64,000 nucleotides of DNA from assembly GCA_038210985.1 (NCBI GenBank), contig JBBQWB010000004.1, forward strand, positions 7,456-71,455, given 5' to 3'. The DNA is from Bacteroidales bacterium. GTDB lineage: Bacteria > Bacteroidota > Bacteroidia > Bacteroidales > WCHB1-69. Under the pieces are notes generated by a model. It was not told the origin of the DNA, did no database searches, and worked only from the letters and a program-made list of their open reading frames with translations. Shown here one piece after another: positions 1 to 64,000 of this stretch. The position numbers were made by a program, and so were the translations under genes. The stretch's first letter is position 1; each line of letters opens with the position of its first letter.

Positions 1-3000
1 TTTGCTCCATAAACAATGTTACTTCCCGAAGTATATGCTGTCCATGAAGTCCAAGTTGTTCCGTTATACGTTCTAGATTCGTAAGTTTCAACACATCCAC
101 TTCCACCCGAACCGGCTGAAATTGTTGCCGAAATTGCAGCTCCTCTACAAACATCCAATTGATTTGGAGTTTTCGTAATTACTGGTGCAATTGGCTGAGG
201 ACTAACTGTCCAAGTATAAATTAATGTATCTGCTGGCGGACATTGACTTCCCGAAATACAGGATGTTCGATATCCTCTAATTTGAACTCCAATTGAGCCC
301 GAAGTGTTAATAACACCGCCAGCACTATAAAATGCCCATGCACTATAACCACTGCCCGAATTAATTCTATATTGTAAAGCATCTGCACATCCACTTCCTC
401 CAGTTCCAGGAGTTTGTATAGTGGCAGACACATTCACTCCTTCGCAAAGTGAAGCTAAATCTGGACTCTTTATTAAAATTGGATTTACTAAATTATTGAT
501 TATAAACCACGATACCGAATTAGTATCAGAAGAAGTACAACCAGATGCTACACTACAATTTGCTCGGTATCCACGTACTTCGACCTGGGTAACACTAGCA
601 CCATAATTAATACTTGCACCCGATGTATAGGAAGCCCAAGTTGACCATGAACCAGCATAAGTTCTAAATTGATAAGTATCCGAACAACCATCGCCACCCG
701 AACCAGGTGTAATGTTTGCTTTTAAGATTGTTCCGCGACAAACATCATCCGTATTTGGATTTCGAACAATTATTGGAGCAACAGGACCAGAAGTAACTGT
801 CCATGAATAAATTGCTGTATCCTGAGCAGGACATTCATCACCAGATGAACAAGCTCCTCTAAATCCACGAATTTGAACCTGAGTATATCCCGAAGTAGGA
901 ATAAAGTTTCCATCAATATAAGTAGCCCAAGCACTAAAACTTGTTCCATCATGAATTCTATATTGTAAAATATCTGAACAACCAACTCCACCCAAACCAG
1001 GTGTTGTAATTGAAGCAGAAACATTTATTCCACCACAAACTGAACTAATATTTGGATTTTTAGTAAGTATTGGATTTACTAAGGATGGATTTAAGTTCCA
1101 TGAAACAACATTCGTATCCGAAGATAAACACCCAGAGCTAAGATCACATCCACCTCGGAATGCCCTAATTTGAACTTGAGTAGTTCCAACTCCGTAGGTA
1201 ACATTTGCACCCGAAGTGTAAGTTATCCAAGCAGACCATGTTGTCCCATTAAATATTCTTGATTGATATGTGTTAGAGCAACCGCTTCCACCACTTCCAG
1301 GAGTTATTGTACCAGATAAAGGCACTCCAAAACATACACTATTTTGATTTGGATTTTTTGTAATAGTTGGAGCTACTGGACCAGTTATTACCGTCCAACT
1401 ATATATTAATGTATCTGCTGGAGGACATTCCTGACCCGAAACACATAAACCATGGATACCTCTTATTTGAACTTGTGTATAACCACTTGTAGAAATTGGA
1501 TTTCCTTCTAAATAATTTGCCCAAGCCGAAAAAACGACACCGTTATTAACTCTGTATTGAAGTATATCGGTACATCCAACTCCGCCTGTTCCTGAACTAA
1601 TTATAGTTGCAGAAACATTATTTCCTTGACAAATAGTTGCTACTGCTGGGTTTTTTAATAGGGTTGGATTGGTTAAACTAGGTGTTATATTCCATAAAGT
1701 TGAAATGGTATCCGAAGCAACATCGCCCGATGAAGGATCGCAGTTTCCACGCCATGCTCTAACTTCAACTTGGGTTGTATTAGCAGGATAAGGAATATTA
1801 ATACCAGAGGTATAGGAAATCCATGCATTCCAAACACCACTTACATAAGTTCTATATTGTGCATATTCTGAGCATGTAACTCCGCCACCATTAGAGGTTA
1901 CTGTTGCTGAAATAGGAATTCCAAAACAAACATCATTATTTGGATTACGAACAATTACTGGATTTTGAGGACCCGAAATTACCAACCAAGAGTATATTGC
2001 GGTGTCGGCTGGTGGGCAAGTACCTCCGCTTGAACAACTTCCTCTGAATCCTCGAACCTGTACTTCCGTTAAACCAGTTGTTGGAATATGATCACCAGCA
2101 ATATAATTTGACCATGCACTGTAAACAGCACCTGTTTTTGTTCTATATTGAAGAAGATCTGAACATCCAACACCTTGACCTCCAGGTGTTGATATAGTTG
2201 CAGAAACTTCTGTTCCATTTACAACACTTATTGAGTTGGGCGTTTTTGCTAAAATAGGATTTACCAAAATTTGATTGATAATCCATGATTTTACAATTGT
2301 ATCCGAAGCTGGACAACCGCCACCACAATTTCCCCTAAATGCTCGAACTTCCACATTAGAAGCATTAGAAGGGTAATTTATATTTTGACCTGTTGAGTAG
2401 TTATACCAAACCGACCACGAAGAACCTGAATAAATTCGATATTGAGAATAGTTTGTACAAGATACTCCTCCTGTACCACTACTTATGGAACCTGAAATTG
2501 CTGTACCATAACACACTTCCGCATGATTAGGAATTTTAGTGATAATTGGATCCGTTGGTGCACTAACTACAACCCATGAAACCTGATTTGTATCGGTTGG
2601 CGTGCAAGCACCACCACCAAAACAATTTCCTCTATATCCCCTAATAATAACACTTGATATACTTGTAGTTGAAATAGCATCACCTGGTATATAAACATTC
2701 CAAGATACACCACCATTAATAGAAAACTCGAGTATGTCTTCACAAGTATTGCCACCTGAACCTGGCACACTAATAGTCGCACTTACATTTGTCCCAGAAC
2801 ATACCTGAGCATAGTTTGGATTTTTAGCAATTGTAGGGTTAATAATGGACGGGTCAATTGTCCATGATACAATATTTGTATCCGAATTACCACAACCCAA
2901 TCCAGTACATGATCTAAAAACTCTAATTTCAACTTCTGTTCTACTTGGTGAAGTAGAAATATTATATCCTAAAGGATAAGTAATCCAGCCACTCCAGCCT

Positions 3001-6000
3001 GTAATTGTGTGATAATAACGATATTGATATACATCATTGCAAGAAGTACCGCCTGAACCAGCTACTATACTAGCTCTAACAGTTGAGCCTTGACAAACAA
3101 TATCAATATCTGGCACTCTAGTAAGTGTTGGTGCAACAATTGAACCCGAAACAGCCCAACTTGCTGAATTTGTATCCGATGAAGGACAGCTATACAAAGG
3201 ATTACAATCTGCTCTAAATGTTCTAATTTTAACAGAAGACAATCCAATGGTGTTGATTAAATCATTTGTGTTATATAAATTCCATGATGCACCTCCATCC
3301 ACAGAATATTCTGCAATATCAGAACAAGCATCGCCCCCAGAACCAGAAATTATGGTTGCCGAAACTTCTGCACCCTGACAAACTGTTGCAACATTTGGAT
3401 TTTTGGTTAAGGTTGGAGAAACCACACTTGGAACAACAATCCACGATACCAGACTTGTATCTGGATCGCAACCAGCTAAAGGATTACAATTATAATTATA
3501 CCCTCTCAACTCTACTTCGTTATATCCTGTAGTAGGAATTTGATATCCGGTTGGATAAAAACCCCAACTCGACCAAATATCAGTAGTTGCATTTTTTCTT
3601 CTGTATTGAAAATAATCAGAACAAGAATAACCTGAACCAGCAACAATAGTAACCGATACATTTTGGTTTGAACAAACATATTCTGAATTTGGAACTTTGG
3701 TTAATTGAGGTGCAACTGGAGCAGGAACAACTGTCCATGAATAAATATTGCCAGTAGATGATCCGCAAACAATTCCCCCAGAGCAATTTGTTCTTGTGGC
3801 TCTAATATCCACAGAGGATGTTGGAAAATCAGTTGTAATAATATCTCCTGGTAAATACATTTGCCACAAGCCACCATTTACTCTAACTTCGTACACATCT
3901 TCGCAACCCGAACCTCCACTACCTAATGTAGCAATTGTGGCATTCAAATCTGTTCCTTGGCATACGGTAGAAATACTTGGATTTCTGGTAAGAGTTGGGT
4001 TAACCACTCCTTGAACTATAGACCATTCTACTAAAGAAGTATCTGTGGATAAACAGCCTGTGCTTGGCGAGCAACCTCTAAATGCACGAACTTGAATTAT
4101 TGTTCTTGGCGAATTCGTATTAATACCCGAGCCCGAAATATACGTAAACCATGATGACCAGGTAGTACCATTATAATATCTATATTGCTTATAATCATTG
4201 CAACTGATGCCACCTGAACCAGTTGTAATTGTAGCACTTACTGAAGTTCCCATACAAACTTCATCTTGATCTGGAATTCTTGTAACGCTTGGAGGAGTGG
4301 CGGAAGCTACAACTGTCCATGAAACCACATTTGGTGCTGGATTGTTGCAATTACCACCTGGAGAACAATTACCTCTATAAGCACGAATTTCTATGGAAGT
4401 AGCACTGGATGCAGGAACCGAACTACCAATAGTATATGGTATCCACGATGACCACGATGAGCCATCGTTAGTTCGGTATTCAAAAACATCAGAACAACCA
4501 ACACCGCCACTTCCAGCAGTATTTATAGTTGCAGACACATTTTCTTCTTGACAAACGGATGTTCTATTTGGATTTTTTGTAATTGTTGGGTTTACAATAT
4601 TTGATGTTACTGTCCATGTTTCAACTAATGTGTCGCTTGTATTACAACCTGCTCCACTTGTACAATTCCCTTTCCATGCCCTAACTTGTATTGATTGACG
4701 TCCGTTAGCTAAAATATTTTGACCTGAAGTATAATTATACCATACCGACCAAGAGCCGCCTGTTAACATGCGGTATTGAGAATAATTTGTACAACCAATT
4801 CCACCTGGACTAGTTGTTATTGTTGCACGAATAGTGTCGTTATTACAAACATTATCTGCCGTTGGGTTTCTTATAATAGTTGGAGGTGTTGGTTGTAATT
4901 CAACTGTCCATGCATAAGTATTAATTAAGGAGTCTCCACAAATACCACCTGGGGCACAATTTCCTCGCCATGCTCTAATTTCTACACCACCTAAACCAAC
5001 GGAAGATATACCAGTACCTGGAACATAGGTTTGCCATGCTGACCATGAACCTGTACTTGTTCGATATTGATAACTATCGCTACAACCAGAACCACCAGAG
5101 CCACTTGTAGCAATAGTTGCCGAAACACTTGTTCCTTGACAAACCGAAGACAAGTTAGGTTGTTTTGTCATTGTTGGGGAAGTAACGGTAAAATTATTAA
5201 CCGTCCATGAATAAACATTTTCTGCAAAACATCCAGAAGCAACATCGCAGCTTCTAAATGCTTTAATTTCAATAGCTGTTCTACCAACTGAACTTATATT
5301 ACTGCCTGGAGTATATGCAAACCATGTTGTCCATGAGCCAGAAGCAAAATATCGATATTGATATACGTCTGCACAACCATCGCCACCCGAACCTGCAACT
5401 AAAACAGTAGCAGAAACTGGATTTCCTGAGCAAACTTCACCTCCAGATGGAGTGGGCGTCATTGTTGCTGCAGATACCGAAGATACTGTCCACGAAGCCA
5501 GTTGAGAAAATGCAGAAGTAGTACAACCACTTCCCAAACTACAATTTCCACGAGCGGCACGAATCAATATAGTAGTTGCTCCAATAGTTGAAATATTTTG
5601 ACCAGAAGTGTAAGAACTCCAAGAGCTACCATTATTTGTACTAAACTCCACTATATCCGAGCATCCTGAACCACCCGTGCCTGAATTTATCGTGGCATTC
5701 ACGTTCACTCCCGTACAAACGGTAGTTAAGTTTGGTGTTTTAGCAAGAAGAGTAGGAGCTACTGGTTGAGAAACAACCGACCACATGGCTGTGTTCCAAT
5801 TACTGAAACATTGTCCATTAGACGACATCTTCCTTGTTCTTATTTGAACTATGTTTGTACCAGTAGCAGTTGTTGTGATTGAACTACCTGGAGCATATGT
5901 ATTCCAAGCAACTCCTCCATTTACAGAATATTCATAGTAATCAACCGCGGTACCACTTGGGTTTGTACCACCCGAAAAAGTTGCACTAATAGTTGCACCC

Positions 6001-7200
6001 TGACAAACAGTGGAACCAGATGAAGGAACTCCTGTTATATTTTTTGAAGTTGGAGCATCATACACATTTACGGTATATTGAGTTCCATCTGCTAAATTAC
6101 AACCTAATGTAGTTGGAATGGCAGTATATTGTGGTCGATAATAATATGTAGTAACAGAGGGTGGAGTATCTGGACTAGTAATAGTAGTACCCGAACCAGA
6201 AAACGACAATGCTCTTACCCAATTTATAACACCACCCAAACCACCATTCACATTCGCACTAAAATTAACTTGACCACCTAAGCACAAAGATGTTGGTGTC
6301 AAAGTAACTCCTGACCATGTAGGATCTGAAATAACAGCTAATTTACTACTTGAACCTGGATTAATATTACAACCAGTGTTTGTTGGATTAGCAACATACG
6401 TAGGATAATAATAGAAAGTTCCAGTAGAATTTGGAGAATTTGGAGAAGTTACTTGACTTCCTCCAACTCCTTCCGTTGTGGATCGATACCAACGTATAAA
6501 ACCACCAACACCTCCTATAAAATCACCTGCTAAATCTACACTTCCACCAATACAAATGGAATCACGTGTAATACTAGTTGTTCCCCATGATGGGTCAGAA
6601 ATAGACTGCCAGCTAACCGAATTTGTATCCGAAGTTTCGCAACCACCACCAGTACATTCACGCCAACTTTCAATAAAAATAACTTGTCCAATATTAATTG
6701 CATCCACCGATGGTCGAGTTGTTAATTTTGCCGACCAGCTTATTCCACCGTCATCCGAATATCTGTAATAATCAACACAAGAACCTTGACCACCAGAACC
6801 TGTTGAATTTGTAGTTGAAACCGTACCACCGATACAAATTTGTGCAGTGTTAGGGCTCTTTATCAGAGGCGGTGCTGTTGGATCGTTATAAACCGCCCAA
6901 TAAACCGATGATGATTGTCCAGAAGTGTCACAACCATATCCACTACAAATTGTACGAGCACGGGCATAATAATTACCTTGTGAATTTGCATAAAAGCTAT
7001 TGTTTGTGTTCCACGAAATTGTATCAAAACTTGAAGTTGAATAACTTGCAGCATATACATAATAACAACTACCAACACCTCCTGTTGAACCCGTAGCAGT
7101 TGGGGTAACATTTGCCCCAATACAAACTGCCGTATTTGGATTTTTTACAATACTTGTAGGAGCAGTTTGCCTAACTGCTACCGCCCAAGTAACTTCAACC
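1..7200 (-). repeat. Array of about 25 divergent tandem coding modules, period about 285-300 nt (~97 aa)
   Basis: A conserved Trp-containing module boundary (plus strand ...GTCCATGA.. / ..CCAAG..) recurs near 205, 505, 798, 1097, 1392, 1690, 1983, 2283, 2573, 2865, 3155, 3440, 3733, 4022, 4315, 4612, 4905, 5203, 5490, 5780, 6605, 6893 and 7183. Copies are diverged, not identical. Confidence 0.8.
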
Positions 7201-7553
7201 CATGCGGATGTATCACAACCAGCTCCCCCGGTGCATGCAATACGAGCTCTAATTCTCATTGTTCCAGCCGAACCTCCTACACTTATGGTACTGCCAACCG
7301 TCATATTTATCCATGAACTGGCTCCAGGTAGCATACGTTGTTGTTCGTATATACACGAACAACTACCACTGGGCAATCCTCCTAAGGTAACTCCAACTAG
7401 AGAGTTAACGCAGACTGAATCATAATTTTGAACTTTTGTAACAATTGGTGGATTTACAGAATACACGTTCAACACTAAAAGCGTGAATAACAAAGTAAAA
7501 CCAGCCTTCCAAGTTAACACATTAACTGAAAACAAAGTAAATATTTTATTCAT
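1..7553 (-). CDS. Giant tandem-repeat secreted/cell-surface protein, N-terminal part (at least 2517 codons). The 3' end lies beyond the left window edge. Absent from the supplied ORF track.
   Basis: ATG at 7553-7551 (reverse complement) gives MNKIFTLFSVNVLTWKAGFTLLFTLLVLNVYSVNPPIVTKVQNYDSVCVNSL..., with a signal-peptide-like hydrophobic stretch. I read the frame by hand from 7553 to about 4890 and re-checked it at 5207, 3740, 2285 and 59-3. It is always the same frame (first codon base = 2 mod 3) and always lands on the conserved module Trp. The track lists no ORF in this frame, as expected for an ORF with no stop inside the window. Confidence 0.85.
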   Translation of the reverse strand, partial: MNKIFTLFSVNVLTWKAGFTLLFTLLVLNVYSVNPPIVTKVQNYDSVCVNSLVGVTLGGLPSGSCSCIYEQQRMLPGASSWINMTVGSTISVGGSAGTMRIRARIACTGGAGCDTSAWVEVTWAVAVRQTAPTSIVKNPNTAVCIGANVTPTATGSTGGVGSCYYVYAASYSTSSFDTISWNTNNSFYANSQGNYYARARTICSGYGCDTSGQSSSVYWAVYNDPTAPPLIKSPNTAQICIGGTVSTTNSTGSGGQGSCVDYYRYSDDGGISWSAKLTTRPSVDAINIGQVIFIESWRECTGGGCETSDTNSVSWQSISDPSWGTTSITRDSICIGGSVDLAGDFIGGVGGFIRWYRSTTEGVGGSQVTSPNSPNSTGTFYYYPTYVANPTNTGCNINPGSSSKLAVISDPTWSGVTLTPTSLCLGGQVNFSANVNGGLGGVINWVRALSFSGSGTTITSPDTPPSVTTYYYRPQYTAIPTTLGCNLADGTQYTVNVYDAPTSKNITGVPSSGSTVCQGATISATFSGGTNPSGTAVDYYEYSVNGGVAWNTYAPGSSITTTATGTNIVQIRTRKMSSNGQCFSNWNTAMWSVVSQPVAPTLLAKTPNLTTVCTGVNVNATINSGTGGSGCSDIVEFSTNNGSSWSSYTSGQNISTIGATTILIRAARGNCSLGSGCTTSAFSQLASWTVSSVSAATMTPTPSGGEVCSGNPVSATVLVAGSGGDGCADVYQYRYFASGSWTTWFAYTPGSNISSVGRTAIEIKAFRSCDVASGCFAENVYSWTVNNFTVTSPTMTKQPNLSSVCQGTSVSATIATSGSGGSGCSDSYQYRTSTGSWSAWQTYVPGTGISSVGLGGVEIRAWRGNCAPGGICGDSLINTYAWTVELQPTPPTIIRNPTADNVCNNDTIRATITTSPGGIGCTNYSQYRMLTGGSWSVWYNYTSGQNILANGRQSIQVRAWKGNCTSGAGCNTSDTLVETWTVTSNIVNPTITKNPNRTSVCQEENVSATINTAGSGGVGCSDVFEYRTNDGSSWSSWIPYTIGSSVPASSATSIEIRAYRGNCSPGGNCNNPAPNVVSWTVVASATPPSVTRIPDQDEVCMGTSVSATITTGSGGISCNDYKQYRYYNGTTWSSWFTYISGSGINTNSPRTIIQVRAFRGCSPSTGCLSTDTSLVEWSIVQGVVNPTLTRNPSISTVCQGTDLNATIATLGSGGSGCEDVYEVRVNGGLWQMYLPGDIITTDFPTSSVDIRATRTNCSGGIVCGSSTGNIYSWTVVPAPVAPQLTKVPNSEYVCSNQNVSVTIVAGSGYSCSDYFQYRRKNATTDIWSSWGFYPTGYQIPTTGYNEVELRGYNYNCNPLAGCDPDTSLVSWIVVPSVVSPTLTKNPNVATVCQGAEVSATIISGSGGDACSDIAEYSVDGGASWNLYNTNDLINTIGLSSVKIRTFRADCNPLYSCPSSDTNSASWAVSGSIVAPTLTRVPDIDIVCQGSTVRASIVAGSGGTSCNDVYQYRYYHTITGWSGWITYPLGYNISTSPSRTEVEIRVFRSCTGLGCGNSDTNIVSWTIDPSIINPTIAKNPNYAQVCSGTNVSATISVPGSGGNTCEDILEFSINGGVSWNVYIPGDAISTTSISSVIIRGYRGNCFGGGACTPTDTNQVSWVVVSAPTDPIITKIPNHAEVCYGTAISGSISSGTGGVSCTNYSQYRIYSGSSWSVWYNYSTGQNINYPSNASNVEVRAFRGNCGGGCPASDTIVKSWIINQILVNPILAKTPNSISVVNGTEVSATISTPGGQGVGCSDLLQYRTKTGAVYSAWSNYIAGDHIPTTGLTEVQVRGFRGSCSSGGTCPPADTAIYSWLVISGPQNPVIVRNPNNDVCFGIPISATVTSNGGGVTCSEYAQYRTYVSGVWNAWISYTSGINIPYPANTTQVEVRAWRGNCDPSSGDVASDTISTLWNITPSLTNPTLLKNPAVATICQGNNVSATIISSGTGGVGCTDILQYRVNNGVVFSAWANYLEGNPISTSGYTQVQIRGIHGLCVSGQECPPADTLIYSWTVITGPVAPTITKNPNQNSVCFGVPLSGTITPGSGGSGCSNTYQSRIFNGTTWSAWITYTSGANVTYGVGTTQVQIRAFRGGCDLSSGCLSSDTNVVSWNLNPSLVNPILTKNPNISSVCGGINVSASITTPGLGGVGCSDILQYRIHDGTSFSAWATYIDGNFIPTSGYTQVQIRGFRGACSSGDECPAQDTAIYSWTVTSGPVAPIIVRNPNTDDVCRGTILKANITPGSGGDGCSDTYQFRTYAGSWSTWASYTSGASINYGASVTQVEVRGYRANCSVASGCTSSDTNSVSWFIINNLVNPILIKSPDLASLCEGVNVSATIQTPGTGGSGCADALQYRINSGSGYSAWAFYSAGGVINTSGSIGVQIRGYRTSCISGSQCPPADTLIYTWTVSPQPIAPVITKTPNQLDVCRGAAISATISAGSGGSGCVETYESRTYNGTTWTSWTAYTSGSNIVYGA

Positions 7554-7623
7554 AGTACAAGAATTTCGAATTTAAAAAAACTGCTCAAAGCCTATAATAT
7601 ATTTATACTAATATAACAATCTT

Positions 7624-7631
7624 CAAAAGTA
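7624..7631 (-). promoter_or_regulatory. Candidate Bacteroidota sigma-A -7 box (TACTTTTG) for the giant gene
   Basis: The reverse complement of CAAAAGTA matches TAnnTTTG, 71 nt upstream of the ATG at 7553. Confidence 0.35.
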
Positions 7632-7820
7632 AAAAAAAAAACTAACATATACAAGATTCTTTAACAACATAAAAACCTCACTCAAATCTCATGCTTTTTT
7701 GCTTTAATGGCAAATATTTAATACTCATTTTTATGAAAAAAAGTTTCTGTAAAACCCATTATAATAAAATAGACAATGATTTTTTTTAATTAGATGCCTG
7801 ATTTTTTGTTTTAAATTATA

Positions 7821-7854
7821 AAACTCTTGATTATCTGATATTTACACAAGAGTT
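7821..7854. other. Stem-loop (AAACTCTTG ... CAAGAGTT) in the divergent intergenic region
   Basis: 8-9 bp inverted repeat with a 17-nt loop, read directly. Confidence 0.4.
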
Positions 7855-7864
7855 GAAAACAGAT

Positions 7865-7908
7865 AAAAACTGGTTATTAACCGTTTTTTGTTAATAACCA
7901 GTTTTTTT
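7865..7908. other. Terminator-like hairpin flanked by an A-run and a T-run, upstream of the rplU promoter
   Basis: AACTGGTTATTAA (7868-7880) pairs perfectly with TTAATAACCAGTT (7891-7903). AAAAA precedes it and TTTTTTT follows it. No gene ends here on either strand. Confidence 0.45.
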
Positions 7909-7941
7909 ATGACATAATGATAAACTTTCAAAAAAAAAGTT

Positions 7942-7949
7942 TACTTTTG
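7942..7949 (+). promoter_or_regulatory. Candidate -7 box TACTTTTG for rplU-rpmA
   Basis: Matches the Bacteroidota consensus TAnnTTTG, 46 nt upstream of the rplU ATG. Confidence 0.45.
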
Positions 7950-7994
7950 CAGTTCTGAAAAAAAAGAATATTAACAAATCTAAAAATTAAACGG

Positions 7995-8306
7995 ATGTAC
8001 GCAATTGTAGAAATCGCCGGACAACAATTTAAAGTTGTCAAAGATCAGCAGATTTTCGTTCATCGTTTGCAAGCCGAAGAAGGCGCAAATGTTGAATTTG
8101 AAAAAGTTATGCTGACCGATAACGAAGGCAAAATTAGTATCGGAACACCCCTCGTACAAGGTGCCAAAGTTTCCGCGACAATCTTAAATCACCTAAGAGC
8201 AGACAAAGTTCTTGTTTTTAAGAAAAAACGCAGAAAAGGGTATCAAAAAATGAATGGGCATCGTCAGTATTTAACCAAGTTAAAAATCGACGAAATAGTA
8301 TTTTAA
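7995..8306 (+). CDS. rplU: 50S ribosomal protein L21
   Basis: [14 protein letters not shown]... is a typical L21 N-terminus; 103 aa; followed by rpmA. Confidence 0.95.
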
Positions 8307-8337
8307 ATTAATTTGAATCGAATAAAATTTATCAATT

Positions 8338-8601
8338 ATGGCACATAAAAAAGGTGTAGGTAGTTCAAATAACGGTCGCGAATCACATAGCAAGCGTTTG
8401 GGCGTTAAATTGTTTGGCGGACAAATCGCTACTGCCGGTAATATCATCGTTCGCCAAAGAGGTACTTTGCACAATCCTGGCGAAAATGTCGGATTAGGAA
8501 AAGATCATACTCTTTATGCTCTTATTGACGGAACTGTTGTATTTAGAAAGAAAAAAGATGGAAAATCTTTTGTAACCGTTAAGTCAATCGAACAAAATTA
8601 A
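8338..8601 (+). CDS. rpmA: 50S ribosomal protein L27
   Basis: [27 protein letters not shown] is the L27 signature; 87 aa. Confidence 0.95.
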
Positions 8602-8620
8602 AAACATCGCATTATAAAAA

Positions 8621-8651
8621 AAACCTTTCTGAATTCAGAAAGGTTTTTTTT
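8621..8651. terminator. Bidirectional rho-independent terminator between rpmA (+) and lemA (-)
   Basis: Perfect palindrome AAACCTTTCTGAATTCAGAAAGGTTT (8621-8646) flanked by an A-run and a T-run. Confidence 0.8.
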
Positions 8652-8671
8652 ATAACCATAAATTCAGAAAC

Positions 8672-9349
8672 TTATTTTTTATCTGTTTCTTCTGTAAACA
8701 ATTCAGTCGCTTTATCCGATTCTTTTTGAGGTGTAAATTTTTGAATATCTCTTTCCCAAACATTATACTCTTTAACAAAATCAAACATGTTACCAACTAT
8801 ATTTGTTGGAAAACTTAATCTGCGTTTATTGTAATTTTTAGCGGCTTCGTTAAACGTTTCTCGTGCACTAAAAATAATTTGTTCTGTTTCTTTTAAGTCT
8901 GCCATCAACTGAATGTATAATGCATCCGCTTTCAAGTTTGGATAATTTTCGGAAACCATCATTAATCTCGATAATGTTGAACTTAAGCCATTTTGTTGTT
9001 GTTGAAATTGTTGCATCGTGTTTTCGTCAACCTTGTCTGTTTTAATTGTAACCGCAGTCGCCTTTGACCGTGCTTCCTGAACTTCAACTAAGGTTTGGTT
9101 TTCGTGTTTTGCATATCGATCCACCGTATTTGCAAGATTTTTAATTAAATCTAATCTACGTTGATACCCATTTTCAACTTGTGCCCACTTTTCTTTCAAA
9201 ACTTGCTCTGAAGAAATTAATCGGTTGTACGAAAACCACATCCATATTCCAAGAATTAAAAATATAACAAATAAAACGCTACCTATCATTACACCTGCTA
9301 AGCATCCCGTTCCTTTGTTATTCGGTTTTGTTGTTTGATTTTGTTCCAT
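8672..9349 (-). CDS. lemA: LemA family membrane protein
   Basis: N-terminal TM segment, then YNRL...KWAQVENGYQRRLDLIKNLANTV, a typical LemA core. Confidence 0.8.
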   Translation of the reverse strand: MEQNQTTKPNNKGTGCLAGVMIGSVLFVIFLILGIWMWFSYNRLISSEQVLKEKWAQVENGYQRRLDLIKNLANTVDRYAKHENQTLVEVQEARSKATAVTIKTDKVDENTMQQFQQQQNGLSSTLSRLMMVSENYPNLKADALYIQLMADLKETEQIIFSARETFNEAAKNYNKRRLSFPTNIVGNMFDFVKEYNVWERDIQKFTPQKESDKATELFTEETDKK

Positions 9350-9476
9350 GTTTTTAAATTTTATTGTTTAACAAAAGTAATGAAAAATTATTACATGTTA
9401 ATTTTCAAAAAAACAATTTTACTTGCCTAGTGTTATTCATAAAATGAGTGTACATTTGTTTTTAAAATTTAGATTT

Positions 9477-11264
9477 ATGAAAATTCGATTAACTCGACTA
9501 GCATTGTTTTTATTGCTCTTTATTATTTCTTACCATAATGCGTTTTCTCAAAAAGCTAAAACTCAAAGCAATATTCAAAAATATGTTTATGTATTAACAA
9601 GCGACTCGTTAGAAGGCAGAAAACCTGGCTTAGAAGGCGACATTAAAGCAGCAAATTTTATTCGTGAAGAGTTTAAAAAACTGAATCTCTCTCTTTTAGG
9701 TGAAGATGGTTTTTCGCATTTTAAAGTGGTAACTTCGGTTACACCGGGAGAAAAAAATATTTTTAAGTTTCTAAAACAAGAGTATGTTATTGGTAAAGAC
9801 TATATTCCATTAACCGTTTCAAAAAACGAAGCATTGCATGCCAATATTTATTTTGCCGGATACGGTTTTAATATAAATACAGATAGTCTAAAATGGAACG
9901 ATTACCCAACAACCTTCGAGGTTAATAGAATGTGGGTTATTGTTATCAGAGGGGTTCCCGACCCTGAAAATCCAAAATCGAAATATGCTGCTTATGCATC
10001 CGATTGGTCGAAAATTACCACTGCTAAAGACAAAGGAGCAAAAGGAATTATTTTAGTTTCTCCAAAATCGCTAGAACCAAAAGATGCTTTAATGCCACTT
10101 TATGTGGACCAACAGGCAGGCACAGCTCCAATTCCGGCTATTAATGCAACTCGAGCATGTGTAAATAAAATGCTCTGGAATTATGGAATTAATATTGAAG
10201 TAGTTGAAAAACAACTATCCAGCGAATTAAAACAAGTTGGAATTTATGTTCCTTCAAAATTAGCCGCCGAATCCGACTTAAATATTGTTCGCTCAAACAC
10301 GCAAAATATCATTGGTATTATTGATGGCAGTGATCCCGTTTTAAAAAATGAATTTATTGTTATTGGTGCTCATTACGACCACCTCGGCTATGGCGGAATT
10401 GGAAGCAACTCCAGAATGCCCGACACCACTGCGATTCATTATGGTGCCGACGACAACGCCTCGGGAGTTGCACTTATGATGGATGTTGCAAATAAAATAA
10501 ATTTGAATAAACTTAAATTTAAACGTTCCGTAATTTTTGTTGCATTTGGTGCCGAAGAACTTGGTATTGTTGGATCAAAATTCTTCTTTAAAGACAAACT
10601 AATTGATGCTACAAAAATAAAAGCCATGATTAATTTAGATATGGTTGGACGAATGAATCCTGAAAAACGACTGCAAATTGGGGGAACAGGAACGGCATTA
10701 GAATTTAATGAAATCCTAGACGGAATTAATAAAAAATACCTGTTCCAAATTCAAAAAAATCCTGATGGATATGGCCCATCCGACCACTCTTCCTTCTATT
10801 CAAATAAAATTCCAGTACTTTTTTTCTCAACGGGTGCACACGAAGATTATCATACTCCTTTTGATACTCCTGATATAATCAACTACGCTTCAATGACTAA
10901 AATTTCAAGTTTTGTGTACGAGGTAGCTTTCAATCTTTCAACCCGCCTAAAACCATTGCAATATCAAGAAATTGAAGCCCCTCCTTCACAAGGTTCACAC
11001 GGTAAATTAAAAATTACACTTGGCATAATTCCCGATGTTTCAACTTCGGAAAATAAAGGATTGCGAATTGATGGAGTAAGAAAAGGTGGAATTGCCGACC
11101 AAGCTGGATTAATTAAAGGAGATATTATTGTATCAATTAATGGAAACTCAGTTACTAATATTTACGATTATATGGCTCGGATGTCTTCGCTTATTCCTGG
11201 TCAAACTGCCACTATTGATTATTTAAGAGAGGGTGTTGTAAAAATTACAATAGTTCAATTATAA
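9477..11264 (+). CDS. M28 family zinc peptidase with a C-terminal PDZ domain
   Basis: M28 metal-ligand motifs: GAHYDHLG, GADDNASG, GAEELGIVGS, NLDMVG and a C-terminal His. PDZ-like GLRIDGVRKGGIADQAGLIKGDIIVSING. I place the start at ATG 9477 (MKIRLTRLALFLLLF signal peptide), not the track's TTG at 9423. Confidence 0.85.
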   Translation: MKIRLTRLALFLLLFIISYHNAFSQKAKTQSNIQKYVYVLTSDSLEGRKPGLEGDIKAANFIREEFKKLNLSLLGEDGFSHFKVVTSVTPGEKNIFKFLKQEYVIGKDYIPLTVSKNEALHANIYFAGYGFNINTDSLKWNDYPTTFEVNRMWVIVIRGVPDPENPKSKYAAYASDWSKITTAKDKGAKGIILVSPKSLEPKDALMPLYVDQQAGTAPIPAINATRACVNKMLWNYGINIEVVEKQLSSELKQVGIYVPSKLAAESDLNIVRSNTQNIIGIIDGSDPVLKNEFIVIGAHYDHLGYGGIGSNSRMPDTTAIHYGADDNASGVALMMDVANKINLNKLKFKRSVIFVAFGAEELGIVGSKFFFKDKLIDATKIKAMINLDMVGRMNPEKRLQIGGTGTALEFNEILDGINKKYLFQIQKNPDGYGPSDHSSFYSNKIPVLFFSTGAHEDYHTPFDTPDIINYASMTKISSFVYEVAFNLSTRLKPLQYQEIEAPPSQGSHGKLKITLGIIPDVSTSENKGLRIDGVRKGGIADQAGLIKGDIIVSINGNSVTNIYDYMARMSSLIPGQTATIDYLREGVVKITIVQL

Positions 11265-11327
11265 ACAAATCACCCATCGAAATAACATCTTATAATTTGA
11301 ATTTACCTGAAATCGAATAAAAAAAAT

Positions 11328-11335
11328 TACTTTTG
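11328..11335 (+). promoter_or_regulatory. Candidate -7 box TACTTTTG
   Basis: Matches TAnnTTTG, 26 nt upstream of ATG 11361. Confidence 0.45.
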
Positions 11336-11360
11336 CAAGCGTAAAATTAACACCAACAAG

Positions 11361-11888
11361 ATGTTTAACTTAATAAAGCCTGTATTTATAATTTGTTTTC
11401 TTTTCGTAAACATTTTAATGGCTCAAACCCCAACGTATATGTTTGATGAAAAAAGCAGTCAAGAAATTATGCTTGGAATGTGCGACGAAAGTTATCTGAA
11501 AAAGGGACTTTTTGGCGAGTATTATACTTTAGAATATCCTAATTACATTCCAAATCCGGATATTATTGAACAGATTAAAGGTTTATTGAACACCAACAAA
11601 ACACCATACGAAATTGTAGTTGTTTTGGGAACATGGTGTGGCGATAGCAAAGACCAGATTCCTCGGTTTATGAAAGTGATAGATTTAATTGATAATCCGT
11701 ATTTAATGGTTCAAAACTATATTTGTGTAGATCGAACTAAATCAGCTCCAAATCTTTCCATGGAAGAATATAACATTGAAAAAGTTCCAACTTTTATTTT
11801 TTATAAAAACAATATAGAAATTGGAAGAATTATCGAAACCCCTTTAAAAAGCATTGAAATTGACATGCTTGATTTTTTAAAAAAATAA
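11361..11888 (+). CDS. Secreted thioredoxin-fold protein (CxxS variant)
   Basis: Signal peptide. VVLGTWCGDSKDQIPRF sits where a thioredoxin WCxxC motif would be, but only one Cys is present. C-terminal VPTFIFY is thioredoxin-fold-like. Confidence 0.65.
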   Translation: MFNLIKPVFIICFLFVNILMAQTPTYMFDEKSSQEIMLGMCDESYLKKGLFGEYYTLEYPNYIPNPDIIEQIKGLLNTNKTPYEIVVVLGTWCGDSKDQIPRFMKVIDLIDNPYLMVQNYICVDRTKSAPNLSMEEYNIEKVPTFIFYKNNIEIGRIIETPLKSIEIDMLDFLKK

Positions 11889-11898
11889 AATCCATCCC

Positions 11899-12738
11899 AT
11901 GCTCGTTTTTTATACTCGCAAATCATTGGTTGAATATTTAACAGCCACAAAAACACCATATTGTGAAATTGGTTTTGTCCCAACCATGGGCGCCTTGCAT
12001 CAAGGACATTTAACACTTTTAGAAAAATCAGTTGGCGAAAACAAACTCACTGTTTGTAGTATTTTTGTAAATCCACTTCAATTTAACAACAAGCAAGATT
12101 TAGAAAAATATCCACGAAATATTGAAGCAGATATCGATTTTATAAAAAGCTGTTGCGATATCGTTTTTGTTCCCGAATCTATCGATATTTACCCCGAACA
12201 ACCAACGGAAAAATTTGATTTTGGTAGTTTAGATTTGATTTTAGAAGCCGAATTTCGACCTGGACATTTTTATGGTGTTGCGGCAGTGGTAAAACTGCTT
12301 TTTGAAATAGTTAAACCAAATAAAGCCTATTTTGGGCTTAAAGACTATCAGCAACTAGAAATCATAAAGTCGATGGTGAAACAATTTAATCTTCAAATTG
12401 AGATTATACCTTGCGATATTGTTAGGGAATCGGATGGACTTGCCATGAGTTCACGCAATCAAAGACTTGAAGCGGAAGAACGTGAAATTGCACCACTTAT
12501 ATACAAAACATTACAAAAAGCAACAGAAATAGTGAAAGAAAAAAGTATTTCTGCTTCAAAAGAATTTGTTTTTAATACCTTTGTAGCCAATAAACAATTC
12601 CGAATAGAGTATTTTGAGTGGGTGGACATGGATTCGTTTGAAATTATATCCAATTCAACACAAAATATGGTCGGGCTAATTGCAGTTTGGCTCGGGAACA
12701 TTCGTTTAATTGACAACATTACAATTTCTACAAAATAA
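11899..12738 (+). CDS. panC: Pantoate--beta-alanine ligase
   Basis: GFVPTMGALHQGHLTLL (HxGH motif), GLKDYQQ, SSRN; adjacent to panD. Confidence 0.92.
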   Translation: MLVFYTRKSLVEYLTATKTPYCEIGFVPTMGALHQGHLTLLEKSVGENKLTVCSIFVNPLQFNNKQDLEKYPRNIEADIDFIKSCCDIVFVPESIDIYPEQPTEKFDFGSLDLILEAEFRPGHFYGVAAVVKLLFEIVKPNKAYFGLKDYQQLEIIKSMVKQFNLQIEIIPCDIVRESDGLAMSSRNQRLEAEEREIAPLIYKTLQKATEIVKEKSISASKEFVFNTFVANKQFRIEYFEWVDMDSFEIISNSTQNMVGLIAVWLGNIRLIDNITISTK

Positions 12739-12744
12739 TTAACA

Positions 12745-13086
12745 ATGCAAATACAAGTTTTAAAGTCAAAAATACATCGCATTCGTGTTACACAAGCAAA
12801 TCTCGACTACATTGGAAGCATAACTATTGATGAAGATTTAATGGATGCGGTAAATTTGATTGAAAATGAAAAAGTTCATGTGGTAAACATAAACAATGGT
12901 GAACGACTCGAAACTTATGTTATAAAAGGAAAAAGAGGTTCGGGCACTATTTGTTTAAACGGGCCCGCAGCCCGAAAAGTACAAATTAACGACATCGTTA
13001 TAATTCTTTCGTTTGCCTCCATGGATTTTGAAGAAGCAAAAACCTTTCAACCAAAGATTATTTTTCCTGAAAACGAAAATAAATAA
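12745..13086 (+). CDS. panD: Aspartate 1-decarboxylase
   Basis: [29 protein letters not shown] contains the Gly-Ser self-processing site; 113 aa. Confidence 0.92.
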
Positions 13087-13105
13087 TCACAGATATATTA
13101 AACCA

Positions 13106-13134
13106 GTTGTGCGAAGTCTGAGACTTCGCACAAC
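13106..13134. repeat. Perfect 13-bp-stem hairpin GTTGTGCGAAGTC-TGA-GACTTCGCACAAC, plus a second copy of its right half at 13153-13168
   Basis: Read directly. Lies 20 nt after the panD stop. Shares the CGAAGTC/GACTTCG core with the palindrome family at 28055, 44116 and 59882. Confidence 0.7.
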
Positions 13135-13169
13135 GTGTATTAATATATTGCCTGAGACTTCGCACAACA

Positions 13170-13396
13170 GGGGAAAAATCAGTGTTTGATAAGAAAACGT
13201 CAAATTCGAGGCTTTCGCAGCAACGAATTTAGTGAGTTCCGAATTAGATTTTGTATGTTTTAAATAGCTTTCACCCTTTAGATGGGGCAAATAAGACAAT
13301 TAAAACCAACAAAATCTTGGTCGGAATAACCTGAATTCGTTGCAAGTATAACAGCTTGTCCGACTTTTGGCGGAAAGAAGTTGGCGTTTTCTTGCA
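13170..13396 (-). repeat. Inverted copy of the ~280-bp intergenic element seen at 40099-40378
   Basis: The reverse complement shares long identical runs with the 40-kb copy: TCGGACAAGCTGTTATACTTGCAACGAATTCAG, ATTCCGACCAAGATTTTGTTGGTTTT, TACAAAATCTAATTCGGAACTC and CCTCGAATTTGACGTTTTCTTATCAAACACTGA. It lacks a ~50-nt internal segment. Terminal GTTTTCTTGCA lies at 13386-13396. Confidence 0.85.
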
Positions 13397-13400
13397 AACA

Positions 13401-14480
13401 TTATATATACTCGCTAGCTTCTATTTCACCATTAAGAATAAGATGTCCATTCATTGCTAGGGCTCTCATTTCGTCTTCGCCTGGATAAACCAAAACTGGA
13501 GCTAAAAATTCGACACGTTCCTTTACTTTTGCAACAAAAGGTTTTCCGTATGCAATACCACCGGTAAGTAGAATTGCATCTATTTTTCCTTTTAAAACAC
13601 TTGCCATTGCACCAATTTCTTTTGCAACTTGGTATGCCATTGCCGATTCCATTAATTCGGCTTTTTCGTCGCCAGCAGCAGCACGTTTTTCAACTTCGTA
13701 GGCATCGTTGGTTCCCAAATAAGCAACAAAACCACCTTTTCCTGTAATCATTTTCTTTACTTCGTCGTACGTGTATTTTCCACTAAAACAAAGTTTGGCA
13801 AGTTGACCAACTGGTAAAGTTCCACTACGTTCGGGACTAAATGGACCTTCGCCATCTAATGCTTGGTTCACATCTATTACTTTTCCTTTACAATGAGCAC
13901 CAATACTTATACCTCCACCAAGATGAACTACAATAAGGTTTAATTCTTCATATTTTTTGTTTGCATCCTTTGCGTATGTACGAGCAATTGCTTTTTGGTT
14001 CAGTGCATGAAAAATAGATACACGTTCAAAAAGCGGATGACCTGAAATTCTGGCTATGTCGTCTAACTCATCCACCACCACTGGGTCGGCAATAAATGCA
14101 CGCGAGCCAATAATTGATTTTGCAATGTCATTGGCAATTAACCCACCCAAATTGCTTGCATGTTCCCCGTTAATTCCAGCTTTTAAATCAGCCATCATAG
14201 ATTCGTTAACCGAATATACACCCGAAGGAATAAATTTGACTAAACCACCTCGTCCAACAATAATTTTCAACGATTGCAACTCTATATTATTTGCTTTGAG
14301 TTCTTCTAAAATGATGTTTTTACGAAACTCATACTGGTCGGTAATTTTTGCAAAAGGTGCTAGTTCTTCGGAAGTATGTTTAATGTTTTTAACAAAGATC
14401 TGTTCTTCACCGGCAAAAACAGCGATTTTAGTCGATGTTGAACCTGGGTTTATAGCTAAAATTAATTGATTTTGCGTCAT
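13401..14480 (-). CDS. buk: Butyrate kinase
   Basis: ILAINPGSTSTKIAVF is an ASKHA N-terminus; 359 aa; downstream of ptb in a typical ptb-buk pair. Confidence 0.9.
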   Translation of the reverse strand: MTQNQLILAINPGSTSTKIAVFAGEEQIFVKNIKHTSEELAPFAKITDQYEFRKNIILEELKANNIELQSLKIIVGRGGLVKFIPSGVYSVNESMMADLKAGINGEHASNLGGLIANDIAKSIIGSRAFIADPVVVDELDDIARISGHPLFERVSIFHALNQKAIARTYAKDANKKYEELNLIVVHLGGGISIGAHCKGKVIDVNQALDGEGPFSPERSGTLPVGQLAKLCFSGKYTYDEVKKMITGKGGFVAYLGTNDAYEVEKRAAAGDEKAELMESAMAYQVAKEIGAMASVLKGKIDAILLTGGIAYGKPFVAKVKERVEFLAPVLVYPGEDEMRALAMNGHLILNGEIEASEYI

Positions 14481-14509
14481 GTTTATGATTTATGTTGTTT
14501 TGTTAAATA

Positions 14510-15412
14510 CTATGCCAGTGCAGCTGCTAGTGCAATTGAATATAATTTTGTTTTGGCAGAATCTCCCCTGGAAGATAATACGCATGGAACCTTGGCTCCC
14601 ATTACATTTGCAGCAATTTCGGCTTGATTAAATTTGGTGCAAGCTTTATAAAATACATTTCCACTTTCGATATTTGGAAATAGTAAACAATCTGCATCCC
14701 CTGCAACTGGTCCTGTAAGTTTTTTTGTTTCGGCACTCTCTTTATCTATTGCACCATCTAACGCTAAAGGTCCATCTATAAAAGCTCCTTTAATTTGTCC
14801 TCTGTCTGCCATTTTTGATAATATTGCGGCATCTACACAAGCTTGCATGCCAAGCGAAACTTGCTCGGTTGCTGCTATTAATGCAATTTTAGGTTTTTCA
14901 ATTCCAATGGCTTGAGCTGTTTTAATTAAAAAATTCAGAATTATTCCTTTTTGTTTTAAATCCGGGTCTGGAATAATTGCACAATCACTAGCTATTAATA
15001 ATTTATGATAAGATGGATTTTCCACCACAGCAACATGAGTTAAAACTGCTTTCGCATCCATTAAACCTTTTTCCTTATCTAAAATTGCCCTCATGTATTT
15101 ATCTGTACTTACCGAACCCTTCATTAAAATATCCCCTTCTCCATCGTTGATAAGTTTTACAGCCAACCTTGTAGCTTTCATTTCATCCGATTCCTGTGCA
15201 GTTTTAAATTTGCCAGCGTCAATTTTAAGTTCAGCACAAATTTTTATTATTGTTTGGGTGTCGCCTGTTAAAATGGCATCCACTATTCCCTTATCCACCG
15301 CTTCATTAACAGCCTCAATTGTGTGAGCATCATTTGCATATGCTACAACCAATCGTTTTTTTCCTTTTGTTTTTACTAGTTCAACAATTTGATCAAGTTT
15401 TGTTATTCCCAT
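14510..15412 (-). CDS. ptb: Phosphate butyryltransferase
   Basis: 300 aa; KRLVVAYANDAHTIEAVNEAVDKGIVDAILTGD is typical of the Ptb/Pta-like family; adjacent to buk. Confidence 0.85.
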   Translation of the reverse strand: MGITKLDQIVELVKTKGKKRLVVAYANDAHTIEAVNEAVDKGIVDAILTGDTQTIIKICAELKIDAGKFKTAQESDEMKATRLAVKLINDGEGDILMKGSVSTDKYMRAILDKEKGLMDAKAVLTHVAVVENPSYHKLLIASDCAIIPDPDLKQKGIILNFLIKTAQAIGIEKPKIALIAATEQVSLGMQACVDAAILSKMADRGQIKGAFIDGPLALDGAIDKESAETKKLTGPVAGDADCLLFPNIESGNVFYKACTKFNQAEIAANVMGAKVPCVLSSRGDSAKTKLYSIALAAALA

Positions 15413-15484
15413 GGTAAAATAATTTTGCGTTTGTATATCCTACAAAAATAAAAAAAAATTAACACGAATAAAAATTTGATGTTG

Positions 15485-16753
15485 TTATTTGCAATAAAAA
15501 TCAATCATTAATTTTATTGACATCTTACAAACAGGACAAAAATGGTTGTATTCAATGTCTTTCATAGAGCAACTTACAACCGGACGAAATACGCCTTTAG
15601 CCTGATATCCGCCACCTTCAAACACTCCTACTACTTCTCTGTAACCTTCCACAGGCGTTGGAATAGGTGTATTTGGCTTGACTAATTTTTTCCATTTTTT
15701 TTCAAAATTTACAAGCGTTGTAATATTTGGTTCCCAAGGTTCGATATTTAATGGATAATAATCTTCCACCGATACTTCAGAAGTATAATATTCATCCGCT
15801 AAACCCGATACCGAATGTCCAAGCTCATGTGTCATAACAAAGTCAACATCCTCGCAATCGGCACATGTTGTAGCATATAAATTGTAAATACCACCTCCAC
15901 CATATTTTGAGGTATTACACATCACTAAAATTGCGTCAAAAGGAGCACTTTGAGCAATATCATTAAGTTTCCAGACATCTTTAATCATCAAATAGCGATC
16001 GGATTCGAGTGCATTAAACCTCGAATTTACAGCTGTATTTACCGAAACATTAGAAATCGGATTATTTATCCCCGATTGTTCCGAAAAAACAACTACTCCT
16101 GTAATATTTATTTTATTTTTCAAGGAGGAATAAGGCTCGCATTTTAATAAATAGGATGCTAATCGAGCAAAATCCTTTTGCATTTTTTGTTCGTCATTTT
16201 TCGAGTATCCATCTGGAATAATCACCAGGTCGAAACATTTAGCTGAATTTCCAGAATAATGTATTGGAGTGGTGGTATATTTATCAATCTGTTTTTGAAA
16301 AACATTGTTTTTTGAAAAATAAGACAGATGTTTTATCTCAAAAACACCATCTCTTTTTCGGCTAGAAATTACAACTTTAGCATTATTTTTTGGCAATGGC
16401 ATAAAAATGCTCATTTCAAAAGATTCTTTTTTGGTTTTACTTTCAGGAGTATTTTTCCACTCCTCAAATAAGCTACAAAAGCCTTTCGAAAAAATTAATT
16501 TATTTGTAATGGAATCGAAAATTTCAATTTTATGTACTCCATAATCAAAGTCATCAATCAAATTATTTGGGTTTTGAGACATCGTTGAATTTTTCCAAAA
16601 ATGTTTCACATAAACAGTGTCGCTTTTATTGTCACCTTGAAACAAAAAATCGATTCTTAAACTCGATTCATTCGAAAAATATTGATTATTTTGAGAGTTT
16701 ACCTTAAATAAACAACTAATTGAAACCAAAAATATTAAAGTAAAATGTTTCAT
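15485..16753 (-). CDS. M64 family (IgA-peptidase-like) metallopeptidase, secreted
   Basis: Signal peptide. HELGHSVSGLADEYY is an HExxH motif in the M64 context. C-terminal CPVC pair. Confidence 0.8.
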   Translation of the reverse strand: MKHFTLIFLVSISCLFKVNSQNNQYFSNESSLRIDFLFQGDNKSDTVYVKHFWKNSTMSQNPNNLIDDFDYGVHKIEIFDSITNKLIFSKGFCSLFEEWKNTPESKTKKESFEMSIFMPLPKNNAKVVISSRKRDGVFEIKHLSYFSKNNVFQKQIDKYTTTPIHYSGNSAKCFDLVIIPDGYSKNDEQKMQKDFARLASYLLKCEPYSSLKNKINITGVVVFSEQSGINNPISNVSVNTAVNSRFNALESDRYLMIKDVWKLNDIAQSAPFDAILVMCNTSKYGGGGIYNLYATTCADCEDVDFVMTHELGHSVSGLADEYYTSEVSVEDYYPLNIEPWEPNITTLVNFEKKWKKLVKPNTPIPTPVEGYREVVGVFEGGGYQAKGVFRPVVSCSMKDIEYNHFCPVCKMSIKLMIDFYCK

Positions 16754-16756
16754 CCT

Positions 16757-16786
16757 AAAAAAAAGGTGAGCCTAAGCTCACCTTTT
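16757..16786 (-). terminator. Rho-independent terminator after the distal OmpH gene
   Basis: AAAAGGTGAGC-CTAA-GCTCACCTTTT is a perfect 11-bp stem. A T-run follows on the minus strand. Confidence 0.8.
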
Positions 16787-16789
16787 AAA

Positions 16790-17302
16790 CTATTTAATAT
16801 TTAATTTTTTCTTCACCAGACTCATAATGTCGTCGCTATTTTCAAAATAGAGTAAAACTCCAACGGAAGAATCGAAAACATAAGTATATCCGTTTTCTTT
16901 AGCTGTTTCTTCGATACCTTTTTTAGCTTTGTCGATAATTGGTTGAATTAATTCTTTTTCTTTATCTTGCAAATCCTTTTGAGCCGATGTTTGGAAAGCT
17001 TCAATACGAGCTTGTAAATCTTGAAGTTCTTTCATTTTGGTTTGTTGAATCAACTGTGACATAGTGGCTTGATTTGCAACATAATCATTGTATTTGTTTT
17101 CAAGCTCAGTTTGCATTGCAGTAACTTGTTTTTCAAGTGTTTTAGAGTAATTTTCTAAAATTTTCTGAGCAGAATCTCTTCCTGGCATTTGTTTTAACAA
17201 TTCCATAGAGTCGATATGACCAAGTTTTATTTTGTTTTGTGCAAAAGAGTTAGCTCCTAAAAATAAAGCTAAAGCTAAAAGGATAATAATACGTTTCTTC
17301 AT
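16790..17302 (-). CDS. OmpH/Skp family periplasmic chaperone
   Basis: Signal peptide, coiled-coil-rich, 170 aa, downstream of bamA as in other Bacteroidota. Confidence 0.85.
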   Translation of the reverse strand: MKKRIIILLALALFLGANSFAQNKIKLGHIDSMELLKQMPGRDSAQKILENYSKTLEKQVTAMQTELENKYNDYVANQATMSQLIQQTKMKELQDLQARIEAFQTSAQKDLQDKEKELIQPIIDKAKKGIEETAKENGYTYVFDSSVGVLLYFENSDDIMSLVKKKLNIK

Positions 17303-17353
17303 TCTAAATAATGTTAGGTTTAAAAATGCAAATATAATATAATATTGATGTAT

Positions 17354-17397
17354 AAAAAAAAACAGGGTTTTAAAAAAGTTTAAAACCCTGTTTTTTT
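17354..17397. terminator. Strong hairpin with flanking A-run and T-run between the two OmpH paralogs
   Basis: AACAGGGTTTTA (17361-17372) pairs with TAAAACCCTGTT (17381-17392). A T-run follows on both strands. Confidence 0.65.
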
Positions 17398-17398
17398 A

Positions 17399-17977
17399 TT
17401 ATTTTGTTTTAGGTGTTGTAGTTTTAGGCTGAGTTGTGGTGGTGTTATTTGTTTTATTATCTTGAGGTGATATTCCTAATTTATCCAGAATTTCATCGCT
17501 AATATCTAATTTTGAGTCGGCATAGATAATTGTTAATGCACCTGCTTTGTCGAAAATAAACGAATAATTTTTACCTCTTGCATATTCTTCGATAGCATTA
17601 AAAACTTTATCTTGAATAGGTTTAATTAATTCTTGACGTTTTTTAAACAAATCGCCATTATTTCCAAAACGTTTTTTCTGTAATTCTTTCGCATCTTTTT
17701 CAGTATTAATAATTTCATCTTCTCTTTTTTTCTTCATGTCTTCGGGAAGAAGAACGGCATCTGCTTGAAACTTTTTATACATTTGATCAATTTCGGTAAA
17801 TTTTTTCTCAATTTCTTTTTGCCAATCGATAGATAGTTTATCAAGTTCTGCCTGTGCACCTTTATACTCGGGCATATTGTCGAGAATATATTGAGTATCT
17901 ACGTAAGCATATTTTTGAGCATTTGCTTGAAATGAAATCAAAAATGCGATAACACTAATTAAAATTAATTTCTTCAT
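17399..17977 (-). CDS. OmpH/Skp family periplasmic chaperone with a Thr/Pro/Lys-rich tail
   Basis: MKKLILISVIAFLISFQANAQ signal peptide. I prefer ATG 17977, which is preceded by GGAGG, over the track start at 17989. Confidence 0.8.
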   Translation of the reverse strand: MKKLILISVIAFLISFQANAQKYAYVDTQYILDNMPEYKGAQAELDKLSIDWQKEIEKKFTEIDQMYKKFQADAVLLPEDMKKKREDEIINTEKDAKELQKKRFGNNGDLFKKRQELIKPIQDKVFNAIEEYARGKNYSFIFDKAGALTIIYADSKLDISDEILDKLGISPQDNKTNNTTTTQPKTTTPKTK

Positions 17978-18054
17978 AATTACCTCCATTATTTTTTATT
18001 TATTGTTTTTAATTTTAAAATGACCTCCGAATACTAGCAAAAAGCATACCAATA

Positions 18055-20685
18055 CTAATCAATAGATTGATTGATTGAAAAATGGAATTGACCTTTGTTT
18101 GCTCCTGGAATACCTGGAACCGCATCAAACCCATAACCCCAATCTAATCCAAGAACGCCGAACATAGGCAAAAACACACGAACACCAAAACCTGCCGATT
18201 TATACATTTTAAAAGGGCTGAATTGATTAAACGACGACCATGTATTTCCCGATTCAACAAAACTTAATAAATAAATTGTAGCCGAAGGATTCAACGAAAC
18301 AGGATAGCGAATTTCGGCAGTGTATTTTGTAAATATTGAAGCTCCAACATAACCACTTGGTCCTGCTGGGGTTAATGTATTATTTCCGTATCCACGCATT
18401 CCTATTAACTCACGACCATCCAGTGCAAAACCCGATAAACCATCTCCACCTAAATAAAATCGTTCAAAAGGTGAAATTCCAATATTAGAATTATACGTTC
18501 CTAAATATCCAAAACGGAATCGTAAACTTGCCACAAAATTATCTACTATGTTAGAGTACCAAGATGCATTGAACTTCCATTTATGATATTCTAACCATCT
18601 GTATTTATCTTGGTCGGTAAGAGTTGAATAATCATCAATGTTTTTTAACAACGAATAAGGTGGTGTAAGTTGCAACGACAATCCAATTTCGGAACCTTTA
18701 CGAGGGAAAATTGGAGCATCAATCGAATTTCTACTTAATGAAATAGTATAGCTTACATTGTTTGAGTATCCATTGCTAAAACTAAAAATAGAAGTATAAT
18801 TATTTAGCACATAATTTTGAAAACTTACACCTTGACTTAAAATAAAGAAATCATCGGGCCATTTTAAACGCTGAGCCAAACTAAATGAAACTCCGTTAAT
18901 ATCAATAGACTGTCTTTTATCATCGGTGCGTTTTAGTCCATTACTTTGAACTGAATGATACGCTGAAACACTAAAGGCATTTGGTTTTTTTCCACCAAGC
19001 CAAGGTTCGGTAAAGGAAACACTATACGATTGATACCAAGCACCATTTGACTGTGCACGGAAACTAACTTTTTGTCCGTCGCCAGTTGGAATTGGACGCC
19101 ATGCACCTTTTTTAAACAACTTTTTGCTCGAAAAATTATTAAAGGAAACGCCAATTGTTCCAACAACCATTCCTGCACCCCAACCTCCAGAAAGCTCTAG
19201 TTGGTCGGAGGATGTTTCTTCCACGGTATATTCAATATCAACGGTTCCATCTATTGGATTTGGTTTGGGATTAATACCAATAGTTTCCTGATTAAAATAT
19301 CGGAGCTGAGCCATTTCACGTTGCGAACGTATGATGTCGGCACGACTAAATAATTCGCCAGGAATTGTTCTTAATTCACGAATAATAACATGGTCGTTGG
19401 TGCGGGTGTTTCCAACAATTGTAATTTTATTAATTCGAGCTTGTTTGCCTTCATTAATTCGGATATCAATGTCGATAGAATCGTTTTCGACATTCACTTC
19501 AACAGGATTTGCCGAAAAAAACAGATATCCATCATCGAGATATAGAGAATACACATCGGAACCACTTGCATTATACATTAAATTTGATTCCATTGTTTTA
19601 TGGTCGTAAACATCTCCTTTTTTAATTGCTAAAATTTGGGTTAAATATTCGTCGGTATATTTTGTATTTCCAACCCAATTAATATTACGGAAGTAAAATT
19701 TATTTCCTTCTTCTACTTTAATACCAATATTCATCGATTTATTTGAAACTTTATAAAAAGTATCTGAAATAATTCGAGCGTCGCGATAACCTTTTGAGTT
19801 GTAATAAGTCATTAAAGCTCTTTTATCCGACTCATAATCTTCCATAATAAATTTTGAAGATTTAAAAATTCGGAGTTTAACACGTTCCGAAAAATAGTCA
19901 ACAAAAATATCTGATAATTCTTGTTTACGATATTCGCTATAATTTTTAACTACATGAACTAAAAATGTATCAATTTTTTCGAGAGGGAAAAACCTTAGCT
20001 GTTCTTTGGTTTCTTTAAACGAGCTAATTAATTTTGATTTTGGGATTCCATTATTTCCTTCGAAATAAATTTCGTTGATTTTTATTTTTTTATTTTTCGT
20101 AACAGTTATAAGTAAAGCTAAGCTGTTTGCCATGCTTGTATCTACTTCTTGACGGATGTTTACACCCACATTAAAAAACCCTTTATTGCGAAAGCGTTTT
20201 AAAATCAAATTTTTTGTATTAACAATTAAATGCTCTGTAACCACATCGCCACGATTTAGCTTAATATCTTCTCTAATTTCATCGGCTTCGGTTTTTCGAA
20301 CTCCAACAATTGAGAATCGAGATAATCGTGGGCGTTCGACAAGAAAAAATTCGATAAAAATCAAATTTCCTTCAATTTTAGTTACCGATACGCTAATATC
20401 ATCAAACAAATCCTGACTCCATAGTTTTTGAATTGCATCCGAAATTTTTTCGCCAGGGATACGAATTTTATCGCCAACCGATATTCCAGTAAGGGCAATA
20501 ATTGAATTGTGATCATAATATTTAACACCACTAACCGTAATTCCACCTATTTCGTAGTCTTTAGGATTAGTGTAATCAATATTTATTTCATCCGAAGCAC
20601 CTATTTGAATTTGGGCAAATGAAAATTGTGGAATTATAAGAAAAAAATAGAAAGGAAGAAGTAGCGGTAATAATTTGATTTTCAT
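18055..20685 (-). CDS. bamA: Outer membrane protein assembly factor BamA
   Basis: POTRA-like repeats followed by a C-terminal Omp85 barrel (...GLDWGYGF...QFHFSI). I place the start at ATG 20685 (MKIKLLPLLLPFYFF signal peptide). The track's longer N-terminus overlaps the uppS coding region. Confidence 0.9.
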   Translation of the reverse strand: MKIKLLPLLLPFYFFLIIPQFSFAQIQIGASDEINIDYTNPKDYEIGGITVSGVKYYDHNSIIALTGISVGDKIRIPGEKISDAIQKLWSQDLFDDISVSVTKIEGNLIFIEFFLVERPRLSRFSIVGVRKTEADEIREDIKLNRGDVVTEHLIVNTKNLILKRFRNKGFFNVGVNIRQEVDTSMANSLALLITVTKNKKIKINEIYFEGNNGIPKSKLISSFKETKEQLRFFPLEKIDTFLVHVVKNYSEYRKQELSDIFVDYFSERVKLRIFKSSKFIMEDYESDKRALMTYYNSKGYRDARIISDTFYKVSNKSMNIGIKVEEGNKFYFRNINWVGNTKYTDEYLTQILAIKKGDVYDHKTMESNLMYNASGSDVYSLYLDDGYLFFSANPVEVNVENDSIDIDIRINEGKQARINKITIVGNTRTNDHVIIRELRTIPGELFSRADIIRSQREMAQLRYFNQETIGINPKPNPIDGTVDIEYTVEETSSDQLELSGGWGAGMVVGTIGVSFNNFSSKKLFKKGAWRPIPTGDGQKVSFRAQSNGAWYQSYSVSFTEPWLGGKKPNAFSVSAYHSVQSNGLKRTDDKRQSIDINGVSFSLAQRLKWPDDFFILSQGVSFQNYVLNNYTSIFSFSNGYSNNVSYTISLSRNSIDAPIFPRKGSEIGLSLQLTPPYSLLKNIDDYSTLTDQDKYRWLEYHKWKFNASWYSNIVDNFVASLRFRFGYLGTYNSNIGISPFERFYLGGDGLSGFALDGRELIGMRGYGNNTLTPAGPSGYVGASIFTKYTAEIRYPVSLNPSATIYLLSFVESGNTWSSFNQFSPFKMYKSAGFGVRVFLPMFGVLGLDWGYGFDAVPGIPGANKGQFHFSINQSID

Positions 20686-20725
20686 AGTTAATGGGTTTCG
20701 CATATCAATCCGCAAATGTATTAAA

Positions 20726-21475
20726 TTATTGTTTATCTTGAATTTGTTTGCTAGTTTTTCCAAATCGGCGTTCACGGTGTTGAAAATCGAAAATAGTTTC
20801 AAATAAAGTTTCTTTATTAAAATCGGGCCAAAGCGTTGGAATAAACGCAAACTCGCTGTATGAAGCCTGCCACATCAAAAAGTTACTTAGACGACTTTCG
20901 CCACTTGTACGAATTATCAACTCAGGGTCGGGCATAAAAGAGGTAGAAAGGTTCTCGGTAATCGTTTTTTCGGTAATATTTTCGGCTTCTATTTCACGAT
21001 TTTTAACTTTTTCGGAAATAGATTTCACCGCTTCGGTTATTTCCCATCTCGAACTATAACTTAAGGCAATTACAACCGTTAATCCATTATTGTTTTTTGA
21101 TCGTTCAATTATATTAAGCAATTGATTCAGCGTGTTTTTATGTAAGCGATTTATATCTCCAATTGTCTTTATGCAGATATTGTTTTTAATAAGGTCATTA
21201 GATTCTTTTTCGATAGACTCAACCATTAGTTCCATTAGCATATCTACCTCTTCTTTTGGACGATTCCAGTTTTCGGTTGAAAATGCATATAATGTTAAAA
21301 ATTTAACGCCTATTTCAGCAGAGCCTTCAATTACAGCCCGAACAGACTCAACACCTTGCTGATGACCAAAAGTGCGATGTAGTCCTCTTTGTTCAGCCCA
21401 TCTTCCATTACCATCCATTATAATAGCAATATGTTGGGGTGTTTTATTTTTGTCGATTTTTTCTTTAAAACTCAT
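20726..21475 (-). CDS. uppS: Isoprenyl transferase (undecaprenyl-diphosphate synthase)
   Basis: [22 protein letters not shown] and RTSGE.RLSNF motifs. Confidence 0.93.
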
Positions 21476-21510
21476 ACCTCAGAAACGTTTTATGGAATAA
21501 GATTATTATG

Positions 21511-22347
21511 TTACCTTTTTTTACCAACGCTTTTGGATTTATAGGTTGATTTTTGATAAGCACCACAACTTTTAGCACCTTCAAAAATCTTATATGTAAG
21601 CCATAAACCAGTAAAGTTGTACCAATCTTTAGTTTGAGAGTTACCTCTGGCACTTCCTTCGATATGTTTTACATCGCTAGGGTCGGCAATTTGTGCAACT
21701 TTTGGAGAACATTGATCATTATCAGCATACGTTCCACCAATATCGTCGATATAGTCTGTCCATGTTTTACGCATACCCCATTCTAATCCAAGCGAAAAGT
21801 TTCTCAAAAAATTAACTTTAAATCCAATTCCAAAAGGCATACTTACACTAGTTAAAGAGTAATAATCTTTTTTTGGATATTTTTCCAAACCCTGACCTTC
21901 GGTGCCCAATGGTTGTAAATCGTACCAATGATTATCGAGTTGAGATTGTGGATTAAACGAAAAGGCAGAAACACCCACAAACATGTATGGTGAAAAGAAG
22001 TTTTTACCTTTTTGGGTGTATAAATTAAAGAAATTAAATTCTGCTTGAGCCGAAATTTCGGAAATTGGAGAACGGAAGCTTAAATTTCGATCGTTATTGT
22101 AGTTTGTTACCTTATCGCTTGCTTCTAATTGACCAAATAATGCACTCACTTTTAAAGCCCATCGGGAATTAAAATTATAACGATAAATAATACCGCCAGC
22201 TGAATTTGTATTTGTAAAATGTTTTGCGGGGTTTAAGTCGCCAATATAATAAGCTGTACCGACAAAAATGCCCAACTCTGAACGCTGAGCATTCGTAATA
22301 TTACCTGTTAAAAGAAATATTACAAGGAGCCAAAAAATCTTTTTCAT
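21511..22347 (-). CDS. DUF6089-type outer-membrane beta-barrel protein
   Basis: Signal peptide; ELGIFVGTAYYIGDLNP and LQPLGTEGQG; sits in the conserved position next to uppS. Confidence 0.65.
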   Translation of the reverse strand: MKKIFWLLVIFLLTGNITNAQRSELGIFVGTAYYIGDLNPAKHFTNTNSAGGIIYRYNFNSRWALKVSALFGQLEASDKVTNYNNDRNLSFRSPISEISAQAEFNFFNLYTQKGKNFFSPYMFVGVSAFSFNPQSQLDNHWYDLQPLGTEGQGLEKYPKKDYYSLTSVSMPFGIGFKVNFLRNFSLGLEWGMRKTWTDYIDDIGGTYADNDQCSPKVAQIADPSDVKHIEGSARGNSQTKDWYNFTGLWLTYKIFEGAKSCGAYQKSTYKSKSVGKKR

Positions 22348-22368
22348 TGTATTAAGTTTTGTCGTTTT

Positions 22369-23280
22369 CTAATATTGGAACGAACAAATGTTGGTAGTTG
22401 TTTTAAAGAGGTTAATATAAAGAGTAAATTGTGCAAACATATACGAGTCGTAATTTGATGGATTTCCTCTTTGATTACCTGGACGAGTTGAATAAGCAGC
22501 AATTGGATCGGTTAAATCGGCTGGATTAGAAAAATATGCAGCAACATCTCCTTTTACGCTACGAATTTTATTCACATCAAAATAAGTAGTACTAACATCA
22601 TCCATATAATCCGAATTAGTCCAACGCATTCCATATTCGAATCCCAAGCTGTATCTTCTGTTTATATCATATTTAAGACCAACTCCGTAAGGGATAGTAA
22701 GTGCAAATTTAGAGTATGGTTTTCTGGTTTCCACTAAACCTTGTCCTTCGGTACCTAAAGGTTGAAGTGCTACCCACGAACCATCTGTATATTTTCCTTT
22801 AGGATTTGTATAAGCTCCTCCAACACCCGCAAAAACGTAACTTGTAATTGGCACTCGGTTGGTTTTACGACGTCCCCATTGTTTACCAACATTTTGCATG
22901 GTTAAATAAAACTCGGCTTGACCCGAAACCTCCACTAAAATAGAGCGAAAATGTAAATTACGAACATTTCGGTTAATTTGTTTTGTCCAAACATCATCTC
23001 CACCAATCCATCCAAAATAACCATTTGCTTTTAAGTTTAAACGTTCCAAAAGTCGATAGCTATAACCAACTCCCATAATAGCTCGAGTAGATTGGATATC
23101 AAAATCTTTTAACCCAAACGAACCAATATCTTTTGAACCACCTAAGTCACCTAAAAAGTTAGAACCACCTAAATGAACAGTTATAAATGACCGGTTTTTT
23201 TTCCATCTTTGTGCATTTGCCTGATTGTAAAATCCTAACACAAAAACTATTAGTATCGTTATTCTAAGCCAATTTTTCAT
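22369..23280 (-). CDS. DUF6089-type outer-membrane beta-barrel protein (tandem paralog)
   Basis: Shares GGSNFLGDLGG, LQPLGTEGQG and W(T)(D/N)(S)DY(I/M)DD blocks with 21511-22347. Confidence 0.65.
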   Translation of the reverse strand: MKNWLRITILIVFVLGFYNQANAQRWKKNRSFITVHLGGSNFLGDLGGSKDIGSFGLKDFDIQSTRAIMGVGYSYRLLERLNLKANGYFGWIGGDDVWTKQINRNVRNLHFRSILVEVSGQAEFYLTMQNVGKQWGRRKTNRVPITSYVFAGVGGAYTNPKGKYTDGSWVALQPLGTEGQGLVETRKPYSKFALTIPYGVGLKYDINRRYSLGFEYGMRWTNSDYMDDVSTTYFDVNKIRSVKGDVAAYFSNPADLTDPIAAYSTRPGNQRGNPSNYDSYMFAQFTLYINLFKTTTNICSFQY

Positions 23281-23435
23281 ATTAATATCTTAATTTTCAA
23301 GTATAAACATTCTCTAAAAACGTACAAAATAAGTAAATATAATTGAATAATCCAAGTTTTTATACAATTATTTTTGTTAAATAATAACTTTTGTAATATA
23401 AAACTCATAAAAAGCAAGAGTGTTCAATTAATTTT

Positions 23436-23443
23436 TAATTTTG
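23436..23443 (+). promoter_or_regulatory. Candidate -7 box TAATTTTG for ygiQ
   Basis: Matches TAnnTTTG. Its terminal TTG is the track's start codon at 23441. Confidence 0.45.
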
Positions 23444-23467
23444 CATTCAACACAATTATACGACAAT

Positions 23468-25285
23468 ATGCCCAAATGGTTACCCATAACAGCAAAGGAA
23501 ATTGAAAATTCTGGTTGGACTCAGGCGGATGTCATTTTAGTAAGTGGCGATGCATATGTTGACCATCCGTCTTTTGCCAATGCCATGATTGGTCGTTGGA
23601 TTGAATTTTTAGGATATAAAGTAGCCATTATTCCACAACCAAACTGGCAGGATGATCTTAGAGACTTTAAAAAATTTGGAGCTCCAAAACTATTTTTTGG
23701 CGTTACATCGGGTAATATGGATTCGATGGTTAACCATTATACGGCATTTAAACGATTGCGTTCGGACGATGCTTATACGCCTGGTGGAAGTGCTGGTTTT
23801 CGTCCAGATTATGCCACCGAAGTGTACACAAAGATTTTAAAATCCTTATATCCTGAAGTTCCTGTTATAATTGGAGGAGTAGAAGCCTCGATGAGGCGAT
23901 TAACACATTATGATTATTGGTCGGACACCTTAAAACCTTCAATTTTAGTAAGTAGCGGTGCAGATATGTTAGTTTATGGAATGGGCGAAATTACCATTAA
24001 AAATATTTTAGAAAAATTATCCAAGGGGATTTCCATAACAGACCTAGATAACATTCCTCAAACAGCCATAATTAGGGATAAATCAATACTTGAAAAATAC
24101 ATTAATTATACTATTCTTCCTTCGCACGAACAATGTGTAAAATCAAAAAAAGATTTTGCAAAATCCTTTGTTTCATTCGAAACTGAGAGTCATAAACTAA
24201 ATCCAACGGGATTAATTCAAATGAATGGCGAAGTTGCAGTGATTATAAATCCGCCATTACCGCCAGCAAGCGAAACGGAAATGGATTCGTTTTACGATTT
24301 GTCATTCACTCGATTACCTCATCCAAAGTATCTAAAAAGAGGTGCTATTCCAGCTTGGGAAATGATAAAAAATTCTATTACTATTCATCGCGGATGCTTT
24401 GGTGGTTGCAGCTTTTGTGCTATTTCGGCACATCAAGGAAAATTCATTTCAAGTCGCTCGGAACAATCCGTTTTAAAAGAGCTTCATGAAATTACCAGTA
24501 ATTCGGATTTTTCGGGACATATTACCGATTTAGGAGGACCTTCGGCAAATATGTTTAAGATGCAAGGAATAAATTTAAAAATTTGCGAAAAATGCAGTCG
24601 TCCTTCTTGCCTTTTTCCTACCGTTTGCAAAAATCTTTGTACCAATCATTCTGCATTAATACAACTATATAAAAAATCTTCAGCCATTAAAGGAATTAAA
24701 AAAATCACTATTGGTAGCGGAATTCGCTACGACTTATTTATAAATCGACCAGCTGAAGAAAACCAAAAGTATAAACATTTTGAATACCTCGAAACGGTTA
24801 TCAAAAATCATGTTTCGGGCAGATTAAAAGTAGCTCCCGAAAACACAGAAAACAGTATTTTAAAAAGCATGAGAAAACCAAGTATTCGATTATATGAGGT
24901 TTTTAGCGAACAGTTTCTGAAAATTATATCTAAGCACAAATTACACTATCAGCTTATTCCTTATTTAATATCAAACTACCCAGGAAGCAACTTTGACGAT
25001 TTATTAAAAATGACTTTGTGGCTTAAAAAACAGAATATAAAACCCGAGCAAATTCAAGATTTCACTCCCACTCCAATGACTTATTCAACGGCTGTTTACT
25101 ATTGTGGATTTGACCCATACTCGAACGAAAAAATATCTGTATTAAAAGATGTGAGCGAACGGAAAAAACTTCAAATTTTGTTTTTTTATTATAAAAATGA
25201 AAACAAACAGCTTATAACAAGCATATTGCGTAAACAAAATCGTACGGATGCGATAAAACAACTTTTTAATTTTAAAACTTTTTAA
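23468..25285 (+). CDS. ygiQ: YgiQ family radical SAM protein (UPF0313)
   Basis: MPKWLPITAKE...DVILVSGDAYVDHPSF is the typical YgiQ N-terminus. Radical-SAM cluster CFGGCSFCAI. Start moved to ATG 23468. Confidence 0.88.
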   Translation: MPKWLPITAKEIENSGWTQADVILVSGDAYVDHPSFANAMIGRWIEFLGYKVAIIPQPNWQDDLRDFKKFGAPKLFFGVTSGNMDSMVNHYTAFKRLRSDDAYTPGGSAGFRPDYATEVYTKILKSLYPEVPVIIGGVEASMRRLTHYDYWSDTLKPSILVSSGADMLVYGMGEITIKNILEKLSKGISITDLDNIPQTAIIRDKSILEKYINYTILPSHEQCVKSKKDFAKSFVSFETESHKLNPTGLIQMNGEVAVIINPPLPPASETEMDSFYDLSFTRLPHPKYLKRGAIPAWEMIKNSITIHRGCFGGCSFCAISAHQGKFISSRSEQSVLKELHEITSNSDFSGHITDLGGPSANMFKMQGINLKICEKCSRPSCLFPTVCKNLCTNHSALIQLYKKSSAIKGIKKITIGSGIRYDLFINRPAEENQKYKHFEYLETVIKNHVSGRLKVAPENTENSILKSMRKPSIRLYEVFSEQFLKIISKHKLHYQLIPYLISNYPGSNFDDLLKMTLWLKKQNIKPEQIQDFTPTPMTYSTAVYYCGFDPYSNEKISVLKDVSERKKLQILFFYYKNENKQLITSILRKQNRTDAIKQLFNFKTF

Positions 25286-25319
25286 TATTGTTAGGCTTTT
25301 GTTTTTCTGAAAATAAATG

Positions 25320-25327
25320 TACATTTG
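25320..25327 (+). promoter_or_regulatory. Candidate -7 box TACATTTG
   Basis: Matches TAnnTTTG, 18 nt upstream of ATG 25345. Confidence 0.4.
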
Positions 25328-25344
25328 TCAAAAAATAAAATAAT

Positions 25345-26037
25345 ATGAAAAAAATAATTGTAAGTGTTTTAAGCATCCTTTTAATAACAGGAGCTGTTTT
25401 GGCTCAAAATAATAAAACAAAAACGAATGTGATGAAAAACGAAAAAGACAGCATCAGCTATTTATTAGGAAACGAAGTTGGAAATTATTACCGTACAAAC
25501 GACATTGAAATTATTCAAGATAATTTTATTGAAGGGCTTATTGATGGCTTATTGAATAAAGGAAAAATGGATGAACAAACAAAGCAAGCAGTGATGGCTA
25601 AATTCCAAATTCAGCAACAAGAAAAAACAAACAATCAAATACAAATCACTAAAGAAAAAGGCAAACAGTTTTTAGAAAACAATAAAAAAAATCCAGATAT
25701 AAAAGTTACTGCCAGCGGTTTACAATATAAGGTAATTCGTGCATCAAATGGGGTTTCTCCGAATGTAAATGACAAAGTAAAAGTTCATTATCATGGTACT
25801 CTAATAGATGGAACTGTTTTCGATTCATCGGTTGAACGCGGAGAACCTATTGTTTTTGGATTAGGTCAGGTGATAAAAGGTTGGACAGAAGGTTTACAAT
25901 TAATGAAAACTGGTGAGAAGTTTATATTTTACATACCTTCCGATTTAGCTTATGGCGACAGAGCTGCTGGTCCAAAAATTGTTGCAGGCTCTACATTAAT
26001 ATTTGAAGTAGAATTATTTGAAGTTAATCCAAAATAA
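25345..26037 (+). CDS. FKBP-type peptidyl-prolyl cis-trans isomerase (Mip/FkpA-like), secreted
   Basis: Signal peptide. FKBP core: VHYHGTLIDGTVFDSS...FGLGQVIKGWTEGLQLM...IPSDLAYG. Confidence 0.9.
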   Translation: MKKIIVSVLSILLITGAVLAQNNKTKTNVMKNEKDSISYLLGNEVGNYYRTNDIEIIQDNFIEGLIDGLLNKGKMDEQTKQAVMAKFQIQQQEKTNNQIQITKEKGKQFLENNKKNPDIKVTASGLQYKVIRASNGVSPNVNDKVKVHYHGTLIDGTVFDSSVERGEPIVFGLGQVIKGWTEGLQLMKTGEKFIFYIPSDLAYGDRAAGPKIVAGSTLIFEVELFEVNPK

Positions 26038-26071
26038 AACTTAAACCTTAAATCCGCAAGGAAATTCTATT

Positions 26072-26105
26072 AAAAAGCCGAATTCAATGGATTCGGTTTT
26101 TTTAT
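26072..26105 (+). terminator. Weak rho-independent terminator after the FKBP gene
   Basis: CCGAAT/ATTCGG stem (26078-26083 / 26091-26096) followed by TTTTTTTTATTTT. Confidence 0.4.
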
Positions 26106-26177
26106 TTTCAAAATTTGATTAACAATGACTTGTGGAATAATAATTAAAAAAAATGATAAGAGCCTTTATTAAATGTA

Positions 26178-26185
26178 TAATTTTG
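26178..26185 (+). promoter_or_regulatory. Candidate -7 box TAATTTTG
   Basis: Matches TAnnTTTG. It lies inside the track ORF's first codons and 24 nt upstream of ATG 26209. Confidence 0.4.
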
Positions 26186-26208
26186 TTTTTAATCGAGAAA
26201 AACATCTC

Positions 26209-27504
26209 ATGAATACGAAAAAAATTAAGCTATTTATTGCATTTTTACTTTTAAGTTTAATCTTTGCATCTCCACTGTTTGCGCAGACAAAAGAGGAATT
26301 GCAACGTCAAAAAAAACTTATTGAAAACGATATTAAATACACAAATAAGCTACTTAAGGAAACTAAAAAAAATCAGAAATCATCTACCAATCAGATTGTA
26401 CTTTTAAAAAAGAAAATTGAACAAAGAGAAAAGCTGATTGAAACCATTACAAAAGAGATGAATTCGTTAGATGACGAAATTATTGGAAACACACAAACTA
26501 TTGAAAGTTTAAATTTTCAAGTAAAAAAGCTCAAAGATGAATATGCAAAGATGATTTATTATGCATATAAAAATCGAAAAAATTACGATCGAATAATGTT
26601 TGTTTTATCCTCTGATAATTTTAATCAGGCATATCGAAGAACACGATATTTTCAACTCTACTCATCCTACCGAAAGCGACAAGCATCTCTAATTGCGGAA
26701 ACACAAGAATCGATAAAAAATAAAAACAACGAACTTGAACAATTTAAAAATGATAAAGTTAGCTTATTAACTTCTCAACAAACCGAAAAGTCGAAACTTA
26801 CAAAAGAACAGACCAACAAGAATAAAACACTTACGGAATTAAACAAAAAAGAAAAAGAGCTTCGACAAACGTTGCAAGAGAAAGAAAAAGCAAGTAGAGA
26901 TTTACAAAACGCAATTGCTTCGATTATTTCCGAAGAAATACGGAAAGCAGAAGCAAAAAGAGTTGCTGAAAACAAAAAAAAGAACAAAACACCTGCAACG
27001 ACTAAAAACACAACCGAAACCAATAAAACAAATACCAATATTAAAACTCCTGTTAACACAATTTCGATGACACCGGATGAGAAAAACTTAGCAAATAGTT
27101 TTTCGGCAAATAAAGGAAAACTGCCATGGCCTTTGGAAAAAGGAGTTATTAGCTCGAATTTTGGTGAACATCCTCATCCAGTTTTATCAGGTGTAATTAT
27201 AAAAAACAACGGCATTGATATTTCAACAAGCAGAGGAGCTTCGGTTAGAGCCATTTTTAACGGTCTTGTATCGGGTGTAGTTACCCTTCCAAATGGAACA
27301 AAAGCCATTATTATTCGTCATGGGGACTACTTATCGGTGTATGCAAATTTAGTAAGCACAAGTGTTCACAGCAATGATAATGTGAAAACAAAACAATCTA
27401 TAGGAACCGTTTCAACCGATGAAGACGATGGAAAAACGGAACTTCATTTTGAGTTATGGCAAAACAAAACCTTGCTAAATCCAAATTTATGGATTGCAAG
27501 ATAG
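26209..27504 (+). CDS. EnvC-like murein hydrolase activator / M23 peptidase-domain protein with a long coiled coil
   Basis: Signal peptide MNTKKIKLFIAFLLL, K/E/Q-rich coiled coil, C-terminal LytM/M23 domain (GIDIS...IIIRHGDYLSVYANL). Confidence 0.85.
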   Translation: MNTKKIKLFIAFLLLSLIFASPLFAQTKEELQRQKKLIENDIKYTNKLLKETKKNQKSSTNQIVLLKKKIEQREKLIETITKEMNSLDDEIIGNTQTIESLNFQVKKLKDEYAKMIYYAYKNRKNYDRIMFVLSSDNFNQAYRRTRYFQLYSSYRKRQASLIAETQESIKNKNNELEQFKNDKVSLLTSQQTEKSKLTKEQTNKNKTLTELNKKEKELRQTLQEKEKASRDLQNAIASIISEEIRKAEAKRVAENKKKNKTPATTKNTTETNKTNTNIKTPVNTISMTPDEKNLANSFSANKGKLPWPLEKGVISSNFGEHPHPVLSGVIIKNNGIDISTSRGASVRAIFNGLVSGVVTLPNGTKAIIIRHGDYLSVYANLVSTSVHSNDNVKTKQSIGTVSTDEDDGKTELHFELWQNKTLLNPNLWIAR

Positions 27505-27718
27505 TTTTTGTAAGAAAACGCCAACATCTGTTTTTAGATTTGAGTAAAGCCTTGAAAAGACAACCCACTCGGTTGGAGTTTTAAACGATAAAGTTTTGTT
27601 ACACAGTGTTTCCTGAATTCGACAATGCTTCTCCCTGAATTCTGTATGTTTTAAAAAAGTGTCGAAGTCAAAAAAAAACGTATATGTCATTTTGAAGACT
27701 AAATTCACGAATTCATTA

Positions 27719-27908
27719 GGTGCGTAGCACCGTCCTATCTGTAAAACAAGCACATCATACATCGAATGGAGGTGCAGCGCACCGTCCTCGAACAAAAATA
27801 AAAAAATCGAAATATTAAAATACACTTCTTATTTGATAGAGCGGTGCGATGCACCTTTTTGATTTCCACAATTACTTTATATCTACAGATAGCACGGTGC
27901 GATGCATC
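27719..27908. repeat. Four copies of a ~25-bp motif (GGTGC-N3-GCACCGTCCTATCTGTA): two forward, then two inverted
   Basis: Forward copies at 27719-27743 and 27771-27793. Inverted copies at 27835-27855 and 27884-27908. The array is symmetric about ~27814. Each unit holds an internal GGTGC...GCACC mini-palindrome. Confidence 0.8.
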
Positions 27909-28046
27909 TTTGCTTAAAAAGCTAATTTTTGTTGAGAATGTTTTTCAGTTGATTACACGTTTAAAATAAAAAAAACCCCAACATGATTTTATAATGCCTA
28001 TACATACAGCCGTATATTATTGATCCATTTAGACACATTTGTGCGG

Positions 28047-28120
28047 TCATGATGATTCGCCACGGCGAAGTCGAAGCATCCGCAACCTCCTTCGACTTCG
28101 CCGTGGCGAATCTGGATGAC
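28047..28120. repeat. Palindromic intergenic element, copy 1 (perfect 22-nt arms)
   Basis: ATTCGCCACGGCGAAGTCGAAG (28055-28076) is the exact reverse complement of CTTCGACTTCGCCGTGGCGAAT (28090-28111). Confidence 0.9.
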
Positions 28121-28254
28121 TGCTCCTTTTGCTCGAATTTGTAATCCGAACTTAATTATAATCCAAAAAATTTTTGGTTGGTTAGGATTGCAAATCCGAA
28201 CAAGCTCTGTATTAGTAGATACAAAAATGTAAAATTTATCAGAAAAAAATCTAA

Positions 28255-29106
28255 CTAGTGGCTGTCTAGCGATTTTATTTTATCCACAATTTTATCGGCT
28301 AATCTACTGGCTCCGAATCTAAGTAATTTATTATTTAGCCATTCTTTACCCAAAATAGTTTCAACCAATTTAATATAAATCAGGCTACCTTCGGCATTGG
28401 CAATTCCACCAGCGGGCTTAATTCCAATTTTAACACCTGTTTTATCATAGTGCTCTTTAATGGCTAAAAGCATCACATACATTGCTTCGGGTGTAGCATT
28501 AACCGCTACTTTACCAGTAGATGTTTTAATAAAATCGGCACCGGCACTAATAGCCATTTCCGAGGCTTTGTATATATTTTCGGGAGTAATCAACTCGCCT
28601 GTTTCAAGAATTACTTTTAAATGTTTCTTCCCACATGCTTTTTTAATGGCTTTAATTTCGTCAATTACTTTTGTGTAATCACCTACCAAAAAAGACCCTC
28701 GCGAAATAACCATATCCACTTCATCTGCTCCCTCTTCAACAGCATATTTTACTTCCGCTACCTTAATATGAATTGGCGATTGTCCAGCAGGAAAAGCTCC
28801 TGCTACACAAGCAACTTTTAAACCTTTACCCGCAAGTGTTTGTTTTGCTGTTTTTACAAAAACTGGATAAACACAAACGGCAGCAGTATTATGAATATTA
28901 TGACCTAAAGACGAAAATCCAGATGCTTTATTGCAAAGTTCTTTAACTCTTTGATGTGTGTCGGAACCTTCCAGAGTTGTTAAATCAATACAGTTTAACA
29001 CAAGTTGATATGCTTGTTTTTCGGTTAAATATTTTAATGGTTGATCGGAAATTTCTGCTATTTTTAGAGAAATTGCTTCTTGTGTTAAATCTTTTTCTGT
29101 TATCAT
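28255..29106 (-). CDS. deoC: Deoxyribose-phosphate aldolase (long form)
   Basis: IDLTTLEGSDT and FIKTSTGK (Schiff-base Lys context); 283 aa. Confidence 0.85.
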   Translation of the reverse strand: MITEKDLTQEAISLKIAEISDQPLKYLTEKQAYQLVLNCIDLTTLEGSDTHQRVKELCNKASGFSSLGHNIHNTAAVCVYPVFVKTAKQTLAGKGLKVACVAGAFPAGQSPIHIKVAEVKYAVEEGADEVDMVISRGSFLVGDYTKVIDEIKAIKKACGKKHLKVILETGELITPENIYKASEMAISAGADFIKTSTGKVAVNATPEAMYVMLLAIKEHYDKTGVKIGIKPAGGIANAEGSLIYIKLVETILGKEWLNNKLLRFGASRLADKIVDKIKSLDSH

Positions 29107-29116
29107 TTTACGTGTT

Positions 29117-32100
29117 TTATCTAATTATTACCATTTTACCGAACTCTTTTACAAAATATTTTGAGGCTCCCGTGCTTTTCTTTTCAATTTGTTCACCCTG
29201 AATATTTGTCATTATTCTGTACAAATATACACCATTTGCTAATTGGTCGCCAAAATTATCTTTGCCATCCCAAGCATAATCGGTAATATTACGACCAATA
29301 TGAATACTTCCAAGTTCTGAAAGGTCGATTTCACGAACTAACTTTCCCGAAATGGTCATAATTTGAATTTTAAAATAGGTAGGAATTTCGGAACCTGTTA
29401 ACGTAAAAACAAATCGGGTAGAACTAGAAAATGGATTAGGCCAATTCATTACTTCGGTTATGGTTGATTTGTTTATTATCTCGAACGAAATAGTGTATTT
29501 GTTATTTCCAGATAAATTTCCCGACTTATCCATGCCTTCAACCATCATTTTATATATGCCATCCACAGTAAAAGAAGCGTTGTAAAGAATATGAGATTTG
29601 TTTTTATTATTTGCAGGGATAAATTGCATTATAGTTCTAAATCCATCGTAAAAAGGTATCCTTTTATATTCGGTTTCGCCTGGAGCCATTATTTGAACTC
29701 TAAACAATGAGGTGTCTTGAATACTATTTAAAAGCAAATATTGATTTTCATCTTTTAATGTAATTTGTATCTGTGGTTTTGCCGAAACAATATCATTGTT
29801 TAAAATATGAACTCCATCAAAAGTTACGTCCATAACTGGATTTATTCGATCGGGGTTTACACTAAAATAAAATTCAGCAATATTATTAAAATGGTACATT
29901 TCAACCTGATCATTGTTCGGGTTAAATTCTACTTGTAAAGTATTATAGCCCGATAAATCGATGGATGACATTGCCACAGTTGCCGTAAGAACATCTCCTA
30001 CTGGGTGCAATCGAAGTCGTTTGTAAATTATACGAATAGGAACGTTTTCTTTAATAATTCTGAAAACAACTAATAAACTATCCATGTTCGACAAGCCAAT
30101 GTTTTGGGTAGAAATGGATAATTTTACCGAATCTCCTTGATTGACATCATCTCCCGAATAACTAAAAGCAACGCTTGGATTAATTGCCGTTTCGGGAGCT
30201 GGATCATACACCACATGCCACCTTATTAGCTGAGTTGGAGTAGTGTGGATATTATCTTTTGAAAATAATTTTAGCTTTAAATATGGAAATTGATGAACGT
30301 CAATTCTTTGGTTAAGATTATACAAATCCAAAGTGTCGGTAGTAAGTTTTTCAATAAGAATAGTTTCTTCACCAAAGTTATTAATTCCGATAACTCTTAG
30401 TGATATCTCATCGGTGTTTGGATTTTCGAGGCTTTGAGACCGCCAGTGAAGGCTTCCCCAGCTTAAAGCAGGTCCAACAATTTCGGAAGTTATACTACCT
30501 TCGTCCCAATTTGTAGAATATTGAGCATTAATATGGATAATTTGAGTTTCGTTTGCGGCAACTGCTTCAACTACATTTGGATCGCCAATTGGAATTCCTT
30601 TTCTACCAAAAACTATATATGGATTATTCCAGTGCAAGTTGCGAATTTGAGAACTACCAAACGATTCAAATGCCTGATACAAAGCTTCGGGATATGTATC
30701 TGCATAATGGTTTCGATGGCTCATTGCCAACACATAATATCCATTTGGAATAGAGTTTATATAACTCAAAATACTGTCTTTATTAGCAGGCGTTACGGCT
30801 TGAAAATCGGCAGCTGGAACAGGATATGTTTTACAAATTGCTTGTCCTCTAAGCCCAATACTGTCGGGATTCATCCAAAAATCTCCAGAAATCGGATTAA
30901 TTACGGCAATTTTCATCCCATTTCCCGTATTGCTTAAGCACGACCACTGATCCTGAACCAAACCATTAACTCTAAACCAAATTTCGGTCCATGGCATTCC
31001 ATAGCCAAAATAACCAGTTTGAGCCGTTAGAGCTTTAATGTCTTGAGCAAATTCAAATTTACGTTGTGGCTTGTTATATTTAACAAATTGGTAATCATCG
31101 TTTTTAAATTGAAAAAAGTGAGCCTGTCCCCAACCACGTTTACCTATTATATATTGAAAAGAACTTTCGCGCCAATTATTTGTACCCGTTTTTTCTACTC
31201 TCCAATAATACACCGTTGAATCTGTTAATAAAAATGGCAACGACCATTCCACAATTCCACCCGATGATTGAACCGAAAACTGTTGTTTAAAAGGACTATT
31301 AAAAGCATCGGTTGTATCTATCTCGAAAGAGTAATTGCCTGAAGTTGTAAAAACAGTTCCTGTAGATGCTTTTAAAATGGTTTGAGCATCCGGAATTACC
31401 GCATATTTGTATGGATAAACTGGAATAATATCCGAAGATGAAATTAAAAATTGAACACTTACAATATTGTTATTTTCGCTGTATTCGTCCACTTCATTAT
31501 AATCGTCTAATGAAACTCGCAGTGTATTGTTTCCGATGCCATTTAATCTATCCACAGGAAGTTTAAAAATTATTGTATCGCTAGATAAAGGAGCTTTAAT
31601 TCGCAACAAGGTGTCTTTAGTAATATTGTTCGGAAACATTCGTGTTATTTTAACCAATATTGAATCGTTAATGGCACGAGCAATATTTCGACAAAGAATA
31701 CGAACATAAAAACTATCAATTTCGGTGGTTATATTTGATGGATTAAATAAAATATTATTTGGTTCGATAATATAATCAGGTTTTTCAAACGAATTTAGAA
31801 CAATTGCAGGGTCGCCATGATAGGTCATGTCTAAGCTGGTTTCTTTAATCCACACCAAAGGTTCAAGATTTTTAATGGTTTGTTGAATAATATAACCTAA
31901 CGGTTTACCATAGCATAAATATCCAAAATTTCGATAAAACATGTTTGCATAATTATTCATATAAATATCACTACCCGAGCTAACCGAAGCCAAATAAGCA
32001 ATAGTTCCTTTGTTGGCTATTAAAACAAATTCCTCACTGCTACTTCCTCTATCATAATTTACGCCCGAAGTAAAAAGGTCGCCAGCAAAACACGAAAGTC

Positions 32101-34126
32101 CTAAAAGGAGAGGATATTTCCCGTAATTTGTGTATTCGCTTGGATTATCAATACTTATATCGTAGCCAATACCCGAAGCATGTCCAAAAAAAGTCATTAA
32201 TGTAACGCCATTATTAATAATATCCTTTAAAGAGTCGGATTGATTAATTTGAATTGGCTCTGTAGTTGTTTTTTTGAATGTTTTAACCACTGCACCAAAA
32301 AGGGTATCTTCAATAATGGCTTTATATTGATTTAAATATCCTAAAAGCATTTGATGATGCAAATCACCACTTCCGGCAAAATGCAAAATGTTCTTCATCC
32401 ATGGTTTTGGTGATTGAATAGCAACTTCATGTTCACGAACTTTATTCAAATAAAGCAGAACATGGTCGGGTGTTTTTGCACTTAATCGACCAGTTGGAAT
32501 GGCAGGATAGTATGAATTTGGGTCGATTAATCCAGATGTAAACATAATATCCGAAGGAGGAACCCCCATTGTGGGAACTAAGGTTCGACCATACCAAGCT
32601 CCTGTTTTTCGATAAGTTGGCATAGAAGTGGAGTTTTCGGCCGACCGATATGATTTTCCGATGATGAACAAATGTTTTGGGATTCCGCTAAAACGAGCTA
32701 TTGCAAACTTCATAAAATTTCGAATGGAAAGCGGATTTTTGCGAATACCATACGAAAACTGATCGTATAAATCATCAATATCTACCACAATTGGATTATA
32801 CAAAGTTGGATAACCGGAAGTTCGTCGATATTCTTTATATTGTTGTGCTTCGTTCCAAAGTGAACGATGGGTGATAATAATATAATCTGAGTTAGCATAC
32901 TCGGATGTTGAATAATCAATAAAAGACCCATTACCATTCACGGGCGTGAGTTCCAAAATGGTTTTCATTTTAAAATCCGATGTAATAAAAACCTCTTTAT
33001 CGCCTCCAAAATTTTGCATTAAGGACGATATTTGAGTTCCATTTTTAACTGAATTTACACGAATTCCGTTGGTTAAATCATACATTCTAACGGAGTCGCC
33101 TGCTGCTGTAGCGATTCCGGGAGCAATTAAATGCAATGTGCTTTTTGGAAGACTTCCAAATTCAGGTAATTTTAGAAGATAAGTGTTTGTGTTTTCTAAA
33201 GTTAAAGTGTGGGGATAAACTACTTTAATAAACGAAATTGTTTGTCGATCGGATGCGCTACCTTGGTCATTAACCGAAGAAAAAACAAACGAAGTATTTG
33301 TACTTCCTAAATATTGTGGAGGAATGGTTCGGTTAAAACGAAAGTGTTTATATTCATTAAAAACAGTATCGATTGTATTTTGAGGAAAAACAACTCGCAA
33401 ATGGTGAACTGGACTTGACTCACTGGCAACACCAAATTCTACTTGTGCCAATGGACCTCCCGAATATGCGTTTGTAGATGGAATTAATTTAGTTTTGGAT
33501 TGACCATTTGAGTAAACCCCATCCATCCAACCTTCGCCATCATCGTATTCGACCCGCACGCTACCATAAGCTGATAAAGGTCCTAAATAATAGCTCGAAT
33601 TATAGTTTTGTGCGGAGGTAAACATAAAATATGGAGCCTCGTTATACGATGAAAAATTTGAATTATTTTCAATAGCCATACGTTTTCCATTCAAATTTAC
33701 CGACCATGTAATGTAATACGATGCAGTATCGTTAAACAAACTATAATAAGGATTTGCTTGAAAATTTGGGTTTGAATAAAGCTGAGCATCCAGCCATCCG
33801 TCGTTTCGTTTACAATATACTTCGATAAAATCGCCAGCTTCCAAATATCCTTTTTCTTCGCCTTTTACATATATTGCAAGTTCCTGACCTCGTCCATAAA
33901 TTTTCAAACCTTTCGGATTAAACGTTTGAAGAGATATTCCAACTTGACTAAAGCCTGTTTCAAGCGTTTCGAAAGGGATTTTATAAATTCCATCTTCGGT
34001 TACCGAAAATCGAACAAATTTTTGAGAATGTTGTATCCATTCGTTCCCAAAAGTTTGACCTTGTAAACCTGAAAAGTTTACAAGTATCAATACGCTAAGG
34101 AAAAAAATAGATAAAAATCTCTTCAT
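29117..34126 (-). CDS. C25-family cysteine peptidase, PorU-like candidate T9SS sortase (1669 aa)
   Basis: Signal peptide. N-terminal NEWI...DGIYKI region as in PorU-type proteins. Gingipain-type dyad context FFGH(649)ASG and LGLSC(679)FAGD (codons at 32180-32182 and 32090-32092). C-terminal FlgD-Ig/T9SS-CTD-like WPNPFS...WDGKDNFGDQLANGVYLYRI. Confidence 0.7.
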   Translation of the reverse strand: MKRFLSIFFLSVLILVNFSGLQGQTFGNEWIQHSQKFVRFSVTEDGIYKIPFETLETGFSQVGISLQTFNPKGLKIYGRGQELAIYVKGEEKGYLEAGDFIEVYCKRNDGWLDAQLYSNPNFQANPYYSLFNDTASYYITWSVNLNGKRMAIENNSNFSSYNEAPYFMFTSAQNYNSSYYLGPLSAYGSVRVEYDDGEGWMDGVYSNGQSKTKLIPSTNAYSGGPLAQVEFGVASESSPVHHLRVVFPQNTIDTVFNEYKHFRFNRTIPPQYLGSTNTSFVFSSVNDQGSASDRQTISFIKVVYPHTLTLENTNTYLLKLPEFGSLPKSTLHLIAPGIATAAGDSVRMYDLTNGIRVNSVKNGTQISSLMQNFGGDKEVFITSDFKMKTILELTPVNGNGSFIDYSTSEYANSDYIIITHRSLWNEAQQYKEYRRTSGYPTLYNPIVVDIDDLYDQFSYGIRKNPLSIRNFMKFAIARFSGIPKHLFIIGKSYRSAENSTSMPTYRKTGAWYGRTLVPTMGVPPSDIMFTSGLIDPNSYYPAIPTGRLSAKTPDHVLLYLNKVREHEVAIQSPKPWMKNILHFAGSGDLHHQMLLGYLNQYKAIIEDTLFGAVVKTFKKTTTEPIQINQSDSLKDIINNGVTLMTFFGHASGIGYDISIDNPSEYTNYGKYPLLLGLSCFAGDLFTSGVNYDRGSSSEEFVLIANKGTIAYLASVSSGSDIYMNNYANMFYRNFGYLCYGKPLGYIIQQTIKNLEPLVWIKETSLDMTYHGDPAIVLNSFEKPDYIIEPNNILFNPSNITTEIDSFYVRILCRNIARAINDSILVKITRMFPNNITKDTLLRIKAPLSSDTIIFKLPVDRLNGIGNNTLRVSLDDYNEVDEYSENNNIVSVQFLISSSDIIPVYPYKYAVIPDAQTILKASTGTVFTTSGNYSFEIDTTDAFNSPFKQQFSVQSSGGIVEWSLPFLLTDSTVYYWRVEKTGTNNWRESSFQYIIGKRGWGQAHFFQFKNDDYQFVKYNKPQRKFEFAQDIKALTAQTGYFGYGMPWTEIWFRVNGLVQDQWSCLSNTGNGMKIAVINPISGDFWMNPDSIGLRGQAICKTYPVPAADFQAVTPANKDSILSYINSIPNGYYVLAMSHRNHYADTYPEALYQAFESFGSSQIRNLHWNNPYIVFGRKGIPIGDPNVVEAVAANETQIIHINAQYSTNWDEGSITSEIVGPALSWGSLHWRSQSLENPNTDEISLRVIGINNFGEETILIEKLTTDTLDLYNLNQRIDVHQFPYLKLKLFSKDNIHTTPTQLIRWHVVYDPAPETAINPSVAFSYSGDDVNQGDSVKLSISTQNIGLSNMDSLLVVFRIIKENVPIRIIYKRLRLHPVGDVLTATVAMSSIDLSGYNTLQVEFNPNNDQVEMYHFNNIAEFYFSVNPDRINPVMDVTFDGVHILNNDIVSAKPQIQITLKDENQYLLLNSIQDTSLFRVQIMAPGETEYKRIPFYDGFRTIMQFIPANNKNKSHILYNASFTVDGIYKMMVEGMDKSGNLSGNNKYTISFEIINKSTITEVMNWPNPFSSSTRFVFTLTGSEIPTYFKIQIMTISGKLVREIDLSELGSIHIGRNITDYAWDGKDNFGDQLANGVYLYRIMTNIQGEQIEKKSTGASKYFVKEFGKMVIIR

Positions 34127-34138
34127 AATTAATTATTT

Positions 34139-35251
34139 TTAAAATGAAGATGCAGATTTAGTTTCACTTGGTTTATTTAGATTTAATCGCAACGAAAAAA
34201 CATTTGAGTAAACAGCTATGGATTTATCGCCAATATCGCTAAGGGCATAATCGATTGAAAGCACTTTTTTAATAACTACTCCCACACCAATATTAAACTG
34301 ATAAGACCAAAATTTATCTTTCACAAAATCCGATTCTTGCTGAATATTACCAATACCTCCACGAACAAAAAGCAAATCTTTATAACCTATTTCTAATCCC
34401 ATGTGAGGATCGATGCTAAATGGCTTTGATTTAATTAGCACATTTCTTTTACCATCGGTTGTAATATCAAAATCGAGTGCAACTAGAGCAGAAATATCTT
34501 TGGGTAAATTAAACTTTCGGCTACCTCCAAAAATAAATTTTGGCAAAGTAAATTCGATTGAATTTGTTGGAATTTCATTGCCTGTTTCTACAAAAACTTC
34601 AATCATTCGATCGGATAAATTATAGCTCCATGCATTAAATGTGGAAGTAACATCGCGTCCCATAACTCCAAAATTCCATTTTTTGTAATTATATTGAGCA
34701 CCAAAATCAAGTCCAAAACCCCACGAGCCAGCAAAATCGCCAATAACCCTACGAACAATTTTCACATTTCCACCAATTTGTAAGCCTATAATTTTCTGCA
34801 TTTTACGTGCATAGGAAAATAAAATACCGTAATCTGCAGCCGAAAAAGATGTAATTCTATTGTAATCAATGTTTCCTTGATTGTCAATAAGGTCGGTTGT
34901 ATTTGGGATATCATCTACTCCAAAGCGGATAATGGATAAGGCTGCTGCTGAATTTTCGTCGAATTTTATAGCAAAAGAGCCGTAATCGTATTTTGCAATT
35001 CCAGCAAAATATTCGGCATGCATTAAGGATAATTGCCTATCGTTGGTCATTCCAACTAATCCCGCTGGATTCCAATAACCAGCAGTTCCATCATTTACAA
35101 ACGAAACTTGCGTATTTGACATGGCTAAAGCACGAGCACCCACCCCAATACTTAAAAATTCGTTGCTGTATTTTGGAGCTTGTGCATAAGTTTGAAAAGA
35201 TAATATCGCCAATATTAGCAAAAAGCACCACCTAATTTTTTTCACTTTCAT
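34139..35251 (-). CDS. PorV/PorQ-family outer-membrane beta-barrel protein (T9SS shuttle-like)
   Basis: Signal peptide ...QTYAQA. NEFLSIGVGARALAMSNTQV...GYWNPAGL is the N-terminal motif I associate with PorV/PorQ-type barrels. Alternating beta-strand pattern. Sits 12 nt upstream of the C25 gene. Confidence 0.6.
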   Translation of the reverse strand: MKVKKIRWCFLLILAILSFQTYAQAPKYSNEFLSIGVGARALAMSNTQVSFVNDGTAGYWNPAGLVGMTNDRQLSLMHAEYFAGIAKYDYGSFAIKFDENSAAALSIIRFGVDDIPNTTDLIDNQGNIDYNRITSFSAADYGILFSYARKMQKIIGLQIGGNVKIVRRVIGDFAGSWGFGLDFGAQYNYKKWNFGVMGRDVTSTFNAWSYNLSDRMIEVFVETGNEIPTNSIEFTLPKFIFGGSRKFNLPKDISALVALDFDITTDGKRNVLIKSKPFSIDPHMGLEIGYKDLLFVRGGIGNIQQESDFVKDKFWSYQFNIGVGVVIKKVLSIDYALSDIGDKSIAVYSNVFSLRLNLNKPSETKSASSF

Positions 35252-35290
35252 CAGTATAGATTATTAAAACATAGTTGAGTAACGTTTTGT

Positions 35291-35788
35291 TCAGTTATTT
35301 AGTGTTTGTTCGGGGTCAATTTTATTGAAAATTGGCTTATTGATTGCTCTTTTCTTTTGAAAAAAAGTTTTAATCAATAAGCTACATTCTTTTTTCAGGA
35401 CACCTTCACGCACAATTGTTTTAGGATGAAGCATTTCGGGATTAATCATACGATATCCTCGTTTGGTGTCGGAAGTTGCAAAAATCAATTCGGATACTTG
35501 CGCCCAATGTATTGCTCCTGCACACATTGGACAAGGCTCAAGGGTAACATATAACTTACAATCGACCAAATATTTACCACCCAATGTGTTTGCTGCCGAA
35601 GTAATTGCTTGCATTTCGGCATGAGCCGTTACATCGTTTAAACATTCGGTTAAATTGTGCGTGCGAGCAATAATTCGATTGTTGTGAACGATAACGCAAC
35701 CAACTGGAACCTCATCTTTTTCAAAAGCCTTAACTGCTTCTTTAAGAGCCTCGTTCATAAAATACTCTTCGGAGAATATGGTTATCAT
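35291..35788 (-). CDS. tadA: tRNA adenosine(34) deaminase
   Basis: HAEMQAI and PCPMCAGA zinc motifs; 165 aa. Confidence 0.9.
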   Translation of the reverse strand: MITIFSEEYFMNEALKEAVKAFEKDEVPVGCVIVHNNRIIARTHNLTECLNDVTAHAEMQAITSAANTLGGKYLVDCKLYVTLEPCPMCAGAIHWAQVSELIFATSDTKRGYRMINPEMLHPKTIVREGVLKKECSLLIKTFFQKKRAINKPIFNKIDPEQTLNN

Positions 35789-38700
35789 ATTTTTATAAAT
35801 TTTTCGACAATTACTCGAACTTCGTTTGAAATACGAATATAAAAAACTCCTTTTTGCAAATGAGAAATTGGAATATTTATAGCAGATTCGATAGAAACAC
35901 CTGCGTAAACCAATTGCCCCATTGAGTCATAAATTTCAATATCCGCACCCACTAAATCGCTACCAGTTAAATTTATTTTATCAATTGCAGGTTTAGGATA
36001 TATTTTAAAATCATTGCTTATAAAAAAAGGTCGATTTGACACGGTATTTGAAAACGACATAGTGCGAAAAGTGTTAACCATTGTAAAGCAAGTGTCGGGT
36101 TTTAATGCTCCAACATAATAGGTAGTAAAACCCTCTTTTTGCTCTGGGTCAACAAACGACAAAGCCGAACCAGAAAGGACTGCAATTTGCTCAAATGGCT
36201 TATTTTCGTATGCTCTAAAAATAACAAAAGCAGAAGGAAGATAACCTTGATATGGAGTCCACGAAATTTGCCATTTGTTTTGTTCCGTTAATGATAAACT
36301 TGCAAATATTGTTTTATGCTTGTTGCTCAAAGGAGTTGTAAAACCGCAAGTATCCACAATGCTTATTTGATATTCGGCAGAACCATATTGTGCAACGGTA
36401 TGTTCGTCAATCCAAACGTTTCCAAATTGTGCTTTTATGGTTGTTTGTTTTATCATGTCTCCAAATTGATTTTTTTTGAACACATTAATCGAATCCAGAA
36501 CATGAGAAGGTGGAACAATCCATTGAACAATATTTCTGTCGTAATTAAATTCATAACCTGCGATACAAATTTCGGCAGTAATCAAGGCTGGCAATGGTAT
36601 TAAATGAATATTTGCCGAAGCACTACATTCGCCCGATTGATTTGTAGCCACAACTGTATAGGTTATTTCGCCACCATAGCTAACCAAAGGGTCGGCAATA
36701 TGAGGATTATTTAAGCCAGTTTGTGGAGTCCATTCCCAATTTAATAAACCAATGTTTGGATTATTTACATTTGGGCTTAATTGTATTCGTTCGCCACAAT
36801 TAAGTTGTGTGTTTGGAGGCAAGGAAATCTGCAAAGGAATAACATTAACAAGCACCGAGTCGGTTCCAGTGCATCCGTTAGGATCGGTAACAACAACACT
36901 GTAAACAGTTGTGTCGGAAGGAGATGCCGTTGGATTGAATAAAGAATTATTGTTTAAACTTGTCGAAGGACTCCAAAGAAAATTTGTGCCTGGCAACAGA
37001 TTATTTACAGTTACCGATATTTGAGTTTGTTGACCGCAATAAATTGTTGTGTCGTTGGATGCCGTAACCATTGTGGAACCAACATGCACCCAAATAGTAT
37101 CATACGCTTCACATCCGTTTGGATTGGAAACTTTAACAACATATTGGATATTCGTTAATGGAGTACAAATTGGATTTGAAGTATCGGGATTTGATAAAAA
37201 AGTGGAAGGCGTCCATTGATACGTTACGTTTTCATCGCTATTTAAATTTGTTTCGGCATGTAATTCAACTGGAGTTCCACAAGTTGGAATTAAATCGCCA
37301 CCAGCACTTACAACCAACGAATTTACCGTAACAACAACGGTGTCAATATCATAACAACCAGACTGAGTTTGCATTGAAAAATAATAGGTGCTAGAGTGAG
37401 ATGGAAATGGCTCCACTGTATCGGCGTTAAAACTTTGTAAACCTTGCGAATCGACCCACGTATTTACTGAATTTGGATAATCGTATCTCAAAAGTGTTCC
37501 ATTTAAACCTACTGCAATTCCGTGGTGATCATCGGTAAATACAATCGACCTAAGTTCTTGTTGAGTGTTGCTTTTCATCAAATACCAATGAATTCCACCA
37601 TCCATACTCTTGAAAATCAACCCATTCGAACCAGTTAAGTAAACCACATTGTTGCTTTGAAAATAAACCGAAGTGTAATTTTGCAAACTACCTGTAGAAA
37701 CTTCTTCCCAAGTAACTCCACCATTAATCGTTTTCAACAAAGTTCCATTATTTCCGCAAATAAAACCAATTTGGTTATTTAACATGCAAACATCTCGCAA
37801 ATGCTGAGTGGTAACTGTGCCAATTGCTCCAAAACTACTTCCATCGTTTAATGATTTTAAAATTAATCCATCTTGACCCGAAATAAAAATTGACCCATTT
37901 GGTGAAAACGTAATGGAATTTAAGTTTTTTTGATAGCCTGTATTTATTACAGTCCAACTATTGCCACCATCGATGGTTTTTAACACAAAGCCATTATCGC
38001 ACACAGCCATTCCAAAACTTGAATTTCGGAACTTAATTTTATTAATATTTTGGGTGTTTCCGGTAAATAAATATTGCCATTGAAAACCTCCATTTTTGCT
38101 AATTGCTAAAACCCCAGAGTAACCACCAGCAACATACACCCCATTATCGTTATGAGCCACCGCTCGAAACAATGAACCACTTCCATTTCCAATTTTATAT
38201 CGTTCGATTGTTTCGCCATTATTGAAAATTTTCATTAAACTATCTCCATAAATAACTTGAACCACATTTCCGTCTGCAATAACTTGCTCTAATAATTTCG
38301 TAGTATTTGATGTTGCCGATTTCCATTCAAAATCGCCATACAATGTAAATTCATCCGCACAAACAATTGTTCTGTCTTCGTTGGCATAAACATTGGCTGG
38401 CAAAACTTGAATAAAAACCGAATCTTTTACCGAACAACCATTGGATGTGGTTGCTTGCAGTTTATACAAACCCGATGAAGAAGAAATAAATCCAGTATTT
38501 GCTGCCGATGGGTTTTCAATTCCAACAGAAGGTGTCCATTGATATGAGGCAAAAACATCCACATTTTTCAATATCGTTCCCGAAGCACCAACTGCAAACG
38601 CTTTGTTTTCTCCTATGCAAAAAATTCCATATAAATTTTGTGAAATTATTTTCGGAATTGGATACCAGCTTTCTCCAGCATCAAAGGTGTAAATAATTAA

Positions 38701-39807
38701 TCCATTGGAACCAACCGCATAAGCCGTAGAATTATCTATAAAACTCATTCGGTAAATATGTTCGGTAGTGTTCGAGTTTAATTTAATCCATGTTTGCCCA
38801 GCATTTGTTGTTTTTAACATCAATCCATATTCGCCACAAGCAAAACCTGTTTGTGAATTTGAAAAATAGACATCCAAAATATTGTTGTTTAACGAAAGTT
38901 GATTGTTTTGCCAAATTACACCAGAGTTTGTGGTTTTCATAATTATACCTTGGTCGCAAACTGCATAACCGATATCTTGACTTGTAAAATGAATTCCGTT
39001 AATTCGATTGCTATTTGGCAATGAAATTGACCCCCAAGAAGTTCCACCGTTGGATGTTTTAAAAATATAGGTTGTGGTAGAACCAGTTCCTCCAGTAGCA
39101 AAACCGAGTTGTGAATTTACAAAAAACATATCCCGAATTGGCTGTGCGTTGCCTGTGGAAACATTTTGCCAAGTTGAGCCAGAATTTGCTGTTCGATAAA
39201 TTATTCCATTATTTCCATAAACAAAACCAGTGTTTGTATTAAAAAAGTAGCTGCCCAATAAATCATAGGAGCCAGGAGTTGAAACATCCGTCCATGAACT
39301 TCCACCATCGTTGGTTTTGAATACTTTTCCTCCAAATCCAGATACAAATCCGCTATCGGCATTTAAAAAACTAACTCCTTTAAAATCAAGGATTCCAAGT
39401 TGATTTAATGGCTGCCACTTTGTATTTGAAAAAAGCATGATGGAGTTTCCACAAGATATAATTCTATCGGTTCCAGTTTCTATTTTTGGATTTGAAACAA
39501 AAACGCGGATGGTATCTCTCATCACACAACCACTTGGTGTTGTTGCGGTTATAAAATAATCGCGAGTAGCATTTGGAAAAACTTTTGGATTCAGAGTTTG
39601 AGCGTTCACCATCGAACCCGTTGGAGTCCATTGCCAAGTTGCCGAATCGGGATAAGCATAGGATGTGGTTGCAAATAACGGAACGCTATCGCCACAAATT
39701 AAATGTTTATCGCTGCCAGCATTAACAGACAAAGTACTACAATCTTGGGCAGAAACGCCCAAAACAGATATTAACAAACCTATCAGTGTGAATGGAAATA
39801 TTTTCAT
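35785..39807 (-). CDS. T9SS-secreted protein with two Ycf48/BNR-like beta-propellers and multiple Cys-containing Ig-like modules
   Basis: Signal peptide. Two blocks of SxDxGxTW-like blades (TNDGGSSW, TANSGSTW, TSNGGTSW, TTNSGVIW, TTNAGQTW, TFDAGESW; then SKNGGFQW, TIDGGNSW, SLNDGSSF, TINGGVTW, SMDGGIHW). Repeated C.G..V.L.A...Y.W.P modules. C-terminal Por_Secre_tail-like FKIYPKPAIDKINL...GVFYIRI. Confidence 0.8.
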   Translation of the reverse strand: MKIFPFTLIGLLISVLGVSAQDCSTLSVNAGSDKHLICGDSVPLFATTSYAYPDSATWQWTPTGSMVNAQTLNPKVFPNATRDYFITATTPSGCVMRDTIRVFVSNPKIETGTDRIISCGNSIMLFSNTKWQPLNQLGILDFKGVSFLNADSGFVSGFGGKVFKTNDGGSSWTDVSTPGSYDLLGSYFFNTNTGFVYGNNGIIYRTANSGSTWQNVSTGNAQPIRDMFFVNSQLGFATGGTGSTTTYIFKTSNGGTSWGSISLPNSNRINGIHFTSQDIGYAVCDQGIIMKTTNSGVIWQNNQLSLNNNILDVYFSNSQTGFACGEYGLMLKTTNAGQTWIKLNSNTTEHIYRMSFIDNSTAYAVGSNGLIIYTFDAGESWYPIPKIISQNLYGIFCIGENKAFAVGASGTILKNVDVFASYQWTPSVGIENPSAANTGFISSSSGLYKLQATTSNGCSVKDSVFIQVLPANVYANEDRTIVCADEFTLYGDFEWKSATSNTTKLLEQVIADGNVVQVIYGDSLMKIFNNGETIERYKIGNGSGSLFRAVAHNDNGVYVAGGYSGVLAISKNGGFQWQYLFTGNTQNINKIKFRNSSFGMAVCDNGFVLKTIDGGNSWTVINTGYQKNLNSITFSPNGSIFISGQDGLILKSLNDGSSFGAIGTVTTQHLRDVCMLNNQIGFICGNNGTLLKTINGGVTWEEVSTGSLQNYTSVYFQSNNVVYLTGSNGLIFKSMDGGIHWYLMKSNTQQELRSIVFTDDHHGIAVGLNGTLLRYDYPNSVNTWVDSQGLQSFNADTVEPFPSHSSTYYFSMQTQSGCYDIDTVVVTVNSLVVSAGGDLIPTCGTPVELHAETNLNSDENVTYQWTPSTFLSNPDTSNPICTPLTNIQYVVKVSNPNGCEAYDTIWVHVGSTMVTASNDTTIYCGQQTQISVTVNNLLPGTNFLWSPSTSLNNNSLFNPTASPSDTTVYSVVVTDPNGCTGTDSVLVNVIPLQISLPPNTQLNCGERIQLSPNVNNPNIGLLNWEWTPQTGLNNPHIADPLVSYGGEITYTVVATNQSGECSASANIHLIPLPALITAEICIAGYEFNYDRNIVQWIVPPSHVLDSINVFKKNQFGDMIKQTTIKAQFGNVWIDEHTVAQYGSAEYQISIVDTCGFTTPLSNKHKTIFASLSLTEQNKWQISWTPYQGYLPSAFVIFRAYENKPFEQIAVLSGSALSFVDPEQKEGFTTYYVGALKPDTCFTMVNTFRTMSFSNTVSNRPFFISNDFKIYPKPAIDKINLTGSDLVGADIEIYDSMGQLVYAGVSIESAINIPISHLQKGVFYIRISNEVRVIVEKFIKI

Positions 39808-39834
39808 AAAATGGAACTAATGTTTTCTAATCCT

Positions 39835-39842
39835 CAAAAATA
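39835..39842 (-). promoter_or_regulatory. Candidate -7 box TATTTTTG for the propeller-tadA-porV-porU-deoC cluster
   Basis: The reverse complement of CAAAAATA matches TAnnTTTG, 28 nt upstream of ATG 39807. Confidence 0.35.
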
Positions 39843-39880
39843 CAAAAAGCAATTGGAAAATTATCTGTTTTTAAATCAAA

Positions 39881-39921
39881 AAATAATTAGTATTTGCAAG
39901 ATAACACTAGATTTTCTTGCA
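39881..39921 (+). repeat. Miniature (internally empty) copy of the 40-kb element: leader + left terminus + right terminus
   Basis: AAATAATTAGTATTTGCAAGA (39881-39901) matches AAATAATTAGTGTCTGCAAGA (40085-40105) at 19 of 21 positions. ATTTTCTTGCA (39911-39921) follows, against GTTTTCTTGCA at 40368-40378. Confidence 0.7.
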
Positions 39922-40084
39922 TGCACTACTTAACAAGTCGGTTAATCCACTACGTGGAATTTTCACATACGAGTTGGAGTTTTATTAAACGGGACTTCTA
40001 AAAATTCATTTCCTACGGGACAATTACACCGATACGGTTTCGTCATAAACATTAAAAAACCAAATTATACTTTGGATTAATTTG

Positions 40085-40378
40085 AAATAATTAGTGTCTG
40101 CAAGAAAACGCCAACTTTTTCCGCCAAAAATCGGACAAGCTGTTATACTTGCAACGAATTCAGATCATTCCGACCAAGATTTTGTTGGTTTTCATTTCTT
40201 TTTTTGCCCCAGCCCTCAAGGGTGAATGTAAATGAAAACGTACAAAATCTAATTCGGAACTCGCTAAATTCATTGCCGCAAAAGTGTTTCGACAGTTCGA
40301 CTTCGCTCAATGCATCGCTAGGCTCAAAATACCACCTCGAATTTGACGTTTTCTTATCAAACACTGAGTTTTCTTGCA
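40085..40378 (+). repeat. Full-length ~280-bp intergenic element with perfect 11-bp terminal inverted repeats (MITE-like)
   Basis: TGCAAGAAAAC (40099-40109) is the exact reverse complement of GTTTTCTTGCA (40368-40378). High similarity to the inverted copy at 13170-13396. Carries the core TTGCCCCAGCCCTCAAGGGTGAA (40204-40226) and a nested TTCGACTTCGC half-site (40296-40306). Confidence 0.8.
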
Positions 40379-40621
40379 AGGACTATGTATTGGTGCTACT
40401 TTCTAGTCCGTTAGGACTTTAACATTAATAAAAAAAAACCCTCTGAAAAATTTGTCCATAGGACATTAACATCGAAGCAAAGGCTTTAAGAATCCTTTAC
40501 GGATTTCTTTTTGTTACAATTTTCGTAAATCTAGAAGTTGTTCGTAAATTATTTTCCCATATATCCTCAAAAGTGGATTTTAACTTTTGATTTAAATTAT
40601 TTTCAAATCAACTGTTTTCTA

Positions 40622-41212
40622 TTAAAGCTCCTTTTTGTTATGTAAAAATTTTAGCAACCTTTCGAAATACGCTTCAATGGTTTCTCCCTGAATTTTGGGG
40701 ATGCATTCGATGGCAGAAGAAAAACCGTTTAATAAATCGGTATTTCTTTTAAAATTGGTCTTTAACAATTCTCCATCATTTGATTCCCAATAGCCACCTT
40801 CGTCGGTGAGTGTAAAATTTGAAAAATATTTTTTATTCAAATAGCGAAAAAGCTGAATAATAAATTGATGTATCACCACACCTGCATATTGCGTTTTTAC
40901 CGAAAGCACATACAGGTATTCGCTTTCTTGCTGTGTATCGGTTTTGCCGAAAAACGTTAAATTGGGATGGCAACTCATACGACCATTTGAAAGAAAGCAG
41001 ATAGAAACTGTTTCGCAACTAGGTGGTGTAAAACTTATTCCATAAACATTTTGGTTATAATCGGATTTTCCAAAAGTGTTTTTCGGAAAGTCCGTATCAA
41101 AAACATTGTATTTCCAATTATTTACAGCGATAATATCCCGAACCTCATCAATTAAGTCGGGTAACAAGTCTGGCTTTGCAATGCAACCGCTATAATGAAA
41201 ACTTAATCCCAT
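40622..41212 (-). CDS. Hypothetical protein (196 aa), no recognisable family
   Basis: Clean ORF, MGLSFHYSGCIAKPDLLPDLIDEV..., with no signal peptide or TM segment. Isolated between repeat-rich non-coding stretches. Confidence 0.55.
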   Translation of the reverse strand: MGLSFHYSGCIAKPDLLPDLIDEVRDIIAVNNWKYNVFDTDFPKNTFGKSDYNQNVYGISFTPPSCETVSICFLSNGRMSCHPNLTFFGKTDTQQESEYLYVLSVKTQYAGVVIHQFIIQLFRYLNKKYFSNFTLTDEGGYWESNDGELLKTNFKRNTDLLNGFSSAIECIPKIQGETIEAYFERLLKFLHNKKEL

Positions 41213-41526
41213 AAATTAACTCCTTTTTTCCTGCCATTTTGGATGGGGAAATTTGTTCCTACTTTCTTGTCAAAACACGGGACAAAAATAATTAATTATT
41301 TCAATGTGTCGAAATTATTTTTAAAGCCGCACTTGAAGGAAATTTTGCTCTTAGTACCTTATTCTCATTCTGTCAGACAAGTTTTACAAATTTTGATGAT
41401 TTATATTCTGTTTTATTTTATGCTTGGAGTTCAATGCGATGCCTGATTTTCTTTCTACATTTTAATTGCAAAAAGAACTATTCCAACGTAATTTCAATTT
41501 TGCGTAAAACAAATATTTTTTTATTT

Positions 41527-43950
41527 TCACTTCAATTTTACCACGGTTATACCATGTCCACCCATTTCTATTTTTTCGTCCTCGAAATGCTTTACAAAAG
41601 GATTTTTTGATAGTAATTCCCGAATTACTTTTCGTAAGACTCCAGTTCCCTTGCCATGTAGTATTTTAAGCTCTTTAATTCCCAACTGAACGGCATCGTC
41701 GATTAATTTGTCGGTTTCGGTTAATGTTTCTTCGGCTCTTTTACCACGCACATCGATGGCTGGCTTAAAATTGTTTGCTTTTTCGTTTATTCGACGGTAG
41801 ATATTGCTTGATGTAGATGGATTTTTTCGCAACGACTTGGCTTCCGATTTGCTTAATGGCTCAATTTTATCTAATTCGGTACGAAAAATTACTCCATTAA
41901 TATCCAAAATAACTTTATTATTATTCAACAACTCAAGAATAATAGCCTGAGTGTCAATTTCAGGGATAAAAACAGGGCTCCCAACTTTTAAATCTATCTT
42001 TTCAATTGGTTTATCGGATTTATCCAAACTTTGTTTTTCTGTTGTTTTGGCAACTTCTTTCACTTCTGATAAAAGCCCCTCTTTTTGGGTTTCAAGCTGT
42101 TTTCGAGCTTCAAACACAAGCGTTTTTTCGGCTTTCGATTCTTTTATCTCCCTAATTGTCTTCTCAACCAAAGCATTCGAATCTTTGATAATTTGTATCG
42201 CTTTTTGATTGGCTTCTTTTATAATTAATTTTTTTTCGGTTTCAAGACTGCTTTTTAAATCATTGTATTTTTGAATCAACTCTGCCAAAAATTTATCTGC
42301 CGAATCTACGGTTCTTTTTTCTTCATTTAGCTTTACCAGTTCGGTTTCGAGTTGTTGCGACTTTATTTCAAAATCGTACTGAGGAGTATTTATAAGCTCT
42401 TTAGCCGAATGAATAATTTGTGCTGGAAATCCAATTTTTTGAGCAATTTCGAATGTAAAAGAGCTTCCTTGAATACCTGTTTTTAGCATAAACATCGGAG
42501 CTAAACTTTCCATATCAAACAACATTGCTCCATTAATCATTCCATCGGTAACTGCTGCAATACGCTTCAAATTTCCATAATGAGTGGTAATTACCCCAAA
42601 ACATTTGTTTTGATGAAGCGAACCTAAAATCGCTTCGGCCATTGCACCTCCCAAAATTGGCTCGGTTCCAGTTCCCATTTCGTCGATGAGAAGTAAGGTT
42701 TTTTTATCTCCTTTTTCCACCATTTCCATCATGTTTTTCAAATGGGAGCTATATGTACTTAAATCATTCTCGATGGATTGCTCGTCGCCCATATCCATGT
42801 AAATATGTTCAAAAATTCCAAATTCAGATATTTCGTGAACTGGAACTAAAAATCCGCATTGAACCATGTATTGCAACAAGCCAACTGTTTTTAAACAAAC
42901 CGATTTGCCTCCAGCATTTGGTCCCGAAATAATTAACATTCGTTGTTTTGCATTGAGCTTAATGTCTAAAGGAATAACTGACTTTTTGAGCGATTTAAAC
43001 TTCATAAGTAGCAATGGATGAATTGCTTTTTTCCAGTCGATGCTTGGAATGTCGTATATATTTGGTTTTATTCCGTTTATATCGATGGCAAACTTAGCTT
43101 TTGCACGAATAAAATCTACTTTTCCTAAAAAAGCCAAGGAGTTTAAAATCATTTCTGATTGCAAACGAATTTCTTTTGTTATTTCTAATAGAATTAGGAT
43201 AATTTCGCGTTTTTCGGCATTCATAAAATCACGGATATCGTTATTGTCTTCAATAACTTCCTGTGGTTCAATAAATACCGTTTGACCACTTGCCGATTCA
43301 TCGTGAATAAAACCTTTTACTTTCCGTTTGTTTGCGGCAGGAACTGGAATTACCAATCGTCCGTTTCGAATGGTTACTTCGGCATCGTCTTTTACCAAGC
43401 CGCTTTTTTTGGCATCTTTCAGACATTGATTCGTTTTTCGAGTTGCGTTATGCATCGAACGATTGAGCGATTTTCGAATATCGTTTAGCGTATCAGAAGC
43501 GGTGTCTTTTATCACCGATTTATCATCAATAATTCTATTTATTTGCAGAATCAAATTTTCGTCAAAAATTACCGATGTAGCCTTTGCAAACAAAAGCGGA
43601 TATTTTTCTTCGCCACGGCGAATGATGTAATTTAAACACTCCTTTATGGTTTGCAAAACCGACTTTAACTTTCCAAGCTCTTCGGTTTCGATGTAACTTC
43701 CCTCCACTCTAATTCGATGAATTTCGTCTTTTAAATCGTAATAATCCTGCGAAGGAAACGGATTGTCGAACAACAATATTTGACGAAATTCTTCGGTTTC
43801 GCCAATAAGCTGGTTTATTACAGTAATATTATTTGAAAATTGAAGTTTTTCAACATACTCGACACCAAGGGAACTAACACATTTGTTTTGTGTTAAATGT
43901 CGTATCTGGTCAAACCCAATTTTATCTTCAAAATTTTCGGGATAAATCAT
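41527..43950 (-). CDS. mutS2: Endonuclease MutS2 (MutS domain + C-terminal Smr)
   Basis: Walker A ISGPNAGGKSV, DEMGTGTEP, and the Smr motif LKILHGKGTGVLR at the C-terminus; 807 aa. Confidence 0.93.
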   Translation of the reverse strand: MIYPENFEDKIGFDQIRHLTQNKCVSSLGVEYVEKLQFSNNITVINQLIGETEEFRQILLFDNPFPSQDYYDLKDEIHRIRVEGSYIETEELGKLKSVLQTIKECLNYIIRRGEEKYPLLFAKATSVIFDENLILQINRIIDDKSVIKDTASDTLNDIRKSLNRSMHNATRKTNQCLKDAKKSGLVKDDAEVTIRNGRLVIPVPAANKRKVKGFIHDESASGQTVFIEPQEVIEDNNDIRDFMNAEKREIILILLEITKEIRLQSEMILNSLAFLGKVDFIRAKAKFAIDINGIKPNIYDIPSIDWKKAIHPLLLMKFKSLKKSVIPLDIKLNAKQRMLIISGPNAGGKSVCLKTVGLLQYMVQCGFLVPVHEISEFGIFEHIYMDMGDEQSIENDLSTYSSHLKNMMEMVEKGDKKTLLLIDEMGTGTEPILGGAMAEAILGSLHQNKCFGVITTHYGNLKRIAAVTDGMINGAMLFDMESLAPMFMLKTGIQGSSFTFEIAQKIGFPAQIIHSAKELINTPQYDFEIKSQQLETELVKLNEEKRTVDSADKFLAELIQKYNDLKSSLETEKKLIIKEANQKAIQIIKDSNALVEKTIREIKESKAEKTLVFEARKQLETQKEGLLSEVKEVAKTTEKQSLDKSDKPIEKIDLKVGSPVFIPEIDTQAIILELLNNNKVILDINGVIFRTELDKIEPLSKSEAKSLRKNPSTSSNIYRRINEKANNFKPAIDVRGKRAEETLTETDKLIDDAVQLGIKELKILHGKGTGVLRKVIRELLSKNPFVKHFEDEKIEMGGHGITVVKLK

Positions 43951-43993
43951 TTAAAAAATAATCGTTTATTAAAAACTGAAAGCATCATAAAAG

Positions 43994-44001
43994 CAAAATT
44001 A
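43994..44001 (-). promoter_or_regulatory. Candidate -7 box TAATTTTG for mutS2
   Basis: The reverse complement of CAAAATTA matches TAnnTTTG, 44 nt upstream of ATG 43950. Confidence 0.35.
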
Positions 44002-44115
44002 ATTCTTTTCTGCTTGATTTAAGTATATTATTGAAACTCGCTTGATTTTTATAACCAATTGATGATTCAATAATACAAATCAAAAATGGCAAAGTTTCGC
44101 TCCAAAAAACTAGCC

Positions 44116-44195
44116 GTCATCCTGATTCGCCACGGCGAAGTTGAAGGAGACGGGAACCTTATGCAATCATGCTTCGACTTAGCGATAGGCTCAGC
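44116..44195. repeat. Palindromic intergenic element, copy 2 (right arm degenerate)
   Basis: GTCATCCTGATTCGCCACGGCGAAGTTGAAGGA, followed by ...AACCTTATGCAATCATGCTTCGACTTAGCGATAGGCTCAGC. The left arm is near-identical to copies 1 and 3. Confidence 0.8.
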
Positions 44196-44269
44196 ATTAA
44201 TAACAACAATAATTGGCATGCCCTTGTTGGTGATTAGCCATGGCGAACAAACAAGGGTAAAAGGCAAAA

Positions 44270-46108
44270 TTATTCTTTCAGAAGTTTATATGTCTGTTGT
44301 GGAGAGTCTCCAATTTGTAGCAGATAAACTCCTGAAGAAAGTCCTTTTAGTTTGACAAGCACTTGTTTGTTGTCAAGAATCCCTGAAAAAATTTCTTTCC
44401 CAGCGTGGTCAAGCAACTTGTATGGCTTGTTAAGCAACAAATCACCAATTTCAACGTGTATAAAATCCGTAGTTGGATTGGGATATATTTTTAAGTCGGA
44501 AAAACATTGTTCGTGGATTGACGATGAAGGATTTTTTGTTGTAAAACTCCATACATCGCTGTATGTTCCCCAATTTGTTCCGTCTGAGGCTCTAACTCTC
44601 CAATAGTATTGCATATTTGGAAGCAAGTTAGATGCATTATAATTAGAAGATGAAACAGTAAATGTTTGAGGTGTACTATTAAATGTTTGAGAAACGTCAA
44701 TGTCTATTTCATAAAAGATTGCACCAAAAGCATTTGACCAAGTAAAAGCTAAGTTTGTTATATTTTGATCTACCGATTGATTTATAGGAGTTATCAACTG
44801 AAAATTATTTAAATCAGGAATTTCATTCCCCAAGTATCTTGCAATTGCAAAATCTCCACCTGTATAACCCACTGCAACAATTTTGTTGTCTGTTTGTATC
44901 GCAATGCCAAAACATTCATTAAGTGAATTGCCACCAAATGTAGTAGTAGTTTTTCCGTTTGTGCCAAATGAATTATCTAATGTATTGGCAGAAGTTATTC
45001 GGGCTATGGCAAATGATTTATTGTTTGTATTTCCAGTAAATCCTCCAAAAATAATTCTTCCATTATTATCTTCCGTGGATGAATAAATAACTTCATCCTC
45101 CAGATTATTTCCCCAATTGGTTGAATAAAGACTTGTTGCTAAACTGCCGCTATTGTTTATTTCAAAAAACGAAAAATCATATCTCATGGTATTGATATAG
45201 CCACCACCTGCTACAAGTAAATTTCCACTTGGTCTTAGTGTAAGGGAAAAAGCTTTATCGTTTCCGTTAAATCCTCCATTAAAAACATTTACACCATCAC
45301 TCGAAAATGTATTATCCATTGTTCCATCGCTATTAATTCTACAAGCCCAATAGTCTGCATCTGCCATTGAAGTGGGGAAATCTCGCCAACCCACGGCACT
45401 AATTTTTCCATTTGCTTGAACAATCAAATCTTCCACAGAAAAGAGGTATTGGTAATCCAAACTTGTAATCCATAACAAACGAATACCATTATTATTAAAC
45501 GTGTTATCCAGCGTTCCGTTGCTTAAATATCTGGCAACAACAGGCTTAGAAACCGAAGAACTTATAATTGTTGCTCCACCTACAATGATGTTACCAGTTA
45601 GTGGATGTATTTTGACAACTTTAATTTCATCTTGCTGTGAATTTTCAAAATCGGTCAAAACAATTCCATTGATACCAAATGTGTTATCCAAGGTTCCGTC
45701 ATTATTGTATCTAACTATTGCTGCTTCTTTATTGCTTCCATTATCGCTATATCCCGCCAAAACTATTTTTCCATCGGTTTGCAATGCTACGCTATATGCC
45801 ACATCATCACTTCCTAATTGTACATCCGTTGTAACAATTCCATTATTCCCAAATGTATTATCCAACGAACCATCTGTATTATATCTCACAACTGCAAAGT
45901 CTTTACCTGTTAATGTACTTGTTGAATTTCCAGCAACGATAGTTTTTCCATCCGATTGAATAACTATCCCGTAAGCCTTGTCTTGACCTGTGGATATGGA
46001 AGTTACAACTTTACCAGCGTTTCCAAATGTTGGGTCAAGTGTTCCGGCAGGTTGTGCCAACACATTTAATGTTATTAGCATTATCAAAATTGTGAGGATG
46101 TTTCTCAT
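44270..46108 (-). CDS. T9SS-secreted delta-60-repeat (beta-propeller) protein with FN3-like and C-terminal sorting domains
   Basis: Signal peptide. Repeated LD.TFG.NG.V...(D/G)GK.(I/V)..G units (delta-60 repeat pattern). C-terminal LKIYPNPTTDFIHVE...GVYLLQI T9SS tail. Confidence 0.8.
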   Translation of the reverse strand: MRNILTILIMLITLNVLAQPAGTLDPTFGNAGKVVTSISTGQDKAYGIVIQSDGKTIVAGNSTSTLTGKDFAVVRYNTDGSLDNTFGNNGIVTTDVQLGSDDVAYSVALQTDGKIVLAGYSDNGSNKEAAIVRYNNDGTLDNTFGINGIVLTDFENSQQDEIKVVKIHPLTGNIIVGGATIISSSVSKPVVARYLSNGTLDNTFNNNGIRLLWITSLDYQYLFSVEDLIVQANGKISAVGWRDFPTSMADADYWACRINSDGTMDNTFSSDGVNVFNGGFNGNDKAFSLTLRPSGNLLVAGGGYINTMRYDFSFFEINNSGSLATSLYSTNWGNNLEDEVIYSSTEDNNGRIIFGGFTGNTNNKSFAIARITSANTLDNSFGTNGKTTTTFGGNSLNECFGIAIQTDNKIVAVGYTGGDFAIARYLGNEIPDLNNFQLITPINQSVDQNITNLAFTWSNAFGAIFYEIDIDVSQTFNSTPQTFTVSSSNYNASNLLPNMQYYWRVRASDGTNWGTYSDVWSFTTKNPSSSIHEQCFSDLKIYPNPTTDFIHVEIGDLLLNKPYKLLDHAGKEIFSGILDNKQVLVKLKGLSSGVYLLQIGDSPQQTYKLLKE

Positions 46109-46209
46109 ATCTGTTTTTTTATTGTTTTTAGCAAAATTACAATTTAATTTTTAAAATTCGCAAATAGCTGATTTTGTTCTAGCGAAGTAGTATGTCCGCT
46201 ACCTTCTGT

Positions 46210-47256
46210 CTAAGATTCTTCCTCGTAAAACAACTTATAAAACTTTCGTCCGTCATCTTCCACACCACGCTCAATCATGTCTTTATTTCCGTGAATGTAA
46301 ACATGAAAATTTCCGTCTAATTTTAATATGCTTTTAAAAAACCGAGCTTGCTTTTTAACAGCTTGTGGCGAAATTTCAAAACATTCGCTCAGTGCAACAT
46401 CGTTTTGCATTGAATAGTCCTGATCGAAATTTCGAAACGATTTTATAATATTTTCTTCCACTAACACTTCTTTTTCAAAGTCCGATTTATCAAACTGCTC
46501 GTTGGTTTTAAAATATTCAACCGAACGATTTAGCAAGTCAATTTGTTCGGTACGATTAATATCAAATTCATCCTTTAGTTTTTCTACCACAAACGATTTT
46601 GTAAAAGTCAAAAAATCTTTGGTTTGATGATACTCATCTTTACTGTTAGTTATGTTTAAAAACGACTCTCTCCAATATTGAGTTTCGTTGGATTTTGAGG
46701 GATTATCGACTATAAAAACCTTAAATCCATTATCCCTGTCGGTATTTAAAATTAAACAACCTTTATCGAGTTTATTAATATTAAATCCGATTTCGCTATC
46801 GACATGAAATTGATTTTTAGATTCCTCAATTGTAATAAACGACTGTTTGTTTTCGGCTTTAAAAATACCCAAACCTTCGGTTGTTACATCATCTACCTTA
46901 ATATTTGAAAAATAAGCAACAAAAAGATTTCCAGTTTTTATTTGAGGATGAATAGAAGTTTCGTAAAGTAGCTTTGCAATATCCACACTGTTTCGGAAAA
47001 TAGAATTAGGAAAGCTAAATACTCCCAAAGCAAAATTAAAGACTGGGTTTAAGGTAAAATCTTCGTTCGAAAAGGTAAACGAAAACGACTCGATGGTATT
47101 AAAAGAGGATAAAAAATACTTATGTAAATCGCTAATTAATCGAGGATTGTTTACAGAAGCGGACGATTGAGACAAAATTAATTCTTCGCCGTTTGTTTTA
47201 TTTCCGACCTGATGCACACAAAGAGCTTCAAGTTTCGTGTTTTTAAAATCAATCAT
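46210..47256 (-). CDS. Nucleoid-associated protein (NdpA/YejK-like)
   Basis: 348 aa. The N-terminal LEALCVHQVGNK motif resembles the H.VGNK start of Bacteroidota NdpA-family proteins. Assignment is from memory only. Confidence 0.5.
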   Translation of the reverse strand: MIDFKNTKLEALCVHQVGNKTNGEELILSQSSASVNNPRLISDLHKYFLSSFNTIESFSFTFSNEDFTLNPVFNFALGVFSFPNSIFRNSVDIAKLLYETSIHPQIKTGNLFVAYFSNIKVDDVTTEGLGIFKAENKQSFITIEESKNQFHVDSEIGFNINKLDKGCLILNTDRDNGFKVFIVDNPSKSNETQYWRESFLNITNSKDEYHQTKDFLTFTKSFVVEKLKDEFDINRTEQIDLLNRSVEYFKTNEQFDKSDFEKEVLVEENIIKSFRNFDQDYSMQNDVALSECFEISPQAVKKQARFFKSILKLDGNFHVYIHGNKDMIERGVEDDGRKFYKLFYEEES

Positions 47257-47268
47257 ATTTAATTTGTA

Positions 47269-49059
47269 TTAATCTTGCGATAGTTCTTCAATAATTTCGC
47301 GATAGTTTGTAAATAAATTTGCACGAGAAATAAAGCCAATATATGTTTTATTTTCGTCCACCACTGGCATATTATAACTTCCGGAGTCTTGAAATTTTTT
47401 AACTACTTCCTGCATGGTTTCGTTGGGAGTAACGTAACATTTTGGAGTGTACATGAGTTCTTGAACCATAATATTATCGTATAGTTCCGGTTTAAAAATC
47501 AAATCTCTAATATCATCTAAAAACACTAGTCCTTCAAATTTATTATTTTCGTTTATCACCGGAAACACATTGCGTTTTGAAGTAGCAATTACCGAAACAA
47601 GCTCGCGCAAAGAAGCCGATTTATTAATGGTTAAAAAGTTAGTTTCGAGTAAATCCATAACATTTAACTGTTGCAAAGCGGTTTTATCTTTATGGTGGGT
47701 TATCAGTTCGCCACGCGCTGCTAGTCTTTTAGAATAAATGGAGTGCTTTTCGAAAGGGATAACGGTTAAGTATGCAATACTTGCTGTAATCATTAAAGGA
47801 ATAAAAAGCTGATACCCCCCGCTAATTTCCGCAATTAAAAATATTGCAGTAAGCGGTGAATGCATCACACCAGCCATTACTCCAGCCATTCCAGCCAATG
47901 TAAAGTTTTCAAAAGGTAGTTTTACATCAATAGTAGTCTTTAGCAAAAGAGCAACAAAATAGCCCGACAAACCCCCCATTAAAAGGGATGGAGCAAACAC
48001 ACCACCAATTCCGCCAGCTCCATTTGTTATAGCCATTGCAACGACTTTAAAAATCAATACCAATAAAATAAATCCTAAAAACACCAGTGCGTTATCCTGA
48101 TATTCGTAAAAAAAACTATTATGCATTAGTTCTTTTGCTAATCCATTTAAAACATAATTAATGTTTTCGTACCCTTCGCCATATAAAATTGGGAAAAAGA
48201 AAATTAAAACGCCCAACAAAGTTCCGCCAATTAATATTTTGATTATCTGCCGATTAATCTTTTTAAACAACCCTTCGATATACATCGAAGTTCGAGTAAA
48301 ATACAATGAAATAAAACCACAGAATATACCTAAAATTATATAAAAAGGGATGTTTGATAATACAAACGTATTTTCAATATTAAAATTAAACATAACTGTT
48401 TTTCCTAAAAGCAAGTACGAGATGGTTGTTCCAGTTATGGAAGCAATTAATAACGGCAATAGAGATGCCATGGTTAAATCAACCATCAGAACTTCAATAG
48501 CAAAAACAATAGCTGCAATTGGCGATTTAAAAATTGCTGCAAAAGCCGCCGACGATCCGCAAGCTACAAGCAGGGTTTTTGTTCGCGTATTCATTTTAAA
48601 TAGCTGTCCAATGTTTGAACCAATTGCCGAACCTGTTAACACAAGTGGTGCTTCCAAACCCACCGAACCACCAAAACCAACGGTTAGTGTACTCGAAATT
48701 AAAGAAGAATAGGTATTGTGTGGTTTTAAATTGCTTTTATTCATTGATATTGCCCACAATATTCTACTTATTCCATGGTTGATTTTATCTTTTACAAAAG
48801 TATTAAGGTAAATAACCGTTAGGGTTATGCCTATAATTGGAAAACATAAATACAAGTAGTTAAATTCGTTAGAAGGAAATCTATCGTGCAAAAAACTGGA
48901 AGTTAAGTGTACTGTGTTTTTTAAAATAATAGCTGAAAAAGCACCAAAAATACCGATGATAAAACTAAGAAAGAGAATAAAGTTTTGTTGAGAAATATTA
49001 TATTTATCTCTTAATTTTATTATATATCTAATAAGCTGTAATACTCGACTTGAAATCAT
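47269..49059 (-). CDS. ClC family voltage-gated chloride channel/antiporter with two C-terminal CBS domains
   Basis: GSVGLEAP, GGIGGVFAPSL and multiple TM helices. CBS-like C-terminus. Confidence 0.9.
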   Translation of the reverse strand: MISSRVLQLIRYIIKLRDKYNISQQNFILFLSFIIGIFGAFSAIILKNTVHLTSSFLHDRFPSNEFNYLYLCFPIIGITLTVIYLNTFVKDKINHGISRILWAISMNKSNLKPHNTYSSLISSTLTVGFGGSVGLEAPLVLTGSAIGSNIGQLFKMNTRTKTLLVACGSSAAFAAIFKSPIAAIVFAIEVLMVDLTMASLLPLLIASITGTTISYLLLGKTVMFNFNIENTFVLSNIPFYIILGIFCGFISLYFTRTSMYIEGLFKKINRQIIKILIGGTLLGVLIFFFPILYGEGYENINYVLNGLAKELMHNSFFYEYQDNALVFLGFILLVLIFKVVAMAITNGAGGIGGVFAPSLLMGGLSGYFVALLLKTTIDVKLPFENFTLAGMAGVMAGVMHSPLTAIFLIAEISGGYQLFIPLMITASIAYLTVIPFEKHSIYSKRLAARGELITHHKDKTALQQLNVMDLLETNFLTINKSASLRELVSVIATSKRNVFPVINENNKFEGLVFLDDIRDLIFKPELYDNIMVQELMYTPKCYVTPNETMQEVVKKFQDSGSYNMPVVDENKTYIGFISRANLFTNYREIIEELSQD

Positions 49060-49225
49060 GGCTCAAAAGTACAAGATTTTTAATTAAAATTTTAAATCAT
49101 TTAAGGATATATTATTTATAGCCTGTAAATCACACACATAAGGACAATAAAAAAAACAATATTAAATAAAATAGTCGTATTTTAAAACTTGTTTTGTAAA
49201 TTCGCATAAAAAAACAATATACATT

Positions 49226-50617
49226 ATGCAATACGATTTAATAGTTTTAGGAAGCGGACCTGGCGGATATGTTGCTGCTATCAGAGCATCGCAATTAGGA
49301 ATGAACGTGGCTTGTATAGAGCGTTCGGAACCAGGTGGAATTTGTTTAAATTGGGGTTGTATACCCACAAAAGCGTTGTTAAAAAGCGCTCAAGTTTATA
49401 AATATATTAAGCATGCCGAAGAATATGGAGTTGCTGTTAATGGCGAAGCCAGTGCAAACATGACTGCCATGGTTGCTCGTAGCAGAGGTGTTGCCGAACA
49501 AATGAGCAAAGGAATACAGTTTTTACTAAAAAAACACAATGTAACTTTAATTCAAGGTTCTGGAGAAATTAAACCAGGTAAAAAAGTGGATGTTTTAGAT
49601 TTAGAAGGAAAAACAACAGAATATTCGGCAAATAACATCATCATTGCCACTGGAGCCCGCTCTCGTGAATTGCCAAATTTACCTCAAGATGGAATAAAAA
49701 TAATTGGATATCGCAAAGCCCTTACACTCGAAAAACAACCCGAATCGATGGTTGTAGTTGGCTCGGGTGCAATAGGTTCGGAGTTTGCATACTTTTATAA
49801 CACGATTGGAACAAAAGTTACGCTTATCGAATTTTTACCTAGCATTGTTCCCAACGAAGACGAAGATGTGTCAAAACAACTCGAACGATCGTTTAAAAAA
49901 CAAGGAATGAAAGTACTCACTTCTGCTTCGGTAGAATCGGTAGATACTAGTGGCGAAAAATGTAAAGTGTTGGTAAAAACAAAAAAAGGCGAAGAAGTTA
50001 TCGAAGCCGACATCGTTTTATCTGCGGTTGGAATTGTAAGTAATATCGAAAATATCGGACTAGAAAAAACTGGAATAAGCATAAATAAAGGTAAAATTGA
50101 AGCAGATAAATACTATCAAACAAACATCGAAGGCTATTATGCCATTGGCGATGTGGTTGCTGGTCCAGCATTGGCACATGTTGCTTCGCACGAAGCAATT
50201 ATTTGTGTAGAAAACATTGCAGGTCACAGCGTTAATCCTTTAGATTACAGCAATATCCCTGGATGTACTTATACATCACCCGAAATTGCATCGGTAGGAA
50301 TGACCGAAAAACAAGCAATTGATGCTGGATATGAAATTAAAGTTGGAAAATTTCCTTTTACAGCATCGGGAAAAGCTACAGCAACAGGAAACAAAGACGG
50401 TTTTGTGAAAGTTATTTTTGATGCAAAATACGGTGAATGGTTAGGTTGTCATATGATTGGTGACAATGTTACCGAAATGATTTCTGAAGCCGTTGTTGCC
50501 CGCAAACTCGAAACTACTGGAAAAGAAATCATCGAAGCCGTACATCCTCATCCAACCATGTCCGAAGCCTTAATGGAAGCGGTTGCAGTAGCTTATGGCG
50601 AATGTGTGCACTTATAA
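49226..50617 (+). CDS. lpdA: Dihydrolipoyl dehydrogenase
   Basis: GSGPGGYVAA FAD motif, redox-active GGICLNWGCIPTK, C-terminal HPHPT.SE. Confidence 0.93.
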   Translation: MQYDLIVLGSGPGGYVAAIRASQLGMNVACIERSEPGGICLNWGCIPTKALLKSAQVYKYIKHAEEYGVAVNGEASANMTAMVARSRGVAEQMSKGIQFLLKKHNVTLIQGSGEIKPGKKVDVLDLEGKTTEYSANNIIIATGARSRELPNLPQDGIKIIGYRKALTLEKQPESMVVVGSGAIGSEFAYFYNTIGTKVTLIEFLPSIVPNEDEDVSKQLERSFKKQGMKVLTSASVESVDTSGEKCKVLVKTKKGEEVIEADIVLSAVGIVSNIENIGLEKTGISINKGKIEADKYYQTNIEGYYAIGDVVAGPALAHVASHEAIICVENIAGHSVNPLDYSNIPGCTYTSPEIASVGMTEKQAIDAGYEIKVGKFPFTASGKATATGNKDGFVKVIFDAKYGEWLGCHMIGDNVTEMISEAVVARKLETTGKEIIEAVHPHPTMSEALMEAVAVAYGECVHL

Positions 50618-50703
50618 TTAAACAGATCTTTTATAAACACTGAATGTTTTTGTAAACTTTCGGTGTTTATAGGGATTGTAAAATAAATTTAATAGATACT
50701 GTT

Positions 50704-51309
50704 ATGAAATTTAAAGCAATTCTGGTTTTTATTTGTTTTTTACCTGCGACTATGGTTTTTTCTCAAGGATTTAAAGGCGGCTTTTTGCTTGGTCCAACGG
50801 TAACGCAGGTTACTGGAGATAAATTAGCGGGTTATGATAAATTAGGAGTTATGGGTGGTGTTTTTACCGAATTTCCATTTACCGACAGAACAACCGGAAG
50901 ACTTGAAATGTATTACATTCAAAAAGGCTCGCGGCACATACCTAGTGATGCAGACTATAACAAATACGTATTGTCGCTTCAGTATGTGGAAGTACCTGTG
51001 CTTTTTCAATATCGTTTTTATAAAAAATGGTCATTTCAGGCAGGTTTATCGTTTGCTTATTTAATTTCATCCAAAGAAAGGGATCAAAATGGAGTACTAA
51101 GTACTATTGGAAGAATTCCGTTTAAAAAATTCGACATTTCTGCTCTTGGTGGATTTACATATACTATTAATGACAAATGGATGGTTGGTGGAAGATATTC
51201 ATACTCGATTCTCTTTATCCGTGAAAGACCAGATTTTGAAAACATTAGTTATCATAACCGACGTCAATTTAATGATGTAGTACAAATTTCAATGTATTAT
51301 ACTTTCTAA
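50704..51309 (+). CDS. Small outer-membrane beta-barrel (porin/PorT-like family) protein
   Basis: Signal peptide ...VFSQG, alternating strand pattern, terminal ...MYYTF aromatic residue. Confidence 0.65.
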   Translation: MKFKAILVFICFLPATMVFSQGFKGGFLLGPTVTQVTGDKLAGYDKLGVMGGVFTEFPFTDRTTGRLEMYYIQKGSRHIPSDADYNKYVLSLQYVEVPVLFQYRFYKKWSFQAGLSFAYLISSKERDQNGVLSTIGRIPFKKFDISALGGFTYTINDKWMVGGRYSYSILFIRERPDFENISYHNRRQFNDVVQISMYYTF

Positions 51310-51551
51310 TTTTAATTTACCCTATTGAAAAATATAAGGATTTCAAATACGATTTTCCTCTGCGATTATAAAACACATAGGTACATAAGAAACACAGGCA
51401 CAATAGGTTAGATGCTTAAGCTACACAACGTTTCTCCGACCACTGGCGGGTGCATGACAAGCGGAAATAAAAAACGTTGTTTCGCTGCTGCGAAATGTGT
51501 AATAATTTTTAAAAAGAAAAAATTCATTTCTCACACAATCTAAAATTATAT

Positions 51552-51559
51552 TAAATTTG
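51552..51559 (+). promoter_or_regulatory. Candidate -7 box TAAATTTG for ubiX
   Basis: Matches TAnnTTTG, 24 nt upstream of ATG 51583. Confidence 0.4.
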
Positions 51560-51582
51560 AAAATCCAAATAAAATAAAACCC

Positions 51583-52140
51583 ATGAAAGTAATTATTGGA
51601 ATTACCGGAGCTAGCGGATCCATTTATGCCGAACGTTTAATCAAAAAAATAAAATCTATTCCCGAAACAGATATAGCCGTCGTAATGACCAAAGATGCAA
51701 AATCAGTTTGGGAATATGAGCTGGAAAGCGATTCATATAATAAACTTAATGTAAAACAATTTGATAACGACGATTTTTTTTCTCCAATTGCATCTGGTTC
51801 GGCTAATTACGATGTAATGATTGTTTGTCCATGCTCGATGGGAACACTTGCAAAAATATCTAATGGCATTGCCGATAATTTATTGGTTCGGGCAGCCGAT
51901 GTAATTTTAAAAGAGCGCAAAAAACTTGTTTTAGTGGTTCGCGAAACACCATATAATTTGATTCATATCGAGAATATGAAAAAAGCAACTTTAGCTGGAG
52001 CAATAATTTTACCAGCATCTCCTTCTTTTTATTCTAAACCAAAAAATATGGATAATTTAGTGGATACAGTTGTGGATAGAGTGTTGAAAATAGCAAACTT
52101 TAACATTTTGGCTTTTGAATGGGGCAAAAAAACTGAATAA
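51583..52140 (+). CDS. ubiX: UbiX family flavin prenyltransferase
   Basis: MKVIIGITGASGSIYA..., CPCSMGTLAKI, RETP; 185 aa. Confidence 0.9.
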   Translation: MKVIIGITGASGSIYAERLIKKIKSIPETDIAVVMTKDAKSVWEYELESDSYNKLNVKQFDNDDFFSPIASGSANYDVMIVCPCSMGTLAKISNGIADNLLVRAADVILKERKKLVLVVRETPYNLIHIENMKKATLAGAIILPASPSFYSKPKNMDNLVDTVVDRVLKIANFNILAFEWGKKTE

Positions 52141-52289
52141 CAGCGATTTATGTATTCAAGATTGGGCGAGTTTTTGCATTTTTTTTGAAAATTATTTCAT
52201 AAATTAATGATAATTAAGTGTCTATCTATTGCCTTTTTGGAAAAAAATGATTTTCTTTGCATAGGAGCAAATCAAAACAAGGAATAACA

Positions 52290-53906
52290 ATGAAACATTT
52301 TTATCTCTTTTCGGTGTTTTTAGTAGCATTCAATTTTACTCTTTTTTCTCAAGTTTCAACTATCCCCGACTCTTCAACAAACTCAAATTTAAAAACATCC
52401 TCAGAAATTTTACCAATAGATTCTATCGACTATTATCTATTGGTAGCTGACGAATTGGATAGTTTATTAAACTTTTGGTTTAAATCAAATTCTTCGAAAA
52501 TAATAAACTTTCATCCAGCGAAACCAGTAACAGCGTATGCCGACTCATTGATGGATTCGATTTACACTTACCGATTATCGAAAATTCCTTCGCTTATTCC
52601 AATGACCTATAACAGTGTTGTTAAGCAGTACATAGAAATGTATGCAGTAAAAAAGAAGAATTTTTCGGGCAGAATTTTGGGTTTAACAAAAATCTATTAT
52701 CCTTTATTTGAAGAAGTTTTAGATCGTTACAACATGCCTTTAGAATTAAAAAACTTGGCTATTGTTGAATCAGCACTTAATCCTAGTGCTACTTCACGTG
52801 TTGGAGCATCGGGTTTATGGCAATTTATGTATTCTACTGGCAGAATGTATGGCTTAGAAGTGAATACTTTTATCGACGACCGCCGCGACCCAGTAAAATC
52901 TACAGTGGCGGCAGCTCTTCATCTTCGCGACTTATACAATATTTATCAAGATTGGTCATTGGCATTAGCCGCCTACAATTGCGGGCCAGGAAACGTAAAT
53001 AAAGCAATTCGCCGTTCGGGAGGAAAAACAAATTTTTGGGAAATTTATGCTTTTTTACCAAAAGAAACCAGAGGTTATATTCCAGCTTTTATTGCTGCAA
53101 CATACACCATGACATATTATAACGAACACGGAATTATTCCTATTGAACCTGAATTTCCAACTATAACCGACACTGTTATGGTGAACAAAGAACTTCATTT
53201 ACAACAAGTTTCAGCTGTTTTAAAAATTCCTATTGAGTTATTAGAAAAACTTAATCCTCAATACAAAAGAAACATTATTCCAGCCATTAATTCATCGCTT
53301 CCTCTGGTTCTACCATATCATTTTTCGCTTGCTTTTGAAGAATTTCGCGATAGCATTCATGCCTATAACTACGACACATACCTAGCTTCTTTTAAAATCA
53401 TAAACTACGATCCTAACGCAATCGAGAACAATACAAAGTCGGGAGATAAAAAGTATCATATTGTAAAACAAGGCGAATCGCTTGCTTCTCTTTCAAAAAA
53501 ATACGGTTTATCGGCAAGTGAGATTAAGTATATGAATAAACTAAAAAGTGGGACTATTCACAAAGGTCAAAAACTTATTGTAGGCTATTATCCTATAAAA
53601 ACAACTAAAGATAATGTTCCTCAAAACTCATTAAAAGTCGATTCACAGCTTGTTAAAATTAACAATCCCATTGTTTTAGATTCTGCTTTGGCAAATAAAA
53701 TAAAAACAAACGTATCCAACGAATCACCAAAGCAAATTCATAAAAAGCCAACCACATATAAAGTGAATTATGGCGATACCCTTTATAGCATTGCACGTAA
53801 ATATCCAGGAATAACTCACCAAGATATTGTGGATTATAACAAACTAGGAGATAATCCTCAAATTAAAGCGGGACAAGTGTTAAAAATTCCACCTGTTGCA
53901 AACTGA
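52290..53906 (+). CDS. MltD-like lytic transglycosylase with two C-terminal LysM domains
   Basis: SLT core AIVESALNPSATSRVGASGLWQFM. LysM-like YHIVKQGESLASLSKKYG and YKVNYGDTLYSIARKY. Start moved to ATG 52290 (MKHFYLFSVFLVAF signal peptide). Confidence 0.88.
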   Translation: MKHFYLFSVFLVAFNFTLFSQVSTIPDSSTNSNLKTSSEILPIDSIDYYLLVADELDSLLNFWFKSNSSKIINFHPAKPVTAYADSLMDSIYTYRLSKIPSLIPMTYNSVVKQYIEMYAVKKKNFSGRILGLTKIYYPLFEEVLDRYNMPLELKNLAIVESALNPSATSRVGASGLWQFMYSTGRMYGLEVNTFIDDRRDPVKSTVAAALHLRDLYNIYQDWSLALAAYNCGPGNVNKAIRRSGGKTNFWEIYAFLPKETRGYIPAFIAATYTMTYYNEHGIIPIEPEFPTITDTVMVNKELHLQQVSAVLKIPIELLEKLNPQYKRNIIPAINSSLPLVLPYHFSLAFEEFRDSIHAYNYDTYLASFKIINYDPNAIENNTKSGDKKYHIVKQGESLASLSKKYGLSASEIKYMNKLKSGTIHKGQKLIVGYYPIKTTKDNVPQNSLKVDSQLVKINNPIVLDSALANKIKTNVSNESPKQIHKKPTTYKVNYGDTLYSIARKYPGITHQDIVDYNKLGDNPQIKAGQVLKIPPVAN

Positions 53907-53908
53907 TT

Positions 53909-54493
53909 TTATTTCAAATAAAACATCATATCGTCAATATGTTTTGCCACCACTTCAGGAAGCAAATATTGGATGCTTTTTTTATCTTTTATTAATTTTC
54001 TAATTTGCGATGCCGAAATATCCATCAGTGGAGCGTCTAAAAAATGCATCTTTGGATTTGAAATCCATTCCGAAACATCTGTATTGGGGCGAGGATAAAC
54101 ATAAATACTGTAATTTTCAAGTATCACTTCATAGTTTTTCCACTTTCTAATGCTTTGCAAATTATCACTTCCCATAATTAAACAAAACTCATATTCGGTA
54201 TATTCTTCGGAAAGATAAGCCATTGTTTTTACAGTAAAAGAAGGAACTGGAAGTTTAAATTCCACATCCGAAGATTTAAAATTTGGATTGCTTTCAGTGG
54301 CAAGTTTTACCATATACAATCGGTGGTGTTCATCAAGTAGCGATTCTTTCTTTTTTAGCGGATTACAAGGGCTCACAACAAACCAAATTCTATCCAAATT
54401 GGTGAAATTAATTATATGATTGGCAATAATTAAATGTCCAATATGAATTGGATTAAAGGAGCCAAAATAAAGTCCTATTTTACGCTTTTTCAT
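53909..54493 (-). CDS. nadD: Nicotinate-nucleotide adenylyltransferase
   Basis: GLYFGSFNPIHIGHL (HxGH) and SASQIR motifs. Confidence 0.9.
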   Translation of the reverse strand: MKKRKIGLYFGSFNPIHIGHLIIANHIINFTNLDRIWFVVSPCNPLKKKESLLDEHHRLYMVKLATESNPNFKSSDVEFKLPVPSFTVKTMAYLSEEYTEYEFCLIMGSDNLQSIRKWKNYEVILENYSIYVYPRPNTDVSEWISNPKMHFLDAPLMDISASQIRKLIKDKKSIQYLLPEVVAKHIDDMMFYLK

Positions 54494-55055
54494 CGTTCAG
54501 AAATTCTAAAATATAATTGCTCACCTCTTCAATTGCATTTTCCAAATCGTCATTAACCACAACTTTATCAAACTTCAACATAAAATCCATCTCATGATTT
54601 GCTTTATCCACTCGTTTACGGATAGACTCCTCGGTTTCGGTTCCACGTCCCCGCAATCTTTTTTCAAGTTCATCAATTCCAGGTGGTTTAATAAATACCG
54701 AAAGACTTTGTTCGTTAAATTTATTTTTTAAATTCACGCCTCCCTGAACATCCACATCAAATAGAACATGCTTTTCGTTTTGCCAAATTCGATTAATTTC
54801 GGACTTTAAAGTGCCATAAAAATTACCAGCATATACCTCTTCCCATTCTATAAATTCGTTGTTTTCAATCTTTTGTTTAAAATCTTGCACACTTAAAAAG
54901 TAGTAATCTTTTCCATTTATTTCATTTTCACGTTTGGAGCGACTACATGCCGAAATAGAAAATTCAAGAGGTAAACCTCTCTCTAACATACGCTTTACGA
55001 TAGTTGTTTTGCCTGCTCCCGAAGGTGCCGATACAATTATTAGCTTACCATCCAT
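54480..55055 (-). CDS. gmk: Guanylate kinase
   Basis: SAPSGAGKTT P-loop; 191 aa; overlaps nadD by 14 nt. Confidence 0.92.
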   Translation of the reverse strand: MDGKLIIVSAPSGAGKTTIVKRMLERGLPLEFSISACSRSKRENEINGKDYYFLSVQDFKQKIENNEFIEWEEVYAGNFYGTLKSEINRIWQNEKHVLFDVDVQGGVNLKNKFNEQSLSVFIKPPGIDELEKRLRGRGTETEESIRKRVDKANHEMDFMLKFDKVVVNDDLENAIEEVSNYILEFLNDEKA

Positions 55056-55148
55056 ATATTTTATCTGATAATTTTATTTGCTAAATTAATAAAAATTGAC
55101 CCTTAAAATTATACTTTCCGAAAAACAAAAGTTGAAAACATAAAACTA

Positions 55149-56600
55149 TCACCTTTTCACCCTCTGTAAAACCTTAACTTTTTCACTTTTAAAATAATAT
55201 ACCCAATTACTATCGTTTTCTAAATTATTGGTTAGTATCAAAAAATCCTCTTTTTCCATAGGGTAGGTCTCTTCCTCGGAAGAATAAACAATAAATTCGG
55301 CATCTTTTATCATTGGAAACTGATAAATTTTATTTCGTAAAGAAAGATGCGGTAAAAATGGCGATTGTGTCGAAACTATCGCATCTGAAGGTATAGATTC
55401 CAAAACTTCGTGAATTTGTTTTACATCATACGATCTTTGATAATGTGAGCTTTGATAAATCCTTATCCTGGATTTAAAATTGTGCATAACCGTATTATCC
55501 ATCAAGCGAATACTACAAGCAAATGTGGTAAGTAGCACAATAGCAATTGTTGGTTTTATCCATTTTTTGTGTTTAAATTCGCTTATTACCGAAAAAACTC
55601 CTATTGCTAAAATGGGCAAAAACTCAATGCTATATTGACCGTAAACGCCCCACATAATATAATTATCGTGAAATAATTTTTGAAAATAAACCGGAATAAG
55701 CATTATCAAATATTGGGGTTTTCGAAAAAGCAAGGGTAAGCCAGACAGTAAAACCAAAACATGTAATTCGAGTTTTACATAATCCCCATTGTTATGATTT
55801 GTATGGTTTATAAACAGCATTTTAAATGCGTCAATTGGATGTTTAAACAAGTTTAAAAACGCATCCAACATTCCATTTCCAAGGTGCGAATAATTGAAAT
55901 GAGGATACGAGCCACTATTTGACAAAGCAGGCATTACAACCGAAGTGATAACTACAAAGTAAGCCAAACAGAAAGCCAAACAAATAGATAAAAATTTAAT
56001 TAAGCGAATGTCTTTTCGGTATTCAACAATAAGTCCGATGCAAATAAAAGCCATCCAAAGCGAAATGTTTTCTTTTGAAATTACAAGAAAAAGCAACATT
56101 AAACTAGATGCCAAAAAGCTCTGTTTTTTAATAAAATAGAAAAACCATGGCACAAGGGTTGCTGCAACAACATTGCTATGATAATCGAACGAAACAGCTG
56201 CAAAAACGCCAAAAAACAGATAGTAAAACAAAACAGCTGGAATGGCTATATTCGTTTCTGGTTTTAATAATTTAAAAAAACGATACACTCCATACGCTCC
56301 CAAAAGAATAAAAAACAGCTGAACAATCAACAAGGTGTATGAGCCAAACAAAAAAGATAAAGGCGAAAACAAGAGGAGATACAAGTCAAAATGGTCGGCT
56401 AAAAGATTTTCTGCAGTTTCTTTAAAAACCAAACTGTCGTTGAATTGAAAATTCCGATAATCGAAAAGAGCATTTGTGTATGCTCCCAAATCTAGGGCGT
56501 AGGTTCTAAAAAGGTAGTGATTGACGATTGAAATTAGTGCATAAATGACACCAAAAAAGACAGTAATTATCCAAAAAGTTTTGTCTTTTTTTATGGTCAT
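55149..56600 (-). CDS. Polytopic membrane protein, DUF2079-like
   Basis: More than 10 predicted TM helices followed by a C-terminal soluble domain. DLGAYTNALFDY...HFDLYLLLFSPL resembles DUF2079. Assignment is from memory. Confidence 0.5.
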   Translation of the reverse strand: MTIKKDKTFWIITVFFGVIYALISIVNHYLFRTYALDLGAYTNALFDYRNFQFNDSLVFKETAENLLADHFDLYLLLFSPLSFLFGSYTLLIVQLFFILLGAYGVYRFFKLLKPETNIAIPAVLFYYLFFGVFAAVSFDYHSNVVAATLVPWFFYFIKKQSFLASSLMLLFLVISKENISLWMAFICIGLIVEYRKDIRLIKFLSICLAFCLAYFVVITSVVMPALSNSGSYPHFNYSHLGNGMLDAFLNLFKHPIDAFKMLFINHTNHNNGDYVKLELHVLVLLSGLPLLFRKPQYLIMLIPVYFQKLFHDNYIMWGVYGQYSIEFLPILAIGVFSVISEFKHKKWIKPTIAIVLLTTFACSIRLMDNTVMHNFKSRIRIYQSSHYQRSYDVKQIHEVLESIPSDAIVSTQSPFLPHLSLRNKIYQFPMIKDAEFIVYSSEEETYPMEKEDFLILTNNLENDSNWVYYFKSEKVKVLQRVKR

Positions 56601-56688
56601 TTTATTTTATTAATTATGCACAAAGATATTAAGAAAGTTTTTAAAACAAACTGTTTCAAAAAAACTGTGCTTATCTCCACTTTTTAAG

Positions 56689-56696
56689 TAGTTTTG
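56689..56696 (+). promoter_or_regulatory. Candidate -7 box TAGTTTTG for yicC
   Basis: Matches TAnnTTTG. Its TTG is the track's start codon at 56694. Confidence 0.45.
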
Positions 56697-56711
56697 CAAA
56701 AAAAAATCTTT

Positions 56712-57584
56712 ATGATTAAGTCAATGACGGGTTTTGGTCGCGAATCATATTCGTGCCAAAACAAAATTGTCAACATCGAAATACGCACTTTAAACAGCAA
56801 ATATCTTGATTTGAATTTAAAACTTCCAAATTTTATTCGTGAACGAGAAACGGAAATTCGCAATATTATTTCGGCTGAGTTAGAAAGAGGAAAAATAGAA
56901 GTTTCTGTTTCTTTGGAAGGTGGACAATCATCGAATGTTGTGATTAATCAAACCGTTTTTGAATCTTATTTTAAGGAACTAAAGTTGATGTCGGAAAAAA
57001 TGGACAACCCATTTCAAACCGATATTTTTAGCATAGTAATGCGTTTTCCTGACATTTACAATAAAGAACAAGAAAATATCGACGACTCTGAATGGAAAAT
57101 GTTTGAACAACATCTGTTAATTGCTTGCAATAAAGTGAACGAATTTCGTTTATCCGAAGGCAAAATTTTAAAAGAAAAAATGGAAGAAAACATTGCTAAA
57201 ATTCGCACTTTACTCGATGCTATTTCTCCTTTTGAAGAAAGCAGGGTGGCATCTATTCGCGAACGAATTTTAAAACATATCGACCATTTTTTAACCGATA
57301 GTCAGGCAGATAAAAATCGTTTTGAGCAAGAAATCATATATTATCTTGAAAAACTCGACATTACCGAAGAAAAAGTGAGATTACTGAAACACCTCAACTT
57401 TTTTAACGATAGCCTAGACGAGCCAAAATCGAATGGGAAAAAACTTGGGTTTGTTGCACAGGAAATAGGCAGAGAAGTAAACACTTTAGGCTCTAAAGCC
57501 AACCACTTCGAAATTCAGCAAATGGTAGTTAATATGAAAGACGAATTGGAGCAAATTAAAGAACAATTAGGTAATATTTTATAA
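56712..57584 (+). CDS. yicC: YicC family stress-induced protein (endoribonuclease)
   Basis: MIKSMTGFGRE is the canonical N-terminus. C-terminal GRE.NTLGSKA motif. Start moved to ATG 56712. Confidence 0.88.
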   Translation: MIKSMTGFGRESYSCQNKIVNIEIRTLNSKYLDLNLKLPNFIRERETEIRNIISAELERGKIEVSVSLEGGQSSNVVINQTVFESYFKELKLMSEKMDNPFQTDIFSIVMRFPDIYNKEQENIDDSEWKMFEQHLLIACNKVNEFRLSEGKILKEKMEENIAKIRTLLDAISPFEESRVASIRERILKHIDHFLTDSQADKNRFEQEIIYYLEKLDITEEKVRLLKHLNFFNDSLDEPKSNGKKLGFVAQEIGREVNTLGSKANHFEIQQMVVNMKDELEQIKEQLGNIL

Positions 57585-57591
57585 CTCGAAC

Positions 57592-58569
57592 ATGGAACTT
57601 TATCCTTTAAAATTTAAACCCATCTATTTTGATAAAATATGGGGAGGCACTCGATTAAAAGATTTTTTTCAACGGTCAGATATTAAATCGACCAACTGTG
57701 GCGAATCGTGGGAAATATCCGGTGTTGAAAATCACGAAAGTGTTGTAAAAAATGGATTTTTAGAAGGAAATTCGCTCAACGATTTGATTGAAATCTATAT
57801 GGATGAATTGCTTGGAGAACATGTTTATGAGCAATTTGGAAATCAATTTCCTTTATTGCTTAAATTTATTGATGCCAACGATGATTTATCTGTTCAAGTT
57901 CATCCCAATGATGATTTGGCGTTTGAACGCCATAAAAGCTATGGTAAAACCGAGTTGTGGCACATTATAAATGCTGAAAAAAACGCCTCTATCATCAATG
58001 GATTTAATAAAGACCTAACAAAGGAAGAATATCTTACTCAACTTAATCAAAAGAAGATTACCGATATATTAAAAACCGTTCCTGTTGAAACTGGCGACTC
58101 CATTTTTATTCCGGCAGGTAGAGTTCATGCAATTGGAAAAGGAATATTATTAGCCGAAATTCAGCAAACATCCGATATTACTTACCGAATTTACGACTGG
58201 GACCGAGTGGACGACAAAGGTAAGCCTCGCGAATTACATACCGAACAAGCACTGGATGCAATTGATTTTTCGGCACCAAAAGAAACAAAAATTAAACATA
58301 AAACAGAGCTTAACAAAACTTCAAATATTGCAAATTGCCCATATTTTTCGTGCAATATTTTGCAATTTGACAAAACACTAGAAAAAGTTTATGTTGGCAT
58401 CGATTCATTTGTTATTTATATGGTTGTGGATGGAGCTTTTGCTTTGCATTACGAAGAACAATCCGAAATATTAAGAAGTGGCGATACAATTCTTATCCCT
58501 GCTTCGATTGAAGAAATTACTCTTGAACCTATTATTCCCTCTAAAGTATTGGAAATATATATTCCTTAA
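57592..58569 (+). CDS. manA: Class I mannose-6-phosphate isomerase
   Basis: PLKF.PIY..KIWGG, LSVQVHPND, TELWHI, and the cupin motif PAGRVHAIG. Confidence 0.85.
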   Translation: MELYPLKFKPIYFDKIWGGTRLKDFFQRSDIKSTNCGESWEISGVENHESVVKNGFLEGNSLNDLIEIYMDELLGEHVYEQFGNQFPLLLKFIDANDDLSVQVHPNDDLAFERHKSYGKTELWHIINAEKNASIINGFNKDLTKEEYLTQLNQKKITDILKTVPVETGDSIFIPAGRVHAIGKGILLAEIQQTSDITYRIYDWDRVDDKGKPRELHTEQALDAIDFSAPKETKIKHKTELNKTSNIANCPYFSCNILQFDKTLEKVYVGIDSFVIYMVVDGAFALHYEEQSEILRSGDTILIPASIEEITLEPIIPSKVLEIYIP

Positions 58570-59795
58570 TGAATTATTCTATGAATCTTCCAGAAATAAA
58601 AATGGATGACTACGATTATGGTCTTCCCGATAAAAAAATTGCCCTATTTCCTGCAGATGTTCGTTCGGCTTCTAAATTGCTTTTTTACAACAAGGGCAAT
58701 TTATCCGACCATTTTTTTTCAGATATTTCCACGCTGATTCCTCAAAACAGCTTTTTAGTATTTAACAATACAAAGGTTATTCCCGCTAGAATTGTTTTTT
58801 ATAAAGATAATGGTACTCGCATTGAAGTTTTTTGCTTAGAACCTTTAGATGAAAATAAAGAATTTCAAAAAGCATTAAAACTTACTAAAACTGCCAATTG
58901 GAAATGTTTAGTTGGAAATTTAAAACGTTGGAAAGAACCAATTTCAATGAAAATTCCTTTTCAGGATTCCATCATTACACTAACCGCTAGTTTGCTCGAA
59001 CGAACAGATGAAACTGCTATCGTATGCTTTAATTGGAATCCCGAAAATTTAGATTTTGCCACCGTTTTGAATTATGCAGGAAAAATCCCTTTGCCACCAT
59101 ATATTAAAAGAGAAAACGTTTTATTGGATAACGACAGATACCAAACTGTTTACGCTAACCACAAAGGCTCGGTTGCGGCTCCAACTGCTGGACTGCACTT
59201 TACACCCGAAATATTAAACGATTTGACTAAAAAAAACATTCTAATGGATTTCGTTACCCTGCACGTTGGTGCTGGAACATTTAAACCAGTTTCTTCTACC
59301 ACCGCTCAAGAGCATACCATGCATCACGAAACCATTATTTTAGGTAAAAAATTATTATTAAATTTATTAAACAACACCGACAAAACAATATTTTCCGTTG
59401 GAACAACTTCTGCTCGGTCGCTTGAAAGTTTGTATTGGATTGCGTTAAAAAATTTCAGAAACAAAACTAATGATGATTTCAAACTCGAACAATGGGAGGC
59501 ATATTCATTAAACGACAGGGATTTTTCTTTTGAAAACGCATTAAGTTTTTTAATAGATATTCTTGATAAATCAATTAGGAATGAAATTATTGCACAAACT
59601 TCCTTAATGATAATTCCTGGATACAAGCATAAAGCAGTAAAAGGATTAATTACAAACTTTCATCAACCACGAAGCACCTTGTTATTGCTTTTAGCTTCTT
59701 TTATAGATGATAAATGGAAACTCATGTACAAACATGCGTTAAACAACAATTACCGCTTTTTAAGTTACGGAGATTCTACGTTGATTATACCGTAA
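58569..59795 (+). CDS. queA: tRNA preQ1(34) S-adenosylmethionine ribosyltransferase-isomerase
   Basis: DYDYGLPDKKIALFPA..RSASKLL, TVYA...GSVAAPTAGLHFT, TNFHQPRSTLL. TAATG overlap with the manA stop. Confidence 0.9.
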   Translation: MNYSMNLPEIKMDDYDYGLPDKKIALFPADVRSASKLLFYNKGNLSDHFFSDISTLIPQNSFLVFNNTKVIPARIVFYKDNGTRIEVFCLEPLDENKEFQKALKLTKTANWKCLVGNLKRWKEPISMKIPFQDSIITLTASLLERTDETAIVCFNWNPENLDFATVLNYAGKIPLPPYIKRENVLLDNDRYQTVYANHKGSVAAPTAGLHFTPEILNDLTKKNILMDFVTLHVGAGTFKPVSSTTAQEHTMHHETIILGKKLLLNLLNNTDKTIFSVGTTSARSLESLYWIALKNFRNKTNDDFKLEQWEAYSLNDRDFSFENALSFLIDILDKSIRNEIIAQTSLMIIPGYKHKAVKGLITNFHQPRSTLLLLLASFIDDKWKLMYKHALNNNYRFLSYGDSTLIIP

Positions 59796-59823
59796 AACTA
59801 TAATTCAACAAAATTAAATTCAT

Positions 59824-59958
59824 CTTGCAGTCATCCTAAGTCAGATCGGAAAAATGTAAATATTCCCTTGCAGTCATCCTAATTCGCCACGGCGAAGTCG
59901 AAGGATGCGTAAACCTTACGCATTCATGCTTTGACTTCGCCGTGGCGAATCAGCATAA
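59824..59958. repeat. Palindromic intergenic element, copy 3 (long stem), preceded by a 16-bp direct repeat
   Basis: ATTCGCCACGGCGAAGTCGAAG (59882-59903) pairs with CTTTGACTTCGCCGTGGCGAAT (59929-59950) with one mismatch. Inner stem GATGCGTAA/TTACGCAT. CTTGCAGTCATCCTAA occurs at 59824-59839 and 59867-59882. Confidence 0.9.
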
Positions 59959-59982
59959 CCAAGCACCACCAATCAATTAATA

Positions 59983-60312
59983 TTATATTTCTTGAAAAGA
60001 ATCTTTTCCTTCAAGACGTTCCAATTCACTATCGAACGTAAGGTTTAAATATGGGATTATGGCTGGGTCGTGGTTTGCAATAATATTTAAATCGAAAATC
60101 TTTCCATTTTCTTCATCATCTGCATACTCTTGTGTTTCAGTTCCTGCCAATAAACGCCATCCACTATCATTTTCCTTGTCTCCTTCTTCACGATACATAT
60201 ACCCAACCTTTGCACCTTCTAGTGTTATTTTATTTGACACAATGCAAAAACCCATGGGTTTAATAACTTGCGGAATGTTTTCAATTGGAATTACTATTTT
60301 ATCTTCGTGCAT
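59983..60312 (-). CDS. DUF2185/Imm33-like small protein
   Basis: 109 aa. KVGYMYREEGDKENDSGWRLLAGTETQEY...LNIIANHDPAIIPYL matches my recollection of the DUF2185 (Imm33) signature. Confidence 0.5.
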   Translation of the reverse strand: MHEDKIVIPIENIPQVIKPMGFCIVSNKITLEGAKVGYMYREEGDKENDSGWRLLAGTETQEYADDEENGKIFDLNIIANHDPAIIPYLNLTFDSELERLEGKDSFQEI

Positions 60313-60351
60313 AAAAATGGAGTTTTTAAATAATTAATACGGCATAAAAGT

Positions 60352-60384
60352 ATAAAAAAAACACACCCCTTGTGGAATGTGTTT
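60352..60384 (-). terminator. Rho-independent terminator after the RRM gene
   Basis: On the minus strand: AAACACA-loop-TGTGTTT followed by TTTTTTTT. Confidence 0.55.
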
Positions 60385-60418
60385 CTTTAGCGTTATTTTT
60401 GGTTACGAGAAAATACTA

Positions 60419-60745
60419 TTAGTAATTTCTTTGACCGTAGTTTCTATTTCCGCCTCTGTCACCACCTCTATCACCGCCTCTTTGGAAGCCGCCTCTAGAT
60501 TCTTTTTTTTCTTCAGCTTTGTTAACTACGATGGCACGACCATTTACTTCAGCGCCGTTTAATTCGTCAATAGCTTGTTGAGCTTGAGCGTCGTCAGACA
60601 TTTCAACAAATCCAAAACCTTTACTACGTCCTGAAAATTTGTCCTTAATAATTTTGGCGTCAGTAACTTCGCCGTACTCTTCAAATAATTCCTTTAAATC
60701 ACCATCCTGCATGCTAAAAGGAAGACTTCCACAAAAAATGTTCAT
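60419..60745 (-). CDS. RRM-type RNA-binding protein with a Gly/Arg-rich tail
   Basis: MNIFCGSLPF (RNP-2) and KGFGFVEM (RNP-1). C-terminal RGGFQRGGDRGGDRGGNR. Start moved to ATG 60745. Confidence 0.9.
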   Translation of the reverse strand: MNIFCGSLPFSMQDGDLKELFEEYGEVTDAKIIKDKFSGRSKGFGFVEMSDDAQAQQAIDELNGAEVNGRAIVVNKAEEKKESRGGFQRGGDRGGDRGGNRNYGQRNY

Positions 60746-60778
60746 AATAAAATTTCTAATTAATTCATATTTACGGCA

Positions 60779-60786
60779 CAAATGTA
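60779..60786 (-). promoter_or_regulatory. Candidate -7 box TACATTTG for the RRM gene
   Basis: The reverse complement of CAAATGTA matches TAnnTTTG. Its TTG is the track's start codon at 60781. Confidence 0.45.
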
Positions 60787-61157
60787 CACTTAATTATTTT
60801 GTAAAACTATATTTATTTTCATTTTACTGAAAAAATTATAAAAAAAAAGGTTTTGACTCTTAAAACTAATCATTAGAGTCTGTCCTTAGAGTCGAAAAAC
60901 AAGAGCAACGTGTGTTGGTTGTTTTTTAATATTTACAATACTAGTGGCTGTCTAGAATGTTATTCACCCAAAAGTTTTATGACACATTCAAAAAGTTGCT
61001 TGTGAGAAAAATAATTCCGATAATATTCAGCATGATTTTGAATACACAGTATAACAAAATCATATTGCTGAATACAAATCGGAATTCGAGAACGAGGCAT
61101 TTTTGAAAATTTTTATGGGATTCCCGAGTTAGGTTTTGTAAGTTTTCAACGCCTTCA

Positions 61158-61180
61158 TTGCCCCAACCCTGAAGGGTGGA
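61158..61180 (+). repeat. Third copy of the conserved core TTGCCCCA(A/G)CCCT(G/C)AAGGGTG(A/G)A
   Basis: TTGCCCCAACCCTGAAGGGTGGA here, against 40204-40226 (+) and 13270-13290 (inverted, more diverged). Confidence 0.7.
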
Positions 61181-61270
61181 AGTCGTTGAATTTCAATATT
61201 TTATTTATCTGAATGACGAGGAATCTTGGCGAAAATAACGTTATTATCGGACTTTATAGACGGACACTAA

Positions 61271-61831
61271 TTATAAGGGGAAATAGCCTTGCTCTATCCT
61301 AATAACCAAATCATGTGGTTTTAACAATCTCCAATCAATAAACTTTTCATTCTCATCAAATTGAATATAATAATTGATATGAGCTTTTTTAAATTCATGA
61401 ACTACATGCGGGAGAAAACCCAATCCTACAATCCAACCAGGATTAATATCATCAAACCATTCTTGGTAATAATCATCTTCCGAATAATGGAAATTTAGAA
61501 CATTCTCGCCGATTAAAATAAATTTAGAAATTCCCTTATCTATCAAAATATCAATAATATTTCGCTTTAAATACATAATGTCGTTATACAAACAATCGTT
61601 CCATTCGCCAATAAATTCGATGATACAAAAACCCAAATCATAGTCGGAATACAGAATTTTTAAATACAAAGTACGTGAACCAAAAAAATCCCATTGTGGA
61701 TGAATATAGTAATTATAGATAGTATTTGAAAAATAAATTTCGCTATACGATTTTTGGTAAAAAGGCGAATTTTCATCTTCTTCGGTAGAGTAATAATCTC
61801 TCCAATTCCAAAATGGCTCAATATGATGCAT
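61271..61831 (-). CDS. Hypothetical acidic Trp/Tyr-rich cytoplasmic protein (186 aa)
   Basis: Clean ORF, 5 nt downstream of the lipoprotein gene. No signal peptide. No family recognised. Confidence 0.55.
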   Translation of the reverse strand: MHHIEPFWNWRDYYSTEEDENSPFYQKSYSEIYFSNTIYNYYIHPQWDFFGSRTLYLKILYSDYDLGFCIIEFIGEWNDCLYNDIMYLKRNIIDILIDKGISKFILIGENVLNFHYSEDDYYQEWFDDINPGWIVGLGFLPHVVHEFKKAHINYYIQFDENEKFIDWRLLKPHDLVIRIEQGYFPL

Positions 61832-61836
61832 TCTAC

Positions 61837-62517
61837 TTAATAATTAATGGAGATTTCGGTAGTATCAAATGCAGTACAAAATATATTTTGGTTATACGAT
61901 TGTATCGTATTATCCTTTTTAACAACCCATGTTACTTTTGCATTTGCATTTCCCTTTAGCTTACAAATAAGCACGTTGGAATAAATAGAACCATATCCAA
62001 TAGTTGAAGAATTATTGCAACAATCAAAACAAGTAAAGGGCTCATTATTATCGTATTTATAGGATATTTGATCGTTGTCGTCGTATGGGTTAATATTATT
62101 TACCGAAATTTTAATCCATGCTACAGGATGAATTACTAAGTTTTTATTCACATCTGCACCCGAAGGGATATCATTGGCTAAGTAATTGAACGAATTATCA
62201 AAATAATTTTGTTTAAACAGCTTTATTTTGTATTTATCCACCACTTTCCACTCCGTAGAAATTTCGTAACTTCCACTGCTATTTGTATTTGAAGATGCCA
62301 TATCCGAAAACCCAGAAGAAAACGAGCCTCCTTCGAGCAATGTTCCTTGTAAACCAACTTTAACTCCAGAAACCTTATTTCCAGCGGCATCTGAAACAGA
62401 GCCCCAAATTTTAATTGTCTTTGGTTCCTTTTTACACGATGTTTCCAACACAAATACACTAATTAGCACGAAAAGAAAAACGTACAAATAGCGTCTATTT
62501 AACAATGGTTTTTTCAT
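61837..62517 (-). CDS. Putative lipoprotein with an N-terminal carboxypeptidase-regulatory-like (transthyretin-fold) domain
   Basis: Signal peptide ending ...VLETSC (lipobox-like). IWGSVSDAAGNKVSGVKVGLQG is typical of the CarboxypepD_reg fold. Cys-rich C-terminal half. Confidence 0.55.
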   Translation of the reverse strand: MKKPLLNRRYLYVFLFVLISVFVLETSCKKEPKTIKIWGSVSDAAGNKVSGVKVGLQGTLLEGGSFSSGFSDMASSNTNSSGSYEISTEWKVVDKYKIKLFKQNYFDNSFNYLANDIPSGADVNKNLVIHPVAWIKISVNNINPYDDNDQISYKYDNNEPFTCFDCCNNSSTIGYGSIYSNVLICKLKGNANAKVTWVVKKDNTIQSYNQNIFCTAFDTTEISINY

Positions 62518-62564
62518 AATAAATGAATTTTGTATTAAATTATTATGGAAGTTTCAAGAATATT

Positions 62565-63371
62565 CTAAAAACTAAATGCAATCCCAATGTGGAAATTCAA
62601 TAAGCGAAATTGCTGTAACATTTGTTCTGTTTTTGGTTCGGGCAAAGTCCATTCGCGATTGTATTTTATTCGCATGTATTGCCATTCGAATCCAGCTTTA
62701 GCTTCAATATTTGAACGAAGTGCATATAAAAATTGGAATAAAAAACCAGCAGACCAACCTACCGAAAAAAACGAAATGTTGGAATACGAGTAATCTTTTC
62801 GAACATAACCCAAACTTGGAATTAGCAGGGTGTCGTAATATAATGCCGTTGTTTTCGGAACACTTGCTAAGACTATACCTGCGTTTGTAATAATTTGAGC
62901 ACTCACTCTTTCTTGAAGGGTAAAGTTAAATAATCCCGAAGCCATAACGGATGTAATTGCCCACGGAGGAGTAGTAGCGGCTTCTAGATGTTTAAATCGG
63001 GTGGTGTAAGTGCTTTTATTAACAGGCAAAAATGTTTGGCTAATATATAATCCAGCTCCTAATGTTGGCTGTCCTTTAAACAAAATATGTTGATAAAGAT
63101 GTGCTGTATATCCCATACCTGCATTTTGTTCAAATTTTAAATCCATTCCCGGATTGGCAATTCCAAGACCAAAACCTATGTTTAAAAATTTATCCTGTAC
63201 ACCACGGGGCAAGGTGTTTCGTCCACCTTTTCGAGCATTTTTAAAAGGACTTTTAGCAACACTAACTGTTTTGGTAGAATTTTTTTGCCTTCCTGTCACA
63301 ATTTGAGCAGTAACAGTGGATGTGCAAAAGAACAATACACATAAAAAAATTAATCCTACAGTTTTTTTCAT
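62565..63371 (-). CDS. Putative outer-membrane beta-barrel protein
   Basis: MKKTVGLIFLCVLFFCTSTVTAQ signal peptide (start at ATG 63371). Alternating hydrophobic strands. C-terminal ...GIAFSF. Confidence 0.55.
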   Translation of the reverse strand: MKKTVGLIFLCVLFFCTSTVTAQIVTGRQKNSTKTVSVAKSPFKNARKGGRNTLPRGVQDKFLNIGFGLGIANPGMDLKFEQNAGMGYTAHLYQHILFKGQPTLGAGLYISQTFLPVNKSTYTTRFKHLEAATTPPWAITSVMASGLFNFTLQERVSAQIITNAGIVLASVPKTTALYYDTLLIPSLGYVRKDYSYSNISFFSVGWSAGFLFQFLYALRSNIEAKAGFEWQYMRIKYNREWTLPEPKTEQMLQQFRLLNFHIGIAFSF

Positions 63372-63431
63372 ATCAAGAAATACTAGATAATACAATACAA
63401 AAGTATAAAATTAGGCTTACTAAATTGTGTT

Positions 63432-64000
63432 TTATAATTTATTTAACGTTGAGTCGTCCGAAAAAGTTTTCTGATTATAACTAGTCATTGTTTGTCCTAT
63501 GCCTGCGGTTGCAAAACTCAAAATAGCTTTTTCGGTTATTTCTATTTGTTTTTTAATTAATTGTATCTCATTTTCATCAAACTTGCTTAAAACATAATCC
63601 ACTTGATGACCTTGAGTATAATTTTTTCCAATACCAAATCTTAGTCGGGCAAAATCTTGATTTCCTAAAATTTCGATAATATCATTAATTCCATTGTGGG
63701 TACCGCCGCCACCTTTTGGTTTTATGCGAATAACGCCTACGTCTAAATCTATATCGTCAAAAACAACCATCATATTCTCCAGAGGAACGTTTTCTTTTTC
63801 CATCCAATATCTTACTGCTTTTCCACTAAGATTCATGTAGGTAGATGGTTTTACCAGAACAATTTGTCTGCCTTTATATTTAACTTGCGAAACGGATGCC
63901 AACCTATCTACCGAAAAAGCAACATTAAACTTTGCAGCAAAGGCATCTATAATCATAAACCCAATATTATGTCGGGTTTCATGATATTCGGCACCGATGT
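63432..64000 (-). CDS. pth: Peptidyl-tRNA hydrolase (5' end beyond the right window edge)
   Basis: The frame continues upstream of the track's Met: ...GAEYHETRHNIGFMIIDAF is the Pth catalytic His motif. GGGGTHNGINDI lies downstream. Confidence 0.9.
   Translation of the reverse strand, partial: IGAEYHETRHNIGFMIIDAFAAKFNVAFSVDRLASVSQVKYKGRQIVLVKPSTYMNLSGKAVRYWMEKENVPLENMMVVFDDIDLDVGVIRIKPKGGGGTHNGINDIIEILGNQDFARLRFGIGKNYTQGHQVDYVLSKFDENEIQLIKKQIEITEKAILSFATAGIGQTMTSYNQKTFSDDSTLNKL

Follow-up and report, generated by a model that had tools for sequence, protein, structure and literature searches.

A giant open reading frame at the window edge of a Bacteroidota contig carries tandem Ig-like modules and probably encodes a type IX-secreted surface fibre

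The first 7.5 kb of the window, that is, the whole stretch of 64,000 nucleotides analysed here, hold the 5' part of a giant gene on the minus strand (3..7553), with its N-terminus complete and its C-terminus off-window. This assignment is based on the open frame, on its statistics and on colinearity with an intact ortholog, P0047. Translation of the minus strand from the ATG at 7553 gave 2517 codons (3-7553), and no in-frame stop, which was sought between 7553 and 1 as the observation that would speak against the gene, was found among them. Since the base composition gives a stop probability of 0.067 per codon, the probability of such an open run is about 1.6e-76. Each of the remaining five frames contains 117-186 stops over the same interval, and the longest stop-free run in them is 119 aa. 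The GC content at codon positions 1, 2 and 3 is 42, 58 and 19%, respectively, a clear coding signature. An in-frame TAA sits 7 codons 5' of the ATG at 7553, which makes this ATG the first possible start. Translation, stop statistics and codon-position GC thus confirmed the original prediction of a minus-strand frame of at least 2517 codons. Its explanation of why the gene had been missed was also borne out: the ORF listing shows only ORFs of 60-96 aa inside 3-7553, because ORFs running off the source are dropped. Start-to-stop ORF callers thus overlook the largest genes where a window or contig ends. The full-length protein is probably 6000-7500 aa long, and the window would hold only about 35-40% of a gene probably occupying 19-22 kb in a small-genome, anaerobe-like member of the Bacteroidota.

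At the N-terminus of the protein lies a predicted Sec signal peptide (aa 1-31, MNKIFTLFSVNVLTWKAGFTLLFTLLVLNVYS; 7461..7553, minus strand), in which Lys3 and Lys16 are followed by a 14-residue hydrophobic core, with module 1 directly after. The same layout is kept in the orthologs L002 and P0047, in agreement with the signal-peptide-like N-terminus proposed earlier, and the giant protein would in this respect look like T9SS type B cargo, of which a Sec signal peptide is a feature. A candidate Bacteroidota -7 promoter element, TAnnTTTG (TACTTTTG; 7624..7631, minus strand), was found by pattern match 71 nt 5' of the ATG, within an intergenic region of 22% GC. Upstream of the giant gene lies a 440-bp AT-rich spacer followed by the divergent rplU and rpmA, and the same arrangement was found in L003; neither sprC nor sprD is present upstream, their place being occupied by rplU and rpmA in both loci.

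The window protein consists of the signal peptide and 26 modules of about 97 aa, the last of which is truncated at the window edge. In total, 23 of them are 4-Cys modules, M06 is a variant with two Cys, and the remaining two, M04 and M05, are weakly PF19081-like; a module HMM gave 24 matches in the protein. M01-M03 (6603..7460, minus strand) are divergent N-terminal copies detected by the HMM with E values of 2e-18 to 4e-27 and delimited by segmentation. M04-M05 (aa 318-500; 6054..6602, minus strand) are unmatched by the HMM and form a distinct 2-Cys repeat of about 90 aa with the pattern DPxW..ICxGG.V.F.A..GG.GG.I.W.R...VTSP..P..GTYYYRP.Y...GCN; a pair of this type stands at the equivalent place in L002, L003 and P0047. 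M06 (5766..6053, minus strand; HMM E 8e-23) keeps Cys1 and Cys4 according to the census of Cys patterns. Finally, M07-M26 (3..5765, minus strand; HMM E 1e-32 to 5e-42) are 4-Cys modules that alternate between types A and B, as seen by alignment and lag analysis: the mean identity rises from 0.40 at lag 1 to 0.49 at lag 2, which defines a two-module super-period. Across the array, identity between modules ranges from 22 to 63%, and Tandem Repeats Finder detected no DNA-level tandem repeats in 1-7600, the repeats being visible in the protein only. The alignment reproduced the consensus originally proposed, with P4, P11, C17, G32, C35, W49, R69, C75, C81 and W92 near-invariant, although four conserved Cys per module do not hold for M04, M05 and M06, which carry two.

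Neither the whole 2517-aa protein nor 23 single modules gave an above-threshold match in Pfam or NCBIfam, and the module is not a SprB repeat, cadherin, PKD or FN3 domain, in line with the earlier reading, which assigned it to no named family; PF13573 (SprB repeat) has no match in the 2517 aa, and a PDB sequence-profile search returned nothing below E 0.7. Among the closest named families is PF19081 (Ig_7). M04 scored 21.4 bits against it (E 3e-4, profile positions 6-73 of 84), below the cut-off of 27.3, and neither the whole protein nor the 23 modules matched it at E<=1 or E<=10. The module and PF19081 have in common the N-terminal motif P..VC.G..V....GG.G and a late GC motif, and Ig_7 and its relatives among the Bacteroidota Ig-like repeats are found alongside the module in giant T9SS proteins; the module, however, exceeds PF19081 by about 15 residues and possesses an additional Cys2-Cys3 pair and an IRA.R motif. 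One round of profile-profile comparison with overlap exclusion aligned the module with the M04 type (E 2.6e-4) and with a YQWQ-type repeat (E 1.1e-5 over 31 columns). This profile-profile link is weak, and homology to PF19081 or related Ig-like repeats is probable. The YQWQ-type repeats had been collected as supposed Ig_7 seeds; they proved not to be PF19081, with weak matches to PKD_5 or SprB only, and are for this reason named only by their motif. A three-round version of the comparison was discarded, as the M04-type and YQWQ-type profiles, which swelled from 52 to 1522 sequences, drifted together and into the module. Faint precomputed matches to PF26114 (Ig_2_Mok13) were not reproduced by the Pfam search and were treated as uninformative.

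A confident AlphaFold2 model of the module is all-beta with six strands (pLDDT 93.5, pTM 0.84). Foldseek against the PDB gave Ig domains as the best neighbours (8bw0_C, TMq 0.54, probability 0.99; IgLON5; C5 MG4), none at E<0.001, and the likeness of the model to Ig-like sandwiches is generic only. The kind of protein is already known, whereas its module represents an undescribed family: no domain library names it, though it is found in about 1,366 protein clusters. Nearly all of these are giant T9SS cargo whose label reads 'hypothetical' or 'gliding motility-associated-like', and they would gain an annotation from a Pfam or NCBIfam model based on alignment A2.

The missing part of the protein can be viewed in its orthologs. 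P0047 is intact, with 6310 aa and about 55 module stretches, and its residues 5-2515 are colinear with the window protein module by module throughout, at 56.9% identity. It ends with Ig-like, PKD and SprB repeats and a type B sorting domain for the T9SS (TIGR04131), its last 86 aa scoring 76.3 bits against a cut-off of 35. At the P0047 locus (L005), a gene for a 325-aa PorP/SprF protein (TIGR03519, 244 bits; PF11751, 233 bits) lies 48 bp downstream and is followed by the gene of an Ig_3 protein, with no PorE-like (OmpA) gene after it. In the syntenic ortholog L003/L004, L21 and L27 adjoin the start as in the window, and a module array of about 19.8 kb is followed by Ig_3, Ig_7, PKD_4, SprB and a precomputed CHU_C (PF13585); SprB repeats in the ortholog number only two, beside the CTD. 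Frameshifts, which are probably long-read errors, split the L004 ortholog into 14 or more gene calls, and pseudogenisation may have occurred there. Two further relatives found by a scan of genome contigs, L001 and L002, are 56-65% identical and both cut by contig ends. The off-window T9SS or CHU_C sorting signal foreseen in the original prediction is thus present in orthologs (TIGR04131 in P0047, the precomputed CHU_C in L004), and because the C-terminus of the giant protein itself lies off-window, its type B domain and sprF-like partner are deduced from orthologs of 57-81% identity. From these sequences, we infer that the copy in the window genome ends likewise.

The window itself encodes T9SS machinery, with PorG (21511-22347, 182.9 bits), PorU2 (29117-34126, 734.6 bits) and PorV2 (34139-35251, 518 bits), together with two type A CTD cargo proteins (35785-39807 and 44270-46108). 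Type B cargo depends on a cognate PorP/SprF-like protein, which binds it at the surface and whose gene is usually directly downstream (PMC9143113, PMC12618676). Among 172 module-bearing proteins, about 65 end in a type A-like and 7 in a type B-like manner; these counts are approximate because tails were classified by motif regexes and not by HMMs. By the same regexes, most of the proteins with a classifiable tail and at least 15 modules are type B-like. Of the shorter module-bearing proteins, the majority have a type A rather than a type B domain at the end, and Por_Secre_tail was confirmed in P0013, P0014, P0020 and P0024.

Altogether, these observations suggest, with a probability that we put at roughly 0.78, that the giant gene encodes a surface fibre or adhesin secreted as T9SS type B cargo, with an ortholog-like C-terminus and a cognate PorP/SprF partner. 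The Sec signal peptide would take the protein into the periplasm, and the off-window C-terminal region, with its Ig-like, PKD and SprB repeats and type B domain, would route it out of the cell by way of the type IX secretion system. A gene just downstream would supply an outer-membrane protein of the PorP/SprF family, which would then receive the protein from the translocon and retain it at the surface. Its body would be a string of dozens of Ig-like beta-sandwich modules of about 97 aa, and the product may be a long, thin, protease-resistant fibre acting as an adhesin, roughly 0.2 micrometre in length at about 4 nm per module. It would be a candidate type B fibre of the 200-nm class, with a cognate SprF-like partner, outside the Flavobacterium model.

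The giant protein could instead be a functional equivalent of SprB, the gliding adhesin of Flavobacterium johnsoniae, itself a T9SS type B cargo with SprF as partner, and be propelled along the surface on a gliding-motility track rather than form a static fibre. Both are repetitive surface proteins of the same size class (>6000 aa), and the orthologs have a type B CTD accompanied by a few SprB repeats and, directly downstream, a gene of the PorP/SprF family. Moreover, the ortholog locus has no PorE-like gene after the sprF-like gene, an arrangement associated with dynamic and not static type B cargo (PMC12618676). Nevertheless, we consider this unlikely: the body is made of the uncatalogued Cys-bearing Ig-like module and not of SprB repeats (PF13573), rplU and rpmA stand where the sprC-sprD-sprB-sprF operon context would be expected upstream, and no gld genes were found among the scanned window ORFs. 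The host appears to be of a Bacteroidales-like lineage with 34% GC, in which the giant protein may or may not be motile, and the relatives nearest to it, MAGs that carry the label Bacteroidales or Bacteroidota, may or may not glide.

A role of the modules in glycan binding, making the protein a scaffold for capturing polysaccharides or particles rather than a generic adhesin, appears improbable. It draws on a recurrent weak similarity to PF03174 (CHB_HEX_C), which the middle and second half of the module (..EYSTDGGxxW..Y..G..I...) resemble at profile positions 37-70: matches in the window protein score 13-18 bits (17.3 for the whole protein, cut-off 23.6) and reach up to 40 bits summed in the homologs P0014 and P0024. 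However, just about 30 residues align, only 2 of the 23 single modules match (best E 0.0047) and all of these matches are under the cut-off. In addition, no binding function is defined for CHB_HEX_C, itself a generic Ig-like accessory domain, the giant protein offers no enzyme context, and no CBM family was matched by the whole protein or by single modules.

That the protein is instead a type A cargo that PorU would cleave and that would be linked covalently to anionic LPS, like most shorter module-bearing proteins, is very improbable. The preponderance of type A-like tails among the 172 proteins, the Por_Secre_tail of the four homologs and the PorU2 and PorV2 genes of the window would fit such a fate, but both orthologs with visible ends (P0047 and L004) have type B domains, a PorP/SprF gene lies downstream of the ortholog, and the high-copy proteins lean to type B. 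Lastly, a decaying pseudogene or a repeat assembly artefact, brought to mind by the fragmented L004 ortholog and by giant repeat genes often breaking assemblies (L001 and L002 both stop at contig ends), is effectively refuted for the window portion by the absence of stops in 2517 codons, the strong codon-position bias, modules too diverged for mis-assembly and the module-by-module colinearity with intact P0047.

With regard to the surface fibre that we favour, the cysteines give a directly testable disulfide map through their covariation. In a census of 948 modules, the pattern C--C was found 479 times and CCCC 427 times, with Cys2 lacking Cys3 in 3 modules and Cys3 lacking Cys2 in 11. A core Cys1-Cys4 disulfide would lock each module, and most would have a second, Cys2-Cys3 disulfide. 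M19 and M20 (1680..2267, minus strand) show complementary losses, M19 being without Cys1 and M20 without Cys4; an adjacent pair of this type is found at the equivalent place of the array in P0047, L002 and L001, and again in the fragments P0012 and P0072. We tentatively propose, at somewhat less than even odds, that the module is an undescribed Ig-like family, restricted to T9SS cargo of Bacteroidota and relatives and carrying one or two disulfides within the domain, that this orthogroup contains its extreme arrays, in which 55-66 copies are each conserved individually, and that at one conserved position two neighbouring modules exchanged the core disulfide for a bond between modules, Cys4(i)-Cys1(i+1). 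If this is true, the bond would serve the fibre as a covalent staple or hinge.

In other bacteria, giant adhesins with tandem Ig-like repeats, such as the RTX/BIg-repeat adhesins, are long rods of Ig-like beads that project a distal region, are secreted by the T1SS and are stabilised by Ca2+. The giant protein follows the same rod-of-beads design principle, but it would use the T9SS instead of the T1SS and the proposed disulfides instead of Ca2+. Its repeats are also old and individually conserved, in contrast to near-identical, recently amplified copies; identity is 57% for modules at orthologous positions but about 40% for neighbouring modules.

The original prediction placed a giant gene on the minus strand of an apparently empty part of the window, and its interpretation as a whole is supported by our analysis. 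Translation from the ATG at 7553 down to position 3 gave 2517 codons, none of them a stop, although the base composition of the strand predicts a stop with p = 0.067 per codon (about 1 per 15 codons); under this model, 2517 successive codons would stay open with a probability of about 1.6e-76. The remaining five frames contained 117-186 stops apiece. GC content was 42/58/19% at the three codon positions, a coding pattern, and 39% over the region vs 34% over the window. Since a TAA lies in frame 7 codons 5' of the ATG at 7553, this ATG is the earliest possible start. Within 7553-3, the ORF lister reported just ORFs of 60-96 aa; as had been proposed, the giant frame is missing because the lister drops ORFs that leave the source sequence. 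This is a real gene, and the window contains its 5' end. A 440-bp spacer of 22% GC (7554-7994) separates it from the divergent rplU-rpmA genes (7995-8601, plus strand) and has two minus-strand matches to TAnnTTTG, at 7631-7624 and 7982-7975.

The predicted protein starts with a putative Sec signal peptide (residues 1-31), read from the sequence as Lys3, Lys16 and then a 14-residue hydrophobic core, in agreement with the N-terminus first described. All that follows residue 31 consists of 26 modules of 90-99 aa each (M01-M26), 24 of which were matched by a module-derived profile (E 2e-18 to 5e-42). M07-M26 are 4-Cys modules and M06 is a 2-Cys variant of them, while M04-M05 (aa 318-500) belong to a distinct 2-Cys repeat type; M04 aligned with nearly the whole PF19081 Ig_7 profile at 21.4 bits, the cut-off being 27.3. 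Pairwise module identity ranged from 22 to 63%. It was 0.49 at lag 2 vs 0.40 at lag 1 and higher at even lags, indicating an A/B super-period of two modules. No DNA-level repeat was found in the array region. Moreover, orthologous positions were 57% identical vs about 40% for neighbouring modules, indicating that the array is old, position-specific and not homogenised.

The original prediction had assigned the module to no named family. Scanning the whole window protein against Pfam and NCBIfam gave nothing above threshold, and 23 modules scanned singly (E<=10) gave scattered sub-threshold matches (CHB_HEX_C, BNR and Reelin subrepeat-B, 2/23 each). A profile search of PDB sequences with the module returned no match under E 0.7. 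By these searches, the module is absent from the catalogues. From a module alignment of 45 sequences (A2), AlphaFold2 produced a model with six beta strands (pLDDT 93.5, pTM 0.84). Foldseek found no PDB structure with E<0.001, and the closest folds were Ig-like sandwiches: CEACAM5 (8bw0_C, TMq 0.54), IgLON5, complement C5 MG4, RhoGDI and a GH3 Fn3-like domain. Taken together, the confident beta model and these neighbours suggest that the predicted fold is a generic Ig-like one, with no close relative solved or catalogued. In profile-profile comparisons, the module matched the M04 type with E 2.6e-4 (probability 42%) and a YQWQ-type repeat with E 1.1e-5 over 31 columns, and the M04 and YQWQ types matched each other with E 2e-11. 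This suggests a remote, unproven kinship of the module with Bacteroidota Ig-like repeats of the same proteins. Iterated profile-profile comparison was set aside because the profiles drifted.

Among 948 complete modules from 175 proteins, 479 had the cysteine pattern C--C and 427 CCCC, and an unpaired inner cysteine was rare (Cys2 without Cys3, 3; Cys3 without Cys2, 11). Such co-occurrence suggests that Cys1 and Cys4 form a core disulfide, to which one between Cys2 and Cys3 is optionally added. M19 lacks Cys1 and the adjacent M20 lacks Cys4 (1680-2267, minus strand). Such a pair occupies the same array position in three relatives (P0047, L002 and L001) and is present in two fragments (P0012, P0072), with a 2-Cys analogue in P0051; the cysteines left without partners could bridge the two modules by a disulfide.

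The closest relatives were MAGs labelled Bacteroidales or Bacteroidota. Two close relatives have the gene truncated by contig boundaries: L001, a 6.4-kb contig wholly within the gene (22 modules), and L002, whose frame stays open for at least 3749 aa (36 modules). A long-read contig (L003/L004), reached through an N-terminal fragment of 81% identity (P0009), shares with the window the position of L21 and L27 beside the start of the gene. There, the syntenic ortholog (L004 1285-23579; ENA ERZ21831265 ctg74162l) is frameshifted into at least 14 gene calls, probably by long-read homopolymer error, with an unbroken module array of about 19.8 kb. Its final 2766-aa piece carries Ig_3, Ig_7, PKD_4 and SprB repeats and a precomputed CHU_C; this fragmentation illustrates how such genes are lost from protein catalogues. 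Searching 1.84 billion representatives with the A2 profile returned 1366 proteins at E<=1e-3 and 666 at 1e-10, named in public records 'hypothetical' or 'gliding motility-associated-like'. By an approximate, regex-based classification, family proteins with 1-11 modules mostly have type A ends, and high-copy ones with a classifiable tail mostly type B. The orthologs carry 55-66 copies, an extreme array length. The best match, P0047, is intact (6310 aa, 55 module stretches), and its residues 5-2515 are colinear with 1-2515 of the window protein (56.9% identity). Its last 86 residues matched the T9SS type B sorting domain TIGR04131 (76.3 bits, cut-off 35), and a PorP/SprF-family gene (TIGR03519, 244 bits; PF11751, 233 bits) lies 48 bp past its stop. 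Next comes a gene cut by the contig end (L005 30034-33039, plus strand), encoding at least 1002 aa with an Ig_3/I-set domain and without NCBIfam match, whose product may be a second cargo or an accessory protein. For the window gene, the C-terminal sorting domain and the partner gene are deduced from orthologs, and this is the main uncertainty.

Giant T9SS type B surface proteins, the kind to which the window protein most likely belongs, are already known. Type B cargo depends on a cognate PorP/SprF-like protein, usually encoded directly 3' of it, and remains bound to this partner at the surface, the paradigm being SprB-SprF (PMC9143113, PMC12618676); P0047 resembles this pair in its type B sorting domain and downstream PorP/SprF-family gene. 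On the most likely reading, the window protein would be exported by Sec and then by the T9SS as a giant surface fibre of Ig-like beads, each locked by disulfides; a SprF-like partner would hold this fibre, which would serve as an adhesin. Such a fibre might be mobile like SprB: behind the sprF-like gene of the P0047 locus there is no PorE-like gene, an absence tied to dynamic cargo (PMC12618676), but P0054, another module-bearing type B protein (6508 aa), has a PorE-like TPR/PD40/OmpA gene after it.

Judged from its genes, the host is a Bacteroidota with a T9SS. On the minus strand, PorG (21511-22347, 182.9 bits, above cut-off) and a paralog (22369-23280, 95.6 bits, below cut-off) lie in tandem, adjoined by uppS (20726-21475) and a gene for a BamA-like POTRA protein (18055-20850). 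Further along this strand, a 'putative T9SS sortase PorU2' (29117-34126, 1669 aa, NCBIfam 734.6 bits) with a C25 peptidase and an ILEI-like domain neighbours PorV2 (34139-35251, 370 aa, NCBIfam 518 bits), and the two are apparently a second PorU/PorV-like pair, of a kind that has received little study. Two type A cargo proteins with Por_Secre_tail ends are also encoded on it, one with BNR/Sortilin-type repeats (35785-39807, 1340 aa) and one with delta-60 repeats (44270-46108, 612 aa). Finally, an acetate/butyrate-kinase-like gene lies beside a phosphate acetyl/butyryl-transferase gene (13401-15412, minus strand), a pair consistent with a fermentative, anaerobic lifestyle of the host.

Follow-up and report, generated by a model that had tools for sequence, protein, structure and literature searches.

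A PorV2–PorU2 gene pair in a Bacteroidales genome as a candidate second type IX secretion module

Does a PorV-like barrel gene followed by an oversized PorU-like C25 peptidase gene represent the core porU/porV pair of its host, or a second pair of the same general kind? The question is raised by a locus in a 64,000-nucleotide stretch of Bacteroidales DNA, analysed as a whole and referred to here as the window. The preliminary description placed a barrel gene 12 nt upstream of a C25 peptidase gene, and both open reading frames were recovered with the same coordinates, strand and lengths (Table 1). Also present are the two N-terminal sequences on which that description relied, GNEWIQHSQKFVRFSVTEDGIYKI near the N terminus of the peptidase, considered PorU-like, and YSNEFLSIGVGARALAMSN near the N terminus of the barrel.

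Table 1. Positions in the window of the two genes, their junction and the predicted domains and catalytic residues of PorU2.
Feature	Position	Strand	Description
porV2	34139..35251	-	370-aa outer-membrane beta-barrel, PorV/PorQ (FadL-like) family; signal peptide then Gln24; ATG start
porV2 stop / porU2 start spacer	34127..34138	-	12 nt; operon junction indicated
porU2	29117..34126	-	1669-aa secreted C25-family cysteine peptidase (predicted); signal peptide; ATG start
Peptidase C25 catalytic domain	31796..32884	-	Residues 415-777; Pfam PF01364, 186.6 bits
Catalytic His649 codon (FFGH motif)	32180..32182	-	Position checked by translation
Catalytic Cys679 codon (GLSC motif)	32090..32092	-	Position checked by translation
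ILEI/FAM3-like alpha/beta domain	30596..30805	-	Residues 1108-1177, in C-terminal extension; Pfam PF15711, 35.5 bits (cut-off 27)
C-terminal T9SS sorting domain (CTD)	29120..29461	-	Residues 1556-1669; aligns to P. gingivalis PorU CTD

Both proteins were scored against the models for PorU, PorV, PorQ, PorU2 and PorV2. The peptidase matched NCBIfam NF052324 (PorU_rel_Nterm, "putative type IX secretion system sortase PorU2") with 734.6 bits (cut-off 450, E 1.7e-220), residues 9–887 corresponding to model positions 3–879 of 879. Its score against the canonical PorU model NF033707, 191.8 bits, was under the cut-off of 420, and the match covered only model positions 3–734 of 1095. The barrel matched NCBIfam NF052325 (PorVQ2, "putative type IX sorting system protein PorV2") with 518 bits (cut-off 325, E 1e-155, model positions 9–354 of 354) and passed the PorV/PorQ family model NF033709 (102.2 bits, cut-off 90). 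It remained under the cut-offs of the canonical models, with 35.3 bits for PorV NF033710 (cut-off 250), 74.3 for PorQ NF033711 (cut-off 220) and 19.2 for Pfam PorV PF19572 (cut-off 27). The homology is strong and not a product of chance. Neither gene is thus an orthologous porU or porV, the barrel is not an unrelated outer-membrane protein, and the proposal of a paralogous PorU-like/PorV-like pair distinct from core porU/porV is supported. The preliminary description classified the pair correctly, but its proposal was not new; the pair is already catalogued, since the models of the NCBI curators embody this very hypothesis and PorV2 is a label that the NCBI pipeline already gives to such genes. 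The locus adds no new kind of system. A literature search found no description or functional study of the PorU2/PorV2 family, which is named only as "putative", and text matches to "PorU2" or "PorV2" in T9SS papers were artefacts in which "PorU" or "PorV" is followed by a superscript reference number.

Gene order and spacing were compared across the family. Directly upstream of porU2 and on the same strand, porV2 was found at 62 of the 68 reference-genome loci whose upstream sequence extended to 1.1 kb or more. The commonest porV2–porU2 junction is a 4-nt overlap (21/64 loci), and 47 of the 64 junctions lie between −8 and +21 nt. Six PorU2 loci have no PorV-like barrel within 10 kb. Among 80 loci, no gene besides porV2 was consistently linked to porU2. 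A scan for sigma-70 promoters and terminators, which does not cover Bacteroidota promoters, returned fewer matches than shuffled sequence (39 versus 56.7 and 8 versus 10.2, respectively). From this sequence evidence, the locus is almost certainly a real two-gene PorV2–PorU2 operon and a typical member of the catalogued family, matching its norm in length, gene order, coupling, catalytic dyad and CTD with nothing notably different. The preliminary description was right that the order is the reverse of the canonical one, as published gene orders confirm: porV is downstream of porU in P. gingivalis, and in C. hutchinsonii chu_3237 (porU) precedes chu_3238 (porV) (PMC8564354). The peptidase is likewise longer than canonical PorU, as had been noted (1669 aa versus the 1156-aa PorU chain of 6za2 and the 1095-position NCBIfam PorU model). 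Large size and barrel-first order are real but not peculiar to this locus, both being standard PorU2/PorV2 family architecture.

The fold of the barrel bears on a rival explanation, in which PorV2 is an ordinary FadL-type channel for hydrophobic compounds whose adjacency to a C25 gene is coincidental. The AlphaFold model of PorV2 (pLDDT 76.5, pTM 0.73) found its best PDB matches in F. johnsoniae PorV (8gl6_F and 6h3i_F, E 4e-13, TM 0.60), followed by FadL, TbuX and TodX (E 6e-10 to 7e-8). The latter are strong structural matches, and the envelope-lipid genes pssA, lptB and lnt are frequent, partly conserved neighbours in related loci (23/80, 14/80 and 13/80, respectively); both points favour the channel reading. 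However, PorV itself heads the fold matches, FadL-like matches are expected given the homology of PorV to FadL (PMC12578637), and coincidence does not fit an adjacency that recurs at 62 of 68 loci in different orders and includes overlaps of stop and start codons. Synteny and family scores, including that of the PorV/PorQ model, effectively refute the channel explanation. PorV2 has a mean column identity of 69% over 30 diverse homologues. A PorV2 profile search returned 375 matches at E ≤ 1e-30 and 7798 at E ≤ 1e-3, and among the best 150 matches, whose families were unchecked, scores fell smoothly from 540 to 228 bits with no obvious break.

PorU2 consists of a PorU-like N-terminal half, followed by approximately 780 aa of beta-sandwich domains with one ILEI-like domain, and the CTD. 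Among 675 homologues, the best 120 range from 1578 to 1728 aa (nearly all 1627–1728) with coverage of 92–100% (nearly all 99–100%), and conservation reaches the last residues of the protein in both 26- and 75-sequence alignments. The ILEI-like domain is the best modelled part of the C-terminal structural model (pLDDT about 90), and it is here that conservation within the family is lowest, none of its columns being invariant among 75 sequences. Foldseek searches with the C-terminal half (pLDDT 69.9, pTM 0.35) returned only generic Ig/FN3/macroglobulin chain matches with TM of at most 0.20 and gave no functional lead.

PorU2 keeps an intact Cys/His dyad of the C25 family, from which peptidase activity is predicted. 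His649 is invariant in 26/26 and 75/75 sequences and aligns with the histidine of the P. gingivalis PorU "AGHG" motif. Cys679, invariant in 75/75, aligns with PorU chain residue C688 (6za2), the catalytic cysteine, here equated by inference with Cys690. In PorU, the catalytic cysteine lies 32 residues before Arg722, and Arg722 of PG0026 was proposed to be sortase specific (Gorasia 2015, PMC4560394). This arginine (chain index 720) lies in a PorU segment inserted with respect to the PorU2 profile, where alignment reliability is moderate. No invariant arginine or lysine was found at PorU2 residues 685–749 in 75 sequences, the only candidate being K706 (54/75). Since Arg722 is not conserved in PorU2, the chemistry of the enzyme may be hydrolysis, not transpeptidation.

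The FlgD-Ig/CTD-like tail assigned in the preliminary description gave mixed matches. PorU2 residues 1546–1647 align to PorU 6za2 residues 1043–1144 (whole-sequence E 8e-4), and the PorU2 family profile aligns the same region weakly (12.8 bits, stretch E 0.14), but the tail scores below the cut-offs of both the FlgD_ig model (24.2, cut-off 27) and the type A CTD model TIGR04183 (17.5, cut-off 23). No region of PorU2 is better conserved than the CTD (majority fraction 0.76, versus 0.55 for the C25 domain), as would be expected of a docking module. In a mirror-tree analysis, the CTD covaried with PorV2 no more than did three other regions (partial r 0.30 versus 0.26–0.35).

Considered together, these features point, with a probability of roughly 0.6, to a second T9SS-type module in which a surface PorU2 is held by PorV2 and processes other T9SS cargo. 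By this mechanism, which we infer, PorV2 and PorU2 would both be exported by Sec, each having a signal peptide followed by glutamine at +1; Q24 is found in 68/75 PorU2 sequences, and a +1 glutamine fits the Q-rule of Bacteroidetes (PMC5837995). PorV2 would form an outer-membrane barrel of the FadL/PorV type, and PorU2, since it carries its own predicted T9SS CTD, would itself be taken across that membrane by the T9SS. PorU2 probably stays on the surface with its CTD uncleaved, docked to its cognate PorV2 by analogy with PorU–PorV and PorZ–PorQ. There, as an active C25 peptidase with the C679/H649 dyad, it would work on other T9SS cargo, removing their CTDs or maturing them in some other way, and its approximately 530 extra residues (beta-sandwich and variable ILEI-like) may supply recognition of substrate or surface glycan. 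Family membership, operon structure, the intact dyad, the PorV-like fold, the strong conservation of the CTD and a T9SS in the genome are established by the data, and tethering to the surface through PorV2, processing of CTDs and restriction to a subset of cargo are predicted properties of the pair.

Several known systems resemble this proposed arrangement. Like canonical PorU–PorV (PG0026/PG0027; CHU_3237/CHU_3238; 6za2, 6h3i/8gl6), the present pair joins a C25 peptidase with a Cys/His dyad to a partner barrel of PorV/FadL fold encoded by an adjacent gene; the two peptidases are homologous in their N-terminal halves and alike in their CTDs. PorU2 exceeds PorU by about 500–530 aa, contains additional beta-sandwich and ILEI-like domains and does not conserve Arg722, and the pair differs in having the barrel gene first. 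PorZ, built from beta-propellers, carries A-LPS and has no catalytic function, whereas the dyad of PorU2 is intact and its extension is modelled as beta-sandwiches. The PorQ model gives PorV2 a better score than the PorV model does, though one below the PorQ cut-off. The likeness to PorZ–PorQ lies in a dedicated PorV-like barrel that keeps a CTD protein at the cell surface (PMC10202324). PorU and PorZ keep their CTDs, which PorV and PorQ bind, and further CTD proteins may have cognate PorV-like barrels of their own (PMC10202324). The same logic of a barrel gene beside the gene of an anchored CTD protein is seen in PorP/SprF barrels (SprF–SprB, PorP–PG1035; PMC9143113; PMC10202324), although these belong to another barrel subfamily, handle type B CTD proteins (PMC9143113) and have adhesins or other non-peptidase proteins as partners.

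Gingipains (RgpB; 1cvr, 4ief) provide a different comparison, being T9SS cargo with a CTD and sharing the C25 catalytic fold with PorU2. The PorU2 family profile matches gingipain R with E 3e-7, and the PorU 6za2 catalytic domain with a whole-sequence E of 4.2e-13 (35.3 bits for the catalytic stretch). PorU2 could accordingly be a large, surface-anchored gingipain-like protease serving nutrient acquisition or acting on non-T9SS targets, with PorV2 only its anchor, as PorQ is for PorZ; the pair would then be cargo and anchor and not a sortase module. The gingipain R match, the lack of conservation of the PorU-specific Arg722, the higher score of PorV2 with PorQ than with PorV and the resemblance of the long, variable beta-sandwich/ILEI-like run to a substrate-binding stalk all suit this explanation, and dedicated pairs of barrel and CTD protein are known (PMC9143113). 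Homology to PorU, however, extends over the N-terminal 887 residues, taking in pre-catalytic as well as catalytic domains (the 191.8-bit match) and thus reaching beyond the C25 core common to gingipains, and the PorU2 CTD specifically resembles that of PorU. Gingipains also differ from PorU2 in having no PorU-like N-terminal domains, a CTD that is removed, no dedicated barrel gene and a far smaller size. Nutritional proteases usually diversify, and machinery is a better fit to the tightly conserved length and sequence seen in different orders. We regard the surface-protease explanation as unlikely.

The host genome has a T9SS, as indicated by a PorG gene at 21511–22347 (NF052316, 182.9 bits, cut-off 130) and two type A CTD proteins near porV2–porU2 (TIGR04183, 37.6 and 31.8, cut-off 23). 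Canonical porU and porV were sought and not found within the 64-kb window, and the 10 kb around PorU2 contained no further C25 gene at any of 80 loci. These absences, and the concentration of the family in uncultured lineages of unknown T9SS composition, would suit a reading in which PorV2 and PorU2 are the sole PorV and PorU of their carriers, a divergent replacement performing general shuttling and CTD removal. Absence from 64 kb nevertheless says little, because T9SS genes are normally scattered, and the curators' names "PorU2" and "PorV2" imply that the pair was seen beside PorU and PorV, an argument that rests on naming. Moreover, the family covers several orders (Bacteroidales, Flavobacteriales and others) in whose cultured members canonical PorU and PorV are the norm. 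Replacement is quite improbable, and a module additional to core PorU–PorV remains the preferred reading.

Which cargo such an additional module would serve was approached through its gene neighbourhood, and no cargo class was linked to it across 80 loci. The 1340-aa type A CTD protein encoded upstream was considered as dedicated cargo and rejected, being a neighbour in only 2/80 loci. As functional partners, pssA, lptB and lnt were rejected as well; they are housekeeping genes, and their partial conservation is taken to reflect chromosomal neighbourhood. MBOAT and Wzy_C genes also recur near related PorU2 loci. It is a long shot, and very doubtful, that PorU2 is a self-contained attachment machine, combining a PorU-type transpeptidase with lectin-like (ILEI/GG-type) and Ig-like recognition domains, which together with PorV2 alone would do the job of the four proteins of the PorQ-U-V-Z complex and couple a subset of cargo to a surface acceptor other than A-LPS. 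Such an acceptor might be an amine-bearing envelope lipid or glycan; the repeated occurrence of pssA, lnt, lptB, MBOAT and Wzy_C beside related loci might be a hint of this. Were this true, it would constitute a second, chemically distinct pathway of protein anchoring in widespread environmental Bacteroidota.

According to a 2023 review, the way in which PorU chooses its effectors "remains to be unravelled" (PMC10202324). Release versus surface attachment of T9SS cargo is an open question, and the conserved PorU2/PorV2 pair is plausibly part of the answer in the lineages that carry it. To the existing catalogue entry, the present analysis adds a description: a fixed architecture of approximately 1670 aa, barrel first and with overlapping stop and start codons, an invariant dyad, a CTD that is the most conserved region, and a missing arginine at the position proposed for sortases. 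PorU2 relatives are encoded in at least 589 species-representative genomes, almost all of uncultured Bacteroidota. When cultured, named carriers were sought from the Flavobacteriales side, matches were almost all to metagenome-assembled genomes, the sole species name being that of one such genome assigned to Vicingus serpentipes.

The two open reading frames that the preliminary description had taken for a paralogous PorU-like/PorV-like pair, separate from the core genes, were reproduced in coordinates, strand and length, as was the 12-nt gap between porV2 and porU2, and the sequence motifs quoted for them were found in both translated proteins. Both were scored against NCBIfam release 20, which holds dedicated models for precisely PorU2 and PorV2. 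The peptidase passed NF052324 ("putative type IX secretion system sortase PorU2"; 734.6 bits, cut-off 450), whereas it failed canonical PorU (NF033707; 191.8 bits, cut-off 420). The barrel passed NF052325 ("putative type IX sorting system protein PorV2"; 518 bits, cut-off 325) and the PorV/PorQ family model (NF033709; 102.2 bits, cut-off 90), whereas it failed both PorQ (NF033711; 74.3 bits, cut-off 220) and PorV (NF033710; 35.3 bits, cut-off 250). Since the PorU2 and PorV2 models were passed and the canonical ones failed, the earlier classification is correct. That the pair belongs to the PorU2 and PorV2 families is near certain. The family is already catalogued, still as "putative", and the window copy is an ordinary member. 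Of the homologues of PorV2, a single NCBI record (P0185) already bears the PorV2 name, older homologue records are titled "PorV/PorQ family protein" or "C25 family cysteine peptidase", and no description of the PorU2/PorV2 family was found in the literature searched. As the family is named already in NCBIfam, the pair is no novelty as a system; the remaining interest lies in the function of a widespread, strictly conserved, putative second PorU/PorV-like module.

PorV2 is unusually well conserved for an outer-membrane barrel, with a mean column identity of 69% across 30 homologues; in more than 100 clusters, identity to the window protein is 59% or higher. The closest folds to its AlphaFold model (pLDDT 76.5, pTM 0.73) are those of F. 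johnsoniae PorV in translocon structures 8gl6 and 6h3i (E 4e-13, TM 0.60), followed by FadL, TbuX and TodX. An unrelated outer-membrane protein is therefore ruled out. A FadL channel lying beside the peptidase gene by coincidence is effectively excluded. In an exhaustive PorV2 profile search, the top 150 matches, their families unchecked, showed no obvious break from PorV2-like scores.

Locus features that had looked odd are the norm across the PorU2/PorV2 family. The reversed gene order and the oversized peptidase remarked on in the preliminary description are both real, but they are family-wide rather than special to this locus. PorU2 homologues number 675 at E 1e-5 or better, of which the best 120 are 1578–1728 aa long (nearly all 1627–1728) with query coverage of 92–100% (nearly all 99–100%). 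A porV2 homologue, 46–91% identical, lies directly upstream of porU2 on the same strand at 62 of the 68 related loci whose upstream sequence extends for 1.1 kb or more, and a partial porV2 sits at the contig edge in 3 further loci. Six genomes (loci L029, L038, L044, L049, L055 and L061) have a full-length PorU2, a complete 10-kb upstream flank and no PorV-like barrel gene in the locus. The commonest porV2-porU2 junction is a 4-nt overlap (21/64 loci), and junctions of −8 to +21 nt account for 47/64; given these short or overlapping junctions, porV2-porU2 is a translationally coupled operon. No other gene was consistently linked to it across 80 related loci. In P. gingivalis and C. hutchinsonii, porU is followed by porV, the canonical order (PMC8564354), so that having the barrel first is a real, fixed difference of the family. 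A PorU2 relative is present in at least 589 species, each GTDB species being represented by one genome in the scan. The 80 best genomes, all MAGs, span Lentimicrobiaceae, other Bacteroidales, Marinifilum, Rikenellaceae, Vicingaceae, other Flavobacteriales and unclassified Bacteroidia. Among the matches listed, a Lentimicrobiaceae MAG has the closest relative (86% identity), and the window itself therefore probably stems from this family. Cultured carriers were sought twice, in species-representative genomes and in a Flavobacteriales-side search, and almost only MAGs were returned. Complete genomes carrying PorU2 include OZ260100.1 (Vicingaceae), OZ257142.1 and the 4.86-Mb contig of ERZ21878447.

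PorU2 begins with a signal peptide followed by Gln24 (68/75 relatives), in keeping with the Q-rule described for Sec/SPI substrates of Bacteroidetes (PMC5837995). Homology to PorU covers residues 9–887. The family profile matches the P. gingivalis PorU catalytic domain (6za2) at E 4e-13 and, more weakly, gingipain R (E 3e-7). The catalytic residues of PorU correspond in the alignment to His649 and Cys679, whose codons were confirmed by translation and which are invariant (26/26 and 75/75 sequences). PorU Arg722, a residue that PorU orthologues conserve and gingipains lack and that may be tied to transpeptidation (Gorasia et al. 2015, PMC4560394), falls in an insertion relative to PorU2 in the profile alignment, and no invariant basic residue was found near that position in 75 relatives. 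The missing Arg722, together with the higher score of the barrel on the PorQ than on the PorV model, fits the main alternative, namely that PorU2 acts only as an anchored protease and takes no part in processing of the C-terminal T9SS sorting domain (CTD); we consider this unlikely. The model of the ~780 residues past the PorU-like part (pLDDT 69.9, pTM 0.35) shows beta-sandwich domains in a chain together with a single alpha/beta ILEI-like domain, and fold searches with this extension gave nothing beyond generic matches to Ig, FN3 and macroglobulin chains. Conservation within PorU2 is lowest in the ILEI-like segment, which has zero invariant columns; in the region of residues 1101–1200, the ILEI-like domain is confidently modeled (pLDDT about 90) despite having the lowest conservation in a tightly conserved protein. 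Many Flavobacteriales-type relatives have a CARDB (PF07705) match recorded instead, at an unspecified place in the protein, a pattern that would suit a lineage-specific ligand-binding module. The CTD is the most conserved part of PorU2, with a majority fraction of 0.76 (catalytic domain, 0.55). An alignment with the PorU CTD of known structure was obtained, but the score on the type A CTD model, 17.5 bits, is under the cut-off of 23. In a co-variation test with PorV2, partial r was 0.30 for the CTD and 0.26–0.35 for three other PorU2 regions.

Features of the window and domains of PorU2
Feature	Position	Strand	Length	Remarks
Giant ORF	3-7571	-	at least 2523 aa	Runs off left window edge; C-terminus (any CTD) beyond window
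Butyrate kinase and phosphate butyryltransferase-like genes, with adjoining Peptidase M64 gene	13401-15412, 15485-16753	-		Kinase above, transferase below its cut-off
uppS, bamA, two skp/ompH genes	17399-21475			
PorG	21511-22347	-		T9SS PorG model 182.9 bits, cut-off 130; porG-uppS-bamA-skp arrangement
Second PorG-like barrel, tandem	22369-23280	-		95.6 bits, under cut-off; Pfam DUF6089
porU2	29117-34126	-	1669 aa	ORF call
porV2	34139-35251	-	370 aa	ORF call
Type A CTD protein	35785-39807	-	1340 aa	Ycf48/BNR-like repeats; likely T9SS cargo
Type A CTD protein	44270-46108	-	612 aa	Delta-60 repeats; likely T9SS cargo
PorU2 Peptidase_C25	residues 415-777			Pfam 186.6 bits
PorU2 ILEI-like domain	residues 1108-1177			Pfam 35.5 bits, cut-off 27
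PorU2 FlgD_ig	residues 1583-1638			Pfam match below threshold
PorU2 CTD	residues 1556-1669		114 residues	

The genome has a T9SS, as seen from a PorG gene above cut-off and two type A CTD proteins within 11 kb. The tandem PorG-like barrels stand directly upstream of uppS, bamA and the two skp/ompH genes; the bamA call begins with TTG at 20850 and shares 125 nt with uppS, and its start is therefore probably miscalled. Immediate neighbors of porV2-porU2 are housekeeping genes (deoC, tadA, mutS2, envC-like, FKBP/BamJ-like and ygiQ). Between the stop of the 1340-aa CTD protein and the start of tadA there is a 4-nt overlap, which places this protein in the same co-directional string as porV2-porU2-deoC; it neighbors PorU2 in only 2/80 related loci. 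No canonical porU or porV was found within the 64-kb window, and none of the 80 related loci has a second C25 gene at a distance of up to 10 kb from PorU2. Replacement of canonical PorU/PorV by the pair in carrier lineages is considered improbable, more so than the anchored protease.

PorU and PorZ are themselves CTD proteins whose CTDs are retained and bound by PorV and PorQ, and it has been hypothesized that CTD substrates of cognate PorV-like barrels, such as type B with PorP/SprF, retain their CTDs (reviewed in PMC10202324); anchoring of type B CTD proteins by PorP/SprF has direct support (PMC9143113). If the PorU/PorZ precedent applies to PorU2, its own CTD would direct export via the T9SS, PorV2 would hold it on the surface through that strongly conserved domain, PorU2 would act as a Cys/His peptidase on T9SS cargo, and its variable middle domains would serve in substrate or surface-glycan recognition. 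The probability of this mechanism as a whole is put at about 60%.

Elsewhere in the window, the giant ORF matched no significant NCBIfam or Pfam family, a Reelin sub-repeat match being below threshold. Butyrate kinase passes its model (536.5 bits; cut-off 289.1), the phosphate butyryltransferase-like gene is under its equivalog cut-off (316.7 versus 410.5), and a Peptidase M64 (IgA-peptidase family) gene adjoins them; the two butyrate genes together suggest a fermentative anaerobe. Among the 80 related loci, envelope-lipid genes recur around porV2-porU2: pssA divergently upstream (23), lptB nearby (14), lnt downstream (13) and an MBOAT/DltB-like gene nearby (9). In one 4.86-Mb genome, the gene immediately after porU2 is of the Wzy_C (O-antigen ligase-like) type (L082:16172-17680). 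These neighbors may be a plain chromosomal neighborhood or a hint on the surface acceptor.

Follow-up and report, generated by a model that had tools for sequence, protein, structure and literature searches.

The window analysed here is the whole stretch of 64,000 nucleotides, which corresponds to positions 7456-71455 of contig C4 of the source genome (G000), a sediment metagenome-derived assembly of 3.33 Mb with 33% G+C in 233 contigs. An intergenic element of 294 bp, belonging to the 291-nt form of a repeat family, is located at window positions 40092-40385, and its true ends were placed by alignment of 15 long copies taken from the whole genome. The element is bounded by the terminal inverted repeats TAGTGTCTGCAAGAAAAC (from 40092) and TAGTCCTTGCAAGAAAAC (reverse complement, ending at 40385). 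The initial annotation of this region had described perfect 11-bp inverted repeats, and these are indeed exact (TGCAAGAAAAC at 40099-40109 versus GTTTTCTTGCA at 40368-40378), being contained in a longer, imperfect repeat of 18 nt in which 15 of the 18 positions match. A second GTTTTCTT is found just inside the right end of the element. The inner second copy of a 9-mer is also present (CGTTTTCTT), at 40347-40355, one base away from where it had been placed originally. The parts of the element and the other members of the family in the window are as follows:

40088-40093, + strand: left flanking hexamer TAATTA, a target-site copy that is decayed relative to the right hexamer
40092-40115, + strand: left terminal inverted repeat TAGTGTCTGCAAGAAAACGCCAAC, conserved across Bacteroidota
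40116-40147, + strand: genus-specific spacer with a small hairpin, CCGCCAAAAATCGG, at 40121-40134
40148-40163, + strand: arm 1 of the central hairpin, CTTGCAACGAATTCAG
40164-40263, + strand: 100-nt palindromic segment CGATTACACCAGTAAACTCC, in place of the ancestral hairpin tip
40264-40284, + strand: arm 2 of the central hairpin, CTAAATTCATTGCCGCAAAAG
40285-40334, + strand: 50-nt extra module, the indel relative to copy B
40335-40365, + strand: inverted-repeat copy in internal (subterminal) position, CCTCGAATTTGACGTTTTCTTATCAAACACT, with which the left repeat actually pairs
40366-40385, + strand: terminal right inverted repeat GAGTTTTCTTGCAAGGACTA
40384-40389, + strand: right flanking hexamer TATGTA
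13173-13403, - strand: copy B, a 241-nt form without the 50-nt module, with its left repeat at 13386-13403
39888-39928, + strand: mini-copy of 41 nt, consisting of just the two terminal repeats, between TAATTA and TACTTA
27502-27525, + strand: solo left end TAGTTTTTGTAAGAAAACGCCAAC, whose TAG is the stop codon of the ORF at 26173-27504

The second, inverted copy reported earlier (copy B), at about 13173-13403, aligns with the element over its full length, only the 50 nt at 40285-40334 having no counterpart in it, and the arms of the two copies are 84-97% complementary. The left repeat of copy B abuts the stop codon of a butyrate-kinase gene, while a REP-like cluster at 13100-13165 has taken the place of its terminal right repeat. 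The internal ORFs of the element (43, 78 and 72 aa) are broken by the 50-nt indel and by other length variants, in agreement with the initial view that no ORF is conserved between copies. The stretch immediately to the right of the window copy (40404-40481) is itself repeated, with small differences, reaching a depth of 49 in a Logan contig as compared to about 10 in its flanks, and matches two places in a sister genome (G002).

The repeat is present in many copies. BLASTN reveals about 120 places in G000 when fragments are included, and 21 elements have both ends. Fuzzy probes made from the 22-nt left end, the 18-nt right end and the 24-nt inner repeat return 69, 73 and 38 matches, respectively, in the same genome, as compared to 0, 1-4 and 0 for the shuffled probes. 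A left-end 17-mer, exact or with one mismatch, occurs 47 times (reversed control, 0). In Logan contigs of the source sample, depths summed across the ends amount to about 565-590 and the flanks have a depth of 12, which corresponds to about 47 copies, and the depth of the long interior to about 20 copies. Many contigs of G000 terminate inside a copy of the family; together with the other repeat families nested in it, it breaks the assembly, and it fills intergenic gaps that might be mistaken for RNA genes or regulatory sites.

The 21 two-ended elements fall mainly into length groups of 163, 241 and 291 nt; forms of 88-232 nt are rarer. The conserved end consensus is TAGTGyyTGCAAGAAAAC(GCCAA), and its 18-nt part TAGTGyyTGCAAGAAAAC is found on both sides of the elements in G000 and of over 50 elements from other genomes. 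The ancestral core of the family is 146-163 nt long: the left repeat leads into a long hairpin that covaries, after which come a repeat copy in internal position and the terminal repeat. In the 163-nt form, the left repeat is followed by the genus-specific spacer with its small hairpin, then by the long hairpin GCAACGAATTCAGG...CCCTAAATTCGTTGC, then by the internal repeat copy GAATTTGACGTTTTCTTATCAAACACT, which is the actual pairing partner of the left end, and finally by the terminal repeat. The spacer (40116-40147 in the window copy) is missing in the 146- and 157-nt forms of other genomes. The 241-nt form results from an exchange of the hairpin tip for the 100-nt palindrome, and the 291-nt form from further addition of the 50-nt module. 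The palindrome is restricted to the 241- and 291-nt forms of G000 and its tip, GCCCCAGCCCTCAAGGG, is also common to another repeat family. The 50-nt module is found in only four copies of the family and also stands alone elsewhere in G000. Identical ends bound unrelated interiors: the 163-, 241- and 291-nt forms, a subfamily of about 370 nt with a different interior and minis of 36-41 nt in G000, and a 270-nt type in a long-read MAG (G167). About ten minis of 35-41 nt are present in G000, three of them with identical flanking hexamers.

Analysis of the flanks reveals the pattern TA nn [TAGTG...CACTA] nn TA, with an identical dinucleotide (nn) on either side. The hexamers are identical in 13 of the 37 end pairs of G000, as compared to 3.6 expected from permuting the right flanks, and none of 100,000 permutations reached 13. 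Because the non-palindromic hexamers (TAAGTA, TACTTA, TAGATA, TAAATA and TATTTA) are repeated directly and not inverted, they are duplications lying outside the inverted repeat. In other Bacteroidota, nn is identical on both sides in about 45 of 53 elements, including AC, GA, CA, CC and TG. Target-site duplications, which the initial annotation had proposed to look for, are thus present.

Empty sites were the other expected trace of insertion, and one was found with base precision. On contig C32 of G000, TAATTA[241 nt]TAATTA lies between convergent genes, and a single TAATTTA is present at the same place in the sister species G002, with the flanking genes showing 79-80% nucleotide identity. 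The conserved flanks are 7 nt apart at the empty site, where 11 nt would be expected had TA alone been duplicated. Seven is the distance expected if the hexamer was duplicated or, what amounts to the same, nn between TAs carried by the element. The target is TAnnTA, with either nn or the whole hexamer duplicated, both readings giving the identical sequence and empty site. The element is also missing in G002 at the counterparts of the C91, C60 and copy B loci, three sites that cannot be aligned base by base; at the copy B locus, matched flanks are separated by a gap of about 27 nt in G002 and by 308 nt of element and REPs in G000. At ten further loci compared with sister genomes, the flanks mostly lie on separate contigs or consist of repeats. 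No empty allele at the window locus and no polymorphic site were seen in the metagenome contigs of the source sample.

All complete copies in G000 are intergenic. Six of the 21 abut a gene 3' end, a position found for 6.8% of intergenic TAnnTA sites overall. The stop codons of the two convergent genes at C32 fall in the two copies of the hexamer, and that of the butyrate-kinase gene beside copy B is formed by TA together with the first element base, the G002 orthologue stopping at the identical codon. As TA at the end of the flank is followed by the G that opens the core, a TAG stop is restored when insertion occurs on a stop codon. Such regeneration of the stop would make copies abutting gene ends tolerable, and the TAnnTA target together with a core starting with G offers a simple reason for copies sitting directly on gene ends. 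The gaps holding copies in G000 are convergent in 16 cases and divergent in one; in other genomes the numbers are 13 and 17.

Taken together, copy number, target-site duplications, the empty site and absence of a conserved ORF support the transposable-element option of the initial annotation, and it is very probable that the element is a non-autonomous DNA transposon (MITE) of a Bacteroidota-wide family. MITEs are usually about 50-800 bp in length and non-coding; forms of the present family range from 36 to 370 nt, without kept coding capacity. In such a scheme, a DDE-type transposase acting in trans would bind the repeats, with one end of the element offering two binding copies and the other end one, and would make a short staggered cut between the two TA steps. 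The enzyme may be absent or dead in G000, in agreement with target-site duplications that have decayed, a divergence of 5-10% among the copies, and other repeats that have invaded copies. At 89-95% mutual similarity and with eroded duplications, the G000 copies stem from a burst that is old. The window copy is an old, immobile, composite and nested relic of such a MITE, without evident function.

The search for the transposase itself gave a different outcome. An IS with matching ends, for which the initial annotation had proposed a search, was found neither in G000, nor in about 800 kb of sequence from other genomes (115 loci of 8 kb), nor among the matches listed for the long-read MAG. IS copies are frequently missing from MAGs. 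In G000, ordinary genes lie between those ends that face inward 0.5-4 kb apart, with one match lying inside a Y1 gene, and ordinary genes also lie between such ends in the 115 loci of other genomes. Protein self-comparison of G000 reveals no multi-copy transposase. Two end-bounded units of 1.75 kb and 2.17 kb in G167 were considered as the parent and rejected: they are MITEs with a third type of interior, into which an IS110-family element has inserted. This IS110-family element, which encodes a 337-aa DEDD transposase, is located inside copies of the 270-nt MITE subtype, always after GGTCCCTGAGCG, and its third copy follows the identical 12-mer outside any MITE (L189:966-3131, L186 and L190 for the three), which suggests sequence-targeted insertion into the repeat.

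Of seven carriers tested, five have IS630-type elements (Pfam DDE_3). Those of G052 and Fulvivirga imtechensis are found on their own short contigs and have TAGTGT...ACACTA ends as in the MITE, but the match is confined to the outer 6-7 nt and the inner 20 nt differ. No IS630-type gene is found near any copy. Duplication of TA alone defines the IS630/Tc1-mariner superfamily; in the present family, the spacing of the empty site and the direct duplication of nn depart from that pattern. An IS630/Tc1-like enzyme is therefore a weak lead as the transposase of the family, and we regard it as possible but doubtful. All that G000 has of this type is a decayed DDE_3 gene split in two frames (C20:18700-19400; L174:1459-2155), with no recognisable ends nearby. 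Elements with a Pfam DDE_Tnp_1 transposase were also rejected as the parent, their ends belonging to other families. One of them, a 1.4-kb IS on C210 of G000 (L181:231-1634) that encodes a DDE_Tnp_1 transposase of 422 aa and has the 28-nt ends AATCACTGTTGTCCGATAAAAATTTAAA, is likely the parent of another MITE-like family of G000 with ends ...TTGTCCGATAAAA. The TTGTCCGATAAAA-ended family is multi-copy in the sister genome G003, and an IS in G167 has ends similar to those of the C210 IS.

A property that counts against a plain MITE mechanism is the interior hairpin, which is unusually conserved and folds better on the bottom strand; double-strand cut-and-paste does not predict a strand-biased, conserved hairpin. 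Folding of the element gives z = -4.2 to -5.5. An alignment of 27 elements reveals compensatory double changes in 15 of the 33 consensus pairs, an invariant hairpin tip (CATTTAC-nnnn-GTAAAC) and invariant ends, and conserved G-U positions. Among 43 distinct elements, the bottom strand is the more stable one in 41, the mean difference being 10.5 kcal/mol, and when the interior is taken alone it is better in 32 of 34, with 82 G-U pairs versus 42, although these counts are not independent, much of the asymmetry going back to conserved positions that all copies have inherited.

Because the covarying hairpin with its conserved tip, the fixed G-U positions and the bottom-strand bias persist across Bacteroidota orders, it could be argued that a folded single strand, of DNA or RNA, is needed for transposition or travels as a mobile structured module. 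An unrecognised and probably single-copy enzyme outside the conventional IS would then act on the element and would cut between the two TA steps. We consider this reading, the boldest of those discussed here, unlikely.

The same hairpin could be the functional part of a structured small-RNA gene family, or of a cis-acting RNA module such as an mRNA stabiliser, processing site or terminator, with the repeats serving as RNA helices. A structured-RNA gene family had been raised in the initial annotation, and the structure speaks for an RNA: strong folding, compensatory changes across genomes in nearly half of the pairs, conserved G-U positions, and a bottom strand that is more stable and has twice as many interior G-U pairs, the asymmetry again being largely inherited. 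Other observations weaken this reading, however. Orientation relative to co-directional neighbour genes is unbiased (30 sense and 22 antisense), and there is no Rfam match for the window at the gathering threshold or for three element loci at E <= 1. The window copy has no promoter- or terminator-like site inside, as judged with a tool that does not model Bacteroidota promoters. Moreover, the target-site duplications and the empty site indicate insertion, the copy number varies from 0 to about 195 between genomes, and interiors are exchanged while the ends are kept. An RNA gene family or cis-acting RNA module is thus very improbable, and the hairpin is better seen as a property of the mobile element, perhaps needed for its movement.

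Strand-asymmetric hairpin quality would also suit a REP/REPIN-like element that travels as single-stranded DNA, its hairpin being recognised on one strand by a transposase of the HUH kind (Y1, RAYT-like or IS200/IS605-like). The family resembles REPs and REPINs in being short, palindromic and intergenic, with strand-specific hairpins, its 36-41-nt minis of two inverted ends look like REP doublets, and a RAYT-like Y1 gene is present in G000. HUH transposition, however, leaves no target duplication, whereas here a variable dinucleotide or hexamer is duplicated directly and occurs as a single copy at the empty site. REPs also adjoin their Y1 gene; the Y1 gene of G000 (on C134) is flanked by a different REP, GTGCGAAGTCTCAGACTTCGCAC, and no Y1 gene is found beside copies in the roughly 800 kb of loci from other genomes. 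Movement by an HUH enzyme is therefore very improbable. As for the GTGCGAAGTCTCAGACTTCGCAC repeat, it forms tandem arrays on both sides of the small Y1/RAYT-like gene (C134:1-800), so that the repeat and the gene look like a REP/RAYT pair; it is this repeat that has removed the right end of copy B at window positions 13100-13165.

A non-mobile, protein-binding palindrome (an operator or nucleoid-protein site) fixed at its loci would agree with the perfect 11-bp palindrome formed by the ends and with the position of copies between genes, but is extremely improbable given some 50 copies without a common neighbour gene, sister species without the element at orthologous sites, duplications flanking the copies and length variants of 36-370 nt.

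Within known systems, the MITE family described here falls in the class of the Correia/NEMIS, ERIC and RUP elements. The Correia repeat, of 24-26 nt, begins with TAGTG after its TA, as does the core of the present family. Correia/NEMIS elements (CREE) of Neisseria are non-coding, intergenic repeats of 107 and 155 bp present in many copies (Delihas 2008, PMC2229807), which have terminal inverted repeats with a terminal TA, a target-site duplication and a long stem-loop, and whose size classes differ by a 50-bp internal segment (PMC2229807). The review does not mention any similarity of their terminal repeats to an IS, whether found or sought, and hence they have no linked transposase; for most repeats of the Correia/NEMIS, ERIC and RUP kind, which are non-coding palindromes of 100-200 bp with TA-ended termini, target duplications, long stem-loops and size variants set apart by an internal segment, no link to an IS has been found (Delihas 2008, PMC2229807). 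The present family belongs to another phylum, with no sequence relationship claimed, and differs from Correia in that the duplicated unit is nn or TAnnTA and not TA alone, that one end has two tandem copies of the repeat, and that the hairpin covaries across orders. The likeness to Correia would therefore be one of analogy and not of membership.

RUP of Streptococcus pneumoniae and ERIC/MITEEc1 of enterobacteria are imperfect palindromes of 107-127 bp with TA ends, like the present family, and internal insertions occur in ERIC-like copies as they do in the window copy. For RUP, mobilisation in trans by IS630-Spn1 has been proposed, since the two have their terminal repeats in common (PMC2229807). 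The IS630-type elements of two carrier genomes end in TAGTGT...ACACTA, as the present family does, with a match of only the outer 6-7 nt, and a TA-only duplication misfits the empty site of the family. Among Bacteroidota, MITE239 ('BrickBuilt') and MITE464 of Porphyromonas gingivalis are presented in PMC4596501 as inverted-repeat, non-autonomous elements. MITECca01 of Cardinium is likewise non-autonomous, with a parental IS of the IS982 family, and was not found in other sequenced Cardinium strains (PMC9769881); in contrast, the present family is spread over several orders of the phylum, and no parent was found for it. It may thus be regarded as a phylum-wide Bacteroidota counterpart of Correia/ERIC-type elements to which no transposase has yet been linked.

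The distribution of the family is patchy near the host and wide beyond it. The left-end 17-mer is found in 3 of the 22 genera scanned in the taxonomic family of the host, with 47 occurrences in G000 and 1-14 in the other carrier genomes, and is absent from most of these genera. Relatives in the same genus contain only diverged versions of 150-170 nt with different interiors, so the 241- and 291-nt forms represent a burst in the G000 lineage. An exact-pattern scan with one genome per species gives at least 115 loci, including many Bacteroidales MAGs, and labels of the matching MAGs also include Prolixibacteraceae, Draconibacterium, Paludibacter, Sphingobacteriia and Balneolales. Elements in these other genomes are mostly 146 or 157 nt long. 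No match to the element was found in plasmid or phage collections. A limited literature search found no description of this MITE family, and a bulk MITE census lists tens of thousands of unnamed candidates. The family, spread across several orders of Bacteroidota, thus appears to be undescribed. The kind of element is ordinary; noteworthy details of the family are the TAnnTA target, the doubled end, the hairpin with its covariation and strand bias, and the lack of a transposase.

When both ends are counted together, matches to the 18-nt end motif number 181 in MFD01721.bin.3.237, 152 in GWF2_35_48 and 24 in another MAG, with 0-1 matches for the reversed-pattern controls. The cultured carrier Fulvivirga imtechensis AK7 (G169) has 389 end-motif matches, which correspond to about 195 elements, and this copy number makes mobility and RNA-level effects testable in a cultured organism.

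A third repeat family, of palindromes built on GTCATCCTGATTCGCCACGGCGAAGTCGAAGG, is also present in the window, at 28043-28123, 44106-44183 and 59867-59960, and at C30 of G000 a copy of it takes the place of the left end of a MITE.
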